Assembly: GCA_040879435.1 (NCBI GenBank)
Contig: JBBDKG010000010.1
Coordinates: 2,019 to 66,018, forward strand
Direction: 5' to 3'
Length of the DNA stretch: 64,000 bases
Source of the DNA: Minisyncoccota bacterium
Lineage (GTDB): Bacteria > Patescibacteriota > Minisyncoccia > Phycocordibacterales > UBA918
How positions within the stretch are numbered: position 1 is the first letter of the stretch; each line of letters opens with the position of its first letter. Under the pieces are notes generated by a model. It did no database searches. It was not told the DNA's origin and saw only the letters and a list, made by a program, of their open reading frames with translations. Positions 1 to 64,000 of this stretch are shown here, piece after piece. A program made the position numbers and the translations under genes.

Positions 1-3000
1 ACCAAAACGGTTCTGTAGCAGGCGCGCTTAAGGCTGGTGACACCGAGAACAACAAAGGACAGTACTCTGCATTTAACAAAGAAAACCTTCGGAACACGAA
101 CGAAAGCTATGCCCAAAACCCTGGTGCATACAATGAGATGGCTCGAAAGTTTCTTGATGGCGAAATAGCAAAGGAACGAGGGACCGCTGTTGCAGTTCCG
201 CTTCCGCGCGCAACACACTACTATAATCCAGGAGAAGCCACCCCGAACTGGGGACCAAAACTGCAGGAGGTGCGGGAATTTGGTCCTGCTGGCCAAAGTC
301 ACCGTGGAGGTACACTTGCCGGTGAATACGAGACCCGTGGACAGCCGGAAGGACTTGAGAAGCTTGCCCTTGACCGATTCAATAGCGTTATGGGAGCTGA
401 GAGTCGTGGAATGGATCCAGTGCGAGCGGATGAGGAGGGTCAGATGGAGGTTGCGAAACGACTTGCCTTTGGAAACAATGGTGAATTTGCAGGGACTCCG
501 GGTGGTTCAGGTTCTCCGGAACCTTCGCAGCCAGTTACCCAAGTAGACGCAGAGGAGTTTTCAGAAACATTCGATGGTCGTGAATCCCAGCCACAAGAGC
601 TCGGCGGCATACCAACTGACCGCTCACTACCTGAAACACCACCAAACGCCTTCACTTTCCCAGACAATGTTTTTGACTTCGATGAGATACCCGGGTACAT
701 CGGCACTGAAGGCCCACGTGCCCCTGCGGGCTCGTTCCGCCTCGGAGCTACCGGACTCGCAGAAGCAGAGCAGCGAGCAAACCTTACTGAGTCATTCAAA
801 CACGGCGGAAGAATCCGTGACGAAGACCCCGACACCACTGTGAACGGCCTTACTCTCGGACAAGTGGCACAGATAGAGGTAGCGAACTACAATGAGAAGC
901 ACGGTACCCGCCACAACGTCGACGTATACTCTGGAAAAGGACCACATGGATCCGCCCGACATCGTGACCATGATGATACAGCGCGCGGCACCCCTGGGTG
1001 TGGCTGTGCGATCGACTTTTCGATCACTGACGAGAACGGGCGTGCACTGCCTGTTTCTGGCAACGAGGACGTCTATGCGGAAGTCGCACGTGGGCTAGTC
1101 GAGAAGACTGGTGGATCGATCGGACTTGGAGCTGAGTATATGGATCACGGCATTCATTTTGATATGGCAAATATTGCCCATCCGAATAAGGGCGCGTTCG
1201 CCGGGAAAGAATGGGGGAGCCTCGGTAAAGCCTTGGCTAAGGAGTTTGCTGAATTACGTGCAGGCGCGCCAAAAGCGACTGTGGAGTATGACGAAGAGAC
1301 TGGGCGCACCACTATCACACTTCCAACTGAGGACGTGCCGTTCGATCAAGAATCAACACCAGGTATCGCGAGCGGGATCTTTGGTATCGACCCGAATGAA
1401 TCGCGGTTCGTCGATCCGAATGAACTAGACGAATACGTCGAAGAGCAACAGCGTACTGCCGAACCTGCGGAAGGCGAACCGGAAAGCGATACTGAACCAG
1501 GCGACAGCATCAGAGAACGAGCCACAGAACAGGTGCGTGACTTTATCCGGTTTATCTCCGACCTGCTCGGCGGTCGTGGTGATAGATCCCCTTCTCCAAC
1601 CGATGGCGAGAACGCAACCACCACTGATCCGGTAAGTTACGATACTGGTGACCATTGGTTGAGTGCACTGACCCTTACCCCGACCGCACATGCACAAGTC
1701 AGCACACCACCGGAAGAGTCACAGTCGCTTAAAGAGAGCATTGCGGCGTTGTGGCACTGGATCTTTGGATCAGAAGAAGCACCGCGTCGCACCTTCTCCG
1801 ATCTGCCGGGAGCACACCTCCACGCATACTCCCGTCCGTATGTTCCTGTACTGGTACAGATCGATGAAGTGGCCGGTGCAGTGAAGTTCTCCCGCGGTGA
1901 AATAAAGAACGCAACAGATGTTCGTGAACTGCCGGAAGCCCTTGAGATCGCCTTTGAGTCCGGAGACGATTCCTTCTCATTGATACTGAACGAATTCGGG
2001 GATGTTGTGTACTCGAACGGCATGTTCGCGCCAGAGACCGACACTGAAGGAAATCCACTACCAACGGACATGGACTATGTGTACTTTGTAGAATACTGGC
2101 GGGACGGTGAGTTGGTACGTTCGGAGACAAACACCAAAACACTTCCAGGCAACTTCTTCACGCGCATGATCGGTGATCTCTTTAGCAAGGATGACCCATT
2201 CACACTGACTGACGTCGACTCGGTCACCTTCGTGCATGGAGATCCTGACCCAGACGCTCTTACCGATGACTATCGTGAGTATACGATTCGGCTCATGGAC
2301 GGATCTGTTCGCCACGTTTCACTACCGGTCAACTCTTCCCTCTCCTTCTACCTGAAAGAGCTGGACGATATTGGGTACAACGGGGACATTGTGGCTCTAC
2401 TCAATATCGCGACCGAAACTGAAAGAAAAGAAGGGGTTGATGCAAAAGGTTTCCTTGCACGCTCTCTCAGTAAGCTGAACGGCGACTCCGTACAGTCTGA
2501 TGCTCTTCCAGATCAACAGCAAGAGATCTTTAGTGATCTCACCGAAGCACTTAGCAACAACCAAGGTGGATTCATTCCGTCGGGTGTCACAGAGGTGGTG
2601 GTGTACTTCAATGTACCGGTACTATGTGAAGATGAAACAACCACAGGATATGTGTACGAGGTAACACTGTCCGGTTACCAACCAAATGGAGCACTGACCG
2701 AGATTCCGGCAGCTGCTGCACGTTGTGGCAACGGTGGCCCACGTACATACGCCACCGAGATCGCAGCGCACATCACCTCAGCGACAGGACTTGCAGTATC
2801 GGACGAGCAGATATTGGAGTTAATTGAATTCCAATACAACACACCGGAATATGTCTACCTCAACGATGAAGGAGATGCCAGCGCATCGGCACCGGTGATT
2901 CCGAACACCACGAACGAGGTTGTATTTGAGGCGAAGGCCAGCCGGAACGGCGCCACTGTTGTGAACTGGAGCACTGGTGCGATAACGCTAGCAGTGGGCG

Positions 3001-3233
3001 ACCAACTCCATCTCAGGTGGAACGCGGAGAACTACCAGCGCTGCCTGCCGTTCATTGCGGACAATGGTGCATACAGCCTTTCACGGAATGACCTGCGTCT
3101 TGTTTCTGGTAACACAGAAGCTGAAGGGTACGACCTCACTGAGCGTACCGGTACGTACCGTGTGGAGTGTGATGGGCAGTTAAATGGTGAGAATGGAGTG
3201 GATGAACGGAGGATCGAGGTGCGGATTCAGTAG
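1..3233 (+). CDS. large acidic secreted/surface protein, 5'-truncated at window edge; possible LAS/M15-like Zn-peptidase motif
   Basis: Reading frame 3 is open from nt 3 to the stop at 3231-3233 with no in-frame stop upstream of the ATG at 138, so the true N-terminus lies outside the window (more than 1076 aa). The sequence is very D/E-rich. Around aa 250-330 the segment HGSARHRDHDD...GCGCAIDFS...DHGIHFDMA resembles the H/D...HxH zinc-ligand arrangement of LAS/peptidase-M15-type cell-wall hydrolases (inference by eye). Confidence 0.55.
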   Translation, partial: QNGSVAGALKAGDTENNKGQYSAFNKENLRNTNESYAQNPGAYNEMARKFLDGEIAKERGTAVAVPLPRATHYYNPGEATPNWGPKLQEVREFGPAGQSHRGGTLAGEYETRGQPEGLEKLALDRFNSVMGAESRGMDPVRADEEGQMEVAKRLAFGNNGEFAGTPGGSGSPEPSQPVTQVDAEEFSETFDGRESQPQELGGIPTDRSLPETPPNAFTFPDNVFDFDEIPGYIGTEGPRAPAGSFRLGATGLAEAEQRANLTESFKHGGRIRDEDPDTTVNGLTLGQVAQIEVANYNEKHGTRHNVDVYSGKGPHGSARHRDHDDTARGTPGCGCAIDFSITDENGRALPVSGNEDVYAEVARGLVEKTGGSIGLGAEYMDHGIHFDMANIAHPNKGAFAGKEWGSLGKALAKEFAELRAGAPKATVEYDEETGRTTITLPTEDVPFDQESTPGIASGIFGIDPNESRFVDPNELDEYVEEQQRTAEPAEGEPESDTEPGDSIRERATEQVRDFIRFISDLLGGRGDRSPSPTDGENATTTDPVSYDTGDHWLSALTLTPTAHAQVSTPPEESQSLKESIAALWHWIFGSEEAPRRTFSDLPGAHLHAYSRPYVPVLVQIDEVAGAVKFSRGEIKNATDVRELPEALEIAFESGDDSFSLILNEFGDVVYSNGMFAPETDTEGNPLPTDMDYVYFVEYWRDGELVRSETNTKTLPGNFFTRMIGDLFSKDDPFTLTDVDSVTFVHGDPDPDALTDDYREYTIRLMDGSVRHVSLPVNSSLSFYLKELDDIGYNGDIVALLNIATETERKEGVDAKGFLARSLSKLNGDSVQSDALPDQQQEIFSDLTEALSNNQGGFIPSGVTEVVVYFNVPVLCEDETTTGYVYEVTLSGYQPNGALTEIPAAAARCGNGGPRTYATEIAAHITSATGLAVSDEQILELIEFQYNTPEYVYLNDEGDASASAPVIPNTTNEVVFEAKASRNGATVVNWSTGAITLAVGDQLHLRWNAENYQRCLPFIADNGAYSLSRNDLRLVSGNTEAEGYDLTERTGTYRVECDGQLNGENGVDERRIEVRIQ

Positions 3234-3242
3234 TGATCTAAT

Positions 3243-3272
3243 AAAAAGACACCCACACCGGGTGTCTTTTTA
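3243..3272. terminator. bidirectional intrinsic terminator between the convergent large protein gene and clpB
   Basis: aaaaa-AGACACCC-acacc-GGGTGTCT-ttttt: perfect 8-bp stem with an A-run on one side and a T-run on the other. Confidence 0.7.
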
Positions 3273-3286
3273 TGTGTTTCCTTCCG

Positions 3287-5986
3287 CTAGGCTTTCACGG
3301 TTTGGCGGCGCGGCGTGCTTGATGTCTTGGCAGCTTTGGTTCGTGACCGCTTCTTCTTCACGTCGAAGGTCAGCTGGTCATCCTTAAGGCCGACCACGAC
3401 CGTTCCTCCCTGAAGCATCCCCTCTCCTACCATCATATTCGCAACCGGTGTGAGGATCTTCGACTGGATCACCCGCTTCAATGGCCGGGCACCAAACTTC
3501 GGATCGTACCCTTCCTTGGCAAGAAAATCGAGTGCTTCAGGAGCAACAGTAAGAGCGATCTCTTTGTTTGCAAGCCGCTTGGTCACCTCAGCAACCTGCA
3601 TTGAAACGATCTGACGGATAGTCTCACGCGAAAGGATGTCAAAGACGATGACCTCATCGAGCCGGTTGAGGAATTCTGGACGGAAGTACGTCTTGAGACT
3701 CTCCATCACCTTACCCTTTGCCTGGTCATACTGTGCCTGATCATCGCGTACCGCACTGAACCCGAAATTCGACATACGATCGATATGTTCGGCGCCGATA
3801 TTCGAGGTCATCACAATGATCGTGTTCTTGAAGTTCACTTTGCGACCCTTCGCATCGGTCAGATGGCCAGAGTCAAGTACCTGGAGGAGGATGTTGAATA
3901 CCTCCGGATGTGCCTTCTCGATCTCGTCGAGGAGGATCACCGCATACGGACGGTGACGCACGCGTTCGGTGATCGAACCTCCCTCTTCGTGTCCAACATA
4001 GCCTGGCGGCGAACCGATGATCTTTGAGACCGAATGCTTCTCCATGTATTCGGACATATCGATCCGCAACAGCGCATCGGGGTCATCGAACATGAATTCG
4101 GCCAATGCGCGCGAAAGCTCTGTCTTGCCGACACCGGTCGGACCAAGAAAAAGGAACGAGCCAATTGGTCGGTTCGGGTCAGCAATACCTGCGCGTGAAC
4201 GCTTCACCGCGTCTGCCACCAGTTTCACTGCATGATTCTGCCCCACAACCTTCGTTTGCAACTCCTCTTCCATGCGCGAGAGTTTCATTGCCTCAGCCTC
4301 GAGCATACGGGAGACCGGAATGCCGGTCCACCGGGACACCACCGCAGCGATCTCCTCCTCGGTGATCTCCTCTTTCAAGAGCCGACGACTTCGTTGAAGT
4401 TTCTTCAGGCGTGTCATCTTCGTATCAAGTTCACGCTGCGTTGCAGGAATAGCATCGTAGCGGATCTCCGCGGCGCGTGTGAGGTCAGCAATAGCCTCTG
4501 CCGACTCTGCCTCAAGACGCAGCTTCTCAAGCTCCTTCTTCAAGCGGCCGATCTCGGTCAGCGCTTCTTTCTCATTGTTCCACTTGGTTTCAAGTGCCGA
4601 GGTCTTCTCTTTCAGTTCGCCGACCTCTGCATCGATCTCCTTGAGGCGTGTCTTTAGTTTTCGTTTGTCCTTTGCTGTTTCCTCCTCCTTCTTCAATGCC
4701 TCCTTCTCGATCTCGAGACGACGCACCTGTCGGTCGGCAGCAACCAACTCTTCCGGCTTGTTCTCAAGAGAGATGCGGAGCGCTGATGCAGCTTCATCGA
4801 TCAGATCGACCGCTTTGTCCGGCAGGAACCGCTCAGTGATGTATCGACTCGAAAGATTTACCGCCGCAACGATAGCGTCATCAGTGATGCGCACGCCATG
4901 AAAGAGCTCATACTTCTCAGCGATGCCGCGCAGGATGGCAATTGCATCCTCCTGTGATGGTTCATTCACAAAGACCGGTTGGAAGCGGCGGGTGAGGGCA
5001 GGATCACGTTCGATATGTTTTTGGTATTCCTTGAGCGTTGTGGCGCCAATGACGCGCATCTCGCCGCGCGCGAGAGCTGGTTTTAGCATATTCGATGCGT
5101 CCATGGAGCCTTCTGCTGCGCCAGCCCCCACAATAGTGTGCAGCTCATCGATGAAGAGGATCACTCCCCCTTCTGACTGCTCCACTTCTTTCATGACTGC
5201 CTTCAGGCGCTCTTCGAATTCACCACGGAATTTTGTACCCGCGACCAAGAGTCCCAGGTCGAGTGAAAGGATTTCCTTCTCTTTTATTGATTCCGGTACC
5301 TGCCCCTGTGCAATCTGCTGAGCGAGTCCTTCGGCGATCGCGGTCTTTCCCACTCCCGCCTCACCGATCAGTACCGGGTTGTTCTTTGTGCGTCGTGAGA
5401 GGATCTGAATGACTCGCTGCACCTCCATGTCCCGGCCGATGACCGGATCGAGCTTCTTGTCCTGTGCAAGCTTAGTGAGATTGCGGGTGTATTTGGTGAG
5501 TGCACGATATTTCTTCGGCTGCTGTGCATCAGACACGCTGTGTTCGCGTATCTCATGGATCGCGTTCGCGACCTGTGCCTTATCTATCTGCATGCGCTGC
5601 AGCACTTCGACTCCAGGACCAGGGTGTTCGAGCGCCGCCAAGAAGAGGTGCTCCACACCAACGTATGAATCGCCGAGCTGTTCTGCGACACGAGCCGAGT
5701 GCTCGAGTGCCTTTGCGAGTTCTGGTGTGAGGTAGAGTTGATACGACTGGGAGATGGTAGAGGTTACCTCCGGTCCTTCAAGTGCTTCGATCAAAAGGTC
5801 AGTGAACGCGATGATGTCGATATCGAGTCTATCGAGCATTGAGATCACTGTGCTCTCATCCTGCATTACAAGCGCGCACAGCAAATGCACCGGGCTGACG
5901 TGATTCTGCCCGCGTTCAATGGCAAGCTCATGAGCCTTTCGGATGGCCTCCTTCGCTCGAGATGTGAAATTGTGAAAATCCGGCAT
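3287..5986 (-). CDS. clpB: ATP-dependent chaperone/disaggregase ClpB
   Basis: 899 aa. N-terminal Clp_N repeats, two AAA+ modules (GEAGVGKT and GPTGVGKT Walker A motifs), and a long coiled-coil middle domain between NBD1 and NBD2 typical of ClpB rather than ClpA/C. Lys-rich C-terminal tail. Confidence 0.95.
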
Positions 5987-6128
5987 AATTCAAAGATAAA
6001 TCCAACGAATAAAACGTGTGTTGTCTGTCGGTCATTCACCCGTTACTGTCGCAACTGAAGCTCTCACTCTACACGGTTTCGTACCTCTATACTGCAACCT
6101 GAACTCTAAAGTGTCAATGAATATACGC

Positions 6129-6156
6129 AAAAAGGCCCAGACATGGTGTCTGGGCC
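6129..6156 (-). terminator. intrinsic terminator downstream of the 6167..6697 gene
   Basis: GGCCCAGACA-tgg-TGTCTGGGCC, a 10-bp stem. On the minus strand it is followed by TTTTT. Confidence 0.65.
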
Positions 6157-6166
6157 TTCGTATTCG

Positions 6167-6697
6167 CTACTGCCTCACGCCTACGTTCGTGAGCGGCACG
6201 AACGGCACGCTCATCTCGTAGTACTCGAAACTCGTCAGGCCGACCTTCTCATACTGGATATTCCCCTGTTGGGTGAATATCCAGTCGCCCGTGGGCGACA
6301 GGACGACGAGGTGAATGATGATCTCACCCCACTCCACATCCTCGCCGATTACGGTGACGATGCAGTCCTCGGGAATGTTGTATTCCCGAAGCTCCTGATA
6401 TCGGGCGCCGATAGTTTGGTGTGCCACTCGGCCAACTGCCGAGCGGTAATGCTCGACAAGCTGTCCGGCAGAACCGCACACTTCGAGGCGGTGGGCCATG
6501 AACTCCTTCTCGATATCGTACGGAAAGTCTCCGTACGAAACAAGATCAAGTGGTGTCAGGAACGGGGTGGACACACGCTGTTCGAACAGCGCGCGGCTGA
6601 GTTCAACACTTCCGCGATCGGTGACGATCGTTCCGGCCGAAGCCGACGTGACAAGGAACGTTACGACCGCGAGCGCGGTCAGAATTGAGCGGAACAT
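6167..6697 (-). CDS. secreted hypothetical protein (signal peptide); possible papain-fold C..H..D arrangement
   Basis: N-terminal MFRSILTALAVVTFLVTSASA signal peptide. Conserved-looking Cys (EVCGSAG), His (IIIHLVV) and Asp in papain-like order. No confident family assignment. Confidence 0.55.
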   Translation of the reverse strand: MFRSILTALAVVTFLVTSASAGTIVTDRGSVELSRALFEQRVSTPFLTPLDLVSYGDFPYDIEKEFMAHRLEVCGSAGQLVEHYRSAVGRVAHQTIGARYQELREYNIPEDCIVTVIGEDVEWGEIIIHLVVLSPTGDWIFTQQGNIQYEKVGLTSFEYYEMSVPFVPLTNVGVRQ

Positions 6698-6783
6698 GAC
6701 ATTCTCCTCTGTCCGCGTGTCTGTTTACTCTTTTTATTCTATCACAAAATACCGCCGCTGTCAAAGTAGCAGTGGTTCTTTTG

Positions 6784-7995
6784 CTATTTTATGCCTCTAT
6801 ATATGAGCATTTTGTGAATATGTGCAGCAAGTATTTCTCGCACACGATCCATATCCTTCCTCGTTGTCTCTTCCCCGAGGGTGAGGCGTAACGTTGCTGA
6901 GGCACGCGCACTATCCTTCGTCATTTCAAATACAACAGTGGACATACCCCCACCTGCCCCACTACATGCGCTTTTGGTCGATGCTGCAATGCCGTTCGCG
7001 TCAAGTACCACGGTTGCATACTCCGTATCAAGTCCGGGAATCGAGATGTTGATGTTGTTTGGAAGGCGTTGCTCTACTGATCCGTTCAGCACTACTCCCT
7101 CGATGCCCGTGAGTACTTCAATGCCATAATCGCGTACTGTACGTACCTGTTGGCTTCGTGCTTCACTCCCGTTCTGCGCAATCGCCAGTGCGGCGGCCGC
7201 ACCAACGACACCCGGCACATTTTCGGTACCTGGGCGTAGTCCCTGCTCTTGTGATCCGCCGAATGTGACAGGTGCGAGCGTTGTGTGGCCGCGGTGTACC
7301 AATACACCCACACCCTTCGGTCCACAGAATTTGCCGGCGTCGAGCGTCATCATATCCACTCGCAGACGTTCAAGTCCGCACGGGAGCCACAATGGTACCT
7401 GACTCGCATCAGTGTGAACGAGAACCTCTGTTCCGTGCTCACGTGCATATTCCTGAATGATACGCGTAAGTTTCGCAAGGTCCTGCACCACACCGGTCTC
7501 GCTGTTCGCGTATGCAAATGTGGCGAGGCGGGTTGTTGGTGTGAGGTGTGCCTTCAGTGTCTGTGGATTGATGCGTCCGTCCTCTTCGAGCGGAACGTAC
7601 GTAACAGTGCACCCGCGTGATTCAAGTTCAGCAAGCGTTTGCAGCACAGACGGGTGTTCCGCTTTATTTGAAATGATCCCGATATCACTGTACTTCATCC
7701 CCCCGCGGTGACATGAGCGAACGAACCCATGAAGCGCAAGGTTATTGCTCTCAGTCCCTCCACTTGTGAAGGTTGTATCACTCGGCCGAACACCGAGCGT
7801 TCGTGCAACAGAAGTGCGAGCCCCCTCAACAGCCGTTCGCGCGCGAACGCCTTCCTTATGGATCGAACTGGGGTTTGCGAACGATTCATTGAAGTACGGT
7901 CGCATCGCCCTGTACACCTCAGGCCGCACCGGCGTCGCCGCAGCGTGGTCAAGATAGATTCGTTTCGGTTTTAGAAGCCAATGCAGTATATTCAT
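6784..7995 (-). CDS. cysteine desulfurase, class V aminotransferase (IscS/NifS-like)
   Basis: 403 aa. DHAAATP start region, SGHKF-type PLP-lysine region (DAGKFCGPKGVGVL), and class-V aminotransferase architecture typical of NifS/IscS. Confidence 0.85.
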   Translation of the reverse strand: MNILHWLLKPKRIYLDHAAATPVRPEVYRAMRPYFNESFANPSSIHKEGVRARTAVEGARTSVARTLGVRPSDTTFTSGGTESNNLALHGFVRSCHRGGMKYSDIGIISNKAEHPSVLQTLAELESRGCTVTYVPLEEDGRINPQTLKAHLTPTTRLATFAYANSETGVVQDLAKLTRIIQEYAREHGTEVLVHTDASQVPLWLPCGLERLRVDMMTLDAGKFCGPKGVGVLVHRGHTTLAPVTFGGSQEQGLRPGTENVPGVVGAAAALAIAQNGSEARSQQVRTVRDYGIEVLTGIEGVVLNGSVEQRLPNNINISIPGLDTEYATVVLDANGIAASTKSACSGAGGGMSTVVFEMTKDSARASATLRLTLGEETTRKDMDRVREILAAHIHKMLIYRGIK

Positions 7996-8090
7996 ACGTT
8001 GGTATAGAGTATCAGATACTACGTTTCACTCCGAGTCAATATGTGGTAGAGTTGCAAACGTTACGCGCACCCCGTGCGCTACTATTCTAA

Positions 8091-9596
8091 ATGGGTATGG
8101 CAAAGAAAGCAGCAACACAACAAAATATCGTAAAGCGGCCACCGATCATTGTGGTCATGGGACATATCGACCATGGGAAGTCGACCCTGCTCGACCACAT
8201 TCGCAAAACGAACGTGGTTGAGGGTGAGGCTGGTGGCATCACTCAGCACCTATCGGCATACGTGGTCGAACATACGACCAAGGACGGTGCGCACGAGAAA
8301 CTCACCTTCCTTGATACACCAGGACATGAGGCATTCCAGAAGATGCGCCTGCGCGGCGCCGGCGTTGCCGATGTTGCCATTCTTGTTGTGTCTGCTGAGG
8401 ACGGCGTGAAGCCACAGACACTCGAGGCGCTTGAGAGCATCAAGCAGGCCGGCATTCCATACGTGGTCGCTATCAACAAGATCGATAAACCGGGTGCGGA
8501 CATCCCGCGCACACAGGCAAGCCTCGTCGAGAACGAGATCTATATCGAAGGCATGGGCGGAGACATCTCATGGGCCGCCATTTCCGCAAAATCAGGAGAA
8601 GGGATCAGCGACCTTTTGGACGTTGTGGTGCTGACCGCAGACCTTGCTGAATTAAAGGGAGATACAGCTGCTCCTGCAGAAGGCACTGTCATCGAGTCAC
8701 GTGTTGACGCAAAGCGCGGTAACACTGCGACCCTCCTCATCAAGGATGGTACCCTCAAAAGCGGCAGCGTCGTTGTCTCCGGTACCACGTACGCCCCGGT
8801 ACGTATCATGGAGGACTTCACCGGCAAGCCGATACGTGAGGCTGGTCCTTCAACGCCGGTCGCGATCGTTGGTTTCTCGGATGTACCAAGCGTCGGAGCA
8901 CTTTTCTATACAGTTGCAAACAAGAAAGCTGCGGAACAGGCAGTCACCGAGGCCGCGACAGGTGAACAAAAGGAATCCTTTCAAAAGACCGACCTACCGG
9001 TCGTACCGGTCCTTATCAAGGCCGACGTACAGGGTACGATCGATGCGATACGTCACGAGCTTGCAAAGTTCACCTCGGACAGAATTGCTGTGCGCATCAT
9101 CGACACAGGCGTCGGTGCGGTAGGTGTCGCTGACGTACAAAGCGTAAGTGCGACCGAGAACGCCATCATCGTCGGTTTCAATGTGAAGGTTGAACGACCG
9201 GCACAGGACCTTGCAGAGCGGCTTGAGGTCGAAGTGAAGACATTCAATATTATCTACGAACTTGCAGAGTGGCTTGAAACAGCGCTCAAGGACCGCACGC
9301 CACAGCGCGAAGAGGAAGTGGTGACCGGGAAAGTGAAGGTACTGAAGGAGTTCAGTGTGCAGAAGCATGTGCACGTACTCGGCGGACGACTTGATGAGGG
9401 TACCATCGGTGTCGGGCAGCGTGTGCGTATCCTTCGTCGGGATGTGAAGATCGGGACCGGTGTGATAAAGAACCTGCAGCAGCAGAAATCAGACGTGCAG
9501 AAGATCACTGAGGGTGAGTTCGGTATGCAGGTCGAGACACGTGCCGAGGTCTCTGCAGGTGACTACTTAGAAGCCTACGACCTCGTTGTTACGTAA
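8091..9596 (+). CDS. infB: translation initiation factor IF-2 (short form)
   Basis: [10 protein letters not shown]-loop, DTPGHEAF and NKIDK G-domain motifs, followed by beta-barrel domains. 501 aa with no long N-terminal extension. Confidence 0.9.
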
Positions 9597-9921
9597 AGGT
9601 ATGGACCGACACGACCGCGTCACATCACTTATCCACGAACTGGCGGCGACATTCATCCGGAATGAAGCCAATCACGATCCGCTGATCACCATCACCCGTG
9701 TCACGACCGCGTCTGACTACAAGCGTGTGACAATATTTTTCACAACCATCCCTGACTCGAAAGAAGAGGACGCACTTATCTTTCTTAAACGATACGGTTC
9801 AGAATTGCGTCGGTACATAAAGCAGAAGAGCAACCTAAAGATCATTCCCCATCTTGATTTCGCGATCGACTACGGTGAGCGCCACCGACAGCATATTGAT
9901 GAGATCGCACGCGACCTCTAG
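9586..9921 (+). CDS. rbfA: ribosome-binding factor A
   Basis: About 110 aa, immediately downstream of infB (the conserved infB-rbfA order). KH-like RbfA pattern (R...LIHELAATFIR...ITITRVTTASDYKRVTIFF). The start may be the internal ATG at 9601. Confidence 0.7.
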   Translation: MLRKGMDRHDRVTSLIHELAATFIRNEANHDPLITITRVTTASDYKRVTIFFTTIPDSKEEDALIFLKRYGSELRRYIKQKSNLKIIPHLDFAIDYGERHRQHIDEIARDL

Positions 9922-9928
9922 TAATCGG

Positions 9929-10001
9929 AGTCCTGGGCGGGAGTCGAACCCGCGAATGTCGGTTTTGCAAACCGAAGCGTTAACCACTTCGCCACCAGGA
10001 C
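9929..10001 (-). tRNA. tRNA-Cys (GCA)
   Basis: Reverse complement folds as a cloverleaf: acceptor GTCCTGG/CCAGGAC, anticodon stem-loop TCGGT-TTGCAAA-ACCGA with anticodon GCA, T-loop GGTTCGACTCC. Confidence 0.85.
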
Positions 10002-10072
10002 AATTGCATCAAATACTCTACCACTCATACACAGCAACACCAAACAGCCGTTTCGTGATATTATCAGCCGAA

Positions 10073-10159
10073 TGCCGAGGTGGTGGAGTTGGTAGACACG
10101 AGGGACTTAAACTCCCTTGCCACTTATACTGGCGCGCGGGTTCGAATCCCGCCCTCGGC
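10073..10159 (+). tRNA. tRNA-Leu (TAA), class II with long variable arm
   Basis: Acceptor GCCGAGG/CCTCGGC. Anticodon arm AGGGA-CTTAAAC-TCCCT with anticodon TAA. Long variable arm GCCACTTATACTGGC. T-loop GGTTCGAATCC. Confidence 0.85.
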
Positions 10160-10213
10160 ACAAGCAGTCTTGTTTTCACATCCGCAATACGGTACACTCG
10201 TGTTTGCACATTT

Positions 10214-10286
10214 CCGCCCATAGCTCAGCTGGTAGAGCAGACGCCTCTTAAGCGTAAGGTCCTTGGTTCGAGCCCAAGTGGGCGGA
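10214..10286 (+). tRNA. tRNA-Lys (CTT)
   Basis: Acceptor CCGCCCA/TGGGCGG. D-arm GCTC-AGCTGGTAGA-GAGC. Anticodon loop CTCTTAA with anticodon CTT. T-arm CTTGG-TTCGAGC-CCAAG. Confidence 0.8.
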
Positions 10287-10377
10287 CATTAATTCAAACT
10301 GCACATTGATCGATATGGTATCAGTGTCCACACTCCAAATGATTGGTAATCGCTATGTGTCTTAGAATGAAGACAAT

Positions 10378-11025
10378 ATGGCGAACAGGAAGAAGTACGT
10401 GGACACTAACTGGAGCGGTCCACTTGCCTACGTAATTGGACTTATTGCTGCTGACGGAAACCTGTCTCCTGACGGCAGACACATCTCCTTTACTTCCAAA
10501 GATAGTGCCCTAGCAAAAACCTTCAAAAGAATTTTGTGTTTGGATAACACGATCGGGATAAAGGCACGAGGAGGCAGTACACATAAAAAGTATCATGTTG
10601 TGCAGTTCGGCTCGGTAGATTTTTACACCTTTCTCCTTTCTATAGGACTTACACCAGCAAAATCAAAGACGATCGGCGAGCTTTTGATTCCTTCGCAGTA
10701 CTTTCCGGACTTTTTGCGTGGGTGTATTGACGGAGATGGAAGCATAAGTACTTTCTCACATCCTGAGAGCAAGTACTCTCAGCTTCGAGTGCGACTTGCT
10801 TCAGCAAGTCCAAAATTCCTCAAGTGGGTACACGTAGAAATCTCCCGTTGTATGAGGACGAATGGTGGATGGGTATACACGGACAGCAAGAAGTCAGTTG
10901 CAACTCTTACCTATGCTACAGCTGATTCTGTTAAAATACTCACAGCGATTTACCGATCTTCTACATGTGACTGTTTGCATAGAAAGAAGAAAACTGCTAC
11001 AAAGTATCTCGCTGCTTTGAAATGA
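10378..11025 (+). CDS. LAGLIDADG-family homing endonuclease (double-motif, single-chain type), free-standing between tRNA genes
   Basis: 215 aa with two LAGLIDADG motifs (GLIAADGNL near the N-terminus and GCIDGDGSIS mid-protein). GC content is about 45%, clearly below the flanking DNA. The stop at 11023-11025 is 3 nt before tRNA-Leu. Confidence 0.85.
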   Translation: MANRKKYVDTNWSGPLAYVIGLIAADGNLSPDGRHISFTSKDSALAKTFKRILCLDNTIGIKARGGSTHKKYHVVQFGSVDFYTFLLSIGLTPAKSKTIGELLIPSQYFPDFLRGCIDGDGSISTFSHPESKYSQLRVRLASASPKFLKWVHVEISRCMRTNGGWVYTDSKKSVATLTYATADSVKILTAIYRSSTCDCLHRKKKTATKYLAALK

Positions 11026-11028
11026 AAT

Positions 11029-11111
11029 GCCGGGGTGGCGAAATTGGTCAGACGCGCTAGTCTTAGGAACTAGTGGGGCAACCCGTGGAGGTTCGAGTCC
11101 TCTCCCCGGCA
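11029..11111 (+). tRNA. tRNA-Leu (TAG), class II
   Basis: Acceptor GCCGGGG/CCCCGGC. Anticodon arm CTAGT-CTTAGGA-ACTAG with anticodon TAG. Long variable arm. T-loop GGTTCGAGTCC. Confidence 0.85.
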
Positions 11112-11116
11112 CATAC

Positions 11117-11153
11117 AACAAAACACACCGGAATATTTCCGGTGTGTTTTGTT
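11117..11153. terminator. bidirectional intrinsic terminator (tRNA cluster / trhO)
   Basis: Near-perfect inverted repeat ACAAAACACACCGGAA-atat-TTCCGGTGTGTTTTGT lying between the + strand tRNA-Leu and the convergent minus-strand gene. Confidence 0.75.
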
Positions 11154-11161
11154 ATACGGTT

Positions 11162-12208
11162 CTATACACGAAGTCTCGTCTTCTTGAATTGAGTGGGGCG
11201 GAAATATGCATTGTATAGACGTGCATACAATCGCTTCGGTGTTGCCGGCAACTGGTCAAGCAGTCTGCATAGTGTTGAACAGTATCCCTGCTTCCCCGCT
11301 ACACAACCATCACATCCAAGATACAACACATGACACACCTGATTCTTGCAGTGATAGTGAGTGTCACTCTTTTCAGTATTGCACAAATGACAGGTCGATA
11401 TGACCTCCTCTCCAATACGCTCTCCTAATCGTTCATCGAACACGAAGTTCTTGCCGCGGAACCGGTTCGGTAATCCTTTTGCCTTCACCTGGTGGGCATA
11501 GTCGATGATGCCACCTTTCAGATGCCGGACGTTTGTGAAGCCATTGTGCTTAAGCCACGCACTCGCCTTCTCGCAACGAATGCCGCCTGTGCAATACAGC
11601 GCAATCTTCTTGTTCTTATGTACCCGGAGTAGCGCTGGGACAACTGCAAGTTCCTCACGAAAGGTCTCGACCTCTGGCGTGATCGCATTCTCAAAGTGAC
11701 CGATCTCGCTCTCGTATGCATTTCGCATATCGACCACGACAGCATCCGGGTCGTCAATATATTCGTTCATCTCCTCCGCAGACAAGTACTCGCCGGTGTT
11801 GGTAACATCGAATGAGGTGTCGTTCAGACCGTCAGCTACGATCTTCTCCCTCGTCTTGATTGATAGTTTATAGAACGAAGGTACATCACCTTCCTCGACC
11901 GCTATCTTGAACGGAACGTCAGAAAAGAGTTCATGCGATCTCATGTATGCCTCAAACTCCCCAAAGTGCGCGGTCGGTACGCTCATCTGGGCATTGATGC
12001 CTTCATGCGCCAGATAGATACGTCCCAAACAACCTAGTGCGCTCCACACACTGAACAATTCATTACAAAGCGCCTCTGGATCATCGATCCGGACATATTT
12101 ATAGAACGAGAGCGTCGTACGAGGAACTGAAGCCGTTGCAACGGCTCTTTTTCGCTCCTTTCGTGGGCGCAGGTCAGAATGCATACGGCCAGTATAGCCT
12201 TGTTTCAA
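11162..12208 (-). CDS. trhO: rhodanese-domain protein of the UPF0176/TrhO (YceA) family, tRNA U34 hydroxylase-like
   Basis: 348 aa. Rhodanese active-site loop YCTGGIRCEKA, preceded by the UPF0176 N-terminal domain. Cys-rich C-terminal tail (CHLCNTE...CKNQVCH...CDGC). Confidence 0.75.
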   Translation of the reverse strand: MKQGYTGRMHSDLRPRKERKRAVATASVPRTTLSFYKYVRIDDPEALCNELFSVWSALGCLGRIYLAHEGINAQMSVPTAHFGEFEAYMRSHELFSDVPFKIAVEEGDVPSFYKLSIKTREKIVADGLNDTSFDVTNTGEYLSAEEMNEYIDDPDAVVVDMRNAYESEIGHFENAITPEVETFREELAVVPALLRVHKNKKIALYCTGGIRCEKASAWLKHNGFTNVRHLKGGIIDYAHQVKAKGLPNRFRGKNFVFDERLGERIGEEVISTCHLCNTEKSDTHYHCKNQVCHVLYLGCDGCVAGKQGYCSTLCRLLDQLPATPKRLYARLYNAYFRPTQFKKTRLRV

Positions 12209-12348
12209 GCCTTATTCAATGGTGTGCAGTCCTCCGGATTCATTGACTTTTACCTATATTTGTGATATGATGTATTTAGAGTAGCGCGCTGCGTCTTCTC
12301 TCTCCATCAGTACGCTGGTGGTGTGAAAAAACGCAGCCCCGCTGCACA

Positions 12349-13098
12349 ATGCAACTTGAAAAAAGGAACGAGACGATGAAACTCAGTGATCTTTGGAACT
12401 ACGGAGCATCAGCTGGTCAGCTGTTCAGCAATGTTCACTCAGCAGGTGCTCTGTTCAACGCCGTACTGGGCAAGGATGTTCCTGAGGATGCATCAGCCAC
12501 CGTCAAAGGTGTGAAGGGTATCATCGGCAGGGGCGACGAACGTGCCTTCGAGATACTGCTCACTCAAGCCACAGGACAGCGGCCGAACGCTCGCGAAATC
12601 GTTGCGGGATACCGCGCCTGGGCGCGCCTCAAGGGGGACAGCATCGAGGTCAGGGTTGCGAATGCCTGGTACGAGACGGCATTTCGGAACCACTTCTTGA
12701 ATATGGGTGCGGGCAAGGGCTCAAAGATCGGTACCGAGACCGAGACCGAGACCGAGACCGACCCCGTTACCAAGAAGAAGACCGTAAAGGTCAAGCAACT
12801 CGACATCTACGGCCCGGCTTCGAACTCGAGCCTCACCGAGCTGGTGGTCTTTATCGACATGATCGAGGCCGCCAACACCCTTGAAGAAGGGTACAAAAAC
12901 GTGGTGCGGCTTACGGGCATTCCTACCCCGCCGGCGAATGCGGTGAAATTTTACCGCAAACTGAAACGAACATTCCAGGGAGAGTGGGAAACCCTCGAGG
13001 AGCTCGATGCCTGGCTCAAGCAACAGATCGACGAGCGCAAAGCCAACAGAGGCACGCTCCGTACGACCTACGACAAAATCTTCTCTTCTGAAAGGTAA
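12349..13098 (+). CDS. hypothetical protein with internal (TE)n repeat
   Basis: 249-aa ORF with coding-like composition. GGAAC upstream of the start. Contains a TETETETD low-complexity stretch. No recognisable domain. Confidence 0.5.
   Translation: MQLEKRNETMKLSDLWNYGASAGQLFSNVHSAGALFNAVLGKDVPEDASATVKGVKGIIGRGDERAFEILLTQATGQRPNAREIVAGYRAWARLKGDSIEVRVANAWYETAFRNHFLNMGAGKGSKIGTETETETETDPVTKKKTVKVKQLDIYGPASNSSLTELVVFIDMIEAANTLEEGYKNVVRLTGIPTPPANAVKFYRKLKRTFQGEWETLEELDAWLKQQIDERKANRGTLRTTYDKIFSSER
12733..12762 (+). repeat. hexanucleotide tandem repeat (ACCGAG)x4 + ACCGAC encoding (TE)n
   Basis: Direct reading of accgagaccgagaccgagaccgagaccgac. Confidence 0.9.
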
Positions 13099-13103
13099 CA
13101 GCG

Positions 13104-13982
13104 ATGATACGGAGTGCAACACGTTACGCACGCATGAGGGCAGAAGACCTGCACTTTGCGTTCACCGTCACACTGCTGGCGAGCTTCTTTGCGGTCTTCT
13201 GCATGTGGCTCGTCAATATCGCCGGCGCACCGGGACTAAATTTGTTCTTTCTCTTCGTCGGCGCCATCCTCTTCGTCATACTCTTCACCCGAGTGGAATT
13301 CTTCTTCGCTGCCCTTGGACTCGGAGCTGTGGTGCAGGGTTTGAGAAACGAGGATATCACCCAAGGGTCAATCCTGGGTGTGAGCACGCTCTTCAAGGTG
13401 ATGTTCGGCGCCGTGTTCTATTTCACGTTCGCCGCACTCATCCTCTCTGTCGTACCGTTCTCCGGAGCTCCAGGAGCTTTCTGGGGCATCGCCGCTGTTC
13501 TCGTCGTCGTATCGTCATTTGCGGCGTATGTCGGTGGCAGTGATGGAAAATGGCTCAAGGCGATAGTGACCGTCGCGGCAGGCGCCATCTTCCTTACCTT
13601 CGTGTGGCAAATATTCGCCCCTGACGGCGTCAAACGCTATATGGGCAGCACGGTCAATGCTATCGACCGTGATGCTGACCGCCGTGCGACGGAGATCGAC
13701 CGAGGGTACACGGTCTTTGCAGCATATGCAATCACCGTACCCGCAGGAGGGTACTCCGAAGAACTTTCCAACCAAACAGGACGGTGTCTCATTCGCCGGC
13801 CAGCAGGTTCTAGGACGGGAAACCTTCCTCCTGCATGGGCACTGTACAAAGGCGCCCACGACTTCGTGCCGTACATCCCCGGCAAACCGTGGACAAAGCT
13901 CGTCTACGATGGACATGGCTTGCCAAAGTCATTCACCATCGAGGTGCAAGAGCGCCTCGCAGGGCAATGCGGCTCTTGGTAA
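13104..13982 (+). CDS. polytopic membrane protein, unknown function
   Basis: 292 aa with at least 5 predicted hydrophobic helices. Starts 6 nt after the previous stop and is co-oriented with it, so the two are likely co-transcribed. Confidence 0.55.
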   Translation: MIRSATRYARMRAEDLHFAFTVTLLASFFAVFCMWLVNIAGAPGLNLFFLFVGAILFVILFTRVEFFFAALGLGAVVQGLRNEDITQGSILGVSTLFKVMFGAVFYFTFAALILSVVPFSGAPGAFWGIAAVLVVVSSFAAYVGGSDGKWLKAIVTVAAGAIFLTFVWQIFAPDGVKRYMGSTVNAIDRDADRRATEIDRGYTVFAAYAITVPAGGYSEELSNQTGRCLIRRPAGSRTGNLPPAWALYKGAHDFVPYIPGKPWTKLVYDGHGLPKSFTIEVQERLAGQCGSW

Positions 13983-14047
13983 CAAGACCTCGCATACGCC
14001 AACTCACAGCCGTTCGGGTTTTCCCGGACGGCTTTTCTTTTTTCGTA

Positions 14048-14353
14048 CTAATACGGCACGTCAATCCCAAACGTATTCGCCGCGACCCAGAGGATGCTGA
14101 ACGCAGAAAGCATCACGAGCATACCGATCACACCGAACATAAGATGCTTGCTTCCTTCCGTCCGCTTCTGAGGGTTGTTCGCACCCAGCACGTACTGGAA
14201 CGCTCCATAAAGGAACACGAGAAGCGCGACCGCCATCATGAACGTGATGAGCGGAAAAAGAATGACCTCGTTGAGTCGGTCCATAAACGACTGCGCGATC
14301 GCTGCTGCTTCTTGGGCGTGTACAACCATAATGATGAGAGACTGACCCCTCAC
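14048..14353 (-). CDS. small two-helix membrane protein, pilin-like (TrbC/VirB2-type T4SS pilin-like), paralog 1 of 4
   Basis: 101 aa. Two hydrophobic helices separated by the loop LVFLYGAFQYVLGANNPQKRTEGSKHLMFGVIG, a pattern shared with the three upstream ORFs. Confidence 0.6.
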   Translation of the reverse strand: MRGQSLIIMVVHAQEAAAIAQSFMDRLNEVILFPLITFMMAVALLVFLYGAFQYVLGANNPQKRTEGSKHLMFGVIGMLVMLSAFSILWVAANTFGIDVPY

Positions 14354-14393
14354 CGCAACGAGTGCGCTACGGTGAATCCGTCAACCACCGATG

Positions 14394-14780
14394 CTAGTTG
14401 TTTGTAGTTGGTGCGTTCGGGATGCTCTGGATATCCTGATCGTCACTGAATCCAAGACCATTGGCGATAAGGTTCACGATACCGAAAATCGAGACCATGA
14501 GTACAAATCCAATGACCGAATACAGCATGAGTTGCGTACCCTCTTTCCGGTTCTCCGGGTCACCGCCACCCAAAATGAAGTACTTGAAGACACCGTAGAG
14601 AAATACGAGCAGTGCTATCGCGAAGACGAGCGGGATGAGGATGTTATTGATAAAGTTGGTAATGTTGCTGAAGAATTCATTGACACCACCAAATTGTGCG
14701 AGTGCGATCGCAGGCACGAGCATGAACGTTGCTGCAAACGCCGTGATCTGAACGCTCATTTTTTTCATAGGTTCCTTCAT
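14394..14780 (-). CDS. small two-helix membrane protein, pilin-like, paralog 2 of 4
   Basis: 128 aa. Signal-like N-terminus. Shares LLVFLYGVFKYFILGGGDPENRKEGTQLMLYSVIGFVLMV with paralog 1. Confidence 0.6.
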   Translation of the reverse strand: MKEPMKKMSVQITAFAATFMLVPAIALAQFGGVNEFFSNITNFINNILIPLVFAIALLVFLYGVFKYFILGGGDPENRKEGTQLMLYSVIGFVLMVSIFGIVNLIANGLGFSDDQDIQSIPNAPTTNN

Positions 14781-14883
14781 TTACGTACTAAATATCGCTG
14801 CTAAACCGAGCTATACAGTAATAGTAGCGTGAAAACGGCCAAAAATCGAATGGTGCTTGTCGAATGTGTGAATAGCGGGACAC

Positions 14884-15141
14884 TTAGACCCCGAACAACG
14901 AGTACCGCAATATCGAGAGAATGCCCCAGATACCGGACATAATAACGAGTGCAATGATTCCAATGAGTGCCGTCTGCTTCCCCTCCGCGATCTTGGTCGG
15001 CTCACCCGGATTGAATATCCACGCATCAACGATCTTCCAGATGATCACCACGAGTGTGAGTGAGAATATGATCGGGATCACGAGCGAGATGAGATAGATA
15101 AGATCACCGACCAGTTCTGAGAAATTCTGAGGTCCGTACAT
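14884..15141 (-). CDS. small two-helix membrane protein, pilin-like, paralog 3 of 4
   Basis: 85 aa. Same helix / NPGEPTKIAEGKQTALIGIIALVIM loop / helix architecture as paralogs 1-2. Confidence 0.55.
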   Translation of the reverse strand: MYGPQNFSELVGDLIYLISLVIPIIFSLTLVVIIWKIVDAWIFNPGEPTKIAEGKQTALIGIIALVIMSGIWGILSILRYSLFGV

Positions 15142-15152
15142 ATATTTCTTGG

Positions 15153-15575
15153 TTACCCGAGCGCATTAATGGTGCCGCTGATAACGTAGAGAAGTAGCTG
15201 AGCTCCCAGAATGAGTACGCCACCTACAACCGCGAAGAGGAGCGCCCTGTTCGCTGTCGATATCTCTTCCGGCTTCCCCTGCGCCATCACATATTTAAAA
15301 CCGGCGTAGATGATGAAGAACACGATGATCGGCACCGCAAAGACCATGATGACGTCGAGGATGTCCTGAAAGAAGCCAAGGAGTGTCTGGTCACCGAGGG
15401 GGTTCTGAAGTTGAACTCCTTCTCCCCCAGTATATCTACCTCCACCGGTACCATCTTCTCCTTGCACATCACCTGTACCATCTTCTCCTTGTTGTGCAAG
15501 GAGTACGCCAGGAAGAGAGGCGAGGAAAAGGATCGAAGCAAGATAGAGATGACTGCAAAATTTTTTCATACTCAA
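15153..15575 (-). CDS. small membrane protein, pilin-like, paralog 4 of 4, with Gly/Glu/Asp-rich repeat after the signal peptide
   Basis: 140 aa. Signal peptide, then a QGEDGTGDVQGEDGTGGG repeat, then FFIIYAGFKYVMAQGKPEEISTANRALLFAVVGGVLILG matching the family loop. Its ATGA start-stop overlaps the upstream solute-binding gene. Confidence 0.6.
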   Translation of the reverse strand: MSMKKFCSHLYLASILFLASLPGVLLAQQGEDGTGDVQGEDGTGGGRYTGGEGVQLQNPLGDQTLLGFFQDILDVIMVFAVPIIVFFIIYAGFKYVMAQGKPEEISTANRALLFAVVGGVLILGAQLLLYVISGTINALG

Positions 15576-16879
15576 AATGCTAATTCTAATCGACGGACAG
15601 CATCTGATATCGCACCGGCAACCTTTTTGCGACTCGATACAACATCCTCGACCATTTGCTTGAACACACCGCCACTTGCCTCAGGGTCCGGATCGAGCCA
15701 GCCGCGCGCGATGAGTGCACTCTGATACACGATCTGCTGGTGTGCGTCACCACTCCCCGCAGCGATACCATCACGTGTTGCCGGTGCAAGTCCTAGCTCT
15801 ACCGCGATCGGTGTAGCAACCTCACTTTGTACGAGTGTCTGGACCGCTGCGTAGCTTCCCTGTGGGTTCCTCGACGCGCGAGTGATTGCTATGCCGTAAA
15901 AGGTACCGTAGACACGCTTCACCGTCGCCGACGCACCTTGCGGGACCACAGCGGCATCGAAGTTAAGGTTTGGATTCTGATCAGCGATACTGGTGCGCTC
16001 GCTGCCGTATCCGAAGTAGATGGCAAGCTTCCCACCCACGAACGCGAGTCTGTCATTGTCCATCGACCCGTTCCAGGTATAGAGCGAACTGTTCGCGTTA
16101 CTAAAGTCAGTATAGAACTGGAGTGCGGCATTCATCGGCGGTCGTCCGCCATCGGTCGCCGGCTTATCAAGCACTACGCGATACCCGCGCTCCTCCTCGG
16201 TCACCAGACGGCTTCCCGACTGCATTGCAAGTGTGAGGAGCATCGGCTTGGCGTTGGTGATGTTCGCATACTCACCGAATGCAACGGCGGCCTGTACGAT
16301 GTTGCGGAACCCGTCACGCTCGGCGATCTGCGGCACCACCGACCCGACCAATGTTTCCCATGAAGCAGGAGGTTGTGAGAGGCCATTCGTGCTGAAGAGA
16401 TCGCGATTCCAATACATGACGACCGGGTCGACCGCAAACGGGAAGGCGTAGATGCCGTCCAGTCGTGCAAAGATCTCGCCACCGTCGATGAACCGGTCGC
16501 GGAAAGTACGGTCAGGATACGAATCATACGGCACCGGCAGCAGTTTCGGTCGGAACGACACGAACTCCTCGTGCGGGAAGATCACCACGTCAGGTCCCCG
16601 ATTCTCCGCGAGGGCATTGGTGAACTCCTCGGCAAACGTTCTGCTATCCTTCTCCACATACTCAACGACACGAAAGCCCTCAACATCATTTGCAATCCGC
16701 TGAAGCGCAGACTCCATGGAACCGGCACTGAATGTCCCCCACACAATCACACGCTCCCCGTATACATTCTCCTCGCTGCCCATAAATCCCTCAAAACTCG
16801 CAAGCAGGATCACACTCACAACGCCCATAATGGCGAAGAGGGCGAGGAGTGCTATCTGAAATGGTCGAATGTTCTGCAT
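15572..16879 (-). CDS. extracellular solute-binding protein (ABC-type, family 1-like), N-terminally membrane-anchored
   Basis: 435 aa. N-terminal TM anchor, then a periplasmic-binding-protein-like sequence (VIVWGTF...YAFPFAVDPVVMYWNRDLF...). Confidence 0.65.
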   Translation of the reverse strand: MQNIRPFQIALLALFAIMGVVSVILLASFEGFMGSEENVYGERVIVWGTFSAGSMESALQRIANDVEGFRVVEYVEKDSRTFAEEFTNALAENRGPDVVIFPHEEFVSFRPKLLPVPYDSYPDRTFRDRFIDGGEIFARLDGIYAFPFAVDPVVMYWNRDLFSTNGLSQPPASWETLVGSVVPQIAERDGFRNIVQAAVAFGEYANITNAKPMLLTLAMQSGSRLVTEEERGYRVVLDKPATDGGRPPMNAALQFYTDFSNANSSLYTWNGSMDNDRLAFVGGKLAIYFGYGSERTSIADQNPNLNFDAAVVPQGASATVKRVYGTFYGIAITRASRNPQGSYAAVQTLVQSEVATPIAVELGLAPATRDGIAAGSGDAHQQIVYQSALIARGWLDPDPEASGGVFKQMVEDVVSSRKKVAGAISDAVRRLELAF

Positions 16880-16890
16880 ATAACAATAGG

Positions 16891-17442
16891 CTACGGTTTG
16901 CGGAAGGCCAGTCCGTAGTGATGGTCACCTGCATCGAACGAGCGTTCGAACAATAGACCATGCGACTCAGCCAGTGATTTGACGGCATCGGCCGTGATCA
17001 CCTGCTCTGGATGAGGACCGAGACCGCCGAATGACTCAGACCAATCGATAACAAAAAGCTTTCCGCCACGCCGGAGTGTACGGACCATCTCAACGAATGC
17101 GGCGTCCTTTTGCTCCATTTGAAAGAGTGAGTTCACCACCACCCCCGCATCGAGCGCGCCATCCCGCAGCTTGGTACCGGCCGGCGCCTCGATATCACAC
17201 CACAACACCTGCACGTTGCCGATGTTCTTGCTCCGCAACAACTGGCCGATCGATTCAGTGAGCGTACGCTGGATCTCGCACGCATACACTTTTCCGTCAG
17301 TACCCACCAGACGGGAAAGGGACGGAAGGAAAAAACCGGTGCCGGCACCGAAATCAGCGACCACTTCACCCTTCCGGAGATGGAAGTGTGTCACCACGAC
17401 CTCAGGAATGACGAATCTGCCTTGTGTCGCACTTGTACTCAT
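16891..17442 (-). CDS. class I SAM-dependent methyltransferase
   Basis: 183 aa. Motif I VADFGAGTGFF and a Rossmann-fold MTase layout. Confidence 0.8.
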   Translation of the reverse strand: MSTSATQGRFVIPEVVVTHFHLRKGEVVADFGAGTGFFLPSLSRLVGTDGKVYACEIQRTLTESIGQLLRSKNIGNVQVLWCDIEAPAGTKLRDGALDAGVVVNSLFQMEQKDAAFVEMVRTLRRGGKLFVIDWSESFGGLGPHPEQVITADAVKSLAESHGLLFERSFDAGDHHYGLAFRKP

Positions 17443-17507
17443 GATTCTAGTATACCCTACACCACCACCAGAATGACCCTCCCCTCTGTTTATTATCTAT
17501 CCCGTCT

Positions 17508-17840
17508 TCAGTCATTGCGAGACGGCACGTTCGGTGTAGGGAGAATACTACGCTGCTGGTTGACCTCAGCACCGAATTCAGCATCGCCAAAATATTCCTC
17601 ATTCGTCTCGTCCCAGCCGCGGGTCATCAGCATGCCCAGGAAGGCGAGTGCGAGGTAGAGGAAAATAGCGATGCCAAAGAAGAATACAGCCCGCACTATG
17701 TTCGGCTGCCCGAGATCCGGTCGATCGAGCATGAACGAATTAACGATCCCGAAGAGAAAAAAGATCGCACCGATAGCGAACATGCCCGGGACAAGATAAT
17801 CCTGGAGAAAGAGAACTACCGAAAGTATGCCACCTGTCAT
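17508..17840 (-). CDS. small two-helix membrane protein (possibly related to the pilin-like family)
   Basis: 110 aa. Two hydrophobic helices separated by a DRPDLGQPNIVRA loop, with an acidic C-terminal tail. Confidence 0.45.
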   Translation of the reverse strand: MTGGILSVVLFLQDYLVPGMFAIGAIFFLFGIVNSFMLDRPDLGQPNIVRAVFFFGIAIFLYLALAFLGMLMTRGWDETNEEYFGDAEFGAEVNQQRSILPTPNVPSRND

Positions 17841-17904
17841 ATACGCTCAGTATATGATGAAGACGGCGCGCACAAAAGCGCCGTAGCGGAATAACATAAT
17901 TAGC

Positions 17905-20379
17905 TTAGAAGCAGACGATGGATGCAATGACATCCCCCTCTCGCAACTTCATGATCCTCACTCCCTGTGTATCGCGCCCGAGTGTCGGCACGTCAGCAAG
18001 CGGCATCTTGATCACCTGCCCTTTTTGGCTCATGACCACGAGTTCACCAGCTTCCTTGTCATCATGTGAGAGTACGGACCCGCCGATGACCGCACCGGTC
18101 TTCGTTGTGATACGTGCTGTCTTGATACCGCTCCCACCACGCTTCTGAACCTTATACTCCTTTGCAGGTGTGGTCTTGCCGTATCCGTTCCCCATCACCA
18201 CCAGTATCTCCTGATTCTTGCTTCCGCTCGTGATAATGTCGGCGGCAACGATGTAGTCATCCTTCTTCAGTTTCATCGCGGTCACACCAGCTGCTGTGCG
18301 GCCCATCTGGCGTACATCGCTTTCCTTGAAGCGGATCTGCTGACCCTTGTGTGTGATGAGCGATACCTCGTCACCCTTGCCGGCGAACTGCGCAGCGATC
18401 AGCGAGTCACCTTCGTGGAGCGAGATGGCGATGAGTCCGCTGCTGCGTACATCCTTGAACACAGATGCGTCAGACTTCTTCGCAACACCATTCTTGGTGA
18501 ACATCATCAATCCCCAGTCACCCTCCCACTCATTCTTCCGCACGGCGATCACTGATGTGACCAGCTCACCTGCCTGAAGCGCCAGGAAGTTCATGACCGA
18601 CTTGCCCTTTGTGGCGCGCCGTCCTTCTGGTATCTCATACATCTTGCACTGGTACACCTTGCCGGTATCCGTGAAGAAGAGGAGGTCGCTGTGTGTCGAT
18701 GTGGTGAGGAGTGTCGTCACCACATCCTCTTCCTTAGTATTCAAATCCACAACCCCAACGCCACCACGCTTCTGCGTACGGTACTCCGACGGATTCGTCC
18801 GCTTCACATATCCACCCTTGGTGAGCACGAGCACACTCTCCTCATCGGCCACGAGATCCTCAGCAGACAGGTTCTTGACCCCGCCTTTGACGATCTTCGT
18901 ACGACGGTCGTCACCGTACTTCTCAGCGACCGCAAGCAGGTCGTCCTTGATGATCTTCATCATCTTCGTCTTGCTCTTCAAGATCGACTCAAGTTCCTTG
19001 ATGAGCGCCTGCACCTCCTTGAGCTCGTCCTCGATCTTCTTCCGTTCGAGACCGGCAAGCTTCTGGAGCCGCATCTCGAGGATGGCGGTCGCCTGCAGCT
19101 CGGAGAACTTGAACTCCTTCATCAGAGCGGCGTGCGCGGTCGGCACATCCTTTGCCGCACGGATGATCTTGATGATCTTGTCGATATGGTCAAGCGCCTT
19201 CTTGAGACCAAGGAGAATGTGCTCCCGATCACGTGCTTTCTCAAGGTCGTATTCGGTACGGCGTCGGATCACCTCAGCACGGTGCTTCACGTACTCCTCG
19301 AGGATTGCTTTCAACGAAAGCGTCTGCGGCACGCCGTCGACGAGTGCCACCATGTTGTAGTGGAAGGTCTCTTCAAGCTGTGTGTGCTTGTATAGCTTAT
19401 TAAGGACCGTTTGTGGGTTCCCACCGCTTTTGAGCTCGATCACCAGACGGATATCGCTTGTCGACTCATCACGCATCTCCTTGATGCCCTCGATCTTCTT
19501 GTCGCGTACCAGATCGGCAATCTTCTCCTGCAGGTCAGCTTTGTTCACACGGAACGGGATCGAGGTGATGACGATCGCAAAATTGCCTTTTGCATCTTCA
19601 ACGATATCTGCCTCTCCACGCACAACAACACCACCCTTGCCGTTGGCGTAGGCGTGTGCAATATCCTTCTTATTGAACGCGACCGCGCCGAGTGGAAAGT
19701 CCGGTCCTTGTACGAACTCGAGGAGATCGTCCGTCGTGGCGTCAGGATTGTCGATAAGATGGGCGACGGCGTTGGCAACTTCACGAAGGTTGTGGGGAGG
19801 AATGTTCGTCGCCATACCAACGGCAATACCGAGCGTACCAAGAAGAAGCAGGTTCGGTACGGCCGCTGGCAATACTTCCGGTTCTTTCTTGGTGCCGTCG
19901 AAGTTTGGTCGCCAGTTGACGGTATCTTTTTCAAGATCGCGAAGCATCTCTTCGGCAAGCCGCGACATCTTTGCTTCAGTGTACCGGTATGCAGCTGCAC
20001 CGTCGCCGTCGACCGAACCGAAGTTACCCTGTCCGATGATCAAGGGGTAGCGGGTCGTGAACTGCTGCGCAAGCTTCACCATTGAGTCATAGACCGCAAC
20101 GTCGCCGTGCGGATGGAAGCTACCAAGCACGTCTCCGACCACCGTCGCCGACTTGCGGAACCGCGCGCTCGCGGTGAGACCATTCAAGCGCATGGAGTAC
20201 AGGATGCGGCGGTGGACCGGCTTCAGGCCATCGCGCACGTCAGGAAGCGCACGCTGCGTGATGACAGACATCGCGTAGTCAAGATACGCGGTCTTCATCT
20301 CCTCGCTGATGCTCTGCGTGATGATGCCGCGCTCAGGATCGATCGGCAATTCATCTGTTTTTACTGTCTTTTTCGGCAT
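17905..20379 (-). CDS. gyrA: DNA gyrase subunit A
   Basis: 824 aa. N-terminal breakage-reunion domain with the active-site region (AAMRYTE-like RYTEAKM) and QRDR-like segment (HPHGDVAVYDSMV). C-terminal beta-pinwheel repeats. Confidence 0.95.
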   Translation of the reverse strand: MPKKTVKTDELPIDPERGIITQSISEEMKTAYLDYAMSVITQRALPDVRDGLKPVHRRILYSMRLNGLTASARFRKSATVVGDVLGSFHPHGDVAVYDSMVKLAQQFTTRYPLIIGQGNFGSVDGDGAAAYRYTEAKMSRLAEEMLRDLEKDTVNWRPNFDGTKKEPEVLPAAVPNLLLLGTLGIAVGMATNIPPHNLREVANAVAHLIDNPDATTDDLLEFVQGPDFPLGAVAFNKKDIAHAYANGKGGVVVRGEADIVEDAKGNFAIVITSIPFRVNKADLQEKIADLVRDKKIEGIKEMRDESTSDIRLVIELKSGGNPQTVLNKLYKHTQLEETFHYNMVALVDGVPQTLSLKAILEEYVKHRAEVIRRRTEYDLEKARDREHILLGLKKALDHIDKIIKIIRAAKDVPTAHAALMKEFKFSELQATAILEMRLQKLAGLERKKIEDELKEVQALIKELESILKSKTKMMKIIKDDLLAVAEKYGDDRRTKIVKGGVKNLSAEDLVADEESVLVLTKGGYVKRTNPSEYRTQKRGGVGVVDLNTKEEDVVTTLLTTSTHSDLLFFTDTGKVYQCKMYEIPEGRRATKGKSVMNFLALQAGELVTSVIAVRKNEWEGDWGLMMFTKNGVAKKSDASVFKDVRSSGLIAISLHEGDSLIAAQFAGKGDEVSLITHKGQQIRFKESDVRQMGRTAAGVTAMKLKKDDYIVAADIITSGSKNQEILVVMGNGYGKTTPAKEYKVQKRGGSGIKTARITTKTGAVIGGSVLSHDDKEAGELVVMSQKGQVIKMPLADVPTLGRDTQGVRIMKLREGDVIASIVCF

Positions 20380-20431
20380 GTCACGCTTCTCTCTATGGTT
20401 TTAAAATATACAGGTATTATAACACAGAATC

Positions 20432-20824
20432 CTACTCCGTGCCTGTTTCTTCATGCTCCGAATCCGTCTGGATACGTACCGGGCGGGCAGTGTTGGTCGA
20501 AGAGGCGGAGCTGGTCGCTCGCGGTGTAAGTTCAAACGGTGTGGTCGTTGGAGTGCTCGTCGCACTGTTTGCCTCCTCCTCTGGAGTAGTGGTCCCCACC
20601 GCAGAGAAGATGTTCGCGAAGTTGTCCTTCGCGTCCCCGAGGAATTGTGAGAACGCTCCTGTGTATTCGTCGTCAACGGTCGAGTCCGTGTCCAGCGTGT
20701 CGGCAAGACGGTACTGGAGCGACACGCCCCATACGAGTGCGATGACACTGGTCGCACCGATCGCATACCAGAATGCGAACTGTTGTCGGACGTGCCTCGG
20801 CTTTTTACGGATACGGGAAAACAT
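20432..20824 (-). CDS. hypothetical membrane-anchored protein with S/T-rich tail
   Basis: 130 aa. One TM helix (FAFWYAIGATSVIALVWGV) followed by a low-complexity T/S/E-rich C-terminus. Confidence 0.4.
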   Translation of the reverse strand: MFSRIRKKPRHVRQQFAFWYAIGATSVIALVWGVSLQYRLADTLDTDSTVDDEYTGAFSQFLGDAKDNFANIFSAVGTTTPEEEANSATSTPTTTPFELTPRATSSASSTNTARPVRIQTDSEHEETGTE

Positions 20825-20855
20825 GACGAGATAACTACATATCGCGGCGCTGAAG

Positions 20856-21476
20856 CTATGCCTTCAGAACCGCGATCTCACCCTCCATCCCTACAACGTC
20901 CCTCTTCTTCAATGTTAGTTTCTCAACCGGCTTTACGTCATCGGCACTTTCCTCTTTCAAGAAGGCCTTGAGCGCCTTCTCATCATAGTGCATCGGAATG
21001 ACGAGCCGTGCTTCGAGCTTCACCGCGAGCTTCGACGCCTGCGGAACCTCCAGCACATCACCACCGCCGATCGGAATGAAGAGGATGTCGATATCCCCGA
21101 GTGACTCAAGGATGGACGGGTCGAGTTCCGGCGAACCGAGCGCCCCCAGAAACACGATGTTCATACCTTCAAGCTGAACCTGATAGATGGTGTTGTATCG
21201 TTCCCTCCCCTCGTATGTCGTTTTGACGCTGAAACCAAGTACGGTCACCTCACCCACTTCATACGCGCCCGGTCCTGAAATAACGAACGGCTCCTTATTC
21301 CCGTGCGTCACCTGCGACGTGCCGTTCATATTCGGATGCCAGATCGAGATGAGCGCAATATCAGAACCGAACTTCGAGACCGGAAGCTTTGAGTCCTTGG
21401 CGATCGGGTCGAACGCGAGTGTGGTGTCGCCGAACGACACCTTGAAACACTGCCCCCCGTGATATGTGATTACCAT
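20856..21476 (-). CDS. metallo-beta-lactamase-fold hydrolase
   Basis: The start MVITYHGGQCFKVSF matches the typical MBL-fold opening (MKITYLGHA.F). The ORF-track N-terminal extension (to 21647) is low-complexity and overlaps a GC-rich non-coding region, so the internal ATG at 21476 is preferred. Confidence 0.65.
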   Translation of the reverse strand: MVITYHGGQCFKVSFGDTTLAFDPIAKDSKLPVSKFGSDIALISIWHPNMNGTSQVTHGNKEPFVISGPGAYEVGEVTVLGFSVKTTYEGRERYNTIYQVQLEGMNIVFLGALGSPELDPSILESLGDIDILFIPIGGGDVLEVPQASKLAVKLEARLVIPMHYDEKALKAFLKEESADDVKPVEKLTLKKRDVVGMEGEIAVLKA

Positions 21477-21499
21477 AGTGCAGGCAGTATACCGTATAA

Positions 21500-21919
21500 T
21501 CAACACTGCGTCATTCTGCTGTATGGTCCTCTGGACAACCCAGATACGTATGCTACTATGCTGCGCTCGGATGATTTGTCGTCCGAGTCCGGCTGTAGGT
21601 GTGCGTCCGCTACTCGACGACCCTTCCACACCTGCAGTCGGGACCAAATACCAGACCCGGTCGCGCGACCAGAGGAGCGCTCACAAAGAAGCGCCGCTGC
21701 GACCACGCCGCCTGAAGTGCCGCCACGCGACACCTCAGGCGGCAGATCTTCGAACAGAACAACCCCTCTGCAGTTGCCTTGGTCCTGCTTTGGGGTCTGT
21801 CGGCCGGCACTGGCGCTAGTGGCCTCCTCGTACCGCTGCCATGTGCTGGCCGACATCGCTCTTTCGCCACATTGATGTGGCCCCTTACTACCGGCATGCG
21901 CATGCGCTGCCGGTTTTTT
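21500..21919 (+). ncRNA. candidate structured ncRNA (identity unresolved: RNase P RNA-like, 6S or other), ending in an intrinsic terminator
   Basis: About 400 nt with no convincing ORF and markedly GC-rich (over 60%) relative to the genome, with many complementary G/C-rich segments. Ends with the hairpin ACCGGCA(T)GCG-catg-CGCTGCCGGT followed by TTTTTT at 21890-21919 on the + strand, although no + strand CDS lies upstream. A GAGUCCGGCUGUAGG segment loosely resembles the RNase P P4/CR-I region, but other RNase P hallmarks were not found. Confidence 0.35.
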
Positions 21920-22067
21920 CTATGGACAAAGTATGTAAAATACCGTATACTCGCGCCACTTCGAAAGAAGTTTATAAGCCTCTAGCGGCATACACGTAAC
22001 CCTACAGATACGACAACGGCCACGAGTAACGGTTCTGTACACGCGTATCGCCGGATAGAAAGATCAT

Positions 22068-23216
22068 ATGTTCAATATTAAGTCTGCGGTCATGGGCCGC
22101 ACCGTCGCTTCAGCCCCTGAAGTTGACGAACCGACCGCCGCACCAGCGGGGGTGATGCACACATACATCGCGGAAAGTCCCGAGCCGCCGCAAGAGGGAC
22201 AAATTATCGAGGGAACCGTGTCAGCGATCGGCCGCGCACGCGTCCTTATCAACCTGCCTCCGTTCGGCTCCGGTATCATCTACGGCCGCGAGTTCATGAA
22301 CGCACGCGACATCCTGCGTAAAGTGTCCGTCGGTGACACGATTGCAGCAAAGATCGTTGATGCATCCAACGAGGACGGATACATCGAGCTCTCTCTCAAG
22401 GAAGCGCGTCAGGCGCTCATCTGGAGCGACGCTGAGGCAGCACAAAAGAACCAGACAGTACTCTCACTTGAAGTGAAGGAGGCGAACAAGGGTGGTCTCA
22501 TCCTTGAATGGCAGGGTATCCAGGGATTCCTTCCTGCCTCGCAACTCTCTGCGGAGAACTATCCACGCGTTGCAGATGGCGACAAGGACAAGATCTTGTC
22601 GGCACTTGGCGACCTCATCGGACAGCACCTCTCAGTGATCATCATCACTGCCGACCAGAAGGAGGGCAAGCTGATCTTCTCTGAGAAGGGTCCACAAGAG
22701 AAGGAGGAGAAAGAAGAGAAGGTACGCCGCTACGAGGTGGGCGATGTGCTGAACGGTGAAGTGACCGGCGCAGTTGATTTCGGTATCTTCGTGAAGGTCG
22801 AAGAGGGCCTTGAAGGGCTGGTGCACATCTCTGAACTCGACTGGGGACTTGTTGAGGACACCCGCTCGCTATACAAGATCGGTGACAAGGTGCAGGTCAA
22901 GGTGATCGAGGTGAAGGACGATAAGATCTCACTCTCGATCAAGCAGCTTCGCGAGAACCCATGGATGGGCGCAGCGAAGAAATACAAGAAGGACCAGATC
23001 GTCGAAGGTGTTGTCATCAAGTACAACAAATACGGTGCGCTTGTCTCGATCGAGGAAGGAGTTGCCGGACTCGTCCACATCTCTGAATTCGACAACAGCG
23101 ACGCCAAACTGAAGGAGACGCTCTCACTCGGCAGCGCATACACATTCAAGATCACACTGTTCGAACCAAAGGATCAGCGAATGACACTCTCATACAAGGA
23201 AGCGAACCCTGAATAG
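22068..23216 (+). CDS. rpsA: 30S ribosomal protein S1 (short, four S1 domains)
   Basis: 382 aa. Repeated S1 RNA-binding-domain signatures (G.V.G.V..I...G.FV.l..g..GLvHISEl) occur four times. Confidence 0.85.
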   Translation: MFNIKSAVMGRTVASAPEVDEPTAAPAGVMHTYIAESPEPPQEGQIIEGTVSAIGRARVLINLPPFGSGIIYGREFMNARDILRKVSVGDTIAAKIVDASNEDGYIELSLKEARQALIWSDAEAAQKNQTVLSLEVKEANKGGLILEWQGIQGFLPASQLSAENYPRVADGDKDKILSALGDLIGQHLSVIIITADQKEGKLIFSEKGPQEKEEKEEKVRRYEVGDVLNGEVTGAVDFGIFVKVEEGLEGLVHISELDWGLVEDTRSLYKIGDKVQVKVIEVKDDKISLSIKQLRENPWMGAAKKYKKDQIVEGVVIKYNKYGALVSIEEGVAGLVHISEFDNSDAKLKETLSLGSAYTFKITLFEPKDQRMTLSYKEANPE

Positions 23217-23232
23217 GTTTCAGCGACCAGAT

Positions 23233-23267
23233 ACAAGAACGCCCGCACACTGTGCGGGCGTTCTTGT
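23233..23267. terminator. bidirectional terminator between convergent rpsA and pth
   Basis: 17-bp perfect inverted repeat ACAAGAACGCCCGCACA-c-TGTGCGGGCGTTCTTGT. Confidence 0.7.
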
Positions 23268-23269
23268 AT

Positions 23270-23869
23270 TCACCTGCCACTATTGAACTCATTCATCGCA
23301 CGCTCTACGCCGTCGACCACGATCGTTTCGATCGCTCTTGCTGTACGCTCAAAGATACCGTCGAGCTTCGCCTGTTCACTTCGCGAGAAACGGCCGAGCA
23401 CGAACCGCTCGAGCGGTCCGCCTGCTGTGGGTCGTTTTACCTTCCCTGTCCAAAAGGATGTTGGTGCGATACCGATGCGAATGCGGACGAACTCTTTGCT
23501 CTTTAACCCCTCAACAAACGACTTGATACCGTTGTGTCCCCCATCGCCGCGACCTTGGGTGACACGGATCGTACCGAGCGGCAGGTCAACGTCGTCATAC
23601 ACAACGATGCAGTCCTTAGGTAGTGCCCCTCGTTTCTCCTTCAGAAACCGCGCTGTCTCACCGGACCGGTTCATGAAGGTCTCGGGCAGCACGAGCATTG
23701 TTGGTACACCTGCGACATCCACATGCGCAATGAGCGCCTGCGCATTCCGCTCGTTTGAAAATGAGGCGCTCTGCGAGTCTGCAAACCGCTCAATGAGCGT
23801 ACGTCCGACGCTATGCCGTGTATCGGCATACTCGGCACCTGGATTCCCTAAGCCAAAGACATAGTACAT
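23270..23869 (-). CDS. pth: peptidyl-tRNA hydrolase
   Basis: 199 aa. The start MYYVFGLGNPGAEYADTRHSVG and the HNGIKS motif are characteristic of Pth. Confidence 0.9.
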   Translation of the reverse strand: MYYVFGLGNPGAEYADTRHSVGRTLIERFADSQSASFSNERNAQALIAHVDVAGVPTMLVLPETFMNRSGETARFLKEKRGALPKDCIVVYDDVDLPLGTIRVTQGRGDGGHNGIKSFVEGLKSKEFVRIRIGIAPTSFWTGKVKRPTAGGPLERFVLGRFSRSEQAKLDGIFERTARAIETIVVDGVERAMNEFNSGR

Positions 23870-23968
23870 ACGTGATTAGTGTACGGTGAAATAGTGAAAG
23901 TGCAACGCACGATACCGCATCGTTTGTTTTTGCACTTCACTTCACTTATACTATATGTATTACGTACT

Positions 23969-24586
23969 ATGTTTTCCCCTCCTACAACACAATCGAACAA
24001 AAACCAAACACCCTCACCTCGTCAGGAGCACCCACTCATTGAGATCGTACGCTTCATCATCATCGCACTGGTGATCGTGATCCCGATCCGTGTGTTCATC
24101 GCACAACCATTTATCGTATCGGGTGCTTCCATGGAGAATACCTTTCATAACAATGAGTATCTCATCGTGGACAGGGTTACGTACCGGTTCAACGAGCCGG
24201 AACGCGGCGATGTGGTGATATTCCGGTATCCGCGTGACCCGGCGAAGTTCTTTATCAAACGATTGATCGGTCTACCAGGAGACACGGTCACCATTAACGG
24301 GAGTACCATCACCATCACCAACAACGAACATCCCGACGGCATCACGCTTGATGAACCATACCTCTACACACCGACCGACTCATATCTCACCCAAACACTT
24401 GATGAAGGTGAGTACTTCGTGATGGGTGACAACCGGAACGCGAGCTCCGATTCACGCGTCTGGGGAATCCTCACTGACGACAAGATCATCGGTCGCGCGC
24501 TTCTGCGTCTCTTCCCGCTCTCGGACGCAGCGGTCATGCCCGGGGCGTACGACCTTGAAACCGGTTTATCAGCACGTTCACAGTGA
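23969..24586 (+). CDS. lepB: signal peptidase I (S26)
   Basis: TM anchor, catalytic-Ser box SGASMENTF, catalytic-Lys box KRLIGLPGD, and a C-terminal GDNRNASSDSR box. The ATG at 23969 is preferred over the ORF-track start at 23879, which would lie 10 nt from the pth start. Confidence 0.85.
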   Translation: MFSPPTTQSNKNQTPSPRQEHPLIEIVRFIIIALVIVIPIRVFIAQPFIVSGASMENTFHNNEYLIVDRVTYRFNEPERGDVVIFRYPRDPAKFFIKRLIGLPGDTVTINGSTITITNNEHPDGITLDEPYLYTPTDSYLTQTLDEGEYFVMGDNRNASSDSRVWGILTDDKIIGRALLRLFPLSDAAVMPGAYDLETGLSARSQ

Positions 24587-25797
24587 AATATATGCCAACT
24601 GAACTCACCGCAACAGATTTTCTCAAACGAGCAGCACGTGTAGCGGAACATTTCGGGTTCCTTTCGATCGCTGAGTGTCACAAACATCCTGACTGCAAGA
24701 ACTGCGTCGGCACGCTTCGCCACACCGCCTCCATGCAGGACCGGCGACTCGACGCACTCCACGGCATGCTCACAGCCGGCATCAGCACATACACCACCGG
24801 CAAGCTTCATGGGATCCAGTCGCCCATTCTGTGCTATAGCATCGAACACGTACCGCGTACGGGTGAGGCGGCACTTTCGATGCAGGTATTCAATGTTGAG
24901 AAAAGTATTGCAGAATCGCTTCTCATTCAGGCGTCGCGTGCGATCGCCCGCGAACTCGGGTTTGGCGAACAGGTTGTGCGGGTGAACTCGGTGGGTGATT
25001 CCGACTCAGTTGCCCGATACACGCGCGAACTGACGAATTTCATGCGTAAGCGCGCAGCTGATCTGCCCCCTGCCGCACGTGAACTGATGAAGGACCACGT
25101 GATCGATGCACTGCTGCACCTCATCGAGAAGGATCACGAACTATCGTATCGTAGCCCGAGTCCGCTTGAATATCTTTCTGACGCAAGCCGTCGGCACTTT
25201 CGTGAGATCGTGGAGTATTTGGAGATGAGCGAAACGCCGTACGAGATCGATCCGAAACTGATCGGCCACCTCAACTGCTACTCCGACGGTATCTTTGCAA
25301 TCGATGCACACAACCCCAGTGCGGACAACCCGCCAGCGCAGAGTACACAGCACGGCACTGCCTCACTTTTCATTCGCGGCGGCCGATACAACACGTTCAT
25401 GCGGCGACACACCAAGCAGGAGATCCCTGCTGCAGGTGCGGTCGTTATCCTGCGTGGCAAAAAAGCTCCGCGCCGCACACCGGCAGCACAAACGCAACGT
25501 CCATCGGTCTACCTCGTACAACTCGGCTTCGGACCGAAGATACGATCACTCATGCTTCTTGACCTGCTTCGGCAGGCTGGTGTCCCGACATACCAGAATC
25601 TTGCGAGCGATTCCCTTTCAACACAACTCCGCGATGCTGAGGAACGCGGAGTGAAATACGTCGTCATCATTGGCCAGAAGGAGTATGTAGACAACGCAGC
25701 GATCCTCCGGAACCTTCATGCACGGAGTCAGGAGCAGGTCCCCTTTACCGACCTTGTCGCCCGCCTCAAACGATCGGTATCGGCTACCTCACAATAA
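24583..25797 (+). CDS. hisS: class II aminoacyl-tRNA synthetase of the histidyl-tRNA synthetase family (divergent)
   Basis: 404 aa. HisRS-like regions (...LGFGEQVVRVNSVGD..., motif-3-like IRGGRYNTF) and a C-terminal HGTP-anticodon-binding-like domain (VYLVQLG...KYVVIIGQKE). Motif 2 is degenerate relative to canonical FRYERPQ.GR.R.F.Q. Confidence 0.55.
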   Translation: MKYMPTELTATDFLKRAARVAEHFGFLSIAECHKHPDCKNCVGTLRHTASMQDRRLDALHGMLTAGISTYTTGKLHGIQSPILCYSIEHVPRTGEAALSMQVFNVEKSIAESLLIQASRAIARELGFGEQVVRVNSVGDSDSVARYTRELTNFMRKRAADLPPAARELMKDHVIDALLHLIEKDHELSYRSPSPLEYLSDASRRHFREIVEYLEMSETPYEIDPKLIGHLNCYSDGIFAIDAHNPSADNPPAQSTQHGTASLFIRGGRYNTFMRRHTKQEIPAAGAVVILRGKKAPRRTPAAQTQRPSVYLVQLGFGPKIRSLMLLDLLRQAGVPTYQNLASDSLSTQLRDAEERGVKYVVIIGQKEYVDNAAILRNLHARSQEQVPFTDLVARLKRSVSATSQ

Positions 25798-26085
25798 CTG
25801 CTTTGGCAGTATCGTCAGTACATATTACAATCTAGCTATGGTATTACAGATCTTCGAACGTATCACCTATATGTGTGTCGGTGCTATCATCGCCATGGTT
25901 GCCTTCGGTCTGTATGTGCATACGAACAAGCAGAATGTTGCACGTATTGTGCAGCAGTCGACCGTATCTCCTGATCACTGCATAGAGCCAGATACTGTGC
26001 TGCATGAAGACGCGGCGGATACGAGAGAGATCTTCTTTGCCGGATGTGCAGGATTCTTCTGAGTCCACTTCCAACGGTTATATAC

Positions 26086-26113
26086 AAAAAGACCGGCATG
26101 ACCGGTCTTTTTG
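26086..26113. terminator. intrinsic terminator downstream of the 26114..27172 gene (bidirectional A/T-flanked hairpin)
   Basis: aaaa-AGACCGG-catga-CCGGTCT-ttttt. Confidence 0.65.
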
Positions 26114-27172
26114 CTATTCCGTAGCGGGTGGCGGAGCAGGTTCTTCATCTTCCGGTTCTTCCGGCGGTGGAGGCGATGTCTCCTCTTCTGGTTCCTCTGG
26201 TGGAGGTTCAGGTTCCGCCGCCGCTTCGACCACGACCGTCCGCGTCTTCGTCGCTTCATTGCCTGCTGCGTCTGCGACGCTGTATGTGAGTGTGTATGTA
26301 CCTGCTGTATCGGTATCCACCGTGCCATTTATCGTGATCTGAGCTGTCAGATCGCCATCTTTAGTGTCTGTTGCTGCAGCGCCCGGTTCGTCGTAGGTAT
26401 CGCCTTCAGTGAGAGTTATGGTTGCATCTCCGGCAAGTGTGATCACTGGTGGCGTGGTATCAGCTTGCGGTGTGCTGCCACCGCCCCCACCGCTTGGCGT
26501 GGTGCTTGCTGTAGTGGTCGCGGTGCTGCTTGCGGTCGAGCCACCATCCGATGTTGACGTTGCGGTTGACGTACCGGTCACACCTCCTGAACCGCTGCCT
26601 GAAGATGTCGAGGTGCCGGTCGCAACAGGAGTATTCTTTGACTCCTCTTCATACACGACCTCATCGGGATCAAGGAATCGGCCCACAAGACCGGAGTATG
26701 TTCGCTCAACGATCTTGTTGTTCGCGCCAATACGTCGTTCGATCTCCTGGGTCTCGATGAGCATCTGTCGCTCGGCGTTCACCACTTCCGCAAGCTGTGT
26801 GGTGATGAACGTATCAAGGTCCTTGGTACCAAGCTGCGATTTTGAGACCACCAGTATCTCCTCTCGCACGGCCTCCTGCCACACACCATCGATGACTGCA
26901 TAGGTCTGGTATGAGTAGTGTACGAAGTAGCTGATATCATCTTCTTCAACATACTCAACCTGTACCCGAAAGTCGTGATTATGAATATCGGCCTCAAGGA
27001 TCGCGCGGTTACTCACCTGCCGAACCGTCTCCTCCGACGTGATCACTGCTCCAGCCATTGCATCCCGCACATCCTCATTCGAGGCCATGACCGTCCCGCC
27101 GGACAGGAGAAGGAACACGAAGAGGAGTGTGAACGTGTTGTTATACAGTATGTAGTGGGCAAGTCTTTGCAT
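26114..27172 (-). CDS. secreted surface protein: N-terminal domain, S/T/G-rich linker, bacterial Ig-like (DUF5011/Big-like) domain, Pro/Glu-rich tail
   Basis: Signal/TM at the N-terminus. A long TSTSSGSGSGGVTGTSTATS linker. PVITLAGDATITLTEGDTYDEPGAAATD...GTYTLTYSVADAAGNEATKTRTVVV is a classic Ig-like adhesin repeat. C-terminal PEPPPEEPEEE tail. Confidence 0.65.
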   Translation of the reverse strand: MQRLAHYILYNNTFTLLFVFLLLSGGTVMASNEDVRDAMAGAVITSEETVRQVSNRAILEADIHNHDFRVQVEYVEEDDISYFVHYSYQTYAVIDGVWQEAVREEILVVSKSQLGTKDLDTFITTQLAEVVNAERQMLIETQEIERRIGANNKIVERTYSGLVGRFLDPDEVVYEEESKNTPVATGTSTSSGSGSGGVTGTSTATSTSDGGSTASSTATTTASTTPSGGGGGSTPQADTTPPVITLAGDATITLTEGDTYDEPGAAATDTKDGDLTAQITINGTVDTDTAGTYTLTYSVADAAGNEATKTRTVVVEAAAEPEPPPEEPEEETSPPPPEEPEDEEPAPPPATE

Positions 27173-27231
27173 ATGGTCGCGTTACCATGATTATACCACC
27201 GGACGGAATGCGTCACGCTGCCCTGTGGGAA

Positions 27232-28446
27232 TTAGGTACCGGCCTCAGCCTCCGCTACGAATCGGCAGAACAGCTCGGGTCGCTGTCCTTTTGCACAAGC
27301 GGTCTGCAGCTCCGCCTCGCTCACAAAACGTGAAATAGACGAATACAACCCTTCGTAGCAGATCGTTTGCTCCGTCTCGGTCATTCCACTCTCTTCACAA
27401 AATGCAAATACATGTTCGAAATCACCCGATGATGTGCCGTGCTCTACAAGTCCACCCGCGAGAGAGACGATGCATGCATGGAGCAGTTCCTCGGGAACAG
27501 TCCGACACGATGCAAGCAACTGCTGCTGGTCTTCCTTCGGACGATGCTGCACCATACCGCTGACCGCAACGGTCATGATCGTACTCTGCATGTCTTTCCG
27601 TTTTGCAGTCTGTGCGATCGCGGCGGCCTTTGCCGGATCATGGTTACTCAGACCGTCCACCTTCTGCGCCATCTCGTAGTAGCAGTCCGGCTGCCGCTCA
27701 TATGCTTCGCTGTCGCAGATGCGGAATGGTGATTCACGATCATAGGTAAAGCCATACTCCTCGTCTGACATCCAATCCACGATCACGTTGTATATACCCT
27801 GCCGGCACTCGCTGATCTCGAACGGACTCGCGTCCGGTAGCGACTCACACTGCGCAAGTGGTACATCGACAAAATCTCGGAGCGTCCACTCGCGCGGGTC
27901 AACGAGCGTATCAGCACGAGCTAGTAAAAAGCCATGTCCTGAACCGTGATAGCAGGTTTGCCGCATTCCCGGTGCGGTCGCTTTCAGGCGCTCGTCCATG
28001 TATGCACAGGTCAGAGAAACAAATGCCGGGTCAGGATTGTCCTGTATCAAATGTTCAAAGAAACCGTGATAGAAACCATACCCGCACGCAGTTGCATTCG
28101 GCGGAAATTCGGTGCGGTCCAGGTCACGATGTGTGAGGTAATCAAAGTAGTACGCCATGTCCCCAACACGATGCGCGTGCCGATGGCATCCGGTGTTCGA
28201 GAACGTATCGTATTCACGGTAGATACGCTCGAACACATCAAAGGCGGCCTGCGTTCCGTCAGATACGAAGACGCCGCGGATCACCTCCTGCCAGCAATCG
28301 ATCTTAGCAACCTCGTTCGTATATACCTTCTCACACCTCTCGATAGCTGCAGTTTCGCTATCATGCACCAGAAGAGCCCCGAGGATACCGATCACGAGAA
28401 ACGCTATCAGGATCACCCACCGCACAGTAATGCTATTCAACAACAT
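27232..28446 (-). CDS. Cys/His-rich secreted protein, paralog A of a 4-member family (repeated C-x-H-G-x-G-H-G motifs)
   Basis: Probable start MLLNSITVRWVILIAF (signal anchor). The ORF-track extension upstream is Arg-rich junk. Motifs CHRHAHRVGD, CGYGFYHGFFEH and CYHGSGHGF. About 14 Cys. Confidence 0.6.
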   Translation of the reverse strand: MLLNSITVRWVILIAFLVIGILGALLVHDSETAAIERCEKVYTNEVAKIDCWQEVIRGVFVSDGTQAAFDVFERIYREYDTFSNTGCHRHAHRVGDMAYYFDYLTHRDLDRTEFPPNATACGYGFYHGFFEHLIQDNPDPAFVSLTCAYMDERLKATAPGMRQTCYHGSGHGFLLARADTLVDPREWTLRDFVDVPLAQCESLPDASPFEISECRQGIYNVIVDWMSDEEYGFTYDRESPFRICDSEAYERQPDCYYEMAQKVDGLSNHDPAKAAAIAQTAKRKDMQSTIMTVAVSGMVQHRPKEDQQQLLASCRTVPEELLHACIVSLAGGLVEHGTSSGDFEHVFAFCEESGMTETEQTICYEGLYSSISRFVSEAELQTACAKGQRPELFCRFVAEAEAGT

Positions 28447-29452
28447 GTATCGTACCGGTGAAATAAGAGCGGATATGGTCATGCATGTTCCAGGTTCCCA
28501 CGCGATCGAATGTAAAACTCCATGTTTCTTCCGGCGGAATCGGCTCAAGAGAATCGAACTCCGGATAGATCCCGTGTGTGGGATGCAGGTTCGACGCCGG
28601 CCAGAACGGCCGACCTGTGGTCGTGCTGAATTCGACCGTCGCACCGCGCGCGACGGTAAGCTTTGCAGGCTCGAACCCTTCGTCGGTCAGCACGACTGAT
28701 ACTGTACCGTCAGTAGCTATTGCCGCCTGCTCAGGCGCTGACGCATTCAGTTGGTTGTCAGACAGGAGCATGAGGGTCACATAGAAAGCGGCGGCGGCAC
28801 ACGCAAGTCCAACCGCAACGCTTACAATAAGGTTCGTTCGCGATGGGCGTTTTGGAGTCGTTTCAGATTCTTCTGTGACCGGTGCAGTGTTGCCGGACGT
28901 ATTGCGTCGTGTCCTGATGAACAGAAAAATGCCAACAAGCGAAAGCAATGCCCCCGCAACTACTCCAACACCAAGTGCAAGAAATGAAAACGTTCCTGCG
29001 CCTGAAACATCACCTTGTTGCACGGACAGTGTGAATTCGATCTCGACGAGAGCCTCCCCCTCGTTACTGAATCGTGCAAAGCCGGTATACGTCCCTGCTT
29101 CAGGGAAGGCGATGGTCATCCCGGTAGCACCGAACTCAGCCTTTGCAAGTCCTCCCGCATAGAGTAGCCGGCCATCGTCTTCAAGCCGGAACCAGATGTC
29201 TGTGAACGGTACCTGTGTATCAGTCTCAGCATCATAGAGGTAGAAGTCAAATCGTATCTGCTCACCTGAACGAGGTTCTTCGGGCGAATAGCCGATATCG
29301 ACAAGATAGCCGTCGATGGTCTGTTCGATCGATGCTCCTGACGAGTGTGCAGCTACTCGTTCAACAAACGTGGTGCTGAGAACTGCAAGCGTCACACTTG
29401 TGACGATGCCAACGGTAATAAGAAAAGCTGTACTTATTTGTGTGCGTATCAT
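28433..29452 (-). CDS. membrane-anchored two-domain protein: YtkA/CopC-like beta-sandwich N-domain + cupredoxin-like C-domain
   Basis: 339 aa. N-terminal anchor and a central TM helix. The C-terminal segment FEPAKLTVARGATVEFSTTTGRP...HPTHGIYPEF...GTWNMHDHIRSYFTGTIHV resembles cupredoxin/EfeO-type domains (His ligands present, no Cys). Confidence 0.55.
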   Translation of the reverse strand: MIRTQISTAFLITVGIVTSVTLAVLSTTFVERVAAHSSGASIEQTIDGYLVDIGYSPEEPRSGEQIRFDFYLYDAETDTQVPFTDIWFRLEDDGRLLYAGGLAKAEFGATGMTIAFPEAGTYTGFARFSNEGEALVEIEFTLSVQQGDVSGAGTFSFLALGVGVVAGALLSLVGIFLFIRTRRNTSGNTAPVTEESETTPKRPSRTNLIVSVAVGLACAAAAFYVTLMLLSDNQLNASAPEQAAIATDGTVSVVLTDEGFEPAKLTVARGATVEFSTTTGRPFWPASNLHPTHGIYPEFDSLEPIPPEETWSFTFDRVGTWNMHDHIRSYFTGTIHVVE

Positions 29453-29509
29453 GCGGGTACTCGTGAATTAGAGACTTCCAAATACAGTCATTCTGTATGG
29501 TACCACAGG

Positions 29510-30727
29510 TCATTGTCGTGGCACTTCATGCAGACACGCGGCTTTCCACGGCTCAGGTATGCCATTACAAATCTGATAAAATCCGTCGGACTCGACCGTA
29601 AATACATAGGTTGCGTACTGCAACATCTTCTCATAGCACGCTTTGTGTGAATTCGTCGCCTCCGCCGCCTCGCACACACTGAGCGCTTTTGCGATATTGC
29701 GGTTGTCAGTCTCTACTAGGCGTGCCGCCGCGTTCGCAAAGCAGATGCTCTCGTACGGCGAACGCACATTCGGACAAAATGATGTCGCCCACTCGGTGCT
29801 CAAGTTCGCGCCGGCCATCGCAAGGAAGAACACACCGGAAAGACACCGCGTATGTTGCCAATCATTGAAATCAACACGGTCACAAAGATCAACGATCGCT
29901 GATGGATCATCGAGCATCTCCGCAAACGGCGGCCAACCCTCACTGATGCACGAACCGTATTTCGCTCCTTCAAACTGCGAACAGAATGTGTTCACTTCTT
30001 CGGGCGTCTCGACCTCCTTCCCTTCGATAAGGGCGAAGTCCTCAGGCTCGAGCGGCTGGTAGATCTGCATGAACGCGCCATCATAGCAGAGCTGACGTTC
30101 CGCATCTTGGTTGTCGGGATTCCCGTCGACGAGCCGGTCACACAATTCAAGCGAATCATGAATGTCAGCGCCGGTCACATACATCGTCAAATGGCCGAGT
30201 GCGTGAATACAGGTCGCCTCGCCCATACCGGTCGGCTCCCACCCATCGCGCGCCTGACACACGCCCGCAAGTTCTCCTTCGATCTCACGTACATCACGTC
30301 CCTCCATCGAGTCCACACGGAACCGTTCCTGAAATGCTCCGTGGATCGCTCCGTTCGAACAGATACCGAGCGGTGCTTTTGCAATGACATCCTTCCACCG
30401 CTCCGGGTCTTTTGCTGTTTCCTTTGCTGAGAGTTCATGCCCGAGGACATGGCAGTACTGGTACGAAGGATCGAGGTCCTGTACGATCCGGGTGATTGAG
30501 AACGCCTCCAACATACTATATCCATTGTCCATCACCTTCGGAATCTCTTCGTCATAGCAAGATGGCCGATATGCTGCGTCAGCACAGGTCGCCACAATGC
30601 TACGCGCGACCGATTCGTGCGTGTCTGAGGTGTGGGTGAACAATGCCCCCACAAACAGAGCGAGCCCAAGCCCCGCACCGAACACGGTGACCATGAAAAT
30701 ACGGGGATGTCGTTTGAGAATACGCAT
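29510..30727 (-). CDS. Cys/His-rich secreted protein, paralog B
   Basis: 405 aa. N-terminal anchor. Motifs YCHVLGHELS, CSNGAIHGAF and CIHALGHLTMY. About 16 Cys. Confidence 0.6.
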   Translation of the reverse strand: MRILKRHPRIFMVTVFGAGLGLALFVGALFTHTSDTHESVARSIVATCADAAYRPSCYDEEIPKVMDNGYSMLEAFSITRIVQDLDPSYQYCHVLGHELSAKETAKDPERWKDVIAKAPLGICSNGAIHGAFQERFRVDSMEGRDVREIEGELAGVCQARDGWEPTGMGEATCIHALGHLTMYVTGADIHDSLELCDRLVDGNPDNQDAERQLCYDGAFMQIYQPLEPEDFALIEGKEVETPEEVNTFCSQFEGAKYGSCISEGWPPFAEMLDDPSAIVDLCDRVDFNDWQHTRCLSGVFFLAMAGANLSTEWATSFCPNVRSPYESICFANAAARLVETDNRNIAKALSVCEAAEATNSHKACYEKMLQYATYVFTVESDGFYQICNGIPEPWKAACLHEVPRQ

Positions 30728-30776
30728 GAGAAACGTGTGTGAGAGTATCGTACCATGTGGCCATTCGGCCGGTAGT

Positions 30777-31784
30777 TTAGATGAGATCGTGACTCATAAG
30801 GCAGCGTCTATGGTATTCACCATCGAGCGAGTCACACAAACGCTCCCATTCGTCTTTGAACGCCGGTTGATTCGACACAATCCATACCGCACCTTCGATA
30901 CAGAGCATTTCACCTTCACGATCGGGCATAGTGCCGCATGCAGCAAGCATTTCGTCGACATCATACTCCTGTAGCCCGGCGATCACGTTCCCGGCACCGC
31001 GATAACAGGCCTCCCTGCCCTTTTGGTCCTCGATTTCGCTGCACAAATCGCCAACAGCAGCGTAGTCCTGCCCGTTGAGCGCACTCCACCATGCAGGCTG
31101 TTCAAAGTAGCAGGCTTCGATGTATCGGTCGTCGACCTCCGTACACGGGTGGTGCATACCCCACTCACCAGGTTGACGCATGTCCGCCTGCTGCATGGTC
31201 GCAAAGTTGTATTCCATAAAGACACCGCTCGTACAGCCGCCGATCGGACCCTGCCAATTGAGTCGCATGCACGCCTCAAGCGACTTGTTCAGCTCGTCGT
31301 ACCCGAGTTCAGCAATGACACCATGACCGATCCCGTGCTGACACCCAAGCCCTTTTGGTCCATACGCATCAATGCACGCCTGATCGAGTTCGCTGAGAAT
31401 GGAAAGTCCGTTCTCGATGAGCGCCCGTCCGAAAAAGCTGTGGTAGCAGCCGAACCCATAGCCACTATCGCAAACTGCAACACCCGGTATCCCTTCCGTT
31501 TTGTACAGAGCCTCACCGAAAACGTGCGCATAACTATGCTGCTGTACCTCGCTTAGATGCGAATACACTTCACCAAACCACATATACGCCTTCCGTCCGC
31601 CTTTTTCCGCAACAGCAGCCGCCCAGAACGCTGCAACTTCGGGATCCTCCGCCGGAAGCTCTTTTATTGCCGCTGCTCTGGCCTCGGTCGCTTCGGCAGT
31701 GGCTCCTCGTTCAAGCACCGTCGCACCGATGACGCCTATGGCGACACACGCGAGTATGATACTAATGCGTTGGTACTGTTTCAT
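30777..31784 (-). CDS. Cys/His-rich secreted protein, paralog C
   Basis: 335 aa. N-terminal anchor. Motifs GCYHSFFGRAL, GCQHGIGHGVIAE and GCTSGVFMEY. About 16 Cys. Confidence 0.6.
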   Translation of the reverse strand: MKQYQRISIILACVAIGVIGATVLERGATAEATEARAAAIKELPAEDPEVAAFWAAAVAEKGGRKAYMWFGEVYSHLSEVQQHSYAHVFGEALYKTEGIPGVAVCDSGYGFGCYHSFFGRALIENGLSILSELDQACIDAYGPKGLGCQHGIGHGVIAELGYDELNKSLEACMRLNWQGPIGGCTSGVFMEYNFATMQQADMRQPGEWGMHHPCTEVDDRYIEACYFEQPAWWSALNGQDYAAVGDLCSEIEDQKGREACYRGAGNVIAGLQEYDVDEMLAACGTMPDREGEMLCIEGAVWIVSNQPAFKDEWERLCDSLDGEYHRRCLMSHDLI

Positions 31785-33022
31785 ACGCCGAGAACGTCAG
31801 TGCACTCTGGCTGCCATGAATCCGGAAGCGCAGCACAGAACGACGAACGGTACGCCGGATCGGGGTTATAGTTCATGACATTTCTAATTCCGGTACGATA
31901 GCAGTCGTCGACAAGTGCAGCATCATTGACGAGTGCACAGTAGTTAACAACAGCCTCATACGGTTTTTCTCCACCCCAATACAGTGAGTCCACGGTCGAC
32001 GAGACGCAGTGCGCACGACCGTCCTCCGGTTCGGCCAGAAGACACCACTCATACATGGTCTCCAGATGGTCATCGCGCGGAACTTCCGCCACAAAGTCGC
32101 GACCGGTCGCTATGCCGATGAATTCTTTTCCGAGTCCTCCAAAGCACGCCCATCGGTTCCCGGTCTCTTCCATAGGTATCTCGTCACAAAGCTCAAACGT
32201 CTTCTCGAACACATCAGGTGACGGACGTGCCATATCCGCCCCGAACGCTTCGAACGCGAACGGTGTCATGTATATGTAGCAGATCTGACGGAAGTTCTCA
32301 GGCACGATGTCGTCGGTGCAAAGCCCGAACGGATCGTCGGTCTTTAGATACTCATCGCGGCGGAGACGCCAGTTCTCCGGGTCATGCCCACCCCCGCCGA
32401 TGATCTCCATGATCGCGCCGCCGAAACACTCTACCGCCTCCTGCTGCTGAAACTCGTCGGTACCGAACTTTCCGCACATTGCGATCGTACGGTCCATTTC
32501 ATACGCGTTGTATGCAAGCACTCCGTGTCCAAGTCCATGGAAACACATTGTATATGCACCGTCCCCGCCCGGGGCGTTGTGGCAGGCTTCACGAATTTTG
32601 GACAGTGCTCCCTCGCCGAACTCGAGGAGTGCACCGATCACCATCGTATGCGAACACGCGTTGCGGAAGTCATGTGTGCAGTGCGCCATGCCATCAATTC
32701 CCTCTTGTTCATACATGATCTCTCCCACTTCATGCCCAAGGAGATGCTGGTCGAGTCCGAACGGGAACGGCGCTACCTTCATGAGGCTGAATGCATACAC
32801 TCCACCCTTCTCGGCTGCGATACCTTTGAAGAGCTCAATGAATTCATTGAATGGCGCTTGCTGGTCGGTGAGTGATGCGACCTGTTCTATGTCGCTTTCG
32901 GATACCGTGCCGGGTATGGACGCCATTCCTGATATCGAATCAAAAATGAGTACCGTTGCAAGAACGACCACAAGTACCAATAGACCGCCGACCGCATACT
33001 TCATACTGACACAGTCTACCAA
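31781..33022 (-). CDS. Cys/His-rich secreted protein, paralog D
   Basis: 413 aa. N-terminal anchor. Motifs HLLGHEVGE, CFHGLGHGVLAYN and ECFGGAIMEI. 4-nt overlap with paralog C. Confidence 0.6.
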   Translation of the reverse strand: MVDCVSMKYAVGGLLVLVVVLATVLIFDSISGMASIPGTVSESDIEQVASLTDQQAPFNEFIELFKGIAAEKGGVYAFSLMKVAPFPFGLDQHLLGHEVGEIMYEQEGIDGMAHCTHDFRNACSHTMVIGALLEFGEGALSKIREACHNAPGGDGAYTMCFHGLGHGVLAYNAYEMDRTIAMCGKFGTDEFQQQEAVECFGGAIMEIIGGGGHDPENWRLRRDEYLKTDDPFGLCTDDIVPENFRQICYIYMTPFAFEAFGADMARPSPDVFEKTFELCDEIPMEETGNRWACFGGLGKEFIGIATGRDFVAEVPRDDHLETMYEWCLLAEPEDGRAHCVSSTVDSLYWGGEKPYEAVVNYCALVNDAALVDDCYRTGIRNVMNYNPDPAYRSSFCAALPDSWQPECTDVLGV

Positions 33023-33142
33023 GCATCAGGAGTCCTGTCGCACGCACATATAAACCCGGATGTCTTGAGATATCACCTCCCTCATGCTACTGTTGCCGCG
33101 GACATTCTGTCCTTTCAACACTGTCTGAGAAGGAAAAGGACG

Positions 33143-34429
33143 ATGAGAACAACTCTCCTCGCCTGTGCGGCAAGCACCGCACTACTGTGGGTGGCGCCGG
33201 CATACGCTGCTTTCGAACATTGTGACACCGTCGAGGAACTCACACTCGATTCATGGCGCTGCGGCGACAAGATGGTGCCACTGTGCCTTGCGCTGATGCC
33301 GTCGGAGAATCCGGATGACCCGGACAACCCAGGCCCAAGCCTCTTCGAACAACACTGTGTGGACGTACATCTGCGCATCCACAAGAGCGCCGAGACGCTC
33401 CGTACGGACTTCTACCGCGAACCGGAAGTGCCGATCGATGGTTCGACGACGTTCGAGGCGGCGCTCGCACTTCCTTCTGACGTCAAGTGGTCGATTGTCG
33501 GCGCGTTCGCCGGCAACAACCAGATGTTGGTCGGCACGGTCGAACCAAAGGACTTTCTCGGCAACATCTTCGGAACGGGGCGCTGCCCCGATACGGACGA
33601 ACGAGTCGTCGGCGGCGCCATCCATGACTGGCGGAATATCACTGACCCGGAGAAGGTCACGTACACACAGACCTCGAAGTCGGGAAACACGATCCAGACG
33701 ATCAGCCAGCTTCGCGAATGGAAACGCACAGGCGTACTCCCCGCGGATACGGCTATCGTCTGCGGTGCCCGATTCTCGGTTCCGGGAAACGAATACCGTC
33801 CGTCCGGCGAAGGCATCGGTGAGCATTACGTGCTCATCGAGGAAGAAAACAAGCGACTTACGGCCGGACGTGTCGATATGCTACGCCAGGGGAAATACCA
33901 GGGCGCAAGCATTGTCGCCGAATACTACTTCAATATCCGGCGGCAGATCCCCAACCTGCGTGTCTACGATGTCGGCATCGGTCCGGATTCGTTCGTCTCT
34001 GCGGGCTTGTTCGTGAAGAACGAAAAGCTCGACGAGAAGCACGAGGCATTTTGCCGGTTCAATCAGGCGATTCAGAAAGCGCTCGACCAGCTCTTTGCTG
34101 GTTCGGTGACCAAGGTCGGTGACAGCTACGTGCTGGACGATGCTGCCGCGGCCGGAGCGTTCCATGATTTCATGCGCGTCCTTCCGTTCGAGAGCACTGA
34201 CATCGCTCTCACCAACTCACTCAAGGGAGCGCTGGAGATCCGGAGCCAGTCCACGGACATCGATCACTACCAGACCTTCCGTGCACGCCTCGATTTCTTG
34301 GGGTTCGCTCGAGAGAATCTCTGGTGGGGTACGAAACCGACCGAGGTGCAGCTTCAGACCTTTAGGGACTGGTTCGATGTCCCCGATGTCGGGTACATCG
34401 ACCCGTGCACCTACGAACCGAAGGCGTGA
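33143..34429 (+). CDS. ABC transporter substrate-binding protein (NMT1/SsuA/TauA-like)
   Basis: Start at the ATG at 33143 preceded by AGGAAAAGGA. Signal peptide MRTTLLACAASTALLWVAPAYAA. Periplasmic-binding-protein fold inferred from overall sequence character. Confidence 0.55.
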   Translation: MRTTLLACAASTALLWVAPAYAAFEHCDTVEELTLDSWRCGDKMVPLCLALMPSENPDDPDNPGPSLFEQHCVDVHLRIHKSAETLRTDFYREPEVPIDGSTTFEAALALPSDVKWSIVGAFAGNNQMLVGTVEPKDFLGNIFGTGRCPDTDERVVGGAIHDWRNITDPEKVTYTQTSKSGNTIQTISQLREWKRTGVLPADTAIVCGARFSVPGNEYRPSGEGIGEHYVLIEEENKRLTAGRVDMLRQGKYQGASIVAEYYFNIRRQIPNLRVYDVGIGPDSFVSAGLFVKNEKLDEKHEAFCRFNQAIQKALDQLFAGSVTKVGDSYVLDDAAAAGAFHDFMRVLPFESTDIALTNSLKGALEIRSQSTDIDHYQTFRARLDFLGFARENLWWGTKPTEVQLQTFRDWFDVPDVGYIDPCTYEPKA

Positions 34430-34530
34430 TGCGCCGAGCGGGCAAGCGAAAACTTGCCCGCTTTTTTCTTGCACCGATTCGTGTATAGTTGAGTCAGATA
34501 CGGTCATTCTGGACAGAAAGGAGAAGGCCC

Positions 34531-35391
34531 ATGTGGGAACGGAATGCCTCAAAGTTCATGACAGGTGGAGACTCACGCTGGCGTACTGTTGCGGTCGTGT
34601 CCATCCTCATGGTGGGCATCCCGTTACTACTCGTTGAATACTGGGCACACACCGTGTCTGGATTTGCAGCACGCTACTCGCACCCAAGCGCAGTATTCTG
34701 GATACTGGTGAATGATTTCCACCTTATCTGGCCCCGCTTTACAGCCACTGCGTGGCGCGGGATGGTGGGCATTTTGGCCGCAGGCCTTATTGCTTATCCG
34801 CTCGGCGTACTGTTCATATGCATCGGTCCGCTGACGAGATTCTTTTTTCTTGTCACACTCGCGCTCCTTGTAATGCCAAAGCTCAATGTAGCGCTGGTGG
34901 CCCAGTGGACGTACGGATACGGCGAAACGTCGATGTATATCATATCTTTCTGGATCGGCTGCGTCTTTATGTTCGCCAGTGGATTTCTTGGCGCACTCCT
35001 TCTCCATACGTTTCAGCGTGTAGAGAAGGATGCTGATTCGATCTTCCAGGCATCTGCGCTTGATGGCACACGATTCTGGGCACATTACCGTATGGCCATG
35101 CAGATGCTGCGGGCACATCACGTCAGTTCCCTCCAGATTCTGGCTATGGCGATCTGGACCTCTCTCACTTTCTCCGAGGCGATCTCAAGCGTGATCGGAC
35201 TTGGCGAACGTATGCATGACAAGGTCCGCCTTGAAAGCACTATCGGCTACGCTTGGGCGATGTCATTCCTGATCATTCTTCTCGAAGTAGCATCGTTTAT
35301 CGCGATCGCATACATCGGATACCTAGCAAACGTGCGGGTACCGATTATACCGGCTCGCACGAACGACCGAACTCCACCTTCCGCAGAGTAA
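34531..35391 (+). CDS. ABC transporter permease (binding-protein-dependent inner-membrane component)
   Basis: AAGGAGAAGG Shine-Dalgarno before the ATG at 34531. Six hydrophobic segments and an EAA-like loop (FQASALDGTRFWAHYRMAMQML). No ATPase gene adjacent in the window. Confidence 0.6.
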   Translation: MWERNASKFMTGGDSRWRTVAVVSILMVGIPLLLVEYWAHTVSGFAARYSHPSAVFWILVNDFHLIWPRFTATAWRGMVGILAAGLIAYPLGVLFICIGPLTRFFFLVTLALLVMPKLNVALVAQWTYGYGETSMYIISFWIGCVFMFASGFLGALLLHTFQRVEKDADSIFQASALDGTRFWAHYRMAMQMLRAHHVSSLQILAMAIWTSLTFSEAISSVIGLGERMHDKVRLESTIGYAWAMSFLIILLEVASFIAIAYIGYLANVRVPIIPARTNDRTPPSAE

Positions 35392-35406
35392 CCTGCGGGA
35401 GGTGTT

Positions 35407-36666
35407 TTATTTACCACCACGCTCCTCGATAAATCGGATACGCTTACGTCCTTCACGACTGAGAGTCCTGACCGATCGACACTGCATCGCCGGTACGAGA
35501 CCGCGCGAAACAGCGTCGGCGTACGTCCGGTCTGGTGAGATGCGCACCGCTTGCATGAATGCATCAATAAATGACCGCTCATCAAACGGACCGCGTGGTA
35601 ACACCCACAGTTCTGCTTGCATTGGTACAGTATCGGTCACCGGTGTGTAGTGAAGTTCAAAATCAGGCATAACAAGATCATGAAACGTACCGATCGCACG
35701 TTCGAACTCAGACGCCTGTAACTGTCCGCCTGGTATTCTGATCCGGTCAAGCTCCCGGCGTCCACGCGTTGCATACCGCCGCTGCCACGGGTCCTCGTGA
35801 TAGGTCGTGTACATAGCAAGGTCACCCATTCTATATCGGAGGAGAGGCGATGGATTATTCTCAGTCCACATCATGGTGACGACGACCTCTCCCTCCTTCC
35901 CGGTCTCTTCGATGACCGTACCTGTGTCGGGATCGATCAGTTCCATGTACAGATGTTCAGATGTTGAGAATATCGTACCTAGCTCCATATCAAATTCATC
36001 GACCGAGTATCCAAGCCGTGTTTCGTGGATCTCGGTCGCCCCGTACAGCGTATACACGAGCGCACCTGGAAATGCTGTTTTCAACTTTACATACTGTGCC
36101 GGTGTCACCCGTTCACCGAACGTGTACACGACCGCGACACCCTCACGGAGTCCGTACCGGTCGAGCTGCTGAATGAACATATCGTACGCAAACAACCAAC
36201 AGCCGACCACATTGATCGGCAAGCCTTCAGCCAATCGCACCGCCGCTCCCACCGCATGCAAGTCTCCTCCAATAAAGGGAATGTTCGGATATTTGAGACG
36301 AAAACCGTTCTCGACCGCATAACTAATGTCTCCAAGACTGAGTACACCTGTGGGCTGTATGCGTTCGAATAACTCATCATATCGCCAGGTGAAGTTCCGC
36401 AATGTCATTAACACCTCACCGCCCGAGGTACCTGACGATGTGCGGATCATGTCGGCGTTCGAAAGGTCGGTGAAGGTTCGTTCGAGTAACGGTACCTGCT
36501 GAAGATCAGCCTTGGTGACGAACGGAAGCGAACGCCAGGCATCCAAAGTATCGACATGGAAGTCAGGTCGCACGCGGTCACCATAGAGGTCACGATAAAA
36601 ACTCGCACGGTCGTTGTGGTATGCGTATTGAAACATCGCATCAAGTTTTGAAAGGTAGTTCAGCAT
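35407..36666 (-). CDS. adenylate-forming enzyme of the PaaK/CapK/coenzyme F390 synthetase family, copy 1
   Basis: 419 aa. AMP-binding motif IRTSSGTSGGEVLM, and YGATE and later conserved blocks of phenylacetate-CoA-ligase-like enzymes. Confidence 0.7.
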   Translation of the reverse strand: MLNYLSKLDAMFQYAYHNDRASFYRDLYGDRVRPDFHVDTLDAWRSLPFVTKADLQQVPLLERTFTDLSNADMIRTSSGTSGGEVLMTLRNFTWRYDELFERIQPTGVLSLGDISYAVENGFRLKYPNIPFIGGDLHAVGAAVRLAEGLPINVVGCWLFAYDMFIQQLDRYGLREGVAVVYTFGERVTPAQYVKLKTAFPGALVYTLYGATEIHETRLGYSVDEFDMELGTIFSTSEHLYMELIDPDTGTVIEETGKEGEVVVTMMWTENNPSPLLRYRMGDLAMYTTYHEDPWQRRYATRGRRELDRIRIPGGQLQASEFERAIGTFHDLVMPDFELHYTPVTDTVPMQAELWVLPRGPFDERSFIDAFMQAVRISPDRTYADAVSRGLVPAMQCRSVRTLSREGRKRIRFIEERGGK

Positions 36667-37478
36667 GGCGTTATGGTATATGCCTTCTGTTGGCTGATCG
36701 TTTCAGTCGGTGCGCATGAGAACGGGAGCCGATACCTACACAATGGCAATACTGACTCATCAACACCGGTGATAAACGTACCATCCTCATTGAACTCCCA
36801 AAGATAGCGACGATCGAGGTGGAACGTGTCCGTCGACCCGAGAAGTGGAAAGGACTGGTATGCAATGACATGCCCCGGAAACAGATGTATCTCAAGTGTG
36901 GTGTTCGCATTAGGTACCGTGCACGACGCGAGATCGATCGGCAACTCATCAACACCAGCAAACGCAACGACAGTCTTGATAATGTCAGTGACGCCACGGC
37001 GCTGAAGTTCATTTTGTAGCGCCGCAACATCAGCTATATGCGCGACCAGAAATGTTGGCTGCGCTTGTCGGACGATCTCAGCTGCAAGCGGCGTGTTGGT
37101 AAATGATTCGCGCGTCACAAAGAGACCATGTCGTCGTGCCTGCAGGTGGAACGGGTACACGAATTGCCACAGACCGGGTGCAAACAACATCACACCACCG
37201 TGTGGTTTATAAAAGCGGTATTGCTCATCAAGCGATCGCCACTGCGGGAATTGGTACTGCGGGATCGGATCAGACAAATCATCATCGTTCCGGATGAATC
37301 GTGACGGAATACGGTTGATGATCGTCCGTTTCAATCGTTGCGCTTCCGCTACGATACGCTGGCTACACGTATCAGGCGTGTCGAGTTCCAATGCGGTCAG
37401 ATCATGGGTGCCATATCGATCATCGAGTACACGTTCGAGGTCTGGCAACGTTGCAGGATACAGTGATTCAGCATGCAT
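36660..37478 (-). CDS. hypothetical protein, translationally coupled partner of adenylating enzyme copy 1
   Basis: 272 aa. Its last codons overlap the downstream enzyme start by 7 nt. No recognisable motif. Confidence 0.5.
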   Translation of the reverse strand: MHAESLYPATLPDLERVLDDRYGTHDLTALELDTPDTCSQRIVAEAQRLKRTIINRIPSRFIRNDDDLSDPIPQYQFPQWRSLDEQYRFYKPHGGVMLFAPGLWQFVYPFHLQARRHGLFVTRESFTNTPLAAEIVRQAQPTFLVAHIADVAALQNELQRRGVTDIIKTVVAFAGVDELPIDLASCTVPNANTTLEIHLFPGHVIAYQSFPLLGSTDTFHLDRRYLWEFNEDGTFITGVDESVLPLCRYRLPFSCAPTETISQQKAYTITPC

Positions 37479-37483
37479 ACACT

Positions 37484-39103
37484 CTACTCTACCGTATAAA
37501 CATCAGCGGACAATGATTTCTGTTCGAGAATAAAAGACGCGAGCGTTTCGATAGGGACTGTGGCCTGGAGTGCCCCCCGATACAACACGAGACCGCTCGC
37601 CGGATCAAGCTCCCCCGCTCGTTCCCGAAGGAAACGGACCGGCTCAGTGTATAGGGTGGCATTGGCAGCAAGAAAGAGTGAGGTGTAGTAGCTACGGGTG
37701 AAGAGCAGTGATTCGATGGGTATCTCCATAACCTCAAAGACATATCGACTGGTCGCCGCCATATCATCGATCCTGCTTATTTCCGTCTCAAACCATGCGC
37801 TTTGCGCCCGCCAGAGCGTCACCATATCGATCAGGCGGTAAACGGTCGCCTCATCCAGGACCCCTGCCGGGTCGTCGGTGGTATTGAGAAATGCAGTGAC
37901 GTGCCCTATATACGCATCGTAGTCTGCCGCATTGAGCACACTGTCTTCCAGACGGATCTTTTGTTCATACGTGCGAGCTTGCGCAAGCGGCTCGGGAAGC
38001 TCCACAACATCATACGATGTGAGGAGTGGTTCAGAGTGAAGTGTCTCAAACATCCACTGCACTGTTCGTACTGTACCGGAATCAAGTCCGTAGTCGATGC
38101 AAAGGTATGGATTCATCTGCTGGTAGACGTACGTGGCCCCGGTCCTGGCAAGTGCAGTTTCGAACGGAGAGGTCTGTTGCGCCGTATCATGAAAAAGAAT
38201 CTCACTGACGGGAGTGAGCCAGAAGACCGGACGACCGCTATATCGTGACGACCGCCAAAAATAGAGATAGGTTGCTGACTGATCGACCGTGCATTCGGCT
38301 TCCGGTATATACACAAGTGGCAACGTATGTGGGTCACGGTCGAGATATGCAACTGGAGCGAACGGACCGGCGTCCACCATCACGGCGCGCAACGCCTCAG
38401 TTCGTTGAGATAGATCTTCCGCCGGTCGCGTCGCACGCACACTATTCTGATTTGTATACAGTGGAATAGCCGCGTCACACGCGCCACGTTCTGCGGCTGG
38501 GAGCAGGCACCGAAGACGCTGCATACTCTGTGCCAGCAGATCATCTGCACGAACATAGATATCTGCTAATGTCCCGGCGATGTACTCAAGCGATGTCGCC
38601 CCGGCCGGTGTGCTCAATTCAATGTCGGGAGCCTCGGTATACATAGCGTCTGAGAGTATCCGAGCGTCACTGCGCAGGAATGCAAGACTGCGCGCAAGCA
38701 GTACATGGTACCGAATTGCTCTCCAGTAACTCGGCTTCGCAATGAACACTCGCCTGGCGTCCTCGAGCTCAGGCAACGAAGTGAGAAACGCCATTGGATA
38801 CAACGCAGCATCAATGATCTCCTGTTCATGTTCGGCATACCGTCCCGTATATACATCGCGACTTTCTGCGAGCGCCTCGAGTGACCGTTCAAGTTCAGTC
38901 ACATTCGTTTCGGGGAGTGCAAGGATCGGGTCATACAGAGTTGTACGCCACACTGCATGTAGCCGCACAGGCACACTCCCGTCACTGTTGTCGAGATGCG
39001 GTTCGTACACGCGTGTAGCTAGAACAAACAATGTGACCGCAATACCGACCATCAATACAGCGAAGAGCGTGTAGCGGATGTTTCTCATATCACTGACGTT
39101 CAT
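37484..39103 (-). CDS. large membrane-anchored extracytoplasmic protein L1, unknown function
   Basis: Preferred start MNVSDMRNIRYTLFAVLMVGIAVTLFV (signal anchor). The ORF-track extension to 39295 overlaps the upstream gene and is Arg/Ser-rich junk. Confidence 0.55.
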   Translation of the reverse strand: MNVSDMRNIRYTLFAVLMVGIAVTLFVLATRVYEPHLDNSDGSVPVRLHAVWRTTLYDPILALPETNVTELERSLEALAESRDVYTGRYAEHEQEIIDAALYPMAFLTSLPELEDARRVFIAKPSYWRAIRYHVLLARSLAFLRSDARILSDAMYTEAPDIELSTPAGATSLEYIAGTLADIYVRADDLLAQSMQRLRCLLPAAERGACDAAIPLYTNQNSVRATRPAEDLSQRTEALRAVMVDAGPFAPVAYLDRDPHTLPLVYIPEAECTVDQSATYLYFWRSSRYSGRPVFWLTPVSEILFHDTAQQTSPFETALARTGATYVYQQMNPYLCIDYGLDSGTVRTVQWMFETLHSEPLLTSYDVVELPEPLAQARTYEQKIRLEDSVLNAADYDAYIGHVTAFLNTTDDPAGVLDEATVYRLIDMVTLWRAQSAWFETEISRIDDMAATSRYVFEVMEIPIESLLFTRSYYTSLFLAANATLYTEPVRFLRERAGELDPASGLVLYRGALQATVPIETLASFILEQKSLSADVYTVE

Positions 39104-40724
39104 GGTATGAAATAAATTCTTTGACGAGTTCCGTAAATGAAGTCTCCTCAATGACCGACGAGAGGTATACGTACGGGGTCTCTGCCCGCGGCAGCGAGAA
39201 CGGTTCGTGAACGTCACCGGGAGATACAGAAGCAAAGAGGAGCAGCCCGAACGGTACAAAGGCACTTCGGGAAAAATAGATGCGGTCGATCTCAACTGCG
39301 GGTATCACACCCGCATCAAGTGACGTGGCATTCGCTGCTTCAGAGACTGCGATACTAAATATCAACAGTCCTCCACCCTCGGTAAGCCGGTCAAATCGTA
39401 GTGCAAAATCTGCAAGCGCGGCATGGTGTTCTTGTGGAATCTCTCCTGTCCCCACATATCGCAGTGCGGTCTCTATATATGCACGTGCACGATCCTCCGC
39501 TACCGCTTCGGCTGTGATTGATTCAAGGGAACGAAGCGATTCGTAGTCAGTTGTCTCTTCAAGATATCCACTCAACTGATGCTCGAGAGCATACTGACGC
39601 ACATCCCGCGTGGTAAGGGCTGCACCAATATCACGCGAAGCGGCGGCGCATGCATAGTGCGAGAACGGCGATGCCGGCACGTACGTGTACCCACGGCCAT
39701 AGAAATAGCGATAGAACGGCACCTCCAGAAAGTCTTCAACACGGATCATCCTCACATCCGACCCCTCCTGTATGAGTGGGTGTGACCGGCTAGGAGATTC
39801 AACAACAACACGCGGGTCGACCTCAGGATTCAGGCACCAACTCCGTTCGAGCGTCACGTGTATGCGTTCATGATCACGACCTGTTTCGGTATCGATCATT
39901 TGATACAACCGTCCAACGTCCTGATACGTTGTATTAGCATTGGATACGGTCTCCGTATCTGACCATACGACCGGATATCGCAGCGCTGTCGCATCACACG
40001 GGGCAAACACGTCTGTCACGCAGCGGGTAAACGAGACGACATGTTGGCCAGCCGACCTGCTGGCGCCACGCAGCAGTTGCAACGTATCAAGTGTATTTTC
40101 CTTTGTGATGCTGTGCCGTTCGGTGACAACACGGATCGTGTCGTATCGGACAAACCAGCGGTACGCAGCTTCATACAAGATCGACTCACGTTGGTACGTG
40201 GCATCAAGACGCGATGCTGCATGAAGATAATCGGTCAGATGGTCCATTGTACTCTCTTCAAGAAACAGGCGACGTGCCTTTTCCGCTGCTCCTGCAGCGC
40301 GTAGCGTATCGCTCGGAAACAATGTATGTCGGACAAGAACCTTGCCGACTATTCCCGGTTCATATTCCGATAGTCGCTCCTGCACATCCTGTAACTGATT
40401 GGCTCCTTGCTCCAGATACTCTATATCGATTCCAGGAAGTGCAATCGATGGATTCACCCGAAGAACACGTTTTGCATACGCAAGCCGTAAGATCGTCATC
40501 TGGTCAGAGCGGCTAAGCGTTGTATCCGTGACAACGACCCCGCCGCGTACCTCGTACAATCGGTTCTGATATGCCACTGTTTCATACACACCCGCATCGT
40601 GGAGCATGTATGAAAATTGCTCAATAGAGCGCTGCTGCACAGCGATACCAAGGCCCCCCACAATAACGGCAAGTACAAGGCCGGTCGCAAACGTGCGTTT
40701 CGAATTTCCAAGAAAAGGCGCCAT
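39090..40724 (-). CDS. large membrane-anchored extracytoplasmic protein L2, unknown function
   Basis: 544 aa. N-terminal anchor MAPFLGNSKRTFATGLVLAVIVGGLGIAV, then a soluble domain. Confidence 0.55.
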   Translation of the reverse strand: MAPFLGNSKRTFATGLVLAVIVGGLGIAVQQRSIEQFSYMLHDAGVYETVAYQNRLYEVRGGVVVTDTTLSRSDQMTILRLAYAKRVLRVNPSIALPGIDIEYLEQGANQLQDVQERLSEYEPGIVGKVLVRHTLFPSDTLRAAGAAEKARRLFLEESTMDHLTDYLHAASRLDATYQRESILYEAAYRWFVRYDTIRVVTERHSITKENTLDTLQLLRGASRSAGQHVVSFTRCVTDVFAPCDATALRYPVVWSDTETVSNANTTYQDVGRLYQMIDTETGRDHERIHVTLERSWCLNPEVDPRVVVESPSRSHPLIQEGSDVRMIRVEDFLEVPFYRYFYGRGYTYVPASPFSHYACAAASRDIGAALTTRDVRQYALEHQLSGYLEETTDYESLRSLESITAEAVAEDRARAYIETALRYVGTGEIPQEHHAALADFALRFDRLTEGGGLLIFSIAVSEAANATSLDAGVIPAVEIDRIYFSRSAFVPFGLLLFASVSPGDVHEPFSLPRAETPYVYLSSVIEETSFTELVKEFISYHERQ

Positions 40725-40789
40725 ATCTGTTGATCGTAAGGCCGGTATACTGGCGGCAAAAGCGACTCTGCTATACTACCCAAACCAGT

Positions 40790-41896
40790 ATGGAAAAGAA
40801 AGACGATCTGCGGCCTCGGTTCCTGACCCTCCTCGAAGACATGTTTGCCCATCCTCCGAATGCTCGTGAGGTAAAACAATATCGCTTTATGCATACATCG
40901 GGAACCACCGGTATCCCGCTCCCCGTTGTTTGTACCGGTCGGCGAGACTGCAATCCGGCATTTTTAGGGCGTGGTACACGCACGCTCATGCTCTTCGGAT
41001 CGAAACCGCTTCGTCTCGATTTTGCACGCACGTTCGCTGACCCGGATACGCCCAAAAGCGACATCATGTTCTGTTCGCTCACTACGTCAGCACAAGAAAA
41101 CGAACGCATATGGCGTGAGTGGCGTCCGGACGCGATCGCCAGTCCTCCATCAGTTCTACTGCGATTTACACGCGCTTGGCCTGAAAACGCACGCGCGCAG
41201 GTTACCAGCGTCATTCTCGCTGGAGAGTTTGTGAGTAAGGTGGTGAGTGACATTATTCACGAGAGATTCCAGCATGCACGTATTGAGAACTACTACCCAG
41301 CGACTGAGACCGGACTCATTGGTACCCAGTGCTCCTTGTGCGCATGGAATGAATTCCATCCGGTCGACGGCGTTACGTTTTCCATACACGAACCGGACGC
41401 AGACGGACGTGGCGACCTTCTGCTCAGCAAGGAAAACCCGGGTGGCATTGCTTTCACCGACTACCGTGTCGGAGATGTTGCGAGCGAATCAAATCACAAT
41501 GGACACCGCGTCATCGTACTATACGGTAGACGGGGGTTTGACTACATCAAGCTTGCTGAGGCATTGCTGGTCAGAGAGGAGTTTGATCGTGTTGCAATGG
41601 AGCTCGAGCGCTATATCGACGACTACCGTGCCGAACTCACGACCCGTATCGAAGACGGTGTACCAAAGCATCACCTCACACTCCAGGTCATCGCAACGCC
41701 TGATGCCACACGAACAGGGCAAGCCCTTGCGGATCATCTCGCTGCCGAAGTGTCGTCCCGGCTTTTTGTCACACCACACTCCACGCTCAAGGATGCTGTG
41801 GAAAACGAAATATTTGCACCGCTCACCGTCTTGCTCGTAGATACGATCACACATACGACAGCGAAACCGCAGCGTCTGATTCGTGTGGACGCTTAG
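40790..41896 (+). CDS. adenylate-forming enzyme of the PaaK/CapK/F390 synthetase family, copy 2
   Basis: Preferred start MEKKDDLRP. AMP-binding motif FMHTSGTTGIPLPVV and a YYPATETG block. About 370 aa. Confidence 0.65.
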   Translation: MEKKDDLRPRFLTLLEDMFAHPPNAREVKQYRFMHTSGTTGIPLPVVCTGRRDCNPAFLGRGTRTLMLFGSKPLRLDFARTFADPDTPKSDIMFCSLTTSAQENERIWREWRPDAIASPPSVLLRFTRAWPENARAQVTSVILAGEFVSKVVSDIIHERFQHARIENYYPATETGLIGTQCSLCAWNEFHPVDGVTFSIHEPDADGRGDLLLSKENPGGIAFTDYRVGDVASESNHNGHRVIVLYGRRGFDYIKLAEALLVREEFDRVAMELERYIDDYRAELTTRIEDGVPKHHLTLQVIATPDATRTGQALADHLAAEVSSRLFVTPHSTLKDAVENEIFAPLTVLLVDTITHTTAKPQRLIRVDA

Positions 41897-41910
41897 CTCC
41901 CTTTCATACT

Positions 41911-42660
41911 ATGGACACCCAGATACTGAATCAATTGATCGAGCAACTCTATACAAGTGAGGAGGGTGGATTGTATCGCACATTCTGGGGCAAAAGACCG
42001 GAAGACTTCTCTACGCTGCCGCTACTCACTCCAGATATTCTCGCCAGCACGTCACTCTACGACCGCACATACAGTCGCGACCAGGGGCTGGTACGGTCCG
42101 TTGCGACGCGTGGCAGTGAGTTTCTCGTAAAGCGCTCGTTCGTTGATATTGCGCACGAGCATCTACCTGTACCATCTGGTTCGCGAGCACTTGTTCTCAC
42201 CACGAATCCAGACGATGCGCTCGAGTACGCACTGTGGTGTTACGAGCATGGTTCGATCCCCTATTATGGCGACGTTGGCAATGTGGAAGTGGCAGTGTTC
42301 TGTGCCGAACACTTCCGCACAAATGTACTCATCACTGACAATGTAACCATTGCATCGCTTATTACTGATGCTCGTATACCGAGTATGATCGAGTTGGTTG
42401 TCATCATTGATCGCGTACACTCTAGTGATCAAACACCGCTTCTTGCGACTGAGCGTGTACTCTACCTGCCTGAAACTGGGTGCCTCGGTCGCATTGAATC
42501 CACCACGGACGGATTGGTGCTACTTGAAGATGGCCGCGTGTTTGCTGAAGTACTGGATGACACACTTGTGGTGACAAAAGCGAACGCGACGACCCCACTG
42601 ATCCGGTACAAAACAGAAATCGCTGCCCGGGTGGAACGCGATACAATCTATCTCGTTTAG
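41911..42660 (+). CDS. hypothetical protein, partner of adenylating enzyme copy 2
   Basis: 249 aa, 14 nt downstream of copy 2 on the same strand. No recognisable motif. Confidence 0.5.
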   Translation: MDTQILNQLIEQLYTSEEGGLYRTFWGKRPEDFSTLPLLTPDILASTSLYDRTYSRDQGLVRSVATRGSEFLVKRSFVDIAHEHLPVPSGSRALVLTTNPDDALEYALWCYEHGSIPYYGDVGNVEVAVFCAEHFRTNVLITDNVTIASLITDARIPSMIELVVIIDRVHSSDQTPLLATERVLYLPETGCLGRIESTTDGLVLLEDGRVFAEVLDDTLVVTKANATTPLIRYKTEIAARVERDTIYLV

Positions 42661-42667
42661 CTCTGTA

Positions 42668-42901
42668 TTATTCTTCGTCGTAGAAACCGCTACAGCTTAC
42701 AAACATGAGCTTATGTTGGTTCTTCTTTTCATTGATGAGATTGCACTGCTTGGTATGCTCATTCGACGCAAGTATTTTTGGCTCCTGCCGCACCAAGAGT
42801 GCTCGAAATTCGTTGTAGTGCACTATCGCAAGATACGCTACTACCGAGAGCGCTACGCCAATTACTATAAGTAGTCTTATATAGAGTGATCGTCGTATCA
42901 T
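42668..42901 (-). CDS. small membrane protein
   Basis: 77 aa, one TM helix. Low confidence. Confidence 0.3.
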   Translation of the reverse strand: MIRRSLYIRLLIVIGVALSVVAYLAIVHYNEFRALLVRQEPKILASNEHTKQCNLINEKKNQHKLMFVSCSGFYDEE

Positions 42902-42915
42902 AATGCCATTCTAAT

Positions 42916-43430
42916 CTACCGATCAAACTGCGCAAGCAGTCCTGCCCATACGTCCTTCACGTACCCAACTATCCGCTCCCAGTACGAGACGATGCGATAT
43001 TTGAACGTGTCGGTGTACCCTTCAAACAAGTATTCTCCCTTCTCCACCAACGCATCAGGACCTTTCTCCACCTCGACCTCGATGGGGTTCGCGAGAATGT
43101 ATGGGTCGTGGCGGATGCCGGTGACCTGCCAGGAGACCTTTGCAGAAGGTGGGCCGCCGGCGATGGTGAAGCGGTTGTTCTCGATCTCTTCTTTTATATG
43201 TATATCAGGGGCAGGTGCGGTGATCCCTTTCACCTGATACCGGTAGTCTGTGTTCAGTGCTTCAAAATAACGCGGTAGCGTTACAACCGCCTCTCCCTGT
43301 GCGTTCAGAGTGACAACCCCGTCATACATGTTCTTCACATCCGGTGACTCGACGAACGAGTGATACAGGAGTTTGTTCTCCGGATCGAGTGGGTGGTCGA
43401 TGACGAATGAACCAGAGCCTTTTGAGAGTG
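42916..43430 (-). repeat. copy 1 of a ~400-500-bp near-identical dispersed/tandem repeat (the shared C-terminal-domain coding segment)
   Basis: For example, the 43031-43190 block ctccaccaacgcatcagg(a/g)cctttctccacctcgacctcgatggggttcgcgagaatgtatgggtcgtggcggatgccggtgacctgccaggagacctttgcagaaggtgggccgccggcgatggtgaagcggttgtt is repeated with 0-1 mismatches at 43623 and 44425. Boundaries approximate. Confidence 0.8.
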
Positions 43431-43584
43431 CACCGATAACGGACGCTTGATCAGCGATGCTGACCGCTCCGGAGAATGTTACCTGCGCGAGCGCACGCCC
43501 CCAGGCTGGACCAAACGCAATGATGGCCAATGCCCCCACGAGGAGTACCGAATATATGCTGTTTCGTAGCAGGTGTGTGTTCAT
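42916..43584 (-). CDS. secreted protein P1 with conserved ~170-aa C-terminal domain (FVIDHPLDPENKLLYHSFVESPDVKN...) shared with P2 and P3
   Basis: 222 aa. Signal peptide, then the shared domain. The shared region is nearly identical at the nucleotide level to the two upstream genes. Confidence 0.65.
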   Translation of the reverse strand: MNTHLLRNSIYSVLLVGALAIIAFGPAWGRALAQVTFSGAVSIADQASVIGALSKGSGSFVIDHPLDPENKLLYHSFVESPDVKNMYDGVVTLNAQGEAVVTLPRYFEALNTDYRYQVKGITAPAPDIHIKEEIENNRFTIAGGPPSAKVSWQVTGIRHDPYILANPIEVEVEKGPDALVEKGEYLFEGYTDTFKYRIVSYWERIVGYVKDVWAGLLAQFDR

Positions 43585-43587
43585 ACG

Positions 43588-44060
43588 CTATTCACTATCC
43601 TCTTCATACCCCTCATGGATATATTCTCCCTGCTCCACCAACGCATCAGGGCCTTTCTCCACCTCGACCTCGATGGGGTTCGCGAGAATGTATGGGTCGT
43701 GGCGGATGCCGGTGACCTGCCAGGAGACCTTTGCAGAAGGTGGGCCGCCGGCGATGGTGAAGCGGTTGTTCTCGATCTCCTCCTTTATATACAGGTCCGG
43801 CGCCGGTTCATCGAGCGCAGTGTATTGGTATCGGTAGTCACTGTTCAGTGCTTCAAAATACTCCGGCAGATCGACCACCGCCTCCCCGTTCTCGTTAAGT
43901 GTGGTCACGCCATCATAGATGTTCTTCACATCCGGTGACTCGACGAACGAGTGATACAGAAGCTTGTTCTCCGGATCGAGTGGGTGGTCGATGACGAATG
44001 AACCAGAGCCTTTGGAGATGCTGTTCGTGACCGCAAGGTTTGAGTTCATGGTCACGCTCC
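43588..44060 (-). repeat. copy 2 of the near-identical repeat
   Basis: See copy 1. Boundaries approximate. Confidence 0.8.
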
Positions 44061-44400
44061 CGGAGAAGGTAACATCATAGGTACTCTGATAGTACGTTTG
44101 GTAATAGGATTGGTAATAGGATTGGTAGTACGCCTGATAGTACGATTGATAGTAGCTTTGATAATACGACTGGTAATACCCTTGGTAGTATCCTTGATAA
44201 TACCCCTGGTAATAGCCTTGATAGTATCCTTGGTAGTAGCCCTGATAGTAGCTTTGGTAGTAGACTTGATAGTAGCTTTGACTGTACGCACCTGCATAAG
44301 ACGCGGATGCAAACATACCGACCAGCGTACATACGCCCACGATCAGAACGGCGACCAACTGCCTACGTCCCCTTATTCTGTTACTCATTCGTATCATCAT
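43588..44400 (-). CDS. secreted protein P2: signal anchor, (YYQG/S)n tyrosine-rich repeat, then the conserved C-terminal domain
   Basis: Preferred start MMIRMSNRIRGRRQLVAVLIV, which overlaps the P3 stop in another frame. About 24 consecutive YYQx tetrapeptides, then SKGSGSFVIDHPLDPENKLLYHSFV... Confidence 0.65.
   Translation of the reverse strand: MMIRMSNRIRGRRQLVAVLIVGVCTLVGMFASASYAGAYSQSYYQVYYQSYYQGYYQGYYQGYYQGYYQGYYQGYYQSYYQSYYQSYYQAYYQSYYQSYYQTYYQSTYDVTFSGSVTMNSNLAVTNSISKGSGSFVIDHPLDPENKLLYHSFVESPDVKNIYDGVTTLNENGEAVVDLPEYFEALNSDYRYQYTALDEPAPDLYIKEEIENNRFTIAGGPPSAKVSWQVTGIRHDPYILANPIEVEVEKGPDALVEQGEYIHEGYEEDSE
44095..44290 (-). repeat. 12-nt-period tandem repeat encoding (YYQG/YYQS)n
   Basis: On the + strand, ttggtaatagga / ttggtagtacgc / ctgatagtacga ... 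units, translating on the minus strand to YYQSYYQGYYQGYYQG... Confidence 0.85.
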
Positions 44401-44870
44401 AGTACCCCTCATGGATATATTCTCCCTGCTCCACCAACGCATCAGGGCCTTTCTCCACCTCGACCTCGATGGGGTTCGCGAGAATGTATGGGTCGTGGCG
44501 GATGCCGGTGACCTGCCAGGAGACCTTTGCAGAAGGTGGGCCGCCGGCGATGGTGAAGCGGTTGTTTTCGACACCACCACGAACGTGGAGCGTTGGTCCG
44601 GGCTCACCGATCGGCGTGAGGAGGAAGCGGACGTTCTCACGATCATTCAATGCTTCAAAGTAGTCAGGTAGCGTAACCACTGCTTCCCCGTTCTCGTTAA
44701 GTGTCGCCACACCATCATAGATGTTCTTCACATCCGGTGATTCCACGAACGAGTGATACAGGAGTTTGTTCTCCGGATCGAGTGGGTGGTCGATGACGAA
44801 GGTTCCGGAGCCCTTGGAGAGCGAACCAACCACAGAGAGGTTCTGGAGGAAGTCTGCACTACCGGAGATC
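44381..44870 (-). repeat. copy 3 of the near-identical repeat
   Basis: See copy 1. Boundaries approximate. Confidence 0.8.
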
Positions 44871-44995
44871 GACACCTGTGCAAAGGTGGCGAGCGGGTGA
44901 TACAACGTCGCGAGTGCCGTTGCACACACAACACCCGCGCAAAACGCCAGAAGGCGATGTCGAGGGATACGTAGTTGTTGCAGGTTGGTGATCAT
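44381..44995 (-). CDS. secreted protein P3 with the conserved C-terminal domain
   Basis: Preferred start MITNLQQLRIPRHRLLAFCAGVV at 44995, 5 nt after the stop of the giant upstream gene. Same C-terminal domain as P1 and P2. Confidence 0.65.
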   Translation of the reverse strand: MITNLQQLRIPRHRLLAFCAGVVCATALATLYHPLATFAQVSISGSADFLQNLSVVGSLSKGSGTFVIDHPLDPENKLLYHSFVESPDVKNIYDGVATLNENGEAVVTLPDYFEALNDRENVRFLLTPIGEPGPTLHVRGGVENNRFTIAGGPPSAKVSWQVTGIRHDPYILANPIEVEVEKGPDALVEQGEYIHEGYYDDTNE

Positions 44996-44999
44996 ATCC

Positions 45000-47900
45000 T
45001 TATTTCTCCTCTTCAAGGTCGAAGTGCGGCTTTGTATCCTGATCCGGTCGGATGTTGCTCCACTCCATCCAGTCGAAGCGGTTCGCCATGAACCGAGCCG
45101 ATACCTCACCCGGCGCGGTCGCCTGGATGACGAGCGCATTGTTCTTGAAGTCCTTGGTGTAGAACACTCTACCATCAAATCCGGCAGTGAGGGTAACGGC
45201 GAGTTTCTCCCACAGAACCCCGAAGTCCGTCACCTGGTAGAAGAGCCAGAGGTCGCTCGCCTTCGCGAGATCATTCCAACTGATGCGGTACTCGTAGTAG
45301 CCCGTTTCCTCGTTCCGCTCGGTGAGTTTGATGGTCTCGGACGCCTCCTCCTTCACACCGATCGCCGAGACACCGAACGTTGCGTAGTTCACACCACCGA
45401 TGCGGTAGATCGGGTCGATGGTCGCCACGTCAAGCTTTCCGTGAATGATGACGTCCCGCTCCACAATGATGTTACCGGTACCGGTCGGAGATGACGCCGG
45501 ACAGGAGCCCCCGGAACATGTCCAGATGTTCTCATCGTTGTATCTGACGTCCCCGCCCTGTGCGTTCACAATGAGGTCGCCGGCAGAGTCCACTTGGAAG
45601 TCAGCGTAACGGGTTGCGTCGTATGAGATACGGAACTGGTCGTCGGAGACGGTATCAAACACCTGCAAGCGCTTGTTTGGTGTGGTGGTGCCGATGCCGA
45701 CGTTGCCGCCAGTATCCAGAGTGAATGCCTGTCCATCATCAGCATGGGAACCAACCCCAATGATCAGACGGTTCGAGTTCCCTCCACGATCAAGCCCGAC
45801 ATATCCTAAACCACCAGCGCTATTTCCAAACGACACTTGCGGTGCAATAGCAGTACTTGCAGTAACGATATCAAGCAGGGTTGAAGGCGTCGTCGTCCCG
45901 ATCCCCACGTTCCCCGCGCTGGTGATACGCATACGTTCAGCCAAGGTGGAGGTGCCGGTTGGGACGGTAAAGAAGCGGAGGTCGGTAGCCACTGAGGTGT
46001 TGGTGTAGTTCTCCATGGCCAAGGCCTGGATAGAGGCTCCGGTTCTCCAGGCACTGGTACCGTAGCCCTGGAAGTTAAAGTACCCGAGGTCGTCTCCAGA
46101 CTGAGTGGCAGTTGGCGTGTCGGGGTTACCGCGTGAAGCGCCGAGACTCATTTCAGGAGCGGCGGCGAAGCCACCGAGGTCGGACGAGGTCCGGTTGGTG
46201 AAGCCTGAGTAGTTGTCGCTGGTAATGTTGAGATATCCGCCGTCGTCGTATTTCAAAGTAGAGGTGGCGGTGCCAAAGGAGTTGATGCTAAAAAGTGTGT
46301 CGTATGAACCGGCGCTGTTGGTCTGGTAGATGCTGAGTTTGCTGTTTGGTGTGGTGGTGCCGATGCCGACGTTGCCGTCCGAATCAACAAACACGCCCTC
46401 ATCATCACCATCACCAGACAGAAAGTTCGACCCGAGCGCAATATTTGCTCCAGTTCCGGTGAATACAAGATTTCCGGAGATCTCATCGCCCGTGTTTAGG
46501 ACGTAGTCGTCATCGACATCGATCGTGTTGCCGGTCCACGTAAGCCCGGTACCGGCGGTGATGCGGGTGCTTGGCGTGTTGAAGAAATTGTTCCAAGCGG
46601 TGGTTGATGCAGTTGTAGAGATCTCATACCCGGACGACAACGCAACGGAGTCACCGGAAAGCTCAAGACCAGGCGCGGACACAGCAAGGTTCGAGTAGTC
46701 GCTGATGTCGACAGCATCAGCATTCCACGTACCGGTCGTGATGGTACCAACGGTCGCAAGCGACGCAGCACTTGCAAGATTCGCCAGCGTATCGATCGCA
46801 GACTCAATGGTCGCTTCGGTCGTCGCGTCGAGCGCGTCGACATTCTGGAGCGTCAGCGTGCCAGACGAGTCGCTGAACGGTACCGATGCTCCGATCTGCA
46901 ACCCGCTGTTCGGCAGGATGAGCGTGCCGGTCATCGTGTCGCCCGTGTTCTGCACGAACGCATCCTGAATGAACGCCGCAGAGAGCGTCGTCGACGCAGA
47001 GATCGTTCCGGTGTTGTCTGTGACCAACACGCCGTTCGATAGAGTGGAAATGCTCACCGCACCGCTCGATGAGACATCGAAGTAGCTGGTGCCACTTGAC
47101 GACGCCACGTTGAATATATCAGCAGACTGTCCGGCAGTACCACGCACATCGAGCGTAGTCACGGTCGTGGTCGACGAATCATTCTGAATGAACGTCGGCT
47201 GGTTGAAGTCGAACCGGTCACGGGTCGCGTCCCACGTAATGAGTGCGTTCGGTACCACGACACCACGATAGAAGATGAGACTGATCGACTCCGCATCAGC
47301 GCTCGCGTTGTCGCTGTTGATGGTGAAGTTGTTCGACTGCGTACCGGAGATCGAGGTCGAAGCAGCTGAAATGTTGTTGGCGGTGATGGTGTCGAAATAG
47401 CCGTCGTTCCAGAAGAACGCCGGTGAACCGATGTCATAGGTGGCGTTGATGGTCGGGATGAGGTCGGAACCGATGCTTGAGTTGATTACAAGCGTACTTG
47501 CAGACGACGTCCCGACCACGTATGAATCGCCGGTGACGGTGAGGTCGCCGTCGATCGATACGTCACCCGACGCTGAGATATTGCCGAAGGTGCTCGTCGC
47601 GTTCGCATCACTCGCTACAAACCTTGACGCCGTGATCACTCCGCTTGCCACACTGTCCCCGACCGTGAGGTGCGTGATACTGGTCGTCGCAAGCGTCGAC
47701 GTTCCCGTGACGGTGAGTTCACCGAATGTACCGAACGATGCAAGCAGGTTCGTAATGAAACTATTGGTCGAAGTAGCGTTCGTTGATACGAGGTTGGTAC
47801 TTGTGGAATTCGTTGCAATAAGGTCGGTCACGGTCCCGCTGGTGATCGTCGCATCCGTGATAGTCGTTGTTGCAAGCGTGGCGCTGCTGGTCACTCTCAA

Positions 47901-48830
47901 GTTCGTACTGGTTGCATTCGTTGCGACAAGGTCGGTTATCAAACCACTGGTGATCGTCGCATCCGTGATAGTGGTGGTCGCGAGTGTTGAGAGGCCGAGT
48001 ACGGTAAGGGCCGCGTCGACGATGAGCGAGTCGGTCAATCGCGCACTGCCGACCACATCAAGCGCATAGAGCGGAGTCGAGGTGCCGATACCGATACGAT
48101 TCAGACTTGAATCGATGAAGAGCGTGCTGTTGTCGAAGTTAAGGTCGGCGGCGTTGGTGTCGAGATCGAACGTAGTGGTCGCGTCGACCGTGAGTGCGTC
48201 ACGGAATTCAGTGAAGTCGAGTGAGTCCGCCGTCACATGAGAACCATTGAGCGTGCTGGTGGACACCTCACCGAGCCAGTTGACGAACAATAGGCTGTTG
48301 CCGAGCGTGCCCCTGATATCGTCGAGTGTGAAGGATCCTTGAATGACCGTATCGACCGTCACATTGTCAATGGCACCACTCAGATCATCACGGTTGTCGC
48401 TATCCTGTGTGCCGCTTTGTCGGCGCAGTCTCGCGACCTCGTCCTCAAGGTCAGCGATGTCCTCTTGGATATACGTGATGGTCTGCTGATTGAAGATGAC
48501 TGCATTCAGTGCCTCATCCACCTTGCGCAACATCCCTATGAGGCCGGAGGAAGAGGATGCCGGTGCAGCTTCTTCACGGATCACGATCTCTTCACGAATG
48601 ATAGTCGCCGGAGCCGGTGACTGCGGTAGTGCGGTGTCGCCGGAGCTCGTGTTGTTTCCGTCGCCGATAATCAAGCAGCCACCAACTTCAGAGAGTGCAG
48701 GAGTCGCAAGGGAGCAGAAGACAGCGGCCACTCCGGGTATCGTTCCGAGTTTCTGGTACATGGCCGCCGTCAGTCCCCCGAGCACCAGAAAGGCTACGAT
48801 CATACTGATAATTCCCCTACGTGTAGGCAT
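45000..48830 (-). CDS. giant (1276 aa) membrane-anchored fibre-like surface protein with tail-fibre-type repeats
   Basis: N-terminal anchor. Repeated G-N-V-G-I-G-T-T-T-P motif (IGIGTSTP, NVGIGTTTPNSKL, GNVGIGTTTPSTLL, GNVGIGTTTPNKRL), as seen in phage tail-fibre-like / beta-helical adhesins. Internal 36-aa tandem repeats (ATTTITDATITSG...). T/S/N-rich throughout. Confidence 0.8.
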   Translation of the reverse strand: MPTRRGIISMIVAFLVLGGLTAAMYQKLGTIPGVAAVFCSLATPALSEVGGCLIIGDGNNTSSGDTALPQSPAPATIIREEIVIREEAAPASSSSGLIGMLRKVDEALNAVIFNQQTITYIQEDIADLEDEVARLRRQSGTQDSDNRDDLSGAIDNVTVDTVIQGSFTLDDIRGTLGNSLLFVNWLGEVSTSTLNGSHVTADSLDFTEFRDALTVDATTTFDLDTNAADLNFDNSTLFIDSSLNRIGIGTSTPLYALDVVGSARLTDSLIVDAALTVLGLSTLATTTITDATITSGLITDLVATNATSTNLRVTSSATLATTTITDATITSGTVTDLIATNSTSTNLVSTNATSTNSFITNLLASFGTFGELTVTGTSTLATTSITHLTVGDSVASGVITASRFVASDANATSTFGNISASGDVSIDGDLTVTGDSYVVGTSSASTLVINSSIGSDLIPTINATYDIGSPAFFWNDGYFDTITANNISAASTSISGTQSNNFTINSDNASADAESISLIFYRGVVVPNALITWDATRDRFDFNQPTFIQNDSSTTTVTTLDVRGTAGQSADIFNVASSSGTSYFDVSSSGAVSISTLSNGVLVTDNTGTISASTTLSAAFIQDAFVQNTGDTMTGTLILPNSGLQIGASVPFSDSSGTLTLQNVDALDATTEATIESAIDTLANLASAASLATVGTITTGTWNADAVDISDYSNLAVSAPGLELSGDSVALSSGYEISTTASTTAWNNFFNTPSTRITAGTGLTWTGNTIDVDDDYVLNTGDEISGNLVFTGTGANIALGSNFLSGDGDDEGVFVDSDGNVGIGTTTPNSKLSIYQTNSAGSYDTLFSINSFGTATSTLKYDDGGYLNITSDNYSGFTNRTSSDLGGFAAAPEMSLGASRGNPDTPTATQSGDDLGYFNFQGYGTSAWRTGASIQALAMENYTNTSVATDLRFFTVPTGTSTLAERMRITSAGNVGIGTTTPSTLLDIVTASTAIAPQVSFGNSAGGLGYVGLDRGGNSNRLIIGVGSHADDGQAFTLDTGGNVGIGTTTPNKRLQVFDTVSDDQFRISYDATRYADFQVDSAGDLIVNAQGGDVRYNDENIWTCSGGSCPASSPTGTGNIIVERDVIIHGKLDVATIDPIYRIGGVNYATFGVSAIGVKEEASETIKLTERNEETGYYEYRISWNDLAKASDLWLFYQVTDFGVLWEKLAVTLTAGFDGRVFYTKDFKNNALVIQATAPGEVSARFMANRFDWMEWSNIRPDQDTKPHFDLEEEK

Positions 48831-48984
48831 CAGTTCATTTTACCAAGAAGACCTCCTTTAAACCTCCAAAAAACGGCTATTTTTGTGCATAAGTTTGCAA
48901 TTTCTATGGTCTGATTTGTCCCCTGTTTTGCTGTCTCGCTCCCGTTGCATTCCCTGTGTGCGTGTGGTATGCTCGACCCCACTT

Positions 48985-49227
48985 ATGGCAACAAACGTTC
49001 AGGTAGAGAAGAACAATAACGAATCAAGCGCGAACGTGATCCGCCGCTTCACCAAGCGGGTTCAGGGAGCGGGCATCGTTCGCCGTATCCGCGACAGCCG
49101 CTACTACTCCCGCATGAAGAGCGAGAACGTCCGCAAGGAGGCCCGTCTCAAGAAACTCGCGAAGAAGACCGAATACGATCGCCTATACAAGCTCGGCAAG
49201 GTGGAGGAGACACGAAAGCGACGATAG
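48985..49227 (+). CDS. rpsU: 30S ribosomal protein S21
   Basis: 80 aa from the ATG at 48985. IRRFTKR..GAGIVRRIRDSRYYSRMKSENVRKEARLKKLAKK matches the S21 pattern (LRRFKR...AGVL.E.RRREFYEKP...RKR). The ORF-track N-terminal extension is unlikely to be real. Confidence 0.7.
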   Translation: MATNVQVEKNNNESSANVIRRFTKRVQGAGIVRRIRDSRYYSRMKSENVRKEARLKKLAKKTEYDRLYKLGKVEETRKRR

Positions 49228-49271
49228 AGAAAGTGCCCCACAAGGGGCGCTTTTCTTGATACACTACCCCC

Positions 49272-49661
49272 ATGTCCACGACCATTTCAGCAACGGCGCG
49301 CTCCTACCCGAAACAGCTTCCGTATGCGGCTATCACAGATGCCGTCTTGGGAAAACGCTACGAACTCTCACTCGTCTTTGTTGGTCGCACGCGTGCACAA
49401 ACGCTCAACAAAACCACACGAGGAAAATCGTATGTGCCAAACGTACTTTCCTTCCCACTCACTGACGCAACCGGCGAGATATACATCACACTAGAGGTTG
49501 CAAAACGTGAAGCGCGGAAATACAACATGAGCCAGAAGACATACATCGCGTACCTCTTCGTCCACGGACTGCTTCATCTCAAAGGGTACGACCACGGGGA
49601 GCAGATGGAGCGTCTTGAACAGAAGTTCCTTGCTGCATTCAAACTATCCTCCCGAGATTAG
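49272..49661 (+). CDS. ybeY: rRNA maturation endoribonuclease YbeY
   Basis: 129 aa. Metal-binding HGLLHLKGYDH motif. Confidence 0.85.
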   Translation: MSTTISATARSYPKQLPYAAITDAVLGKRYELSLVFVGRTRAQTLNKTTRGKSYVPNVLSFPLTDATGEIYITLEVAKREARKYNMSQKTYIAYLFVHGLLHLKGYDHGEQMERLEQKFLAAFKLSSRD

Positions 49662-49719
49662 CGGGATTTCCACGTTTTTCCCGAAATTTCCCAAAGGGTC
49701 AGTGCTATAATCAAAGGGC

Positions 49720-50889
49720 ATGAAGGACCGTATCATAGCGGGAATAGATGTTGGTACCTACCAGGTGAAGGTGGTGATCGCATCGCTACCCAAAAACCAA
49801 AAGGACCATTCCCTCCCACAGATCATCGGCACCGGCTACGCAGAGAGCCGCGGTCTTCGTAACGGGTATATCGTGAACGAAGCTGATGCGACGCGGAGTG
49901 TGAAGAGTGCGGTGATGCAGGCGGAGAAGGCTGCGGGTGTCGAGGTAAAGCGGGCGTACGTCTCGATCGGCAGTATCGGACTCGATGAGGTGTTCTCGCA
50001 CGGTGAGGTCATCACCACACGTGCCGACTCTGAGATCACTCAAACCGACGTAGACAAGGCAATGCAGGATAGTGAGGAACGTATCATCGATCACATTCCG
50101 AACCGCAAGATCCTCCACGCCATTCCCCTCTCCTTTTCTATCGACGGTGAGTCTGTCCTCGGACGCCCTCACGGCATGCACGGCACCAAGCTCGAGGTCG
50201 AGTCACTCTTCGTCACCAGCTTCGAGCAGCATCTCAATGACCTCATCAGTACCATTGAATCGATCGGTGTGAGTGTTGAGGATGTGATGGCGGCGCCGCT
50301 CGCCGCAAGTTTTGTGATGTTAACGAAAGCGCAGAAGCGGGCAGGTTGTGTATTGGCGAACATCGGTGCTGAAACAGTTTCTATCGCGGTCTTTGAAAAT
50401 AATACGCCGGTCTCACTCAAGGTATTCCCGATCGGTTCGAACGATATCACGAACGACATCGCGCTCGGACTCAAGATCCCGCTCGAGGAAGCTGAGAAGA
50501 TCAAACGTGGTGGTATGACCAGTGCCAACTACTCCAAGCGCAAGCTCGATGAGATCATCGGCGCACGTCTCACGGACATGTTCGAGCTCATCGACGCACA
50601 TTTGCGGAAGATTAAACGTGACGGACTTCTGCCGGCAGGCATCATCATCACCGGTGGGGGTTCGGGACTTGCGACCATACAGGAACTTGCACGCACCGCT
50701 CTTCGTCTGCCGTCGCGCATCGCCACACTTGACCCCGGGCAGAACGGCAAAGTACGTGACGCTTCGTGGGCGGTCGCGTATGGTCTTTGTATGTGGGGAG
50801 CAAGCGATGAGGAGGAAGGTGGTGGTGTGGGAATAGCCAAGAAAGCACGGAACTCGCTCGTCGACTGGTTCAGTCAGTTTCTGCCGTAG
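49720..50889 (+). CDS. ftsA: cell division protein FtsA
   Basis: 389 aa. Actin-fold start (IAGIDVGTYQVKVVI), phosphate-binding loops, and gene order directly upstream of ftsZ. Confidence 0.9.
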   Translation: MKDRIIAGIDVGTYQVKVVIASLPKNQKDHSLPQIIGTGYAESRGLRNGYIVNEADATRSVKSAVMQAEKAAGVEVKRAYVSIGSIGLDEVFSHGEVITTRADSEITQTDVDKAMQDSEERIIDHIPNRKILHAIPLSFSIDGESVLGRPHGMHGTKLEVESLFVTSFEQHLNDLISTIESIGVSVEDVMAAPLAASFVMLTKAQKRAGCVLANIGAETVSIAVFENNTPVSLKVFPIGSNDITNDIALGLKIPLEEAEKIKRGGMTSANYSKRKLDEIIGARLTDMFELIDAHLRKIKRDGLLPAGIIITGGGSGLATIQELARTALRLPSRIATLDPGQNGKVRDASWAVAYGLCMWGASDEEEGGGVGIAKKARNSLVDWFSQFLP

Positions 50890-50915
50890 ATGACGCGGAA
50901 ATGAGAGTGATGCAG

Positions 50916-50939
50916 ATGCGGCGTGCGCCGCATTTTTTA
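50916..50939 (+). terminator. intrinsic terminator between ftsA and ftsZ
   Basis: ATGCGGCG-tg-CGCCGCAT followed by TTTTTT. Confidence 0.7.
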
Positions 50940-51167
50940 TTACTCAAGGCTCTCAATTGCGTACTACACCCGCCTTCGTCAATTACACGAAAGTCGTGAA
51001 TGTCAATATGGTGACAGCACTCGCAGTAACTAGTATTATGGTGCACAAGTACGGAGGTGACCGGTCCGGTCTGCGCGCAGACCGCCATCGTGTCGTCGGT
51101 GCGGTTCTCTGTGGGAAGAGGACCTCGTCCGTTTTGGAGGTATTAACTAACGCTTGCACGCTCGCCT

Positions 51168-52406
51168 ATGGAACAAATTAAATCAGACGTTGAATCATTC
51201 GCACGCATCCGCGTTGTCGGTGCAGGAGGATCCGGCTGCAATGCCGTCAACCACATGGTCAACGCGAAGGTCAAGGGGGTCGAATTCATCGCGGTCAACA
51301 GCGATGCACAGGACCTGCACAACTCACTCGCAAAGAAGAAGATTCACATCGGAAAGAATCTCACCCGTGGACTCGGCGCAGGTGGTAACCCGGACATGGG
51401 ACGTCGTGCTGCTGAGGAGACGCGTGAAGAGATCGCGAATGCCCTCAAAGGTTCGGACATGATCTTTGTGACCGGTGGTATGGGCGGCGGCACCGGTACC
51501 GGAGCTGCACCGGTGATCGCCAAGATCGCACGGGACAGCGGCGCACTCACGGTCGGAGTGGTCACCAAGCCGTTCCTCTTTGAAGGACAGGAACGCATGC
51601 GCCTTGCGCTCCAGGGTATCGAGGAACTCTCGAAGGAGGTTGACGCCCTCATTACCGTCCCGAACGACCGACTTCTTGCCATTGTGGACAAGGATACGTC
51701 AGTGAAGAACGCGTTTGCGATGTGTGACGATATCCTCAAGCACGCGGTCGAAGGTATCTCGGACCTCATCACGATGCCGGGTATCATCAACGTCGACTTT
51801 GCCGATATCCGTTCCGTCATGGAGAACGCCGGTTCTGCACTCATGGGTATCGGAACTGCATCAGGCGAGAAGCGTGCTGAGGAAGCTGCTCGTTCAGCCA
51901 TCAACTCCCCGCTCCTTGAGATCTCCATCACCGGTGCGAAAGGTGTACTCTTTGCGATCGCTGGTGGCGACGATCTTGGTATGCTCGAGATCCAGGATGC
52001 AGCGCGTGCCATCACTGAGTCCATCGACCCACACGCGAAAGTGATCTTCGGTGCGATCCGCGATGAGAAGCTCAAGAAGAATGAAGTGAAGGTGACCGTT
52101 ATTGCGACCGGCTTCCCTGATTCCGAGGTACGCCCATCAGACCGGTCGGTCGTCCGCGCGCCACGCGACGCTGACGCAGATGAAGAGCGGGTCGAAGCAC
52201 GCGCCGGCGGGCGGATATTCAACTCGCTCGGTGGTAGCCGTCGTGAAGAGCCGGTCGAGGCGGAAGCAAAACCGGAACCGACGGTCGCTACCAAACCTGA
52301 ACCGACGTCAAAGCGCGAACCGAAACCGGTGGATCCCATCGACGAGGAGGACGATGACGACTGGGGAGCGGTTCCGGCATTCCTTCGGAGGAGCAAACTG
52401 AAATAG
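51168..52406 (+). CDS. ftsZ: cell division protein FtsZ
   Basis: 412 aa. Tubulin signature GGGTGTGAAP, N-terminal GAGGSGCNAV, and an acidic/Pro-rich C-terminal linker. Confidence 0.95.
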   Translation: MEQIKSDVESFARIRVVGAGGSGCNAVNHMVNAKVKGVEFIAVNSDAQDLHNSLAKKKIHIGKNLTRGLGAGGNPDMGRRAAEETREEIANALKGSDMIFVTGGMGGGTGTGAAPVIAKIARDSGALTVGVVTKPFLFEGQERMRLALQGIEELSKEVDALITVPNDRLLAIVDKDTSVKNAFAMCDDILKHAVEGISDLITMPGIINVDFADIRSVMENAGSALMGIGTASGEKRAEEAARSAINSPLLEISITGAKGVLFAIAGGDDLGMLEIQDAARAITESIDPHAKVIFGAIRDEKLKKNEVKVTVIATGFPDSEVRPSDRSVVRAPRDADADEERVEARAGGRIFNSLGGSRREEPVEAEAKPEPTVATKPEPTSKREPKPVDPIDEEDDDDWGAVPAFLRRSKLK

Positions 52407-52413
52407 GACATCC

Positions 52414-52450
52414 AAAACATCTTCCACTCGGAAGATGGTTTTGTTTTTAT
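52414..52450 (+). terminator. intrinsic terminator after ftsZ
   Basis: CATCTTCC-actc-GGAAGATG followed by GTTTTGTTTTT. Confidence 0.65.
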
Positions 52451-52498
52451 GGTATCCTATGCACGTTGTACTTGAAACTAACTACGTACTGAATTGCT

Positions 52499-53422
52499 AT
52501 GTTTGACCTCATTATCATCGGCGGCGGACCTGCCGGCGTCGCAGCGGGCGTATACGCCTCACGAAAACGACTGAACTCACTCCTCGTCACGAAAGAATGG
52601 GGCGGCCAGAGTAGCGTATCTCCTGATATCCAGAACTGGATCGGTACGCCGTCGATCTCCGGCACAGAGCTCGCTGAGAATCTGAAAACACACCTCCTCA
52701 CCTACGCCGACGGTGTCGTTGAGATCAACGAGAACACCACTGCAACGAATATTGAAAAAAGCGGCGACGGGTTCTCGGTCACACTTGAGGATGGGAGTAC
52801 AGCAGAAGCACGTGCCGTTCTTATCGCAAGTGGTTCGAAGCGCCGTCGCCTTGATGTTCCGGGTGCCGATAAGTTCGAGCACAAGGGAGTCACATACTGT
52901 GCGAGCTGTGACGGGCCGATGTTCTCCGATCAGGATGTTGTGGTGGTCGGTGGCGGGAACGCAGGATTTGAGACTGCGGCGCAGCTCTTGGCATACGCAA
53001 AGAGCGTGACGCTCATCCACAAGAACGATGCATACAAGGCCGACCCGGTCACGGTCGAGAAGGTGCTGGCGCACGAGAACATGACCGGCATTCTGAATGC
53101 CGAGATCACAAAAGTGACCGGCGAGCAGTTCGTTACCGGCATTTCATACAAGGATGCGAAGACCGGAGAGGAGCATGACCTCCCTGTTGGTGGTGTATTC
53201 GTCGAGATCGGAATGATCCCGAATACTGAGTTCGTCGAAAACGCAGTGGCGCTTGATGAGTATAAGCGGATCGAGATCGACCCGTGGACGCAGCAGACCG
53301 CTACCCCTGGCATCTGGGCGGCCGGCGATTGCACCAATATCCGCTACCATCAGAACAACATCTCAGCGGGTGATGCGGTCCGTGCGCTTGAGGATATCTA
53401 TGTTCATTTGAAGACGAAGTGA
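52499..53422 (+). CDS. trxB: thioredoxin-disulfide reductase
   Basis: 307 aa. FAD site IIGGGPAGVAAGVYA, redox-active CASCDG, and NADPH site VVGGGNAGFETA. Confidence 0.9.
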   Translation: MFDLIIIGGGPAGVAAGVYASRKRLNSLLVTKEWGGQSSVSPDIQNWIGTPSISGTELAENLKTHLLTYADGVVEINENTTATNIEKSGDGFSVTLEDGSTAEARAVLIASGSKRRRLDVPGADKFEHKGVTYCASCDGPMFSDQDVVVVGGGNAGFETAAQLLAYAKSVTLIHKNDAYKADPVTVEKVLAHENMTGILNAEITKVTGEQFVTGISYKDAKTGEEHDLPVGGVFVEIGMIPNTEFVENAVALDEYKRIEIDPWTQQTATPGIWAAGDCTNIRYHQNNISAGDAVRALEDIYVHLKTK

Positions 53423-53425
53423 CGC

Positions 53426-53878
53426 ATGGAGTACTTTGTACGGATATACTCGTCTCCGGTACCTATCCCCTTCACATTCGCAGTGCATACGTACTTGGTA
53501 GTGGGTTGTGACGATGTGCGCGATCGGTACGACGTTCTACCGTTCCTTTCAAACGACCATCCGAAAAACTACGACGGGTACGTCTGCAAGAATATATTGC
53601 CGCCTGAAACAGGGTTCCGCTGTTTCGGCCGCTATCCATTTGTGTTTGGACCACGCTATAGAACAACAGTGATCGGTGAGGAGACCGGTGGTCCGCAGAG
53701 TGTGGCCTGCCGGTTGTATGAACGTATTGAAGCAGGTCTCTTACATGAGTACCCATACAAAGAACGATACAACATGGTGCTTGGACCAAATAGCAATACC
53801 TTCACGCAATGGATGCTTGACCAAACACCTGACCTAGAAATTACCCTTCCCTGGAACGCGTGGGGCAAGAGGTACTGA
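53426..53878 (+). CDS. hypothetical protein
   Basis: 150 aa, 4 nt after trxB, with coding-like composition. No motif recognised. Confidence 0.45.
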   Translation: MEYFVRIYSSPVPIPFTFAVHTYLVVGCDDVRDRYDVLPFLSNDHPKNYDGYVCKNILPPETGFRCFGRYPFVFGPRYRTTVIGEETGGPQSVACRLYERIEAGLLHEYPYKERYNMVLGPNSNTFTQWMLDQTPDLEITLPWNAWGKRY

Positions 53879-53904
53879 CCAAACGAGTATCTCAACACAA
53901 CGCA

Positions 53905-53934
53905 AACCGCGCCCCTTTCGGGGCGCGGTTTGTC
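53905..53934 (+). terminator. intrinsic terminator
   Basis: CCGCGCCCC-tttc-GGGGCGCGG followed by TTTG. Confidence 0.7.
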
Positions 53935-54231
53935 GTACAACGTAGAGCTTTCAGCCTGCATGACCCGTTGCTGTAGCCGACAGCAGCAGGTATGACTCGG
54001 TCACCACCATGCAAAGCCATACTTAGTTTCTCACGCTCGAAATACCCGTCAAGCATTTGTGAAAATGGCTAACTTTCGTACCTTCTGTGCATAACCACTG
54101 GAAAAGTGTGGGTATAACGAGAGGCATAGTGGAGTGGAGAACATGTGCATGGTGTGCGAAAAACTATGTTTACGAATACCTCATGATTGGTGTATAAAGA
54201 GGACTGGAGTCTAACAGAGGGAGCGCGACTC

Positions 54232-54504
54232 ATGCGTGACGCAACTGAGACCGAACTGCTGCTGAGCGGTTATGGACTGACAACGGCAGAGTTTCTCTAC
54301 CGTATGCCTGACCACCAGTCGATCCTGCAGTCATTCATCTGGCAGCAATACGACATCGCACCGAAGTTTCCGGCACTGTATGGGTTCATCGACTTCTGGC
54401 AGAAGAAGCTTGACGGTCCGTTGCACTCGGTCACCTTTACGCATCGACGGCTGATCGCGGCGAACGAGTGGCATAAGGTGGACGGTGAGCTCGTGCTGCA
54501 CTGA
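54232..54504 (+). CDS. Usg-like family small protein
   Basis: 90 aa from the ATG at 54232 (AGAGGGA Shine-Dalgarno 9 nt upstream). LSGYGLTTAEFLYRMPDHQSILQSFIWQQYDIAPKFP...FWQKKLDGPLHSVTFTH matches, from memory, the Usg family pattern (GY.LTTAEILYR.PDHP.ILQ.YIWQ.YD.AP.FP). The ORF-track TTG start at 54187 is less likely. Confidence 0.5.
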   Translation: MRDATETELLLSGYGLTTAEFLYRMPDHQSILQSFIWQQYDIAPKFPALYGFIDFWQKKLDGPLHSVTFTHRRLIAANEWHKVDGELVLH

Positions 54505-54512
54505 AAAGAAAA

Positions 54513-54543
54513 GGGCCCGGCGTGGGAGTCGCCGGGCCTTTCT
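54513..54543. terminator. bidirectional terminator between the convergent usg-like gene and 54546..55229
   Basis: GGGCCCGGCG-tgggagt-CGCCGGGCC flanked by aaaag and ttt. Confidence 0.7.
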
Positions 54544-54545
54544 GA

Positions 54546-55229
54546 TTAGTTGAAGATTTGTGCGAAGATACGTTCCGTACGACGGAGCGTTGCTTCGTCT
54601 GGGGCGGTGTGGTGGTGCGCGTAGTAGATAGCTTTCGCTGTCTCATACTCGCCCTGAAGGAACGTGCGGAGTAGCGTGTCGCTTCCCCGCTGCTCAATAA
54701 TGTTCACGAGCGTCAGAATAGCCTGACGCTTTTCCGGAACCTCAAAGAGCTGCATTGGTGATTCCTTCAGTTCCACCGCCCACTCAGGTACTGGGCCGAG
54801 GTGATGCCGCGCCATGTAGTTTCCGAGACGATTGACTGCGGTCGGGACCGAGCCTTTCGTGAACTGAAACAACGACATGGCAGAGCTAGTTGACGCTCTG
54901 GCATACTGGTCACCATTCGATTCAATGAGCTTTACAAACTCAAGGAACCGCTTGATGACCTCCTCGGTGGATTTGAAACCCTGTTCGATCACCTCGAGAC
55001 GAAGCATTTCGTTCGCGATGATCTCTTTGATCAGACTGACGTCGGCATCCTCTGGGACGCGTACCGGCACGATAGGTTGTGCCACCACATCGCCGTGCTC
55101 CTCGATTAGCATAGAGATCATGTCGGTCTGTTGGGTCTCGTGAGTCGGCTGCTTTGTCCCCCAAAGCATACCGATGATGCCGGCCGTCAAACACGCGACG
55201 GTTACGGCTTGCCACACTAGGTTACTCAA
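54546..55229 (-). CDS. hypothetical membrane-anchored protein
   Basis: 227 aa. N-terminal TM helix (VWQAVTVACLTAGIIGMLWG), then a soluble domain. Confidence 0.5.
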   Translation of the reverse strand: MSNLVWQAVTVACLTAGIIGMLWGTKQPTHETQQTDMISMLIEEHGDVVAQPIVPVRVPEDADVSLIKEIIANEMLRLEVIEQGFKSTEEVIKRFLEFVKLIESNGDQYARASTSSAMSLFQFTKGSVPTAVNRLGNYMARHHLGPVPEWAVELKESPMQLFEVPEKRQAILTLVNIIEQRGSDTLLRTFLQGEYETAKAIYYAHHHTAPDEATLRRTERIFAQIFN

Positions 55230-55299
55230 CTCGTACCCTCCGTACTCAATGTACTTACGAGTATATTATATCATAATTATAGAGTATAGTCAATGTTTG

Positions 55300-55386
55300 T
55301 GGCGGAAGAGGTGGGACTCGAACCCACAAGCGCTTGCGCGCGCCGCTTTTCGAGAGCGGTCCGTTACCAATTCCGGGCACTCTTCC
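55300..55386 (-). tRNA. tRNA-Ser (CGA), class II, CCA encoded
   Basis: Reverse complement GGAAGAG...CCGCT-CTCGAAA-AGCGG (anticodon CGA), long variable arm, T-loop GGTTCGAGTCC, acceptor CTCTTCC-G-CCA. Confidence 0.8.
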
Positions 55387-55439
55387 ATGCGGTATAAACT
55401 AGCATTTTTCGGCTTTTTTGATAACATGTGGCGACTTCC

Positions 55440-55511
55440 GGCCCTATCGTCTAATGGTTAGGACGCAAGGTTTTCATCCTTGAAATCGGAGTTCGATTCT
55501 CCGTAGGGTCA
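55440..55511 (+). tRNA. tRNA-Glu (TTC)
   Basis: Acceptor GGCCCTA/TAGGGTC. D-loop TCTAATGGTTAGGA. Anticodon arm CAAGG-TTTTCAT-CCTTG with anticodon TTC. T-loop GGAGTTCGATTCTCC. Confidence 0.85.
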
Positions 55512-55656
55512 CAATTCAAAATAGCTTTTATTTACTTCATATTTTTACGCTACCTAGCGCCAAAGTGGAACACCGTTGCATTTTATTTAACTATATTGCA
55601 TAGTTGCCACGGAGTTACGTACTCCGTATCTGAAACTAAAGCCTAAGGAGGCTGTT

Positions 55657-56412
55657 ATGTCGGTTACGTACCGAGATCTTCCCAAAGACATCGACCCTAT
55701 CGCTTTTCTGTTCGGTGATGACAAGCTCACCGTCCCGGAGAGCTACTTCACGCCGGAGATGATCGTTCGTTTCTACGAGCGTGCCCTCCAGATGGTGGAC
55801 ATGCAAGCGCTCCATAACAAGAGCGTCGAAAATCCGCAGGGCTTGGAGAGTCTACCCAGTTTGCTCCGTTATGAGCCCGGACACTACGGCACGAAATGGC
55901 TCAAGCTCGAAGCCAGCAAGGAGACAATCGAACCGGCTTTGCCGAGCAAGACACCCTATCAGCTTCAGTACCTGACACTTTTCTCCGGTCGCTTACCGAA
56001 GTGGAAGGAGTTGGAGCTCATCGAAAAAGAGGCGGCATGGGGTGGCAAAATGAAGGTGATTGGTGACATTGGCACCATCATGCTTCTGTTCGGCAAGAAC
56101 CGCCAGCTCTATATCGTCACCGCTCGGTGGAAGCCAGCTGAAGAGTATTTCGGCGGCGGTGAAGAGCCTCGCTTCCTCGAGGAGGGACCCTACATTTTCA
56201 ATCTCGACCATCTGTTGGTCGAGCCCGTCGAGTGGAGCGATAGCCGGGTGGTTGAAAAGATCGCGGACGGTCAGTGGTCTGACACGCACGCCTTTCGAGC
56301 AGGTTTGCAGCTTGCCCTGAGTGGTACTGCGTACATCCTCGAAGCGCGCGTCAATCATATGCGACGTGTTGCTGATCGCCTTGAACGGATGTCGATCTAC
56401 TACGGTCGCTAA
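55657..56412 (+). CDS. hypothetical protein
   Basis: 251 aa. Strong AAGGAGG Shine-Dalgarno 8 nt upstream. No motif recognised. Confidence 0.6.
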   Translation: MSVTYRDLPKDIDPIAFLFGDDKLTVPESYFTPEMIVRFYERALQMVDMQALHNKSVENPQGLESLPSLLRYEPGHYGTKWLKLEASKETIEPALPSKTPYQLQYLTLFSGRLPKWKELELIEKEAAWGGKMKVIGDIGTIMLLFGKNRQLYIVTARWKPAEEYFGGGEEPRFLEEGPYIFNLDHLLVEPVEWSDSRVVEKIADGQWSDTHAFRAGLQLALSGTAYILEARVNHMRRVADRLERMSIYYGR

Positions 56413-56667
56413 GATCAAAGCCCATTACGAGAGCAGCCCGCTCCTCATAGTGGGCTGTTTTCTTATAGGTGTTTAATAAACTATAGGGTGAGTAACTTCC
56501 TGCACAAATGCTCATGAAATATAGGCATATTCAGCATTTTCTAAACCTTTACTAAAATCTCCGAGTACCCGATTCCACTGCAGTACAGTGTTTTCTATTG
56601 TGTTCCATCCAAGGTCGCCTAGGGTCACTAATAAAATTTGAGGGTTGTGTTGTAGTAAGATACTAGA

Positions 56668-57360
56668 ATGGACTATCAATACTTTTATCTTGTCTGGACA
56701 CTATTCTTTTTGATAATTTGGCTGTCACTATTTCTCTTGAGAAAAGACTCCAGAAGAGAAATTCTCGCCATTAGCCTCGTCTTTGGCGTAGGAGGAATTG
56801 GTTGCCAGTATCTGCACCTGCATGACTGGTGGCAACCACTGCGAATAACAAATACTTCAGTAGGTTTCGAAGATTTTTTCATTGGTTTTGCTATAGGAGG
56901 CATCGCATCTGTGCTTTACGAAGTTGTAGCAAAGAGGCGAGATGTACATCCGTCCAATAGAGAGGCTATTAGAAGGAGCTCATATTTCTTTATTGCCTTC
57001 TTTGCGCTTGTGTTCGTTTGTGCTTTCTTCATGCTGCATCTAAACTCAATGAGCGCAGCTCTTCTGGCATACGTAGTGGGTATTTCTTATTTATTGTTTC
57101 GCAGGAGAGACTTACTTGTGAACTCGATAGTGAGCGGAACGCTACTTTTAGTGTTAGGCGCAGGAACATATTGGTTTCTGTTTTTAATATATCCTGAATA
57201 CATATCGCTCTTCTGGCATTTGCCTGAAGTATGGTACTCCAAACTGATTTTCGGTATCCCTATTGGTGAGTACATCTGGTATTTTTTAACCGGTGCTTTT
57301 ATCGGACCGCTCTATGAATTTATTGAGGGTCTTCGAACTCGAAAATTACCCAATGTTTGA
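56668..57360 (+). CDS. polytopic membrane protein in an AT-rich (~40% GC) segment
   Basis: 230 aa, 6-7 hydrophobic helices. Codon usage and GC clearly differ from the neighbours. Confidence 0.55.
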   Translation: MDYQYFYLVWTLFFLIIWLSLFLLRKDSRREILAISLVFGVGGIGCQYLHLHDWWQPLRITNTSVGFEDFFIGFAIGGIASVLYEVVAKRRDVHPSNREAIRRSSYFFIAFFALVFVCAFFMLHLNSMSAALLAYVVGISYLLFRRRDLLVNSIVSGTLLLVLGAGTYWFLFLIYPEYISLFWHLPEVWYSKLIFGIPIGEYIWYFLTGAFIGPLYEFIEGLRTRKLPNV

Positions 57361-57527
57361 ATATGGTTTTCCATACGTCTCGTAAAACCTCACAGATTTT
57401 TCATCCCTATTTTTCAACCTGTTTTCAGAGTACTTTCTGACACCAAAAGGAAACTTGGAAACTATTTACATATCTAGAGTATGACGGTATTGTTGCGGCA
57501 GTTCGCTAGCGGGGAAGGATTTCTGTC

Positions 57528-57896
57528 ATGGCGAGAATTCTTTATGCAGATGACTACGTTGCGTTTCATCCATACTTTCTTCGTGCCGCGAAGCGTGCTG
57601 GTCACGAAGGCGTGGCGGTTGGTGACGCAGTGCAGGGTTGGGAACTCATCGAGAAAGGTGAGGTATTTGACCTCATCATTTCAGACTTCAATATGCCCGA
57701 AATGGACGGCCTCACCTTCTTGAGGAAGGTCAGATCCATCGATGTGTTTGTTCGCGTGCCATTTGTGCTCATTAGCGGCAACGCTGACAAAGACAAACTC
57801 GCAGGTGTCGCTTCCGAGATGGGTGCCGAGTTCATCGAAAAATCCGACATGGTGGCGTTTGACCCCATCATCACGAAATATCTGTCTCAGAAGTGA
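57528..57896 (+). CDS. single-domain response regulator (CheY-like receiver)
   Basis: 122 aa. Receiver signature RILYADD...DLIISDFNMPEMDG...LISGN...K. No output domain and no adjacent histidine kinase. Confidence 0.75.
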   Translation: MARILYADDYVAFHPYFLRAAKRAGHEGVAVGDAVQGWELIEKGEVFDLIISDFNMPEMDGLTFLRKVRSIDVFVRVPFVLISGNADKDKLAGVASEMGAEFIEKSDMVAFDPIITKYLSQK

Positions 57897-58013
57897 CAGT
57901 CCACAAAAGCGTAAGTCCCACGACTACACTTTGTGGGCTGCTTTTGTTATTTGGAAGTAAATGAGGTTCCAATTCCAACTAACTCGACTCACAAAACAAA
58001 ACCTCGCCGCACA

Positions 58014-60716
58014 TCACTCCACCCGCACCGTGAACCGTACATTACGCACCTCCCCTTCGTGTTTGAACTCACCAAAGACCGTATAGAGACCCTCCGAAGG
58101 AAATACAGGGTGCGCCTCCACACTCGGACCGAACTGAAGCGGTGGCGGTGCGTGGTTGTGACCACCGCCATCAGTTGATTGCTGTAGTTCACCAGGACGA
58201 TGGACCTCGCCATGTGTATGAATGAACTCAGACAGATCGTGCTTCACGACCGCAAGATGCATGGCGGCGGCGAGATATGGCTCGAGATCATAGACCGGTT
58301 TTCCGTCCTTGGTGAAATCAAAGAGAAGTGTAGCCTCCTCATTTACGAACGGCTGACTGTATGAGAGTCCGACCTCATACGGCCCAACGGTGTACGGCGA
58401 ATCATAGAGGCGTGGCGTCTCCTCTTGTTCTGGTCCACCGGACACCTCCACCAGGAAGTGCCGGGACTCCGCAGTGAGTCCGTGAAGATAATCAATTGCC
58501 ACGATGTATGTTCCCGCTTCGGGGAATGTATGCGCGATACTAAACTGTGCCCCCGGTACGTCCGCTACTCCATCATCCTCAGGGTGAATGTGCGCGAAAT
58601 AGTCCATGTCCTTCCCTACGATGACCATATGCAGGAACTTATCGTGTGCAAGCGAGAGAACGGCCGGTGTGCCATCATCTTCTGTGATCGCCACCAGAAG
58701 CTCGGTCGGAACACCGGCAGTGATCTCATCAGTATTGAACGAGACATCCGCCGCACCGAGCGAGCGCAGGTATGTATACTCCCGTACATCAGCGAATTGA
58801 TACTGACTCCCCGAGAGCATACATCCCTCCTGCGCGGTCTGCGACACGATCCTGCCTGCTTTTGTGGGTTGCATCAGGTGCCAGTAGTTTCCGTCCGCCT
58901 CACACTGCTGTTTGAACTCATTCCCCCATACAACACTCGCCCACCCTGCGAGCACGAACACAACAGCGATCGTGAGCAGAAAGAGCGGTATAGCCACGAA
59001 TGGTGCGTTCTGGAGTGGCAGCGAGACAGCACTGAACGATCGGCACAGATACACAAGCAACACGCCCGCAGCTACCCCAAAGAGTGCCAGCGCAAACATA
59101 AGGATAGTGAACAGGTCGAACGTCCGTCCGTGTCCCTCTGGCGGCGCGAACGTATCCTCGGTGACGGCAAATGCGGCGCGGGCGTCGTATCCCGCTTCCT
59201 GCGACGCAATAACATGCACGGTGGTGTCGCGTTTGATGAGCTCAAGTGGGAATGTGTACCCATTCGCAAACCGTGTGGTGACATCAACGAGTAGACCTCC
59301 ATCCGCCTCCCCGACGATAACGGTCGGCGTGTCGCTTCCCGTCGGTACGGTGATGAGTGCCGTATCGTCCTCAAACGGCGAACTGGTGAGGGTGATATCG
59401 CCATCTGATAGCGTTTCGGCGAGTGCCGGAAGCGGTGGCGAGGTGATGATGATCTGGGACGAGAACCACACGACCAGTATTGCGCACCCCGCTTCAACAG
59501 CAATGGAGCCTTTGAACCATCGCGCAAAGAGGCGCGGGCGGAACCGATACAACGCGACGTGATACACCCTCAACCCGACCAACAACCCGGCAGATACTGC
59601 GAGCATGGTAAATACTGTTCCCCACTCGGTCGTGCGTATGTTTGAAAACGACTTCAGATGCAGCCAGATGATATAGCTTGCGGTCACCGCGACCAGAATG
59701 AAGTTAACGCTTAAGATCGCGAACGCACGAGGAATGATCTCTTTAAGAACACTCCGTCGAAGTGCGACGAGGAGTACAAGTACCAGAAGTATGCCGAGCC
59801 AGAGATCCTTTTCGATGAGATGAAGCGTATTGATGAACACCGAGAACTCAGGATGGAACGGATTTGCCGTGGCGTGACTAACGGTCGAGCGTAGGTACGC
59901 GAACACGAGCAACACACCGAACAGCACCGCATCATACCTGTTCCCGCGTGATGCAGTGAGGAACCTTCGACGGATGAACGTGAAGGTCACCGCGCCGAAC
60001 AGGACCACACCAAGCCGCGCGAGCGTCGCGCTGCCAGCCATCGTGTATGCATACATGTTCATGGCGTCGAGAAATGCGATCTCATGCAAGCCGGCGAGCT
60101 CGTAGGTCTTCCAAAAGAACTGAAGTACCCCGCCCACGAGAACCAATCCGAATCCCGCATACAGTAGCTGCGTACACAGTCGCCGCACAGGGTCCGGTTC
60201 ACGTACTTGTGCGATCACCGGTCGAATGGCGAACACGAACAACACGAGCATTCCCCATAGCAGGCTGTTCCCTAGAAACTCAATGAACATCGAGGCGATC
60301 TCCGGGTACGCAGCGATCGTAACAACGGACAGTTCTGTTGCCGTCGTCACCGGAGCACCTGAACCGACCGAGAAGGCGTACGATCCTTTTGTGAAATGGC
60401 CGTCGTCTGCGGAGACCACGCTCCACGATACGATGAAGGTACCCTCCTCAATTTGCGGGAGTGGTACAGTCAGTCGATGCGGGTCATCCGGGTCAACGGT
60501 CGCGTCGAGAGCGGTGATCTGTTGGTCGGACGCATCCACAACGCGGATATTGCTCGAACCGGATTCCAGTCGTTCACTGAACCGGATCGATACGTGTTCC
60601 GGAGCAGTATCGAGCTGCTCGCCGGACGCGGGCATCGTATCGACCGGCGTGGCGTGTGCGAACGCCACCGCAGGTATACCGGCAGCGATGATCAAAAAAA
60701 GAAGAAGCTGTTTCAT
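58014..60716 (-). CDS. copper transport/resistance fusion protein: CopC domain + CopD-like polytopic membrane domain + repeated YtkA-like extracytoplasmic domains (YcnJ-like architecture)
   Basis: 900 aa. Signal peptide, then a mature N-terminal HATPVDTMPASGEQL...FSERL...WSVVSADDGHFTKGSYAFSV matching the CopC fold. Then about 8 TM helices (CopD-like). Then two beta-sandwich domains with H-rich motifs (YFAHIHPEDDG, HTHGEVHRP...GGGHNH). Confidence 0.8.
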   Translation of the reverse strand: MKQLLLFLIIAAGIPAVAFAHATPVDTMPASGEQLDTAPEHVSIRFSERLESGSSNIRVVDASDQQITALDATVDPDDPHRLTVPLPQIEEGTFIVSWSVVSADDGHFTKGSYAFSVGSGAPVTTATELSVVTIAAYPEIASMFIEFLGNSLLWGMLVLFVFAIRPVIAQVREPDPVRRLCTQLLYAGFGLVLVGGVLQFFWKTYELAGLHEIAFLDAMNMYAYTMAGSATLARLGVVLFGAVTFTFIRRRFLTASRGNRYDAVLFGVLLVFAYLRSTVSHATANPFHPEFSVFINTLHLIEKDLWLGILLVLVLLVALRRSVLKEIIPRAFAILSVNFILVAVTASYIIWLHLKSFSNIRTTEWGTVFTMLAVSAGLLVGLRVYHVALYRFRPRLFARWFKGSIAVEAGCAILVVWFSSQIIITSPPLPALAETLSDGDITLTSSPFEDDTALITVPTGSDTPTVIVGEADGGLLVDVTTRFANGYTFPLELIKRDTTVHVIASQEAGYDARAAFAVTEDTFAPPEGHGRTFDLFTILMFALALFGVAAGVLLVYLCRSFSAVSLPLQNAPFVAIPLFLLTIAVVFVLAGWASVVWGNEFKQQCEADGNYWHLMQPTKAGRIVSQTAQEGCMLSGSQYQFADVREYTYLRSLGAADVSFNTDEITAGVPTELLVAITEDDGTPAVLSLAHDKFLHMVIVGKDMDYFAHIHPEDDGVADVPGAQFSIAHTFPEAGTYIVAIDYLHGLTAESRHFLVEVSGGPEQEETPRLYDSPYTVGPYEVGLSYSQPFVNEEATLLFDFTKDGKPVYDLEPYLAAAMHLAVVKHDLSEFIHTHGEVHRPGELQQSTDGGGHNHAPPPLQFGPSVEAHPVFPSEGLYTVFGEFKHEGEVRNVRFTVRVE

Positions 60717-60762
60717 ACTTGAATATACCGAAGCGATGCCCTATACGCACCGCTTCAAAAAC

Positions 60763-61449
60763 TTATGAACGACGTCGGGTAAATGCAACACCGAGCGCAA
60801 GGAGCGCAAGTCCACCGGCAACCCAGCCGATCGTGTTCTGACCCTCCTCTTTTGTGCCTGCAGAAAGAGTGACCACATCAGCAGATGGTTCCGGGAATCC
60901 CATGTCGGCCTTCGGAAGCGGACAACTGAATGCACCGCTCTTGAATGTGCGCGTGACATTCTCGCCCATCTCGACCGAGGATGTATCTTCTTCTGCTTCC
61001 GTGTGCCCCGCCGCACTACACGTGAAAGAGAGATCGATCGGCGTACCTTCAAGGGTTCCGAACACACGGTAGGTGTATGTGGTCGCGACCGTCGGGAAGA
61101 ACGGTGCCTTGTATGCACCCGGACTGTTGTATACCGGCGAGAGCGCAAGTGTCTTTGTTGCGTCACCTGCCTGAAGCTCGACCTCCAAGGTCTCTTCAAG
61201 GCCAGTGACCGCAGGTAGCGCATCTCCGTGACCGTGGTCCCCCGTAGCGGTCTCAGTGTACCGAGCAACACGGAGGTCGACACCAGTCTTATCATCAACC
61301 ACGATCGGTTCGTTGAGTGAACCGACCACGAATTGATATTCCGTGCCGTTGATAATGAATCGCTGTGTCTCGTGTGCGCTGGCCGCAAAAGGAATTGCAA
61401 CAAGCAGCATGACCGCACTCAGTACGATCGGGGTAGTGGTATATTTCAT
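60763..61449 (-). CDS. secreted YtkA/CopC-like beta-sandwich protein with C-terminal TM anchor
   Basis: 228 aa. Signal peptide. ATGDHGHGDALP His-rich segment. C-terminal hydrophobic anchor + RRRS. Confidence 0.5.
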   Translation of the reverse strand: MKYTTTPIVLSAVMLLVAIPFAASAHETQRFIINGTEYQFVVGSLNEPIVVDDKTGVDLRVARYTETATGDHGHGDALPAVTGLEETLEVELQAGDATKTLALSPVYNSPGAYKAPFFPTVATTYTYRVFGTLEGTPIDLSFTCSAAGHTEAEEDTSSVEMGENVTRTFKSGAFSCPLPKADMGFPEPSADVVTLSAGTKEEGQNTIGWVAGGLALLALGVAFTRRRS

Positions 61450-61451
61450 GC

Positions 61452-62246
61452 TTATTCGTGAATGTTGATAGTTACTTCATCAGTGATCGGTTCATCGCCG
61501 TGCGTAAGACCACTGTGGTCATTTGCGTTGAGACTAACACTGACCGTGTGTTCACCTGCGCCCAGGATCGCACTGTCGGGAATATGGAACCAATGACCAT
61601 ATACTCGTGCCAGTTTCACGCCGTCGATGTAGATGTGTGCATGACCTTCATTCTCCCTGTTGTCCTCATTCACCGTAGCAGGAGTGAACGTAAAGTGCTC
61701 TGTGTCTATCTCAAGATTCCAACCTGCCAAGGCGTCTTTATGCAGAGCGATCTCAATCTCTGGTATGAGAGGCCACTCACTTACATCGATCATGACATGA
61801 TCGTGCGAGACAGTGTCTTTTAAACTGTGCGCAAGCGCTGCAAGAGAGAGCGTACCAAAATAGCCAGTACTCGGAACATCATTTGCCGACTGCCACATGG
61901 AAAGTGCCGCGGCGGTTAGTGGACCGAAGTAGCCGGTCGGTGCTGAGATCGAAGTGAGATAACCATATGCCATCAACATGTCTTGAAGACACGCGACCTC
62001 ATCTCCACGACTTCCGACACCAAGCGTTTTGCTAATGACGCAATCAGTCGATAAAACGTGCAGGGGTCTAGAAGCAGTGACAGGGGCCACTGTGTGACCC
62101 ATAGTGTCGTCTGCTCCACGAGTGTGAACATCAGTTCCGTGTAGATCGTCTGTCGTCGCACTGTGATTCGCGAATGCAGGAAACGCACTGACAAAGAATC
62201 CAATAATGAGCGCGGTTGGTACCGCGACAAGTACTTGTGTGTACAT
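61452..62246 (-). CDS. membrane-anchored protein with peptidoglycan-binding (PG_binding_1-like) domain and His-rich C-terminal domain
   Basis: 264 aa. LGVGSRGDEVACLQDMLMAYGYL...GYFGPLTAAAL matches the PG-binding repeat. C-terminus EGHAHIYIDG...YGHWFHIP...HSGLTHGDE. Confidence 0.55.
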   Translation of the reverse strand: MYTQVLVAVPTALIIGFFVSAFPAFANHSATTDDLHGTDVHTRGADDTMGHTVAPVTASRPLHVLSTDCVISKTLGVGSRGDEVACLQDMLMAYGYLTSISAPTGYFGPLTAAALSMWQSANDVPSTGYFGTLSLAALAHSLKDTVSHDHVMIDVSEWPLIPEIEIALHKDALAGWNLEIDTEHFTFTPATVNEDNRENEGHAHIYIDGVKLARVYGHWFHIPDSAILGAGEHTVSVSLNANDHSGLTHGDEPITDEVTINIHE

Positions 62247-62294
62247 AGCGTGTTGTTCTTGTTCTAGTTGTTAAACGGTCAACAAAAGGAGAGG

Positions 62295-62648
62295 TCAACC
62301 GAATTTTCGATACGGCGCGATGCCTCTTGCTAGGTATGAGCGAAATGCGTCATGCTGGAGCGGTACGGTCCGTCGTATACGGAACTGGTAGAGAAATACC
62401 ACGATCAACCCGCTACCAACACCAAGTGCCGGCACCAATACCATCTTCTTATCCTCGTGCTGGAGCGCAGCGTGAAGCGAACCCCACACGGCCGTTTCCG
62501 AACCGTTCGGCCCGTGTTCGTGCGGTATAAGGGAGTGAAGCAGGTTCCCTGAGAGGAGCGTGAAGGCAACGCTAAGTGTGAGTGTGGTCGTAAGGAGAGT
62601 GCGTACAGATACCCGATGCATTAGGGGAAGTATACCAGAATTAGTCAT
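62295..62648 (-). CDS. small membrane protein with HEHGPNG motif
   Basis: 117 aa, two TM helices. Confidence 0.4.
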   Translation of the reverse strand: MTNSGILPLMHRVSVRTLLTTTLTLSVAFTLLSGNLLHSLIPHEHGPNGSETAVWGSLHAALQHEDKKMVLVPALGVGSGLIVVFLYQFRIRRTVPLQHDAFRSYLARGIAPYRKFG

Positions 62649-63094
62649 CCTGCAACCGGATGTATATAAAACACCGTCCGCCCCGAGGAGCGAACGGTGT
62701 TTTATATAGGAGTTATACCTTACTCAGTCGGAGCACCCTCTGCAGGTGCGTCCTCTGCTGGAGCTGCTGGATCCGGCATTGGTGTTGCTGCAGGATCAGC
62801 TGCTGGAGTTTCAGGAGTGGTTGCTGGGTCAGCCTGTGGGTCCATTGGGTTTGGGTTTTGATTGTCATCCATACGAATTGTATTTCATTAACTAGCAATG
62901 ACGAGAATCATTGTACCAATGATCGGGCTCATACAAACCCCGTATCTCAAGAAACAAGGGCATATTGTGCACCTAGGCACAAAATATCCCTAAGGTAGGC
63001 GGCTGTGCTTCTTTATCTAACAGATTGACTCTCGGGTGATATCGTGATATAATAGCAAACAGGTAGAGTTTAGGTGTACGAGGAGAGTACCGAG

Positions 63095-63226
63095 ATGGAA
63101 ACAAAGAAATCCACGCCGATCATCCAGTACGGACTTGGTGCCGTGCTGATTGCGATAACCGTGGCCTGGTTCGACTGGGCCCTTGCCTGGAATTATCTTG
63201 AACCCATCTGGTCCATCTTCATGTAG
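63095..63226 (+). CDS. very small (43 aa) single-TM protein
   Basis: GAGGAG Shine-Dalgarno 8 nt upstream of the ATG. Hydrophobic core GLGAVLIAITVAWF. Immediately followed by a strong terminator. Confidence 0.35.
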   Translation: METKKSTPIIQYGLGAVLIAITVAWFDWALAWNYLEPIWSIFM

Positions 63227-63238
63227 TACCATTTGGGC

Positions 63239-63265
63239 GGCCGGCACAACCTGTGCCGGCCTTTC
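63239..63265 (+). terminator. intrinsic terminator
   Basis: GGCCGGCACA-acc-TGTGCCGGCC followed by TTTCG. Confidence 0.7.
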
Positions 63266-63300
63266 GTATATACACCTCCCTCTTTTGCTATACTCAGCCT

Positions 63301-63732
63301 ATGCAGTATCAAAAGACCGCAAATGAGTACGTGATCGTGCTTCAGCAAGGTGAGAACGTGATCGAGACCCTCACCCGCTTTTGTACAGAGGAGAACATTG
63401 AAAACGCGTACTTCCGTGCAATGGGTGCGGTTGAACACGTCTCCTGCGGATACTACGCACTCGATGAGAAGAGATACTATTTCAAGCAATACGACCAACT
63501 CCTTGAGGTCGCAAGCGCCACGGGGAATATCATGTTGAAAGAGGGTGTGCCATTTGTGCATCTTCACGCCATCTTTACCGACACAGAGAATAACGCGTTC
63601 GGTGGACACGTCGAGGAAATGCGGGTCGGTGTGACCCTAGAAGTGATCCTCACACCCCTTGCAAGTTCCCTCACCCGCGAACACGATGACAAGATCGGTC
63701 TTTTCCTTATCAGCTGTCCACAGCAAGCGTAG
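63301..63732 (+). CDS. PPC/DUF296-domain protein (plants-and-prokaryotes-conserved, AT-hook-associated fold)
   Basis: Start at MQYQKT. YVIVLQQGENVIETLTRFCTEENIENAYFRAMGAVEHV...VHLHAIFTD...GGHV matches the DUF296 pattern. Confidence 0.55.
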   Translation: MQYQKTANEYVIVLQQGENVIETLTRFCTEENIENAYFRAMGAVEHVSCGYYALDEKRYYFKQYDQLLEVASATGNIMLKEGVPFVHLHAIFTDTENNAFGGHVEEMRVGVTLEVILTPLASSLTREHDDKIGLFLISCPQQA

Positions 63733-63742
63733 TATCCTCGCT

Positions 63743-64000
63743 ATGACCCGAAAACGTGTTTCTGTTCACGACCTGATGCAGTCTGGCTATACCTACGAAC
63801 TGACCGAGCCTGTAGGACGAAACTTTGACCCTGAGTTTACACCGCAACTCACACCGAAGGAGATGCTCGCACTTGGCGTGTTTGGTGGTAAGTACATGAC
63901 CGACTGTGCAAAAGAATTTCCGAAAAGCTGGTTTGCTCGCGCAAAGCTTTCGCCTGAAGGAGCAGACGCGGACGTGAACTACTTCAAAATCCACGCATCA
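63743..64000 (+). CDS. hypothetical protein, 3'-truncated by window edge
   Basis: ATG at 63743. Open to the end of the window (86 aa seen, MTRKRVSVHDLMQSGYTYELTEP...). Confidence 0.4.
   Translation, partial: MTRKRVSVHDLMQSGYTYELTEPVGRNFDPEFTPQLTPKEMLALGVFGGKYMTDCAKEFPKSWFARAKLSPEGADADVNYFKIHAS

Follow-up and report, generated by a model that had tools for sequence, protein, structure and literature searches.

What is a LAGLIDADG homing endonuclease gene doing between two complete tRNA genes? The original prediction offered three readings: a selfish insertion that uses the tRNA promoter, a remnant of a degraded intron, or a domesticated enzyme. The gene is an open reading frame (ORF) present once in the window, by which we mean the whole 64,000-nt stretch that was analyzed and within which all positions are counted. 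The ORF, its motifs, and its neighbors are as follows.

10074 to 10161, forward strand: tRNA-Leu(TAA) (ARAGORN; Rfam, 61.4 bits)
10214 to 10287, forward strand: tRNA-Lys(CTT), left neighbor of the ORF (ARAGORN; Rfam, 63.6 bits)
10378 to 11025, forward strand: LAGLIDADG endonuclease ORF, 215 amino acids, two domains, ATG start, TGA stop (motifs, Pfam, AlphaFold2, Foldseek)
10438 to 10464, forward strand: first LAGLIDADG motif, GLIAADGNL, residues 21 to 29, with invariant D26 (homologue alignment)
10720 to 10749, forward strand: second LAGLIDADG motif, GCIDGDGSIS, residues 115 to 124, with invariant D118 and D120 (homologue alignment)
11029 to 11112, forward strand: tRNA-Leu(TAG), intact, the conserved partner of the ORF (ARAGORN; Rfam, 56.4 bits)
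11116 to 11154, no strand assigned: perfect hairpin AAAACACACCGGAA / TTCCGGTGTGTTTT between tRNA-Leu(TAG) and a convergent rhodanese-family gene (read from sequence)

The ORF protein matched Pfam LAGLIDADG_3 over two stretches (E = 3e-12). A search of NCBIfam returned no family, and a search of PHROGs returned a generic “endonuclease” family, nothing more specific. In a comparison with the sequences of solved structures, both motifs lined up with those of I-Tsp061I (2dch; E = 0.0013). Missing acidic residues would have counted against an enzyme of this type; D26, D118, and D120 showed no variation in an alignment of 33 homologues. Modeling of the protein, suggested at the outset, was done with AlphaFold2 (pLDDT, 92.8; pTM, 0.90), and the model was compared with known structures using Foldseek. 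The modeled fold is a doubled alpha-beta-beta-alpha-beta-beta-alpha unit, with the order of secondary structure elements seen in LAGLIDADG proteins, and the 215 residues form the two core domains with no extra domain. The closest structure was again I-Tsp061I (E = 4.6e-10; TM, 0.62 to 0.65), and the top 50 Foldseek matches in the PDB were exclusively LAGLIDADG proteins (homing endonucleases, the bI3 maturase, and WhiA). The motifs, the Pfam match, and the doubled fold agree with the monomeric, two-domain enzyme that had been predicted. We conclude from the sequence and the model that the ORF is a genuine, intact gene for such an endonuclease, with predicted cleavage activity.

The immediate surroundings were also much as first described. 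ARAGORN and Rfam both called the flanking tRNA-Lys(CTT) and tRNA-Leu(TAG) genes, which had been judged intact. The GC content of the ORF is 0.443, compared to 0.535 for the whole window, a difference of 9 points where about 10 had been estimated, and the stop codon ends at 11025, leaving the expected 3 nt before tRNA-Leu(TAG). The order IF-2, RbfA, tRNA-Cys, tRNA-Leu(TAA), tRNA-Lys(CTT), tRNA-Leu(TAG) is a conserved neighborhood that recurs in many related loci. The hairpin beyond tRNA-Leu(TAG) is probably a two-way transcription stop; its T-run falls within the stem, and for that reason it went uncalled in a terminator scan of this part of the window.

We looked for intron RNA around the ORF, as had been proposed, using Rfam. 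A scan of positions 9500 to 12000 with a permissive threshold (E ≤ 10) detected no intron family, whether group I, group II, or any other, and none was detected in a gathering-score scan of the entire window or in a scan of 16 related loci. The three scans returned only tRNAs, one 23S rRNA, and one LOOT RNA. Hence, the ORF is not embedded in a ribozyme matching any intron covariance model. Neither is there a host gene that depends on splicing: the downstream tRNA-Leu(TAG) is a complete cloverleaf, and upstream of the ORF there is only a nonfunctional 5′ half of such a gene, described below. The gene can therefore still be regarded as free-standing.

Relatives of the ORF are encoded in at least 484 species genomes and amount to ~2,500 protein clusters, a large family, apparently undescribed, of the Paceibacteria, which belong to the candidate phyla radiation (CPR). 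To describe its genomic setting we used 80 fetched related loci, or 81 with the window. The gene adjoined tRNA-Leu(TAG) in 79 of the 80. In 72 of 81 loci (window included) this tRNA gene was the immediate downstream neighbor on the same strand; it was convergent in 5 further loci (L020, L021, L029, L035, and L060), and was upstream in 2. The upstream neighbor of the gene differed among loci and the link to tRNA-Leu(TAG) was conserved, surviving genomic rearrangements. In 58 of the 72 same-strand loci the stop codon lay within the tRNA gene itself, most commonly as U8-A9-G10; in 5 loci the anticodon was the stop. About 3 of the 80 copies were clearly degenerate, two with premature stops (L038 and L057) and one without a start codon (L002). 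The original prediction was thus right that the gene is free-standing in a tRNA array, but the arrangement is not a local oddity. A recent insertion or assembly artifact peculiar to this genome, as the low GC of the ORF might suggest, is extremely improbable: the same arrangement recurs in L001 (ORF, 70% identical; IF-2, 72%) as well as in dozens of further genomes, and reduced GC is a family-wide trait. We also rejected a phage origin for the tRNA-linked family, since the relatives on viral contigs are only 24 to 36% identical.

Between tRNA-Lys(CTT) and the ORF, the window contains two overlapping features that relate the gene to its downstream partner.

10342 to 10365, forward strand: remnant of a tRNA-Leu(TAG) 5′ half, with D-loop, 3′ strand of the D-stem, and anticodon stem, ending in CTTAG, ATTGGTAATCGCTATGTGTCTTAG (local alignment)
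10343 to 10377, forward strand: position of the family promoter, with −35 TTGGTA at 10343 to 10348, a 17-nt spacer, a −10 slot AATGAA at 10366 to 10371, 6 nt, and the ATG (family motif)

The remnant aligns locally to positions 15 to 38 of the window's own tRNA-Leu(TAG), terminates directly after the anticodon, and is a degenerate copy of a family motif. A search with nhmmer placed it in a single register in 26 of the 29 loci with a match. In 1.17 Mb, the D-arm 11-mer had 43 occurrences upstream of the ORFs and 33 within tRNA-Leu genes, with another 19 at other positions. That the half ends at the anticodon suggests that the element invaded a tRNA-Leu gene at the position typical of introns. 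In 20 loci the D-arm of the remnant was of the G9 type and the adjacent working tRNA was of the A9:C12 type; no A9:C12-like remnant was found. Among 120 loci, no working tRNA-Leu(TAG) carried the anticodon-stem sequence of the remnant. In L002, the 3′ half of another tRNA-Leu allele, from the anticodon on, is present downstream of the working tRNA. The predicted fold of the 5′ region (z = −2.2) was too weak to be used.

The same DNA doubles as a predicted promoter. About half of the related loci have a conserved TTGGCA-17-TATAAT-6-ATG upstream of the ORF; TTGG(C/T)A and TATAAT separated by 16 to 18 nt were found in 50 of 79 loci, compared to 0 to 4 in control windows, and in 38 loci the start codon followed 6 or 7 nt after the −10 hexamer. 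In this family promoter motif one can recognize a tRNA-Leu(TAG) 5′ half that stops at the anticodon, and the tRNA-derived spacer of the motif is more conserved than promoter function would require. The window has a degenerate −10 hexamer, and a promoter scan of the window region called no promoter-like site, which makes read-through from the upstream tRNAs plausible. The suggestion that the gene uses a tRNA promoter may therefore hold for the window, whereas most relatives have a predicted promoter of their own.

We compared orthologous tRNA clusters in related genomes, as had been recommended, and found both filled and empty Lys-Leu junctions in syntenic positions. Empty sites were located by a tRNA-Lys pattern scan of metagenomes, and at least 18 loci, a count limited by the pattern, had the Cys/Leu(TAA)/Lys/Leu(TAG) cluster without the ORF. 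In one of them, L175, IF-2, RbfA, and the same order of tRNAs surround a Lys-Leu spacer of ~7 to 9 nt; over this and the 17 further loci, tRNA-Leu(TAG) follows tRNA-Lys(CTT) within 1 to 22 nt. The gene is thus polymorphic for presence at one genomic site among relatives, and the empty loci are dispersed, falling at no fewer than 7 places in the IF-2 tree. The empty-site spacers differ in length and sequence, which fits badly with a single conserved target across the Lys-Leu junction. Filled alleles keep both flanking tRNAs intact. A column-by-column comparison of tRNA-Leu(TAG) between 80 filled and 18 empty loci gave no fully discriminating position of the kind expected for immunity; A9:C12 and A10 variants were enriched, and the unusual A9:C12 alleles stood beside the ORF in 28 of 80 loci, against 0 of 18 and 3 of 97 in comparison.

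We then asked how the gene has been inherited, taking IF-2 as the reference. The dN/dS ratio of the gene was 0.05 to 0.2, typically ~0.1, similar to that of IF-2, and its mean identity was 57%, compared to 50% for IF-2. Pairwise identities of the two were correlated (Mantel r = 0.76), and 1,032 of 1,093 well-supported triplets (94%; triplet bootstrap) agreed between the two genes; because IF-2 lies within 2 kb of the gene, this concordance could partly be due to cotransfer. Since dS was near saturation, we dropped dS-based dating and relied on the triplet bootstrap and on composition-corrected identity at 4-fold sites, which was higher for the endonuclease gene than for IF-2 in 62 of 82 informative pairs. 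The GC content of the gene follows that of the host (r = 0.89) and is systematically lower across the family, by 9 points overall and by 12 at third codon positions (GC3). The 61 conflicting triplets centered on a few loci. A few mosaics record lateral movement. In one, both flanks of L078 were nearest to L040 (0.79 versus 0.69), whereas its remnant, ORF, and tRNA-Leu were nearest to L055 (0.85 versus 0.78), and the switch between the two falls at the cassette boundaries. In this event the tRNA-Leu gene moved along with the ORF; together with the conflicting triplets, it shows spread of the unit apart from its flanking genes. We conclude that the insertion is ancient and has descended mostly vertically under strong purifying selection, with occasional lateral replacement of the remnant, ORF, and tRNA-Leu as a unit. 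A selfish insertion had been proposed, and the empty sites and lateral mosaics bear this out in kind; the element is, however, not recent and is mostly inherited vertically.

The reading that we prefer, and to which we give about an even chance of being correct, is that a free-standing homing endonuclease cassette of long standing, still functional, is anchored at tRNA-Leu(UAG), having invaded a tRNA-Leu gene in its anticodon loop and now providing the working tRNA copy. The cassette would consist of a tRNA-Leu(TAG) 5′ half, cut after the anticodon and now serving as a promoter, the LAGLIDADG ORF, and a complete tRNA-Leu(TAG). It may have arisen when an endonuclease gene inserted into the anticodon loop of a tRNA-Leu(TAG) gene and a full tRNA-Leu copy immediately downstream assumed the role of the tRNA. 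In most relatives the remnant would provide the TTGGCA-17-TATAAT promoter; a start codon 6 or 7 nt past the −10 hexamer implies a leaderless mRNA, and where the ORF extends into the tRNA, the mRNA and the pre-tRNA would form a single transcript, from which RNase P cleavage would be predicted to remove the mRNA 3′ end. In the window, with its decayed −10 hexamer and an ORF ending 3 nt short of the tRNA, transcription is probably by read-through from tRNA-Leu(TAA) and tRNA-Lys. The protein would be a catalytically active monomer that cleaves the DNA of tRNA-Leu(UAG) loci in which the cassette is absent; once DNA had been taken up, repair templated by a cassette-bearing copy would convert the entire unit, including the tRNA. 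What we observed directly is the outcome only: filled and empty alleles, mostly vertical descent, and occasional replacement of the unit.

A stronger version of this mechanism, “cut and replace” drive, strikes us as unlikely. Here the enzyme would cut ordinary G9-type tRNA-Leu(UAG) genes in the anticodon region, and the cassette would carry a resistant tRNA-Leu allele that overlaps the ORF and is transcribed from the cassette's promoter. Invasion would ruin the resident tRNA gene and leave the host reliant on the cassette copy. Such a drive would explain the tRNA-half remnant, the enrichment of A9:C12 alleles beside the ORF, the long persistence, and the unbroken linkage.

The agreement of 94% with IF-2 and a conservation equal to or above that of IF-2 exceed what the classic cycle of invasion, decay, and loss would give, and a host function would also fit. 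Domestication is accordingly the main rival to the homing cassette, although we think it unlikely. The gene would be a former homing element that the host keeps for a task in which DNA is bound or cut site-specifically, at the tRNA-Leu locus or close to it; candidates for this task include control of the tRNA operon via the remnant as operator, stimulation of recombination, and exclusion of DNA with a sensitive tRNA-Leu allele. A dN/dS ratio of ~0.1, the triplet agreement and identity (57% versus 50%) relative to IF-2, the scarcity of clearly degenerate copies (~3 of 80), the spacer conserved past promoter needs, and a tRNA adjacency that outlasts rearrangements are all consistent with such a role. 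However, the gene is missing from at least 18 syntenic genomes at 7 or more places on the IF-2 tree, it differs from its hosts in GC (−9 points) and GC3 (−12 points), and lateral mosaics exist. It also has no added domain and retains the catalytic Asp of both motifs, unlike WhiA and most maturases. The domesticated enzyme proposed originally is thus favored by the selection and concordance data and disfavored by the intact active site and the scattered empty sites.

Two further explanations are improbable. A targetless endonuclease might be a passenger kept by architecture, its ORF staying open because it lies between a promoter and the sole tRNA-Leu(UAG), which it overlaps, so that deletions or nonsense mutations would hurt tRNA expression through promoter loss or polarity. 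Of the 72 same-strand loci, 58 do have an ORF that ends within the tRNA, and a predicted promoter precedes the ORF in most loci. Polarity, however, preserves a frame and not amino acids, yet dN/dS is ~0.1 and the catalytic residues are invariant; moreover, the five convergent loci listed above, which form a clade, cannot cotranscribe ORF and tRNA and are equally conserved. About as doubtful is that the ORF is left over from an ORF-bearing, self-splicing group I intron of the tRNA-Leu anticodon loop. Group I introns of bacterial tRNAs are located in the anticodon loop, and the upstream tRNA-Leu half stops directly after the anticodon. That part of the original suggestion of a degraded intron survives. 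The ribozyme does not: intron families were absent at E ≤ 10 from positions 9500 to 12000 and from the 16 related loci, and the family loci have no space for one, because the ATG follows the −10 hexamer by 6 or 7 nt and the ORF extends into the next tRNA. With the downstream tRNA complete, nothing needs splicing, and the intron reading is in any case a claim about origin only. The homing cassette remains the reading that we prefer.

Much is known about homing endonuclease genes of the free-standing kind from phages and organelles, and the CPR literature that we found deals only with LAGLIDADG genes of rRNA introns. The family described here is fused to one tRNA gene, with its stop codon within the tRNA, a predicted promoter made from a broken tRNA half, and a tRNA that travels along. 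If the enzyme is active, the family would be a tractable case of very long persistence of a selfish nuclease in small, competent, recombining genomes, of an element reshaping an essential tRNA sequence, and of an mRNA and a tRNA in one bacterial transcript; it would also offer a collection of compact (~210-amino-acid) meganucleases, natural and monomeric, whose specificities have diverged. Annotators who meet a member of this family in Paceibacteria should not take it as evidence for an intron or for recent transfer.

The closest known enzymes are of the I-Tsp061I/I-DmoI type (LAGLIDADG_3, from archaeal rRNA introns), which share the fold, a length of ~200 amino acids, two pseudosymmetric domains, and an acidic residue in both motifs. 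I-Tsp061I is only ~16% identical to the ORF, although it is the best match in both sequence and structure, and enzymes of this type reside in rRNA introns, whereas the ORF is free-standing beside a tRNA gene. LAGLIDADG genes of CPR rRNA (e.g., I-ShaI) are mostly single-domain LAGLIDADG_1 homodimers in group I introns of 16S and 23S rRNA genes, and their spread between CPR lineages by homing has been proposed; LAGLIDADG_3 is rare in that set, occurring in 16S insertions only, and tRNA genes go unmentioned (PMC11270868). The tRNA-Leu family has the same host radiation and enzyme superfamily but is two-domain, intronless, and tied to tRNA-Leu.

SegB is situated in the tRNA gene cluster of phage T4. 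The free-standing Seg and Mob genes of T-even phages resemble our family in being intergenic, in lying beside a conserved gene, and in being patchy among relatives; they have their own promoter and spread by coconversion with flanking markers, both of which are predicted for our family (PMC2988022, PMC13096335). They are, however, GIY-YIG or HNH enzymes of phage genomes, whereas our family is LAGLIDADG, sits in a cellular genome, overlaps a tRNA gene, and carries a tRNA-half remnant. The group I introns of bacterial tRNAs (cyanobacterial tRNA-Leu[UAA] and tRNA-fMet with I-Ssp6803I) offer another parallel, since the remnant likewise breaks at the anticodon of tRNA-Leu; the cassette differs from them in having no ribozyme, an uninterrupted tRNA, the UAG isoacceptor, and an endonuclease of a family other than that of I-Ssp6803I. 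Compared with integrative elements that target tRNA genes, the cassette has no integrase, duplicates the 5′ half instead of the usual 3′ end, and carries a single endonuclease gene as its insert. As in such elements, which carry a replacement tRNA segment, the insert has a partial tRNA on one flank and a whole, functioning tRNA on the opposite flank; in 20 loci these two differ in allele type.

The 215-aa ORF of the original prediction, with both LAGLIDADG motifs, was read as described. It and the nearby tRNA genes lie in the window as follows.

9927-10001, minus strand: tRNA-Cys(GCA) (ARAGORN)
10074-10161, plus strand: tRNA-Leu(TAA) (ARAGORN and Rfam)
10214-10287, plus strand: tRNA-Lys(CTT) (ARAGORN and Rfam)
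10378-11025, plus strand: the ORF, 215 aa, ATG start, motifs GLIAADGNL and GCIDGDGSIS
11029-11112, plus strand: tRNA-Leu(TAG) (ARAGORN and Rfam)

The window tRNAs scored 56 to 66 bits with Rfam, in agreement with the claim that both flanking genes are intact. The ORF ends with TGA, leaving the predicted 3-nt gap before tRNA-Leu(TAG), and its GC content is 0.443, compared with 0.535 for the window. Upstream, the IF-2 gene (8091-9596, plus strand) encodes a short protein of 501 aa, in which GTP_EFTU, EF-G_D2, and IF-2 domains are present but a long N-terminal region is missing; the 3′ end of the gene overlaps the start of rbfA. Convergent with tRNA-Leu(TAG) is a gene with UPF0176_N, Rhodanese, and Rhodanese_C domains (11165-12208, minus strand), a neighbor found among the fetched loci only in L001. 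We take it to be a tRNA U34 hydroxylase of the TrhO/YceA type; the E. coli substrates of this type include UAG-anticodon tRNA-Leu.

Pfam LAGLIDADG_3 matched the ORF protein in two stretches (E = 3e-12), and an identical protein, encoded by a Candidatus Paceibacterota MAG, is already recorded under the name "LAGLIDADG family homing endonuclease." By sequence, the best solved relative is the archaeal intron enzyme I-Tsp061I, which aligns at both motifs. The catalytic acidic residues on which the original prediction depended are present: an alignment of 33 homologues shows no variation at D26, D118, and D120 or at about 40 further positions. An AlphaFold2 model (pLDDT, 92.8; pTM, 0.90) has two alpha-beta-beta-alpha-beta-beta-alpha units, and its Foldseek matches were all LAGLIDADG proteins (I-Tsp061I at the top, then inteins, I-AniI, bI3 maturase, WhiA, and I-DmoI). 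The protein thus has the testable features of a two-domain LAGLIDADG homing endonuclease. We concluded from the motif alignment, invariant residues, predicted fold, and structural matches that it is, as predicted, a compact monomeric two-domain enzyme with an intact active site, and presumably active.

A protein search with the ORF product returned 2479 clusters at an E value of ≤1e-3; the best 120 of these are mostly 206 to 240 aa long and 50 to 70% identical. Several C termini in the 33-homologue alignment resemble translated tRNA sequence. Hence, we surveyed genomic context. With one genome per species, at least 484 genomes encode a relative, and the best 80 loci, which we examined, represent Kaiser-, Nomura-, Yanofsky-, Staskawicz-, Wolfe-, Lipton-, Magasanik-, and Uhrbacteria, among others. 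tRNA-Leu(TAG) directly adjoins the ORF in 79 of the 80 (ARAGORN); the exception, L080, has tRNA-Leu(GAG) instead. Counting the window as well (n = 81), tRNA-Leu(TAG) is downstream on the same strand in 72 loci, downstream and convergent in 5, and upstream in 2; one contig ends within the ORF, and one locus (L080) lacks tRNA-Leu(TAG). The ORF stop codon falls within the tRNA gene in 58 of the 72 same-strand loci, most often at tRNA positions 8 to 10 (22 loci; U8-A9-G10 reads UAG in 19). The stop is the anticodon TAG itself in five loci and a D-loop TAG in others, and 14 same-strand loci, including the window, have no overlap. The upstream neighbor varies: tRNA-Lys in either orientation, tRNA-Leu(CAG), tRNA-Leu(TAA), tRNA-Cys, or a protein gene. 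We concluded that the family is physically fixed beside tRNA-Leu(UAG).

An alignment of the 60 nt preceding the start codons revealed a conserved block, ATTGGCAGACGCTATATGTTTTAG-TATAAT-N6-ATG. TTGG(C/T)A and TATAAT, separated by 16 to 18 nt (17 nt in 42 loci), precede the ORF in 50 of 79 loci at a match of at least 5 of 6 per hexamer, compared with 0 to 4 such sites in control windows. The first in-frame start codon lies 6 nt (30 loci) or 7 nt (8 loci) past the -10 hexamer, implying a leaderless mRNA. The same block resembles the D-loop and D-stem of tRNA-Leu(TAG) (AATTGGYAGACGC), an anticodon-stem strand, and YTTAG, and the likeness ends just past the anticodon, where TATAAT starts; six loci (L016, L023, L026, L027, L046, and L051) retain the acceptor stem and GTGGCGGAA. 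Searched with a tRNA-Leu profile, the 100 nt ahead of the ORF gave a match in 29 of 79 loci, with 26 of the matches sharing a single register; control windows gave 0 to 9 matches, and the strong ones among these were real tRNAs. The D-arm 11-mer was counted 43 times in the upstream slot and 33 times within tRNA-Leu genes, against 19 times in the other 1.17 Mb. The block can be read both as a promoter-like motif and as the 5′ half of a tRNA-Leu(TAG) (the "remnant"), and both readings hold. In the window the remnant is ATTGGTAATCGCTATGTGTCTTAG (10342-10365), followed by AATGAA in the TATAAT slot. A weak folding signal at 10349-10385 (plus strand; MFE, -27.6 kcal/mol; z = -2.2) pairs the anticodon-like stretch with the start-codon region in the prediction, which might limit translation of read-through transcripts.

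In 20 loci a remnant D-arm of the common G9 type stands beside a complete downstream tRNA-Leu (the working tRNA) of the A9:C12 type, which no remnant resembles; hence, the remnant does not duplicate its neighbor. Some 100 nt beyond the working tRNA, L002 carries a 3′ half that belongs to another tRNA-Leu allele and starts at the anticodon (4810-4858; E = 8e-9), and L036 (4830-4862) and L014 (4854-4877) carry shorter 3′-end copies. All of these may have been left behind by the disrupted gene, or they may be repeats that a separate small insertion brought in; in both L014 and L036 the same hairpin lies between tRNA-Leu and the copy. Together, the 5′-half remnant, the allele mismatch, and the 3′ copies indicate, from the anatomy, a probable insertion of the endonuclease gene into the tRNA-Leu(TAG) anticodon loop, with the function of the interrupted gene then supplied by a complete tRNA-Leu directly downstream. 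The tRNA-like promoter spacer may have been kept because the enzyme uses it as an operator or because it provides a homology arm.

Several individual loci have further peculiarities. In the divergent L080, the remnant (3960-3990) also reads CTTGAGGT and shares an altered anticodon loop (both GAG) with the working tRNA (4659-4740). Three members look degenerate: L038 (4001-4333) and L057 (4001-4450) have premature in-frame stops, and neither the start codon nor the promoter survives in L002 (about 4001). L023 has a tRNA-Leu(CAG)-like gene (3796-3918) with a D-loop insert of about 35 nt, matched by the tRNA-Leu profile in two pieces (E = 4e-11) and called by neither ARAGORN nor Rfam. L005 encodes a LOOT RNA (RF03000; 7710-7829, minus strand; 90 bits) about 3 kb from the cassette (remnant, ORF, and tRNA-Leu), and in L049 the end of a 23S rRNA gene (1-2837, minus strand) lies about 1.1 kb upstream from the ORF. 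An inverted tRNA-Lys(CTT) lies just upstream of the ORF in L003, L005, L006, L009, L010, L011, L013, L022, L064, and L071; since these loci are spread over several separate clades of the IF-2 tree, the DNA next to the cassette seems to have undergone small inversions repeatedly.

The A9:C12 form (A9:G10-C11-C12) of tRNA-Leu(TAG) is present in 28 of 80 filled loci and, among the matches listed, in 0 of 18 Paceibacteria-type loci lacking the ORF (Fisher P = 0.0013) and 3 of 97 loci of other bacteria (P = 1e-8), counts that are phylogenetically non-independent. The three latter cases are high-GC non-CPR contigs. The form is scattered across the ORF tree and gives rise to the UAG that ends 19 ORFs; A10 variants (UGA at positions 8 to 10) are likewise enriched. 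The enrichment may reflect stop-codon selection or alleles resistant to cutting.

The proposed comparison with related tRNA clusters produced sites without the ORF (empty sites). At least 120 loci with tRNA-Leu(TAG) no more than 30 nt after tRNA-Lys(CTT) came out of one metagenome scan. Most of those listed belong to ordinary bacteria, in which the two genes are part of Pro-Arg-His-Arg-Lys-Leu-Gly arrays; it is thus widespread for Lys and Leu to lie directly side by side. Among the matches listed, 18 are Paceibacteria-type Cys/Leu(TAA)/Lys/Leu(TAG) clusters without the ORF. One of these, L175 (IF-2, RbfA, tRNA-Cys on the minus strand, Leu(TAA), Lys(CTT), a spacer of about 7 to 9 nt, and Leu(TAG)), equals the window arrangement less 10288-11028. 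On the IF-2 tree, where L014, L060, and L073 count as filled, empty loci occur at at least seven separate places among filled ones.

Pairwise identities of the ORF and IF-2 correlate across 24 genomes (Mantel r = 0.76; equaled in 0 of 2000 permutations), with means of 57% and 50%, respectively. Their neighbor-joining trees coincide in shallow and middle clades, and 1032 of 1093 triplets with at least 95% bootstrap in both genes are concordant. Nei-Gojobori dN/dS for the ORF is 0.05 to 0.2, similar to IF-2, with dS near saturation. The 61 conflicting triplets center on L071, L014/L030, L057, L005, L027, and the trio L040/L055/L078. Both flanks of L078 are nearest L040 (about 0.79, versus 0.69 to L055), whereas its stretch from remnant through tRNA-Leu end is nearest L055 (0.85 versus 0.78), with nearly identical tRNA-Leu genes. 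Excess identity at four-fold sites was higher for the ORF than for IF-2 in 62 of 82 informative pairs. We concluded that the ORF is intact, under purifying selection, and long resident, and that against a vertical background there has been occasional lateral replacement of remnant, ORF, and tRNA-Leu as a unit.

Transcription would start at the remnant promoter or, in the window, where the -10 hexamer has decayed, by read-through from the upstream tRNAs. The leaderless ORF mRNA would be continuous with pre-tRNA-Leu, and RNase P would part the two. The enzyme would cleave tRNA-Leu loci lacking the cassette, and after DNA uptake a cleaved locus would be repaired from the filled copy. In one convergent clade (L020, L021, L029, L035, and L060) the ORF is conserved and co-transcription with the tRNA is impossible, which suggests that the tie operates at the DNA level (target or homology), beyond expression alone.

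We give an even chance to a persistent homing cassette that is still mobile. That it amounts to a natural cut-and-replace drive targeting an essential tRNA gene is a speculative extension, and we think it unlikely. A domesticated enzyme, to be set beside the purifying selection on the one hand and the unit replacements and scattered empty sites on the other, is a credible minority reading. We consider it improbable that the ORF is a passenger maintained by architecture; the overlapping stops and the conserved convergent clade both bear on this. Equally improbable is a degraded group I intron: Rfam found no intron or other structured-RNA family in and around the ORF even at an E value of ≤10, in keeping with the predicted free-standing status, and the ORF does not qualify as an intron-encoded endonuclease. 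A local recent insertion or an artefact is scarcely credible. The low GC content that had been noted is real and is not a peculiarity of the local gene, since across relatives ORF GC tracks host GC (r = 0.89; slope, 0.74) at 9 points lower (12 points lower for GC3). The confirmed ORF is of greater interest than originally supposed.

Papers on LAGLIDADG proteins in CPR bacteria concern rRNA insertions, mostly of the single-domain LAGLIDADG_1 type, and make no mention of tRNA genes (PMC11270868, PMC11809585). We found no tRNA-Leu-linked LAGLIDADG family in the full-text literature searched, the coverage of which is incomplete, and hence regard the family as undescribed only provisionally. The ORF appears to behave similarly to the free-standing Seg/Mob genes of phages, of which SegB sits in a tRNA cluster, but differs from them in its enzyme class, its location in a cellular genome, and its fusion to the neighboring gene.

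What the first reader, a model, noticed from the sequence alone, without database searches (positions are those of the whole stretch)
14048..15575. Four tandem, divergent pilin-like two-helix membrane proteins translationally coupled to a solute-binding protein
Four consecutive minus-strand ORFs of 85-140 aa share the architecture hydrophobic helix, loop (consensus roughly L-x-F-L-Y-G-x-F-K-Y-x-x-G-x-x-x-P-E-x-x-x-E-G-x-x-x-L), hydrophobic helix. That is the layout of TrbC/VirB2-type conjugative pilins and of the T4SS-pilin-like small proteins that are abundant in reduced genomes. The most upstream copy overlaps an ABC-type solute-binding gene in an ATGA start-stop arrangement. A fifth similar ORF is at 17508-17840. 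Multiple divergent copies suggest either antigenic or functional diversification of a surface filament subunit or a family of small membrane effectors. No VirB4/VirB6/VirD4 genes are in the window; the adjacent 13104-13982 polytopic protein is unassigned.
Basis: partly seen in the sequence, partly recalled or inferred. Interest (0 to 1): 0.55.

Follow-up and report, generated by a model that had tools for sequence, protein, structure and literature searches.

The report
Conserved four-pilin cassette behind binding protein
Four neighbouring small membrane-protein genes in this ultra-small (Patescibacteria/CPR) bacterium belong to the known family of VirB2-like "type IV secretion pilins"; such arrays are already published, but this one is a fixed four-gene set always placed directly behind a sugar-type binding-protein gene.

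Summary
The four minus-strand ORFs are real and homologous. All hit Pfam PF18895 (T4SS_pilin): two above the curated cut-off, one 0.4 bits below, one lower. NCBI already names the best copy "pilin [Candidatus Paceibacterota bacterium]". Tandem arrays of divergent VirB2-like pilins in Patescibacteria are published (PMC12102498, PMC10633639), so the kind is known.

Corrections to the finding:
- The junction with the binding-protein gene is TTGA, or more likely an ATG 2 nt after the stop. It is not ATGA.
- Two copies carry a Sec leader ending A-x-A-Q and two are leaderless.
- The fifth ORF is a weak, divergent family member that Pfam misses.

New here:
- The operon methyltransferase, membrane-anchored MalE-like binding protein, P1-P2-P3-P4, next to gyrA, recurs in all 68 testable loci from GTDB species genomes (binding protein 36-54% identical).
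- The paralogue order is fixed, and orthologues are as conserved as the binding protein. This argues for four non-redundant subunits, not antigenic variation.
- No VirB4, VirB6 or VirD4 was found in the window, and none in four relatives' annotated 8-10 kb flanks.

The pilus function is inferred, not shown. Modest interest.

The parts
15153..15569 (-). P1: pilin-like gene next to the binding-protein gene (138 aa from the ATG; the longest ORF starts at TTG 15575). Layout: Sec-type leader (...GVLLAQ), Gly-rich linker, LQNPL motif, two-helix hairpin.
   Evidence: PF18895 28.8 bits (cut-off 26.6) and TrbC PF04956 20.9 bits. Three hydrophobic segments. Rank-1 ORFs in 40 of 40 four-gene arrays match this paralogue best.
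14884..15141 (-). P2: leaderless 85-aa pilin-like hairpin.
   Evidence: PF18895 22.9 bits, E 9e-5, below the cut-off. Two hydrophobic helices. Rank 2 in 38 of 40 arrays. Orthologues are 42-73% identical.
14394..14768 (-). P3: 124-aa pilin. Layout: leader ending ALA-Q, hairpin, conserved disordered C-terminal tail (GLGFSDDQDIQSIPNAPTTNN). It is identical to the NCBI protein 'MAG: pilin [Candidatus Paceibacterota bacterium]'.
   Evidence: PF18895 42.5 bits. P0001 is 100% identical and named pilin. AlphaFold2 model has mean pLDDT 76.7 with helices at 3-25, 29-65 and 71-102. Rank 3 in 40 of 40 arrays.
14048..14329 (-). P4: leaderless 93-aa pilin-like hairpin starting MVVHAQEA... (the longest ORF begins at GTG 14353).
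   Evidence: PF18895 26.2 bits, 0.4 below the cut-off. 40% identical to P3, E 3e-18. Rank 4 in 38 of 40 arrays. Gene call of 93 aa on the identical contig L001.
15572..16879 (-). Membrane-anchored family-1 (MalE-like, sugar-type) solute-binding protein, 435 aa. It lies directly upstream of P1 in the same operon. No permease or ATPase gene is adjacent.
   Evidence: SBP_bac_1 58.4 bits. Its profile hits solved sugar-binding proteins, the best being 4r9f at 3e-10. One N-terminal TM segment. A pilin array follows it in 68 of 68 testable loci.
16891..17442 (-). Class I SAM-dependent methyltransferase, 11 nt upstream of the binding-protein gene and conserved at this position.
   Evidence: Methyltransf_11/25/31 with E about 1e-10. 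Found about 1.85 kb upstream of the binding-protein stop in nearly all 80 loci.
17508..17840 (-). ORF5: divergent fifth two-helix family member between gyrA and the methyltransferase gene.
   Evidence: No Pfam hit. Array-pilin HMM gives 13.9 bits, E 1.2e-3, the only extra hit among 571 window ORFs. Orthologues in 12 loci score E 1e-13 to 1e-5.
14008..14033 (.). GC-rich hairpin (11 bp stem) between the convergent ends of P4 and the plus-strand gene 13104-13982. It is a likely terminator closing the operon.
   Evidence: Terminator-like site on the plus strand followed by a T-run. No strong terminator-like site lies inside the binding-protein-to-P4 stretch: the two weak minus-strand matches there (9-bp stem at 14354-14333, 7-bp stem at 15339-15321) fall within coding sequence and lack a T-run. 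The count of such sites in the region equals the shuffle expectation (4 found, 4.0 expected), so this is weak evidence.

Best explanation
**What it is.** These are four (plus one degenerate fifth) VirB2-like pilin-family membrane proteins (Pfam PF18895) in the chromosome of a Paceibacterota (Parcubacteria/CPR) bacterium. They are encoded as one operon: methyltransferase, membrane-anchored MalE-like binding protein, then P1, P2, P3, P4, next to gyrA.

**What is shown.**
- Family membership.
- The helical-hairpin architecture.
- The pattern leader / leaderless / leader / leaderless.
- A fixed gene order in which each position is its own orthologue group across dozens of species.
- Tight linkage to the binding-protein gene.

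**What is inferred.**
- P1 and P3 are inserted by Sec and cut by signal peptidase I after A-x-A, leaving an N-terminal Gln as in VirB2.
- P2 and P4 insert without a leader.
- All four sit in the cytoplasmic membrane with termini outside and the charged loop inside.
- From this membrane pool, the VirB4-type ATPase of the Patescibacteria monoderm-type T4SS (encoded elsewhere, typically near dnaA in this class) assembles them into a surface filament or channel.
- That structure contains four non-redundant subunit types (major and minor or accessory pilins), rather than interchangeable antigenic variants.
- The co-transcribed surface binding protein probably works at the same envelope site, in ligand capture, sensing or host-contact recognition. 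Its role is the least certain step.
For: **Family and homologues**
- Pfam PF18895 hits on all four copies (42.5, 28.8, 26.2, 22.9 bits) plus weak TrbC/VirB2 hits.
- NF045849 pilin-like conjugal transfer protein scores 29-36 bits.
- All 120 listed homologues carry PF18895, and NCBI names the identical protein 'pilin'.
- A profile search of 1.84 billion cluster representatives finds 20,195 family members at E <= 1e-3.

**Structure**
- Hydropathy shows two TM helices, plus a leader in P1 and P3.
- The AlphaFold2 hairpin has pLDDT 80-95.
- hhalign against eight real VirB2/TrbC proteins is colinear. It aligns the A-x-A-Q leader end and both helices (E 0.0025).

**Conserved context**
- Signal peptidase I is present in the window at 23879-24586.
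- The same gene order occurs in relatives L002-L008.
- Pilin ORFs follow the binding-protein gene in 68 of 68 testable loci from GTDB species genomes: 4 genes in 41 loci, 3-6 in most of the rest.
- In 75 of 76 loci with at least 500 nt downstream, a pilin ORF starts within 700 nt of the binding-protein stop. In 57 of the 75 the junction ranges from a 4-nt overlap to a 30-nt gap.
- Array rank matches paralogue identity in 40/40, 38/40, 40/40 and 38/40 arrays.
- The 3/2/3/2 pattern of hydrophobic segments is conserved.
- Orthologue identity is 42-75%, at least as high as for the binding protein at 50-62%.

**Literature**
- VirB2-like pilin arrays occur in Patescibacteria. VirB4 is present in 2,417 of 3,035 assemblies. 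The pilin gene is near virB4 in only 1,135 of 1,948 assemblies (PMC12102498).
- The pilin array is essential in S. epibionticum (PMC10633639, PMC12857230).
Against: - No VirB4, VirB6, VirD4, VirB3 or VirB8 was found in the 64-kb window or in the annotated 8-10 kb flanks of four relatives.
- A rough screen of 80 loci found no VirB4-like ORF of 450 aa or more with a Walker A motif.
- Whether this genome has a T4SS at all could not be checked.
- Direct similarity to experimentally proven pilins is weak. TrbC is below the Pfam cut-off. hhalign probability is 11.9%. There is no pilin among PDB sequence hits or Foldseek hits.
- No pilus has been seen in any Paceibacteria.
- Family members exist as single polypeptides with 3-8 fused hairpins. 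That is awkward for a classical extruded pilus subunit.
- gyrA and the methyltransferase gene are as syntenic as the binding-protein gene. Conserved adjacency alone therefore does not prove a functional link between the binding protein and the pilins.
Confidence: 0.6

Rival explanations
1. The cassette encodes a self-contained membrane complex. The TM-anchored binding protein docks onto a hetero-oligomer of the four hairpin proteins (8 TM helices). Together they act as an unconventional uptake or sensing device for a host-derived sugar-like ligand. The complex works independently of any T4SS ATPase. On this reading the family's 'pilin' name reflects ancestry, not function.
For: - The binding protein and P1-P4 are invariably linked and tightly spaced.
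- No ABC permease or ATPase lies next to the binding-protein gene in the window or in relatives.
- No T4SS genes are nearby.
- The stoichiometric-looking set of four distinct paralogues is fixed.
- Family members fused into polytopic proteins of 3-8 hairpins look like membrane-resident assemblies.
Against: - In other Patescibacteria classes the same family lies inside T4SS loci and is essential together with them (PMC10633639, PMC12102498).
- No precedent is known for a binding-protein-dependent transporter built from two-helix hairpins, and no energising component is present.
- The binding protein's TM anchor is not more conserved than the rest of the protein.
- Synteny with gyrA and the methyltransferase gene is equally strong, so linkage may simply reflect a frozen gene order.
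Confidence: 0.15
2. The copies are interchangeable variants of one filament subunit, kept for antigenic variation or to match different host strains, as proposed for Bartonella and Anaplasma virB2 paralogues.
For: - Paralogues within the array are only 18-40% identical.
- The published study of Patescibacteria arrays suggests host-range versatility (PMC12102498).
- Copy number varies from 3 to 6 among relatives.
Against: - Each array position is a separate orthologue group kept in the same order in 38-40 of 40 arrays.
- The leader / leaderless pattern is position-specific and conserved.
- Orthologues are as conserved as, or more conserved than, the neighbouring binding protein and methyltransferase.
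- This pattern indicates purifying selection on four distinct roles, not rapid diversification.
Confidence: 0.08
3. The genes are remnants or cargo of an integrated conjugative element.
For: Best NCBIfam similarity is to a Mycoplasma ICE pilin-like protein, NF045849.
Against: - The locus sits in a conserved core neighbourhood (gyrA ... rhodanese ... IF-2 ... ClpB) in relatives, confirmed with Pfam gene calls in four of them and by gyrA/methyltransferase/rhodanese matches across the 80 loci.
- Among the ORFs scanned with Pfam (39 in the window, plus the gene calls of four relatives' loci), no relaxase, coupling protein, VirB4 or integrase was found.
- GC content is unremarkable: 0.51 against 0.52-0.56 for most of the window.
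Confidence: 0.02

Closest known systems
VirB2-like pilin arrays of Patescibacteria (Pfam PF18895). Examples: the essential array within the T4SS locus SEML1_0006-0019 (six pilins per PMC12857230) of Southlakia epibionticum ML1, and the arrays surveyed by Quinonero-Coronel et al. 2025.
   Same: Same Pfam family. Tandem genes with low identity between copies (about 25% in the survey, 18-40% here). Monoderm CPR host. Chromosomal location with no relaxase.
   Different: This array is not within at least 14 kb upstream or 44 kb downstream of any recognisable T4SS gene. It is placed behind a binding-protein gene next to gyrA. It is a fixed four-paralogue cassette with alternating leader and leaderless forms. 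The published survey does not mention a binding-protein linkage and reports arrays mainly in Microgenomatia and Saccharimonadia.
VirB2/TrbC pilins of Gram-negative MPF-T systems (Agrobacterium T-pilin, RP4 TrbC; Pfam PF04956)
   Same: Long leader ending A-x-A-Q, followed by two hydrophobic helices joined by a short loop, about 70-80 mature residues. The alignment is colinear, with weak Pfam hits.
   Different: - Scores fall below the family cut-off, and hhalign probability is only 12%.
- No adjacent virB1, virB3 or virB4 (compare, where real virB2 always sits between virB1 and virB3).
- Two copies lack a leader.
- The host is a monoderm.
- Cyclisation and pilus formation are unknown.
Tandem virB2 paralogues of Bartonella and Anaplasma phagocytophilum
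   Same: Several divergent pilin genes side by side.
   Different: Those are interpreted as antigenic or host-interaction variants inside a virB operon (as cited in PMC12102498). Here the copies are ancient, ordered orthologue groups under conservation.
Mbov_0395 / MMCAP2_0565 pilin-like conjugal transfer protein of Mycoplasma ICEs (NCBIfam NF045849)
   Same: An 80-residue two-helix protein of a monoderm T4SS. It is the best NCBIfam match, at 29-36 bits.
   Different: The score is below the model's cut-off of 40. That protein is ICE-borne and single-copy, whereas this locus is chromosomal and arrayed.
Solute-binding proteins recruited to T4SS biology (PrgZ of pCF10, ChvE of Agrobacterium). This comparison rests on my own knowledge, not on a test here.
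   Same: A binding protein of the ABC type is genetically or functionally tied to a type IV secretion system as a ligand sensor.
   Different: - PrgZ and ChvE act in regulation or pheromone import and use known permeases or kinases.
- This binding protein is family 1 (MalE-like), TM-anchored, co-transcribed with pilins, and has no known partner.

Membership tests
Pfam PF18895 T4SS_pilin | Score at or above the curated gathering cut-off (26.6 bits) | tested here: met
   P3 scores 42.5 and P1 28.8, both above. P4 scores 26.2 and P2 22.9, both below, with E 8e-6 and 9e-5. P2 and P4 join the family through orthologues and paralogue similarity. ORF5 has no Pfam hit.
Pfam PF18895 T4SS_pilin | Small protein with two TM helices joined by a short polar loop, with an optional N-terminal leader | tested here: met
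   Hydropathy. AlphaFold2 helices at 29-65 and 71-102 with pLDDT 80-95.
Pfam PF18895 T4SS_pilin | Homologues are themselves family members in Patescibacteria | tested here: met
   All 120 listed homologues carry PF18895, and the sources name them pilin / Candidatus Paceibacterota.
TrbC/VirB2 pilins (Pfam PF04956) | Score at or above the gathering cut-off (27.9 bits) | tested here: not met
   P1 scores 20.9 bits (E 4e-4) and P2... rather P3 scores 16.2 bits (E 0.012). P2 and P4 give no hit.
TrbC/VirB2 pilins (Pfam PF04956) | Profile-profile homology to authentic VirB2/TrbC sequences | tested here: inconclusive
   hhalign of A3 against eight plasmid VirB2/TrbC proteins gives probability 11.9% and E 0.0025. 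The alignment is colinear and includes the A-x-A-Q leader end.
TrbC/VirB2 pilins (Pfam PF04956) | Encoded within a T4SS gene cluster (virB1-virB2-virB3-virB4...) | tested here: not met
   No T4SS Pfam family in 39 window ORFs. None in the neighbours of four relatives. Real virB2 genes sit between virB1 and virB3.
TrbC/VirB2 pilins (Pfam PF04956) | Fold match to solved pilin structures | tested here: inconclusive
TrbC/VirB2 pilins (Pfam PF04956) | Leader cleavage, cyclisation and polymerisation into an extracellular pilus driven by VirB4 | not testable with these tools
   Only the A-x-A-Q motif and a signal peptidase I gene are seen.
NCBIfam NF045849 Mbov_0395 pilin-like conjugal transfer protein | Score at or above the cut-off (40 bits) | tested here: not met
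   36.2, 32.3 and 29.1 bits, with no hit for P2.
Patescibacterial VirB2 arrays (Quinonero-Coronel et al. 2025) | Two or more pilin genes in tandem or separated by one non-pilin gene | tested here: met
   Four adjacent genes with gaps of 11, 115 and 64 nt.
Patescibacterial VirB2 arrays (Quinonero-Coronel et al. 2025) | VirB4 present in the same genome | not testable with these tools
In the literature 80% of assemblies have VirB4 (PMC12102498).
ABC-transporter solute-binding protein, family 1 (SBP_bac_1) | Pfam score at or above the cut-off and similarity to solved sugar-binding proteins | tested here: met
   58.4 bits against a cut-off of 26. PDB profile hits include 4r9f at 3e-10, 4qrz, 1eu8 and MalE.
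ABC-transporter solute-binding protein, family 1 (SBP_bac_1) | Cognate permease and ATPase genes in the same operon | tested here: not met
   None in the window operon or in the 8-10 kb flanks of relatives.

The most novel reading that the evidence does not exclude
In Paceibacteria the VirB2-like hairpin proteins have been built into a dedicated, binding-protein-headed envelope device. A surface MalE-like receptor and four fixed hairpin subunits form one complex that captures a host-derived ligand and passes or signals it across the membrane. This would link the enigmatic, essential Patescibacteria 'T4SS pilins' to nutrient acquisition rather than to a classical conjugative pilus. Fused proteins of 3-8 hairpins in relatives would be the single-chain version of the same membrane assembly.
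Probability: 0.13. Interest if true: 0.75.

Novelty: new member of a known kind. Interest (0 to 1): 0.33.

Why it matters
The function of the Patescibacteria type IV secretion system and its pilin arrays is an open question. They are essential in the one species tested, yet no relaxase, substrate or pilus is known. This locus does not change the picture of what the genes are.

It does show three things for the largest CPR class:
- The pilins form a fixed four-subunit set.
- They lie far from any recognisable secretion gene.
- They are welded to an orphan surface binding protein in every relative examined.

This gives concrete hypotheses to test: hetero-oligomeric subunits, and a possible link to ligand capture. 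It also gives a simple genomic marker (the binding-protein plus P1-P4 cassette next to gyrA) for comparative and expression studies.

Tried and rejected
- **Exact look-up of the 128-aa longest ORF** found nothing, because the real start is Met5. The 124-aa form is on record.
- **PDB sequence profile search** with the pilin alignment gave only chance membrane-protein hits, the best being FliL at E 0.04.
- **Binding-protein TM anchor.** I tested whether it is unusually conserved, as a hint of intramembrane contact with the hairpins. Across 79 sequences it is average (0.39-0.57 against a typical 0.5), so the idea was dropped.
- **Supplement of PMC12102498.** I searched for the assemblies in my locus set to learn their VirB4 status and found no matches.
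- **VirB4 near the cassette in 80 loci.** I screened ORFs of 450 aa or more that were unmatched to window proteins. Only two cluster representatives had a Walker A motif. One is a surface protein with Gly-rich and fn3 domains. The other looks like ATP synthase beta by eye.
- **DnaA-box clusters near the GC-skew minimum.** There are 10 matches against 10.8 expected, with no cluster.
- **Neighbours 12349-13098 and 13104-13982 as VirB6/VirB8-like parts.** I rejected this. They have no Pfam hit, and the first gene's counterparts in three of the six relatives tested are SPFH/Band 7 proteins.
- **Spurious ORFs.** The plus-strand ORF 14391-14804 and the minus-strand ORF 14811-15029 overlap the pilin genes in other frames. 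I treat them as spurious.
Full report
**1. Observation**

ORF listing and the sequence itself confirm four consecutive minus-strand ORFs at 14048-14353, 14394-14780, 14884-15141 and 15153-15575. They lie directly downstream of a 435-aa ORF at 15572-16879.

Gene calls on an identical public contig (L001), together with orthologues, place the real starts as follows:
- 14329 (P4, 93 aa)
- 14768 (P3, 124 aa, with an AAGGAA Shine-Dalgarno-like motif 4 nt upstream)
- 15141 (P2, 85 aa)
- 15569 (P1, 138 aa)

The junction with the upstream gene reads GCA TTT TGA GT ATG AAA AAA. The claimed ATGA overlap is therefore absent. Either a TTG overlaps the stop (TTGA), or more likely the ATG 2 nt after the stop is used, giving a typical MKK... 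leader.

Hydropathy shows two strong hydrophobic helices in each protein. P1 and P3 have an additional N-terminal signal-peptide-like segment ending LLAQ / ALAQ, while P2 and P4 have none.

The copies are 18-40% identical. Five of the six pairs are significant, with P3-P4 at E 3e-18. The similarity is therefore not chance.

**2. Family**

- All four hit Pfam PF18895 'Type IV secretion system pilin': 42.5, 28.8, 26.2 and 22.9 bits against a cut-off of 26.6.
- P1 and P3 also give weak TrbC/VirB2 hits of 20.9 and 16.2 bits against a cut-off of 27.9.
- NCBIfam's closest model is the Mycoplasma ICE pilin-like protein NF045849, at 29-36 bits against a cut-off of 40.
- A search of 5.8 billion proteins with P3 returned 275 hits. 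All 120 listed carry PF18895. The identical protein is named 'MAG: pilin [Candidatus Paceibacterota bacterium]' by NCBI.
- A profile search of 1.84 billion cluster representatives finds 20,195 members at E <= 1e-3 and 5,189 at E <= 1e-10. This is a very large family.
- An AlphaFold2 model of P3 (59-sequence alignment, mean pLDDT 76.7) shows a leader helix at 3-25, a hairpin of helices at 29-65 and 71-102 with pLDDT 80-95, and a disordered tail.

**3. Relation to proven pilins**

This link is weak. The tests were:
- A PDB sequence-profile search found no pilin.
- Foldseek against PDB gave nothing significant, which is expected for a bare hairpin.
- I retrieved eight authentic VirB2/TrbC genes from plasmids. 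Each lies between virB1 and virB3.
- hhalign against that alignment gave a colinear match covering the A-x-A-Q leader end and both helices, but at only 11.9% probability, E 0.0025.

Membership in PF18895 is therefore established. Membership in TrbC/VirB2 proper is not.

**4. Literature**

- Tandem arrays of divergent VirB2-like pilins in Patescibacteria are published. PMC12102498 reports 441 arrays of 2-11 genes with mean identity 25%. VirB4 is present in 2,417 of 3,035 assemblies. The pilin gene is near virB4 in 1,135 of 1,948 assemblies. In Paceibacteria virB4 usually lies near dnaA.
- In Southlakia epibionticum the pilin genes lie within the T4SS locus and are essential (PMC10633639; PMC12857230).
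- The role of this T4SS is described as completely unknown (PMC11665869).
- PMC12102498 does not mention solute- or substrate-binding proteins. Of 'fused' and 'fusion' it has one occurrence each, both about VirB3-VirB4, not about pilins.

**5. Context and conservation (new here)**

The upstream gene is a family-1, MalE-like binding protein with one N-terminal TM anchor. No permease or ATPase gene is adjacent. A methyltransferase gene precedes it by 11 nt, and gyrA lies further upstream.

Relatives at 60-75% P3 identity show the same order: gyrA, (small ORF), methyltransferase, binding protein, 3-4 pilins, two convergent genes, rhodanese... IF-2, ClpB.

A scan of GTDB species genomes with a binding-protein alignment found at least 558 genomes with a relative. 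Eighty loci were kept, at 54-36% identity, from Kaiser-, Nomura-, Adler-, Yonath- and Campbellbacteria and unnamed Paceibacterota.

Using an HMM built from the array pilins:
- 68 of 68 loci with at least 1.5 kb downstream carry pilin ORFs right after the binding-protein gene on the same strand. There are 4 in 41 loci, 5 in 11, 3 in 10 and 6 in 4.
- 75 of 76 loci with at least 500 nt downstream have a pilin ORF starting within 700 nt of the binding-protein stop. The junction ranges from a 4-nt overlap to a 30-nt gap in 57 of the 75.
- In the 40 arrays with exactly four genes, rank 1, 2, 3 and 4 match window P1, P2, P3 and P4 best in 40, 38, 40 and 38 cases.
- The number of hydrophobic segments follows 3/2/3/2.
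- Orthologues are 42-75% identical. The same genomes show 50-62% for the binding protein and 55-65% for the methyltransferase.

The four genes are thus ancient, ordered, individually conserved paralogues. They are not a fast-diversifying variant set.

A GC-rich hairpin at 14008-14033 closes the convergent gene pair. No strong terminator-like site lies inside the binding-protein-to-P4 stretch: two weak coding-region matches without a T-run fall there. The scan found no more sites than the shuffles, so this is weak support.

**6. The fifth ORF**

ORF5 (17508-17840) has the two-helix layout but no Pfam hit. The seed HMM, built from array pilins only, scores it at 13.9 bits, E 1.2e-3. It is the only extra hit among 571 window ORFs. 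Its positional orthologues in 12 loci score E 1e-13 to 1e-5. It is a divergent, apparently dispensable family member.

**7. T4SS partners**

- Pfam scans of 39 window ORFs found no VirB4, VirB6, VirD4, VirB3, VirB8 or VirB1 family.
- Signal peptidase I is present at 23879-24586.
- A rough screen of the flanks (up to 10 kb) of the 80 loci found no VirB4-like large Walker-A ORF.
- Whether the genome has virB4 elsewhere could not be tested.

**8. Interpretation**

The best-supported reading is as follows. These are VirB2-like pilin-family subunits of the Patescibacteria monoderm-type T4SS, encoded away from virB4, as is common in that phylum. They form a fixed set of four non-redundant subunit types, two made with a cleavable leader and two leaderless. 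They are co-expressed with a surface binding protein.

Shown: family membership, architecture, operon-like organisation, conservation.

Inferred: cleavage after A-x-A, termini-out topology, assembly by VirB4 into a filament or channel, and any role for the binding protein.

The main rival is a self-contained complex of the binding protein and the hairpins, unrelated to secretion. The invariant linkage, the lack of nearby T4SS genes and the existence of fused 3-8-hairpin proteins favour it. The family's T4SS context elsewhere, and the equally strong synteny with gyrA and the methyltransferase gene, count against it.

Antigenic variation and a mobile-element origin are poorly supported.

**9. 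Verdict**

The kind is already known and annotated. The added value is the conserved binding-protein/P1-P4 cassette in Paceibacteria. Interest is modest.

Noticed in passing
Proteins P0129 (606 aa), P0149 (820 aa), P0121 (336 aa), P0203 (933 aa): Many family members are single polypeptides with one leader followed by 2-8 tandem pilin hairpins. P0129 matches the profile in 7 stretches and P0149 in 8. P0121 is named 'pilin' in a Paceibacterota MAG. Roughly a third of the top 150 hits have two or more matched stretches. This is hard to reconcile with a classical extruded pilus subunit and is not mentioned in PMC12102498.
   Followed up: partly
L069:11393-12721, L009:12395-13288, L088:2622-3314: Some array members carry long C-terminal extensions after the hairpin. 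One is a domain of about 300 aa on a rank-1 pilin, and another is an acidic tail of about 170 aa on a rank-4 pilin. These would be displayed outside the cell if the C-terminus faces out.
   Followed up: no
window 14394-14768 (P3 C-terminus): The disordered tail GLGFSDDQDIQ(S/N)IPN(A/V)PT.NN is almost invariant among P3 orthologues (S108, I116, P117, P120 and N123 at 90% or more). It may be a processing or recognition signal, reminiscent of the C-terminal maturation of TrbC.
   Followed up: no
window 9927-11112: A free-standing LAGLIDADG homing-endonuclease ORF (10378-11025, LAGLIDADG_3, 47 bits) sits inside a tRNA cluster of Cys, Leu(taa), Lys and Leu(tag). It is not within an rRNA or tRNA intron.
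   Followed up: partly
window 12349-13098 and 13104-13982 (+ strand): A convergent gene pair lies next to the array: a soluble 249-aa protein and a 292-aa protein with 5-6 TM segments plus a C-terminal domain. Neither has a Pfam hit here. The first gene's counterparts in three of the six relatives tested (L006, L007, L059) are SPFH/Band 7 proteins. The pair may therefore be a diverged SPFH plus membrane-partner module rather than T4SS parts.
   Followed up: partly
window about 43000-49300: Cumulative GC skew reaches its minimum near 44 kb. Gene orientation switches from mostly minus to plus near 49 kb, which is an origin-like pattern. However, no dnaA gene and no DnaA-box cluster were found (10 matches against 10.8 expected).
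   Followed up: partly
window 138-3233, 45000-48830, 37484-39295, 27232-34429: Several large ORFs (1031, 1276 and 603 aa) and a run of 335-470-aa ORFs have no Pfam family at E <= 1e-3. Many have N-terminal hydrophobic segments, so they may be CPR-specific envelope proteins.
   Followed up: no
window 23879-24586: Signal peptidase I (Peptidase_S26, 160 bits) is encoded about 9 kb from the array. It is the obvious candidate for cleaving the A-x-A-Q leaders of P1 and P3.
   Followed up: no

Follow-up and report, generated by a model that had tools for sequence, protein, structure and literature searches.

In EfeO, an N-terminal cupredoxin 'Cup' domain is joined to a C-terminal helical M75 metal-binding domain. 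Patescibacteria (CPR) make up a large part of bacterial diversity, and to our knowledge the function of most of their conserved surface proteins is not known. A cupredoxin lacking cysteine has been described in FtrB ('Cup-II'), where Cu(II) is bound via Asp and His (PMC11966278), and the 'cupredoxins' of CPR have been proposed elsewhere as NirK donors (PMC5581439). The locus described here lies in a 64-kb stretch of DNA analysed as a whole (the window) and encodes four proteins, A-D, of an unnamed, very large family of membrane-anchored, disulfide-braced helical proteins, together with a protein, X, that contains a small beta-sandwich (Xn) and a cupredoxin-like domain (Xc). We infer that the helical module most likely handles metal at the cell surface, and that this metal is probably copper, because a near-invariant cluster of five histidines is combined with fusion to a cupredoxin domain in many relatives. 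The features of the locus are:

31781..33022, minus strand: paralogue D, 413 aa; N-terminal anchor and helical-repeat ectodomain (open reading frame, family HMM E 3e-88); His93/His97/His125/His162/His166; 16 ectodomain cysteines
30777..31784, minus strand: paralogue C, 335 aa; the minimal member, with helical repeats and 7 Cys pairs
31524-31538, minus strand: His83/His87 codons of paralogue C
31440-31442, minus strand: His115 codon of paralogue C
31323-31337, minus strand: His150/His154 codons of paralogue C
31215-31217, minus strand: Met190 codon of paralogue C
29510..30727, minus strand: paralogue B, 405 aa; His93/His97/His129/His175/His179; 18 Cys
28433..29452, minus strand: gene X, 339 aa; signal peptide, beta-sandwich Xn, two membrane helices and cupredoxin-like Xc
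29018..29347, minus strand: Xn domain of X, aa 36-145
28439..28705, minus strand: Xc domain of X, aa 250-338; cysteine-less cupredoxin
27232..28446, minus strand: paralogue A, 404 aa; His88/His92/His127/His167/His171; 16 Cys
26114..27172, minus strand: downstream Ig-like surface protein, anchored; Ser/Thr/Gly/Pro-rich linker and Bact_surface_Ig-like domain (Pfam E 2e-26)

The four minus-strand open reading frames of the sequence-only reading, an inspection of the letters that preceded this analysis, lie exactly where it had placed them, and its signal anchors are borne out, since each of A-D begins with a basic segment that leads into a single hydrophobic helix. All six array genes (D, C, B, X, A and the Ig-like gene) share one strand and are separated by at most 59 nt or overlap: the stop of D and the start of C share 4 nt, and the final 14 nt of X overlap the start of A, which we place at an internal ATG (28446) in agreement with a 402-aa orthologue in the related locus L001. 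No terminator-like site was found in any gap between the array genes, in a scan that was graded uninformative, and the promoter scan was likewise uninformative, with 2 promoter-like sites against 5.8 expected by chance. The order of the array is identical in L001, with one-to-one orthologues, the position of the Ig-like gene is filled in the same way in L001 and L002, and arrays are flanked by Ig-like genes in many related loci. The six genes thus probably form a single co-directional surface operon that is kept in Paceibacterota and related Patescibacteria.

That A-D are paralogues, as had been proposed, is supported by a family HMM that matches all four (E 1e-72 to 1e-93) and no other protein of the window, and by pairwise BLAST (C-D 1e-18, A-C 1e-8, B-C 1e-5). 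They are ancient duplicates: identity is 20-27% among the four but 48-55% when each is set against its one-to-one orthologue in a relative (55% for both D and B in L001). The helical-domain family comprises 7,508 representative clusters at 50% identity. We read 78 related loci, of which 77 came from a genome scan, nearly all of them Patescibacteria MAGs, and one from a metagenome run; some carry odd taxon labels (Gammaproteobacteria, Acidimicrobiales, Nanoarchaeia), which we take as binning labels. These loci hold 407 members, of which 397 lie on the strand that most members of the locus use, and the arrays reach 12 genes in one orientation. In one complete 721-kb genome a ten-member array and its partners take up some 14 kb, or about 2% of the chromosome. 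The family had been put forward as unnamed, and it remains so: against Pfam-A and NCBIfam, A-D gave best E values of 0.045-0.12 (12.9-14.4 bits, cut-off 27 bits), all to unrelated DUFs, single-protein and profile searches against PDB sequences gave no match, and literature searches did not find a description of the family. Among 20 multi-domain relatives that were scanned, ten had no Pfam match, and the matches of the others were only to cupredoxin, deacetylase or VKOR, never to the helical domain.

The AlphaFold2 model of paralogue C is all-helical, with 16 helices (pLDDT 95.4), and no close solved fold was found for it in the PDB; the fold class is that of a generic helical repeat. Coevolution couplings between helices (79-110, 94-124, 110-147, 118-151, 90-151, 94-155 and 153-187) are consistent with parallel packing. 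A-D would be type II anchored ectodomains of about seven repeats each, in which a short helix is followed by a long helix and a predicted disulfide ties the short helix, at its end, to turn two of the long helix. A-D are rich in cysteine, as had been claimed, with totals of 16, 18, 15 and 17 and, beyond the anchor, 16, 18, 14 and 16, all even. C137, C148, C172, C184, C214 and C225 are each found in 394 or more of the 395 members aligned, and two further pairs of positions come and go together: 248/260 is complete in 288 members, absent in 106 and single in one, and 283/295 is complete in 385, absent in ten and never single. The cysteine count is even in 372 of the 395, the pairs repeat about every 35 residues with their two members 11-13 residues apart, and Cys pairs are among the top coevolution couplings. 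Since they are gained and lost together, this pattern points to predicted disulfide staples; the sequence-only reading had seen in the Cys and His spacing a metal-site or disulfide scaffold, and the cysteines behave in line with the disulfide part rather than as metal ligands.

The candidate metal site, as judged from the alignment, would instead consist of the five histidines and a frequent methionine. The pattern HHHHH (HxxxH, H, HxxxH) is complete in 374 of 395 members (95%), with about 5% of members lacking the histidines, G153 is present in essentially all, and Asp or Glu stays below 60% in every column. The motif C-x-H-G-x-G-H had been counted three times per protein; a regular expression finds it once in each (A165, B173, C148, D160), the other long helices carrying only a degenerate C-x-x-G start. 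Of the upstream HxxGHE element, H-x-x-x-H is conserved but the Gly and Glu are not. Conservation of the cysteines and histidines in orthologues had been named as a test of refutation, and the scaffold is kept both there and across the whole family, so this test does not refute the proposal. The first three long helices would each begin with part of the five-histidine set (HxxxH, C-x-H and C-x-H-G-x-G-H-G), and the fourth helix would usually add the methionine, forming together one metal site, most probably for copper. Mean-field coevolution couples His87 with His154, His150 and His115, and His115 with His150, although the couplings of these near-invariant histidines derive from about 20 variant sequences and may mean shared function rather than contact; Met190 is coupled with His150 and His87. 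The geometry of the site thus rests on coevolution and helix register, and a coupling is not a distance measurement. A site made of histidine only is also compatible with Zn or Ni.

In the model of gene X (pLDDT 79), a sandwich at 40-145 is followed by helices at 154-185 and 205-233 and a second sandwich at 250-338, an architecture common to 19 homologues. X had been described as YtkA/CopC-like and cupredoxin-like, of which the C-terminal cupredoxin fold stands, but the first part does not: Xn is rejected by sequence as a YtkA/CopC member, with no profile match at E<=1, and any likeness to CopC, as judged from the model, is at the level of fold only. His36 of Xn is invariant, and Glu43, Asp52 and Trp87 are conserved in more than 90% of sequences; since His36 directly follows the signal-peptide Ala, it would be the mature N-terminal residue. 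Xc has both the fold and the sequence homology of a cupredoxin, with His290, His293, His324, Asp325 and His326 invariant and no Cys anywhere in the domain. Of the blue-copper ligands His-Cys-His-Met only the first His aligns; Asp stands in place of Cys92 and Ala in place of His95, and the position of Met98 is hydrophobic, with Leu in the consensus of the profile. We therefore reject Xc as a blue-copper protein, its type 1 Cys being Asp and the loop His and Met being lost.

Co-occurrence with cupredoxins across related loci, which the sequence-only reading had suggested checking, turned out to be stronger than adjacency: the domain is found in 59 of the 78 loci, and 80 of its 125 copies share an open reading frame with the helical domain, a fusion that we take as the best pointer to function. 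It is absent in the other 19, many of which are cut by contig ends. Further cupredoxin-helical fusions occur among the database matches, and of ten fusion proteins examined, eight best match A outside the cupredoxin part, so that A is, on these best matches, the subtype that is fused to a cupredoxin domain in other genomes. One protein, P0197, looks like a genuine fusion, with a D-type and a C-type domain in one chain and no hydrophobic linker between them; P0198 and other very long multi-domain reading frames might be run-ons of gene calling, since hydrophobic linkers are kept.

On this evidence A-D may act with Xc and Xn as an extracytoplasmic metal module, probably for copper, a reading to which we give slightly less than an even chance. 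Its partners would be an Xc-type cupredoxin, in which a His/Asp set replaces the blue-copper ligands and which lies beside or is fused to an A-type paralogue, and Xn, a small anchored beta-sandwich with an invariant mature N-terminal His. Paralogues and partners probably form a hetero-assembly, since one-to-one orthology is kept and D with C, and cupredoxin with A, are single chains elsewhere, and metal would be captured, relayed or redox-cycled outside the membrane. We infer the assembly of this complex, and likewise which metal is bound, how the histidine site is arranged and that the cysteines form disulfides. The window also encodes a YcnJ-like CopC-CopD protein (58014-60716), which shows that genes for copper handling exist in this organism. 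Most Paceibacterota live by fermentation and few copper enzymes are known from them, so that the need for a copper system this large is unexplained. More speculatively, and in our view rather improbably, the five histidines with or without Met might form a new kind of copper centre, His5(+Met), on disulfide-stapled helical repeats, which together with the Cys-to-Asp cupredoxin and the N-terminal-His carrier would make up a hetero-oligomeric surface redox enzyme, lineage-defining for Paceibacterota; such an enzyme could, for example, reduce oxygen or reactive oxygen species, or oxidise a metal.

Other readings have to be weighed against a metal module. The helical repeats might, in the manner of the Sel1-type cysteine-rich proteins of Helicobacter, be a non-catalytic scaffold or adhesin that binds host or cell-wall ligands, with the histidines in a structural role such as a Zn clip. 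This fits the generic helical-repeat fold class, the strong expansion of the family in tandem arrays beside Ig-like surface proteins, the epibiont life on host microbes that is reported for Patescibacteria (PMC12931201), and the fusion of one member to a polysaccharide deacetylase. We nevertheless consider it unlikely, given that one-to-one orthology is retained rather than lost to fast diversification, that conservation peaks at the histidine cluster and not on a variable binding surface, and that systematic fusion to a cupredoxin fold would be hard to explain; a Sel1 profile match was also not found. The deacetylase fusion, known from that one family member, by itself hints at cell-wall work.

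The cupredoxin could, on the other hand, belong to an iron acquisition system resembling EfeO/FtrAB, in which Cu(II) in Xc oxidises Fe(II), the helical domain holds Fe(III) and Xn takes the role of P19/FtrA. We regard this as quite unlikely, because the helical domain has no conserved acidic or Tyr-rich site, and His, Met, Gly and Cys, the only residues that it conserves, are a poor ligand set for Fe(III). Furthermore, neither its sequence nor its fold matches M75/imelysin, the ten neighbour families that recur most often gave no match to an Ftr1/EfeU permease, and Xn lacks the His/Met copper site of P19, having a single conserved His. The high content of regularly spaced cysteines would also suit a thiolate copper store or thiol-disulfide relay, in which 14-18 cysteines, reduced or cycling, bind Cu(I) or pass on VKOR/DsbA oxidising equivalents. 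One family member is fused to VKOR, and a DsbA-like gene is present in seven of the 78 loci and adjoins the array in six, observations that also speak for the disulfides of the metal module; no VKOR or DsbA gene lies within the window. We hold the thiolate reading to be very improbable.

If copper is confirmed, A-D would provide a new protein scaffold for copper, the CPR 'cupredoxins', until now taken as NirK electron carriers, would need re-interpretation, and an extracellular metal or redox activity would come to light in bacteria that are regarded as simple fermenters. If it is not, the family would still represent a large and uncharted part of the surface of episymbiotic bacteria.

Among known systems, tyrosinase, hemocyanin and Csp gave no matches to A-D by sequence or fold, and A-D show neither a PF05147 match nor the two-layer helical barrel of LanC-like proteins, which have repeated GxxG helices and a Cys2His zinc site. 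Type 3 copper proteins place six His in a four-helix bundle, whereas A-D have five, on helices that according to the couplings are in parallel contact, and A-D also differ from the Cys-lined four-helix bundle of Csp. The Helicobacter cysteine-rich proteins (Hcp) are similar in being secreted and in their paralogue expansion, and their alpha/alpha repeats of about 35 to 36 residues, with one disulfide each, would correspond to the repeats of A-D with their predicted Cys bridges; the Sel1-like repeat PF08238 was not found in A-D. Xn shares a mature N-terminal His and a small beta-sandwich with Cu(II) binders of the CopC/YcnI type but matches none of the profiles for CopC (PF04234), YtkA and DUF1775 at E<=1, and, with only His36 invariant and no second conserved His, it lacks a D-x-H site. 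With respect to EfeO, the helical domain of A-D bears no relation to M75/imelysin, be it by sequence or by fold, its candidate site of five His and Met differs from HxxE with carboxylates, and neither M75 nor the Ftr1/EfeU partner appears among the ten most recurrent neighbour families, of which representatives were searched. Compared with amicyanin and plastocyanin, Xc gains invariant His residues, one at +3 from the first ligand and one to either side of the Asp, and its ligand replacements make the usual role of a blue-copper electron carrier impossible. Xc resembles FtrB in being a cupredoxin without Cys that has Asp and His in its C-terminal loop, whereas by sequence it is nearer to amicyanin and plastocyanin.

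The window is a chromosomal segment of a Candidatus Paceibacterota MAG, in which housekeeping genes (GyrA, S1, IF-2, FtsA, FtsZ) surround an array of six co-directional minus-strand genes at 26114-33022; the NCBI protein WDZ93_01495 is 100% identical to paralogue C.

Genes of the array, and a CopC-CopD type protein elsewhere in the window
31781-33022, minus strand: D, helical-domain paralogue
30777-31784, minus strand: C, helical-domain paralogue
29510-30727, minus strand: B, helical-domain paralogue
28433-29452, minus strand: X, cupredoxin partner gene
27232-28446, minus strand: A, helical-domain paralogue
26114-27172, minus strand: Ig-like surface protein
58014-60716, minus strand: 900-aa YcnJ-like CopC-CopD protein (CopC domain, E 9e-21)

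Intergenic gaps within the array do not exceed 59 nt and contained no terminator-like site in consensus scans, while overlaps occur between D and C (4 nt) and between X and A (14 nt). A, B, C and D each begin with a short basic stretch and a single hydrophobic helix, and past this anchor they carry 16, 18, 14 and 16 cysteines, respectively. The sequence-only reading had described the four as paralogues of an unnamed family, and both points were borne out: the family HMM gave them E values of 1e-72 to 1e-93 and matched no other protein of the window, and neither single proteins nor profiles had a match in Pfam-A, NCBIfam or PDB sequences. Their pairwise identity is only ~20-27% and, as judged from their sequences, they are genuine but old paralogues.

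Searched with a profile, 1.84 billion representative proteins yielded 7,508 clusters at E<=1e-3, 6,132 of them at E<=1e-10, with up to 11 domain copies per protein. Among these are giants with 5-11 copies (P0195, 3580 aa; P0196, 2143 aa; P0198, 1727 aa), and since the linkers between the copies of P0198 stay hydrophobic and signal-peptide-like, some giants may not be true multi-domain chains but polyproteins or gene-calling run-ons. With one genome scanned for each GTDB species, 77 loci were obtained, and almost all belong to Patescibacteria/Paceibacterota MAGs (Kaiser-, Taylor-, Colwell-, Yanofsky- and Doudnabacteria, Spechtbacterales). Some loci (L023, L026, L029, L031, L041, L052 and more) are titled Gammaproteobacteria, Verrucomicrobiia, Acidimicrobiales or Nanoarchaeia; their arrays are Paceibacterota-typical, and the titles probably stem from automated binning or taxonomy and do not mark real outside occurrences. 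Together with L001, a locus from a metagenome run, 78 loci of at most 17 kb each were read, and here the family forms same-strand tandem arrays (407 members, 397 on the strand that prevails in their locus; mean 5.2 per locus, maximum 12). The complete 721-kb genome CP174359 carries ten members plus partner genes across ~14 kb. L001 has the gene order of the window, D-C-B-X-A-Ig, and its one-to-one orthologues share 48-55% identity as against ~25% for paralogues, which makes the duplication an ancient one, with each copy retained.

Across 395 members (paralogue C numbering), conservation reaches 0.98 for His83, 0.96 for His87, 0.98 for His115, 0.96 for both His150 and His154, 1.00 for Gly153 and 0.71 for Met190, and no acidic residue is conserved at >=60%. 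The five histidines are complete in 374 of these members and in all of A-D, the methionine being present in B, C and D and replaced by Asn in A; in the rare exceptions several histidine positions are altered together (e.g. H-D-H-R-N). The motif had earlier been counted three times per protein, and this count did not hold, as strict C-x-H-G-x-G-H occurs once in each paralogue; of the proposed HxxGHE element, a conserved H-x-x-x-H survives and nothing beyond it.

Mean-field direct-coupling analysis of 736 distinct domain sequences placed the cysteine pairs 105-113, 248-260, 283-295 and 317-328 among the top couplings, and all helix contacts are in parallel register, namely between long helices 1 and 2 (79-110, 86-112, 94-124), 2 and 3 (110-147, 111-147, 118-151), 1 and 3 (90-151, 94-155) and 3 and 4 (153-187, 151-186). 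This register would bring His83/87, His115 and His150/154 together where three helices, all in contact with one another, have their N-terminal ends. The histidines are also coupled to one another (87-154, 87-150, 87-115, 83-115, 115-150) and Met190 to His150 and His87, although, with few variant sequences behind such near-invariant columns, these couplings are not distances and show only that the residues are retained or lost as a unit. By general coordination chemistry, histidine and methionine ligands on a glycine-cleared helix face devoid of carboxylates would favour Cu, Zn or Ni over Fe(III).

Cys137, 148, 172, 184, 214 and 225 are each found in at least 394 of the 395 members, and other cysteines come and go in pairs: 248/260 (both in 288, neither in 106, one in 1), 283/295 (385, 10 and 0) and 317/328 (271, 110 and 14). 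The cysteine count is even in 372. In every pair, one cysteine stands where a short helix ends and its partner on the second turn of the long helix that follows, and the pairs repeat with a period of ~35 residues. DsbA-like genes occur in seven loci, adjoining the array in six. Two rare fusions of C-type domains (P0259, L079 2117-3457; P0303, L080 184-1815) differ in their added part: in one a VKOR membrane domain substitutes for the signal anchor, whereas the other has its helical domain behind a CE4 polysaccharide deacetylase. The pairing, the extracytoplasmic site, the DsbA-like neighbours and the VKOR fusion point to putative disulfide staples.

X comprises a signal peptide, an N-terminal beta-sandwich (Xn, residues 40-145), two membrane helices and a cupredoxin-like domain (Xc, 250-338), a topology in which Xn and Xc would both face outward. 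The first copper ligand of amicyanin, His53, aligns with His290 of X, whereas Asp325 stands in place of Cys92, Ala in place of His95 and a hydrophobic residue (profile consensus Leu) in place of Met98, and thus Xc is not a blue-copper protein; three new histidines, His293, His324 and His326, are invariant. FtrB, a Cys-less cupredoxin with Asp and His as Cu(II) ligands, has been described as oxidising Fe(II) (PMC11966278). CPR 'cupredoxins' have been suggested as NirK electron donors (PMC5581439), a role against which the lost type 1 ligands argue for cupredoxins of the Xc kind. Another small cupredoxin-like protein, which is more divergent (L014 6149-6661; Cupredoxin_1, E 0.002), contains a Cys ('YGCDAS') and has 23 relatives in 19 loci, recurrently within arrays or directly upstream.

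Xc-type domains occur in 59 of the 78 loci, Xn in 29 and either in 62 (39 of the 44 loci of at least 15 kb). Fusion is the stronger sign of a link: 80 of 125 Xc domains share an ORF with a helical domain, in the order anchor, cupredoxin, helical domain (~475-535 aa in the ORFs shown) and, in the sequences read, with a linker that is not a membrane helix; database searches added dozens more, some source-named 'plastocyanin' or 'cupredoxin domain-containing protein'. In 8 of 10 fusions examined, the remaining part best matched A, whose gene in the window overlaps the end of X, and in P0197 domains of the D and C types, whose genes overlap in the window, form one chain without a hydrophobic segment between them. 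These fusions argue that Xc partners A, that D partners C and that the paralogues generally act jointly.

Several other genes lie near the array. Two divergently transcribed plus-strand genes without Pfam match, for a 454-aa secreted protein (33065-34429) and a 300-aa multi-helix membrane protein (34489-35391), are syntenic with the array also in L001. Four more (35407-36666, 36660-37478 and 37484-39295, minus; 40730-41896, plus) encode two weak AMP-binding-like proteins and 272-aa and 603-aa proteins without Pfam match; of these, the genes for the 419-aa and 272-aa proteins also adjoin the array in L001, and relatives of the 603-aa protein stand on the opposite strand at the array end in at least nine loci. 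Three tandem minus-strand paralogues (42916-43587, 43588-44646, 44381-45229) encode small secreted proteins without Pfam match, with a highly conserved C-terminal domain of ~150 aa ('GTFVIDHPLDP..K.L.HSF.ESP'). This family (81 members, 41 loci) lies in tandem directly upstream of arrays in many other Paceibacterota, and 10 kb off in the window.

The best-supported reading of the array is a putative extracytoplasmic, membrane-anchored metal module, in which a His5(+Met) site would be offered by disulfide-stapled helical-repeat proteins, a His/Asp site by a cupredoxin-fold domain and an N-terminal His by a sandwich; it may serve metal capture, relay, storage or redox chemistry. Copper is judged its likeliest metal on four grounds, namely the cupredoxin fold, the histidine at the N-terminus, the softness of the ligand set and the protein at 58014-60716. 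The latter accounts for the 'second copper cluster' proposed earlier at 58014-62246, as a CopC-CopD type protein: a signal peptide cut before His ('AFA|HATP') is followed by the CopC domain, then by a long membrane region of many helices and, at the C-terminus, by a His-rich domain that matches YtkA-like proteins weakly (E 0.019), the architecture of YcnJ, the copper importer of B. subtilis.

Iron uptake by an EfeO/FtrAB-like logic is weakened by the lack of carboxylate ligands in the helical domain and by the recurrent neighbours, among which no Ftr1 permease was found. The case for a non-catalytic adhesin or scaffold is weakened by the stability of the orthology, by the invariance of the histidine cluster and by fusion to cupredoxins, and a thiolate copper store or redox relay is likewise weakened, as the cysteines are strictly paired and bridge helices.

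When the helical domain was tried as an EfeO-type, Sel1-type, LanC-like, type 3 copper or copper-storage protein, it fell outside each group, and literature searches found no paper describing it, which makes both the family and the type of its candidate site new; its partners belong, as divergent members, to copper-protein folds already known. The novelty thus lies in the protein family and the candidate site, to which a function in metal handling would be assigned by inference. Among known systems, EfeO is closest in architecture, with a helical metal-binding domain placed after a cupredoxin, and the Sel1-type, disulfide-stapled cysteine-rich proteins of Helicobacter are closest in scaffold logic.
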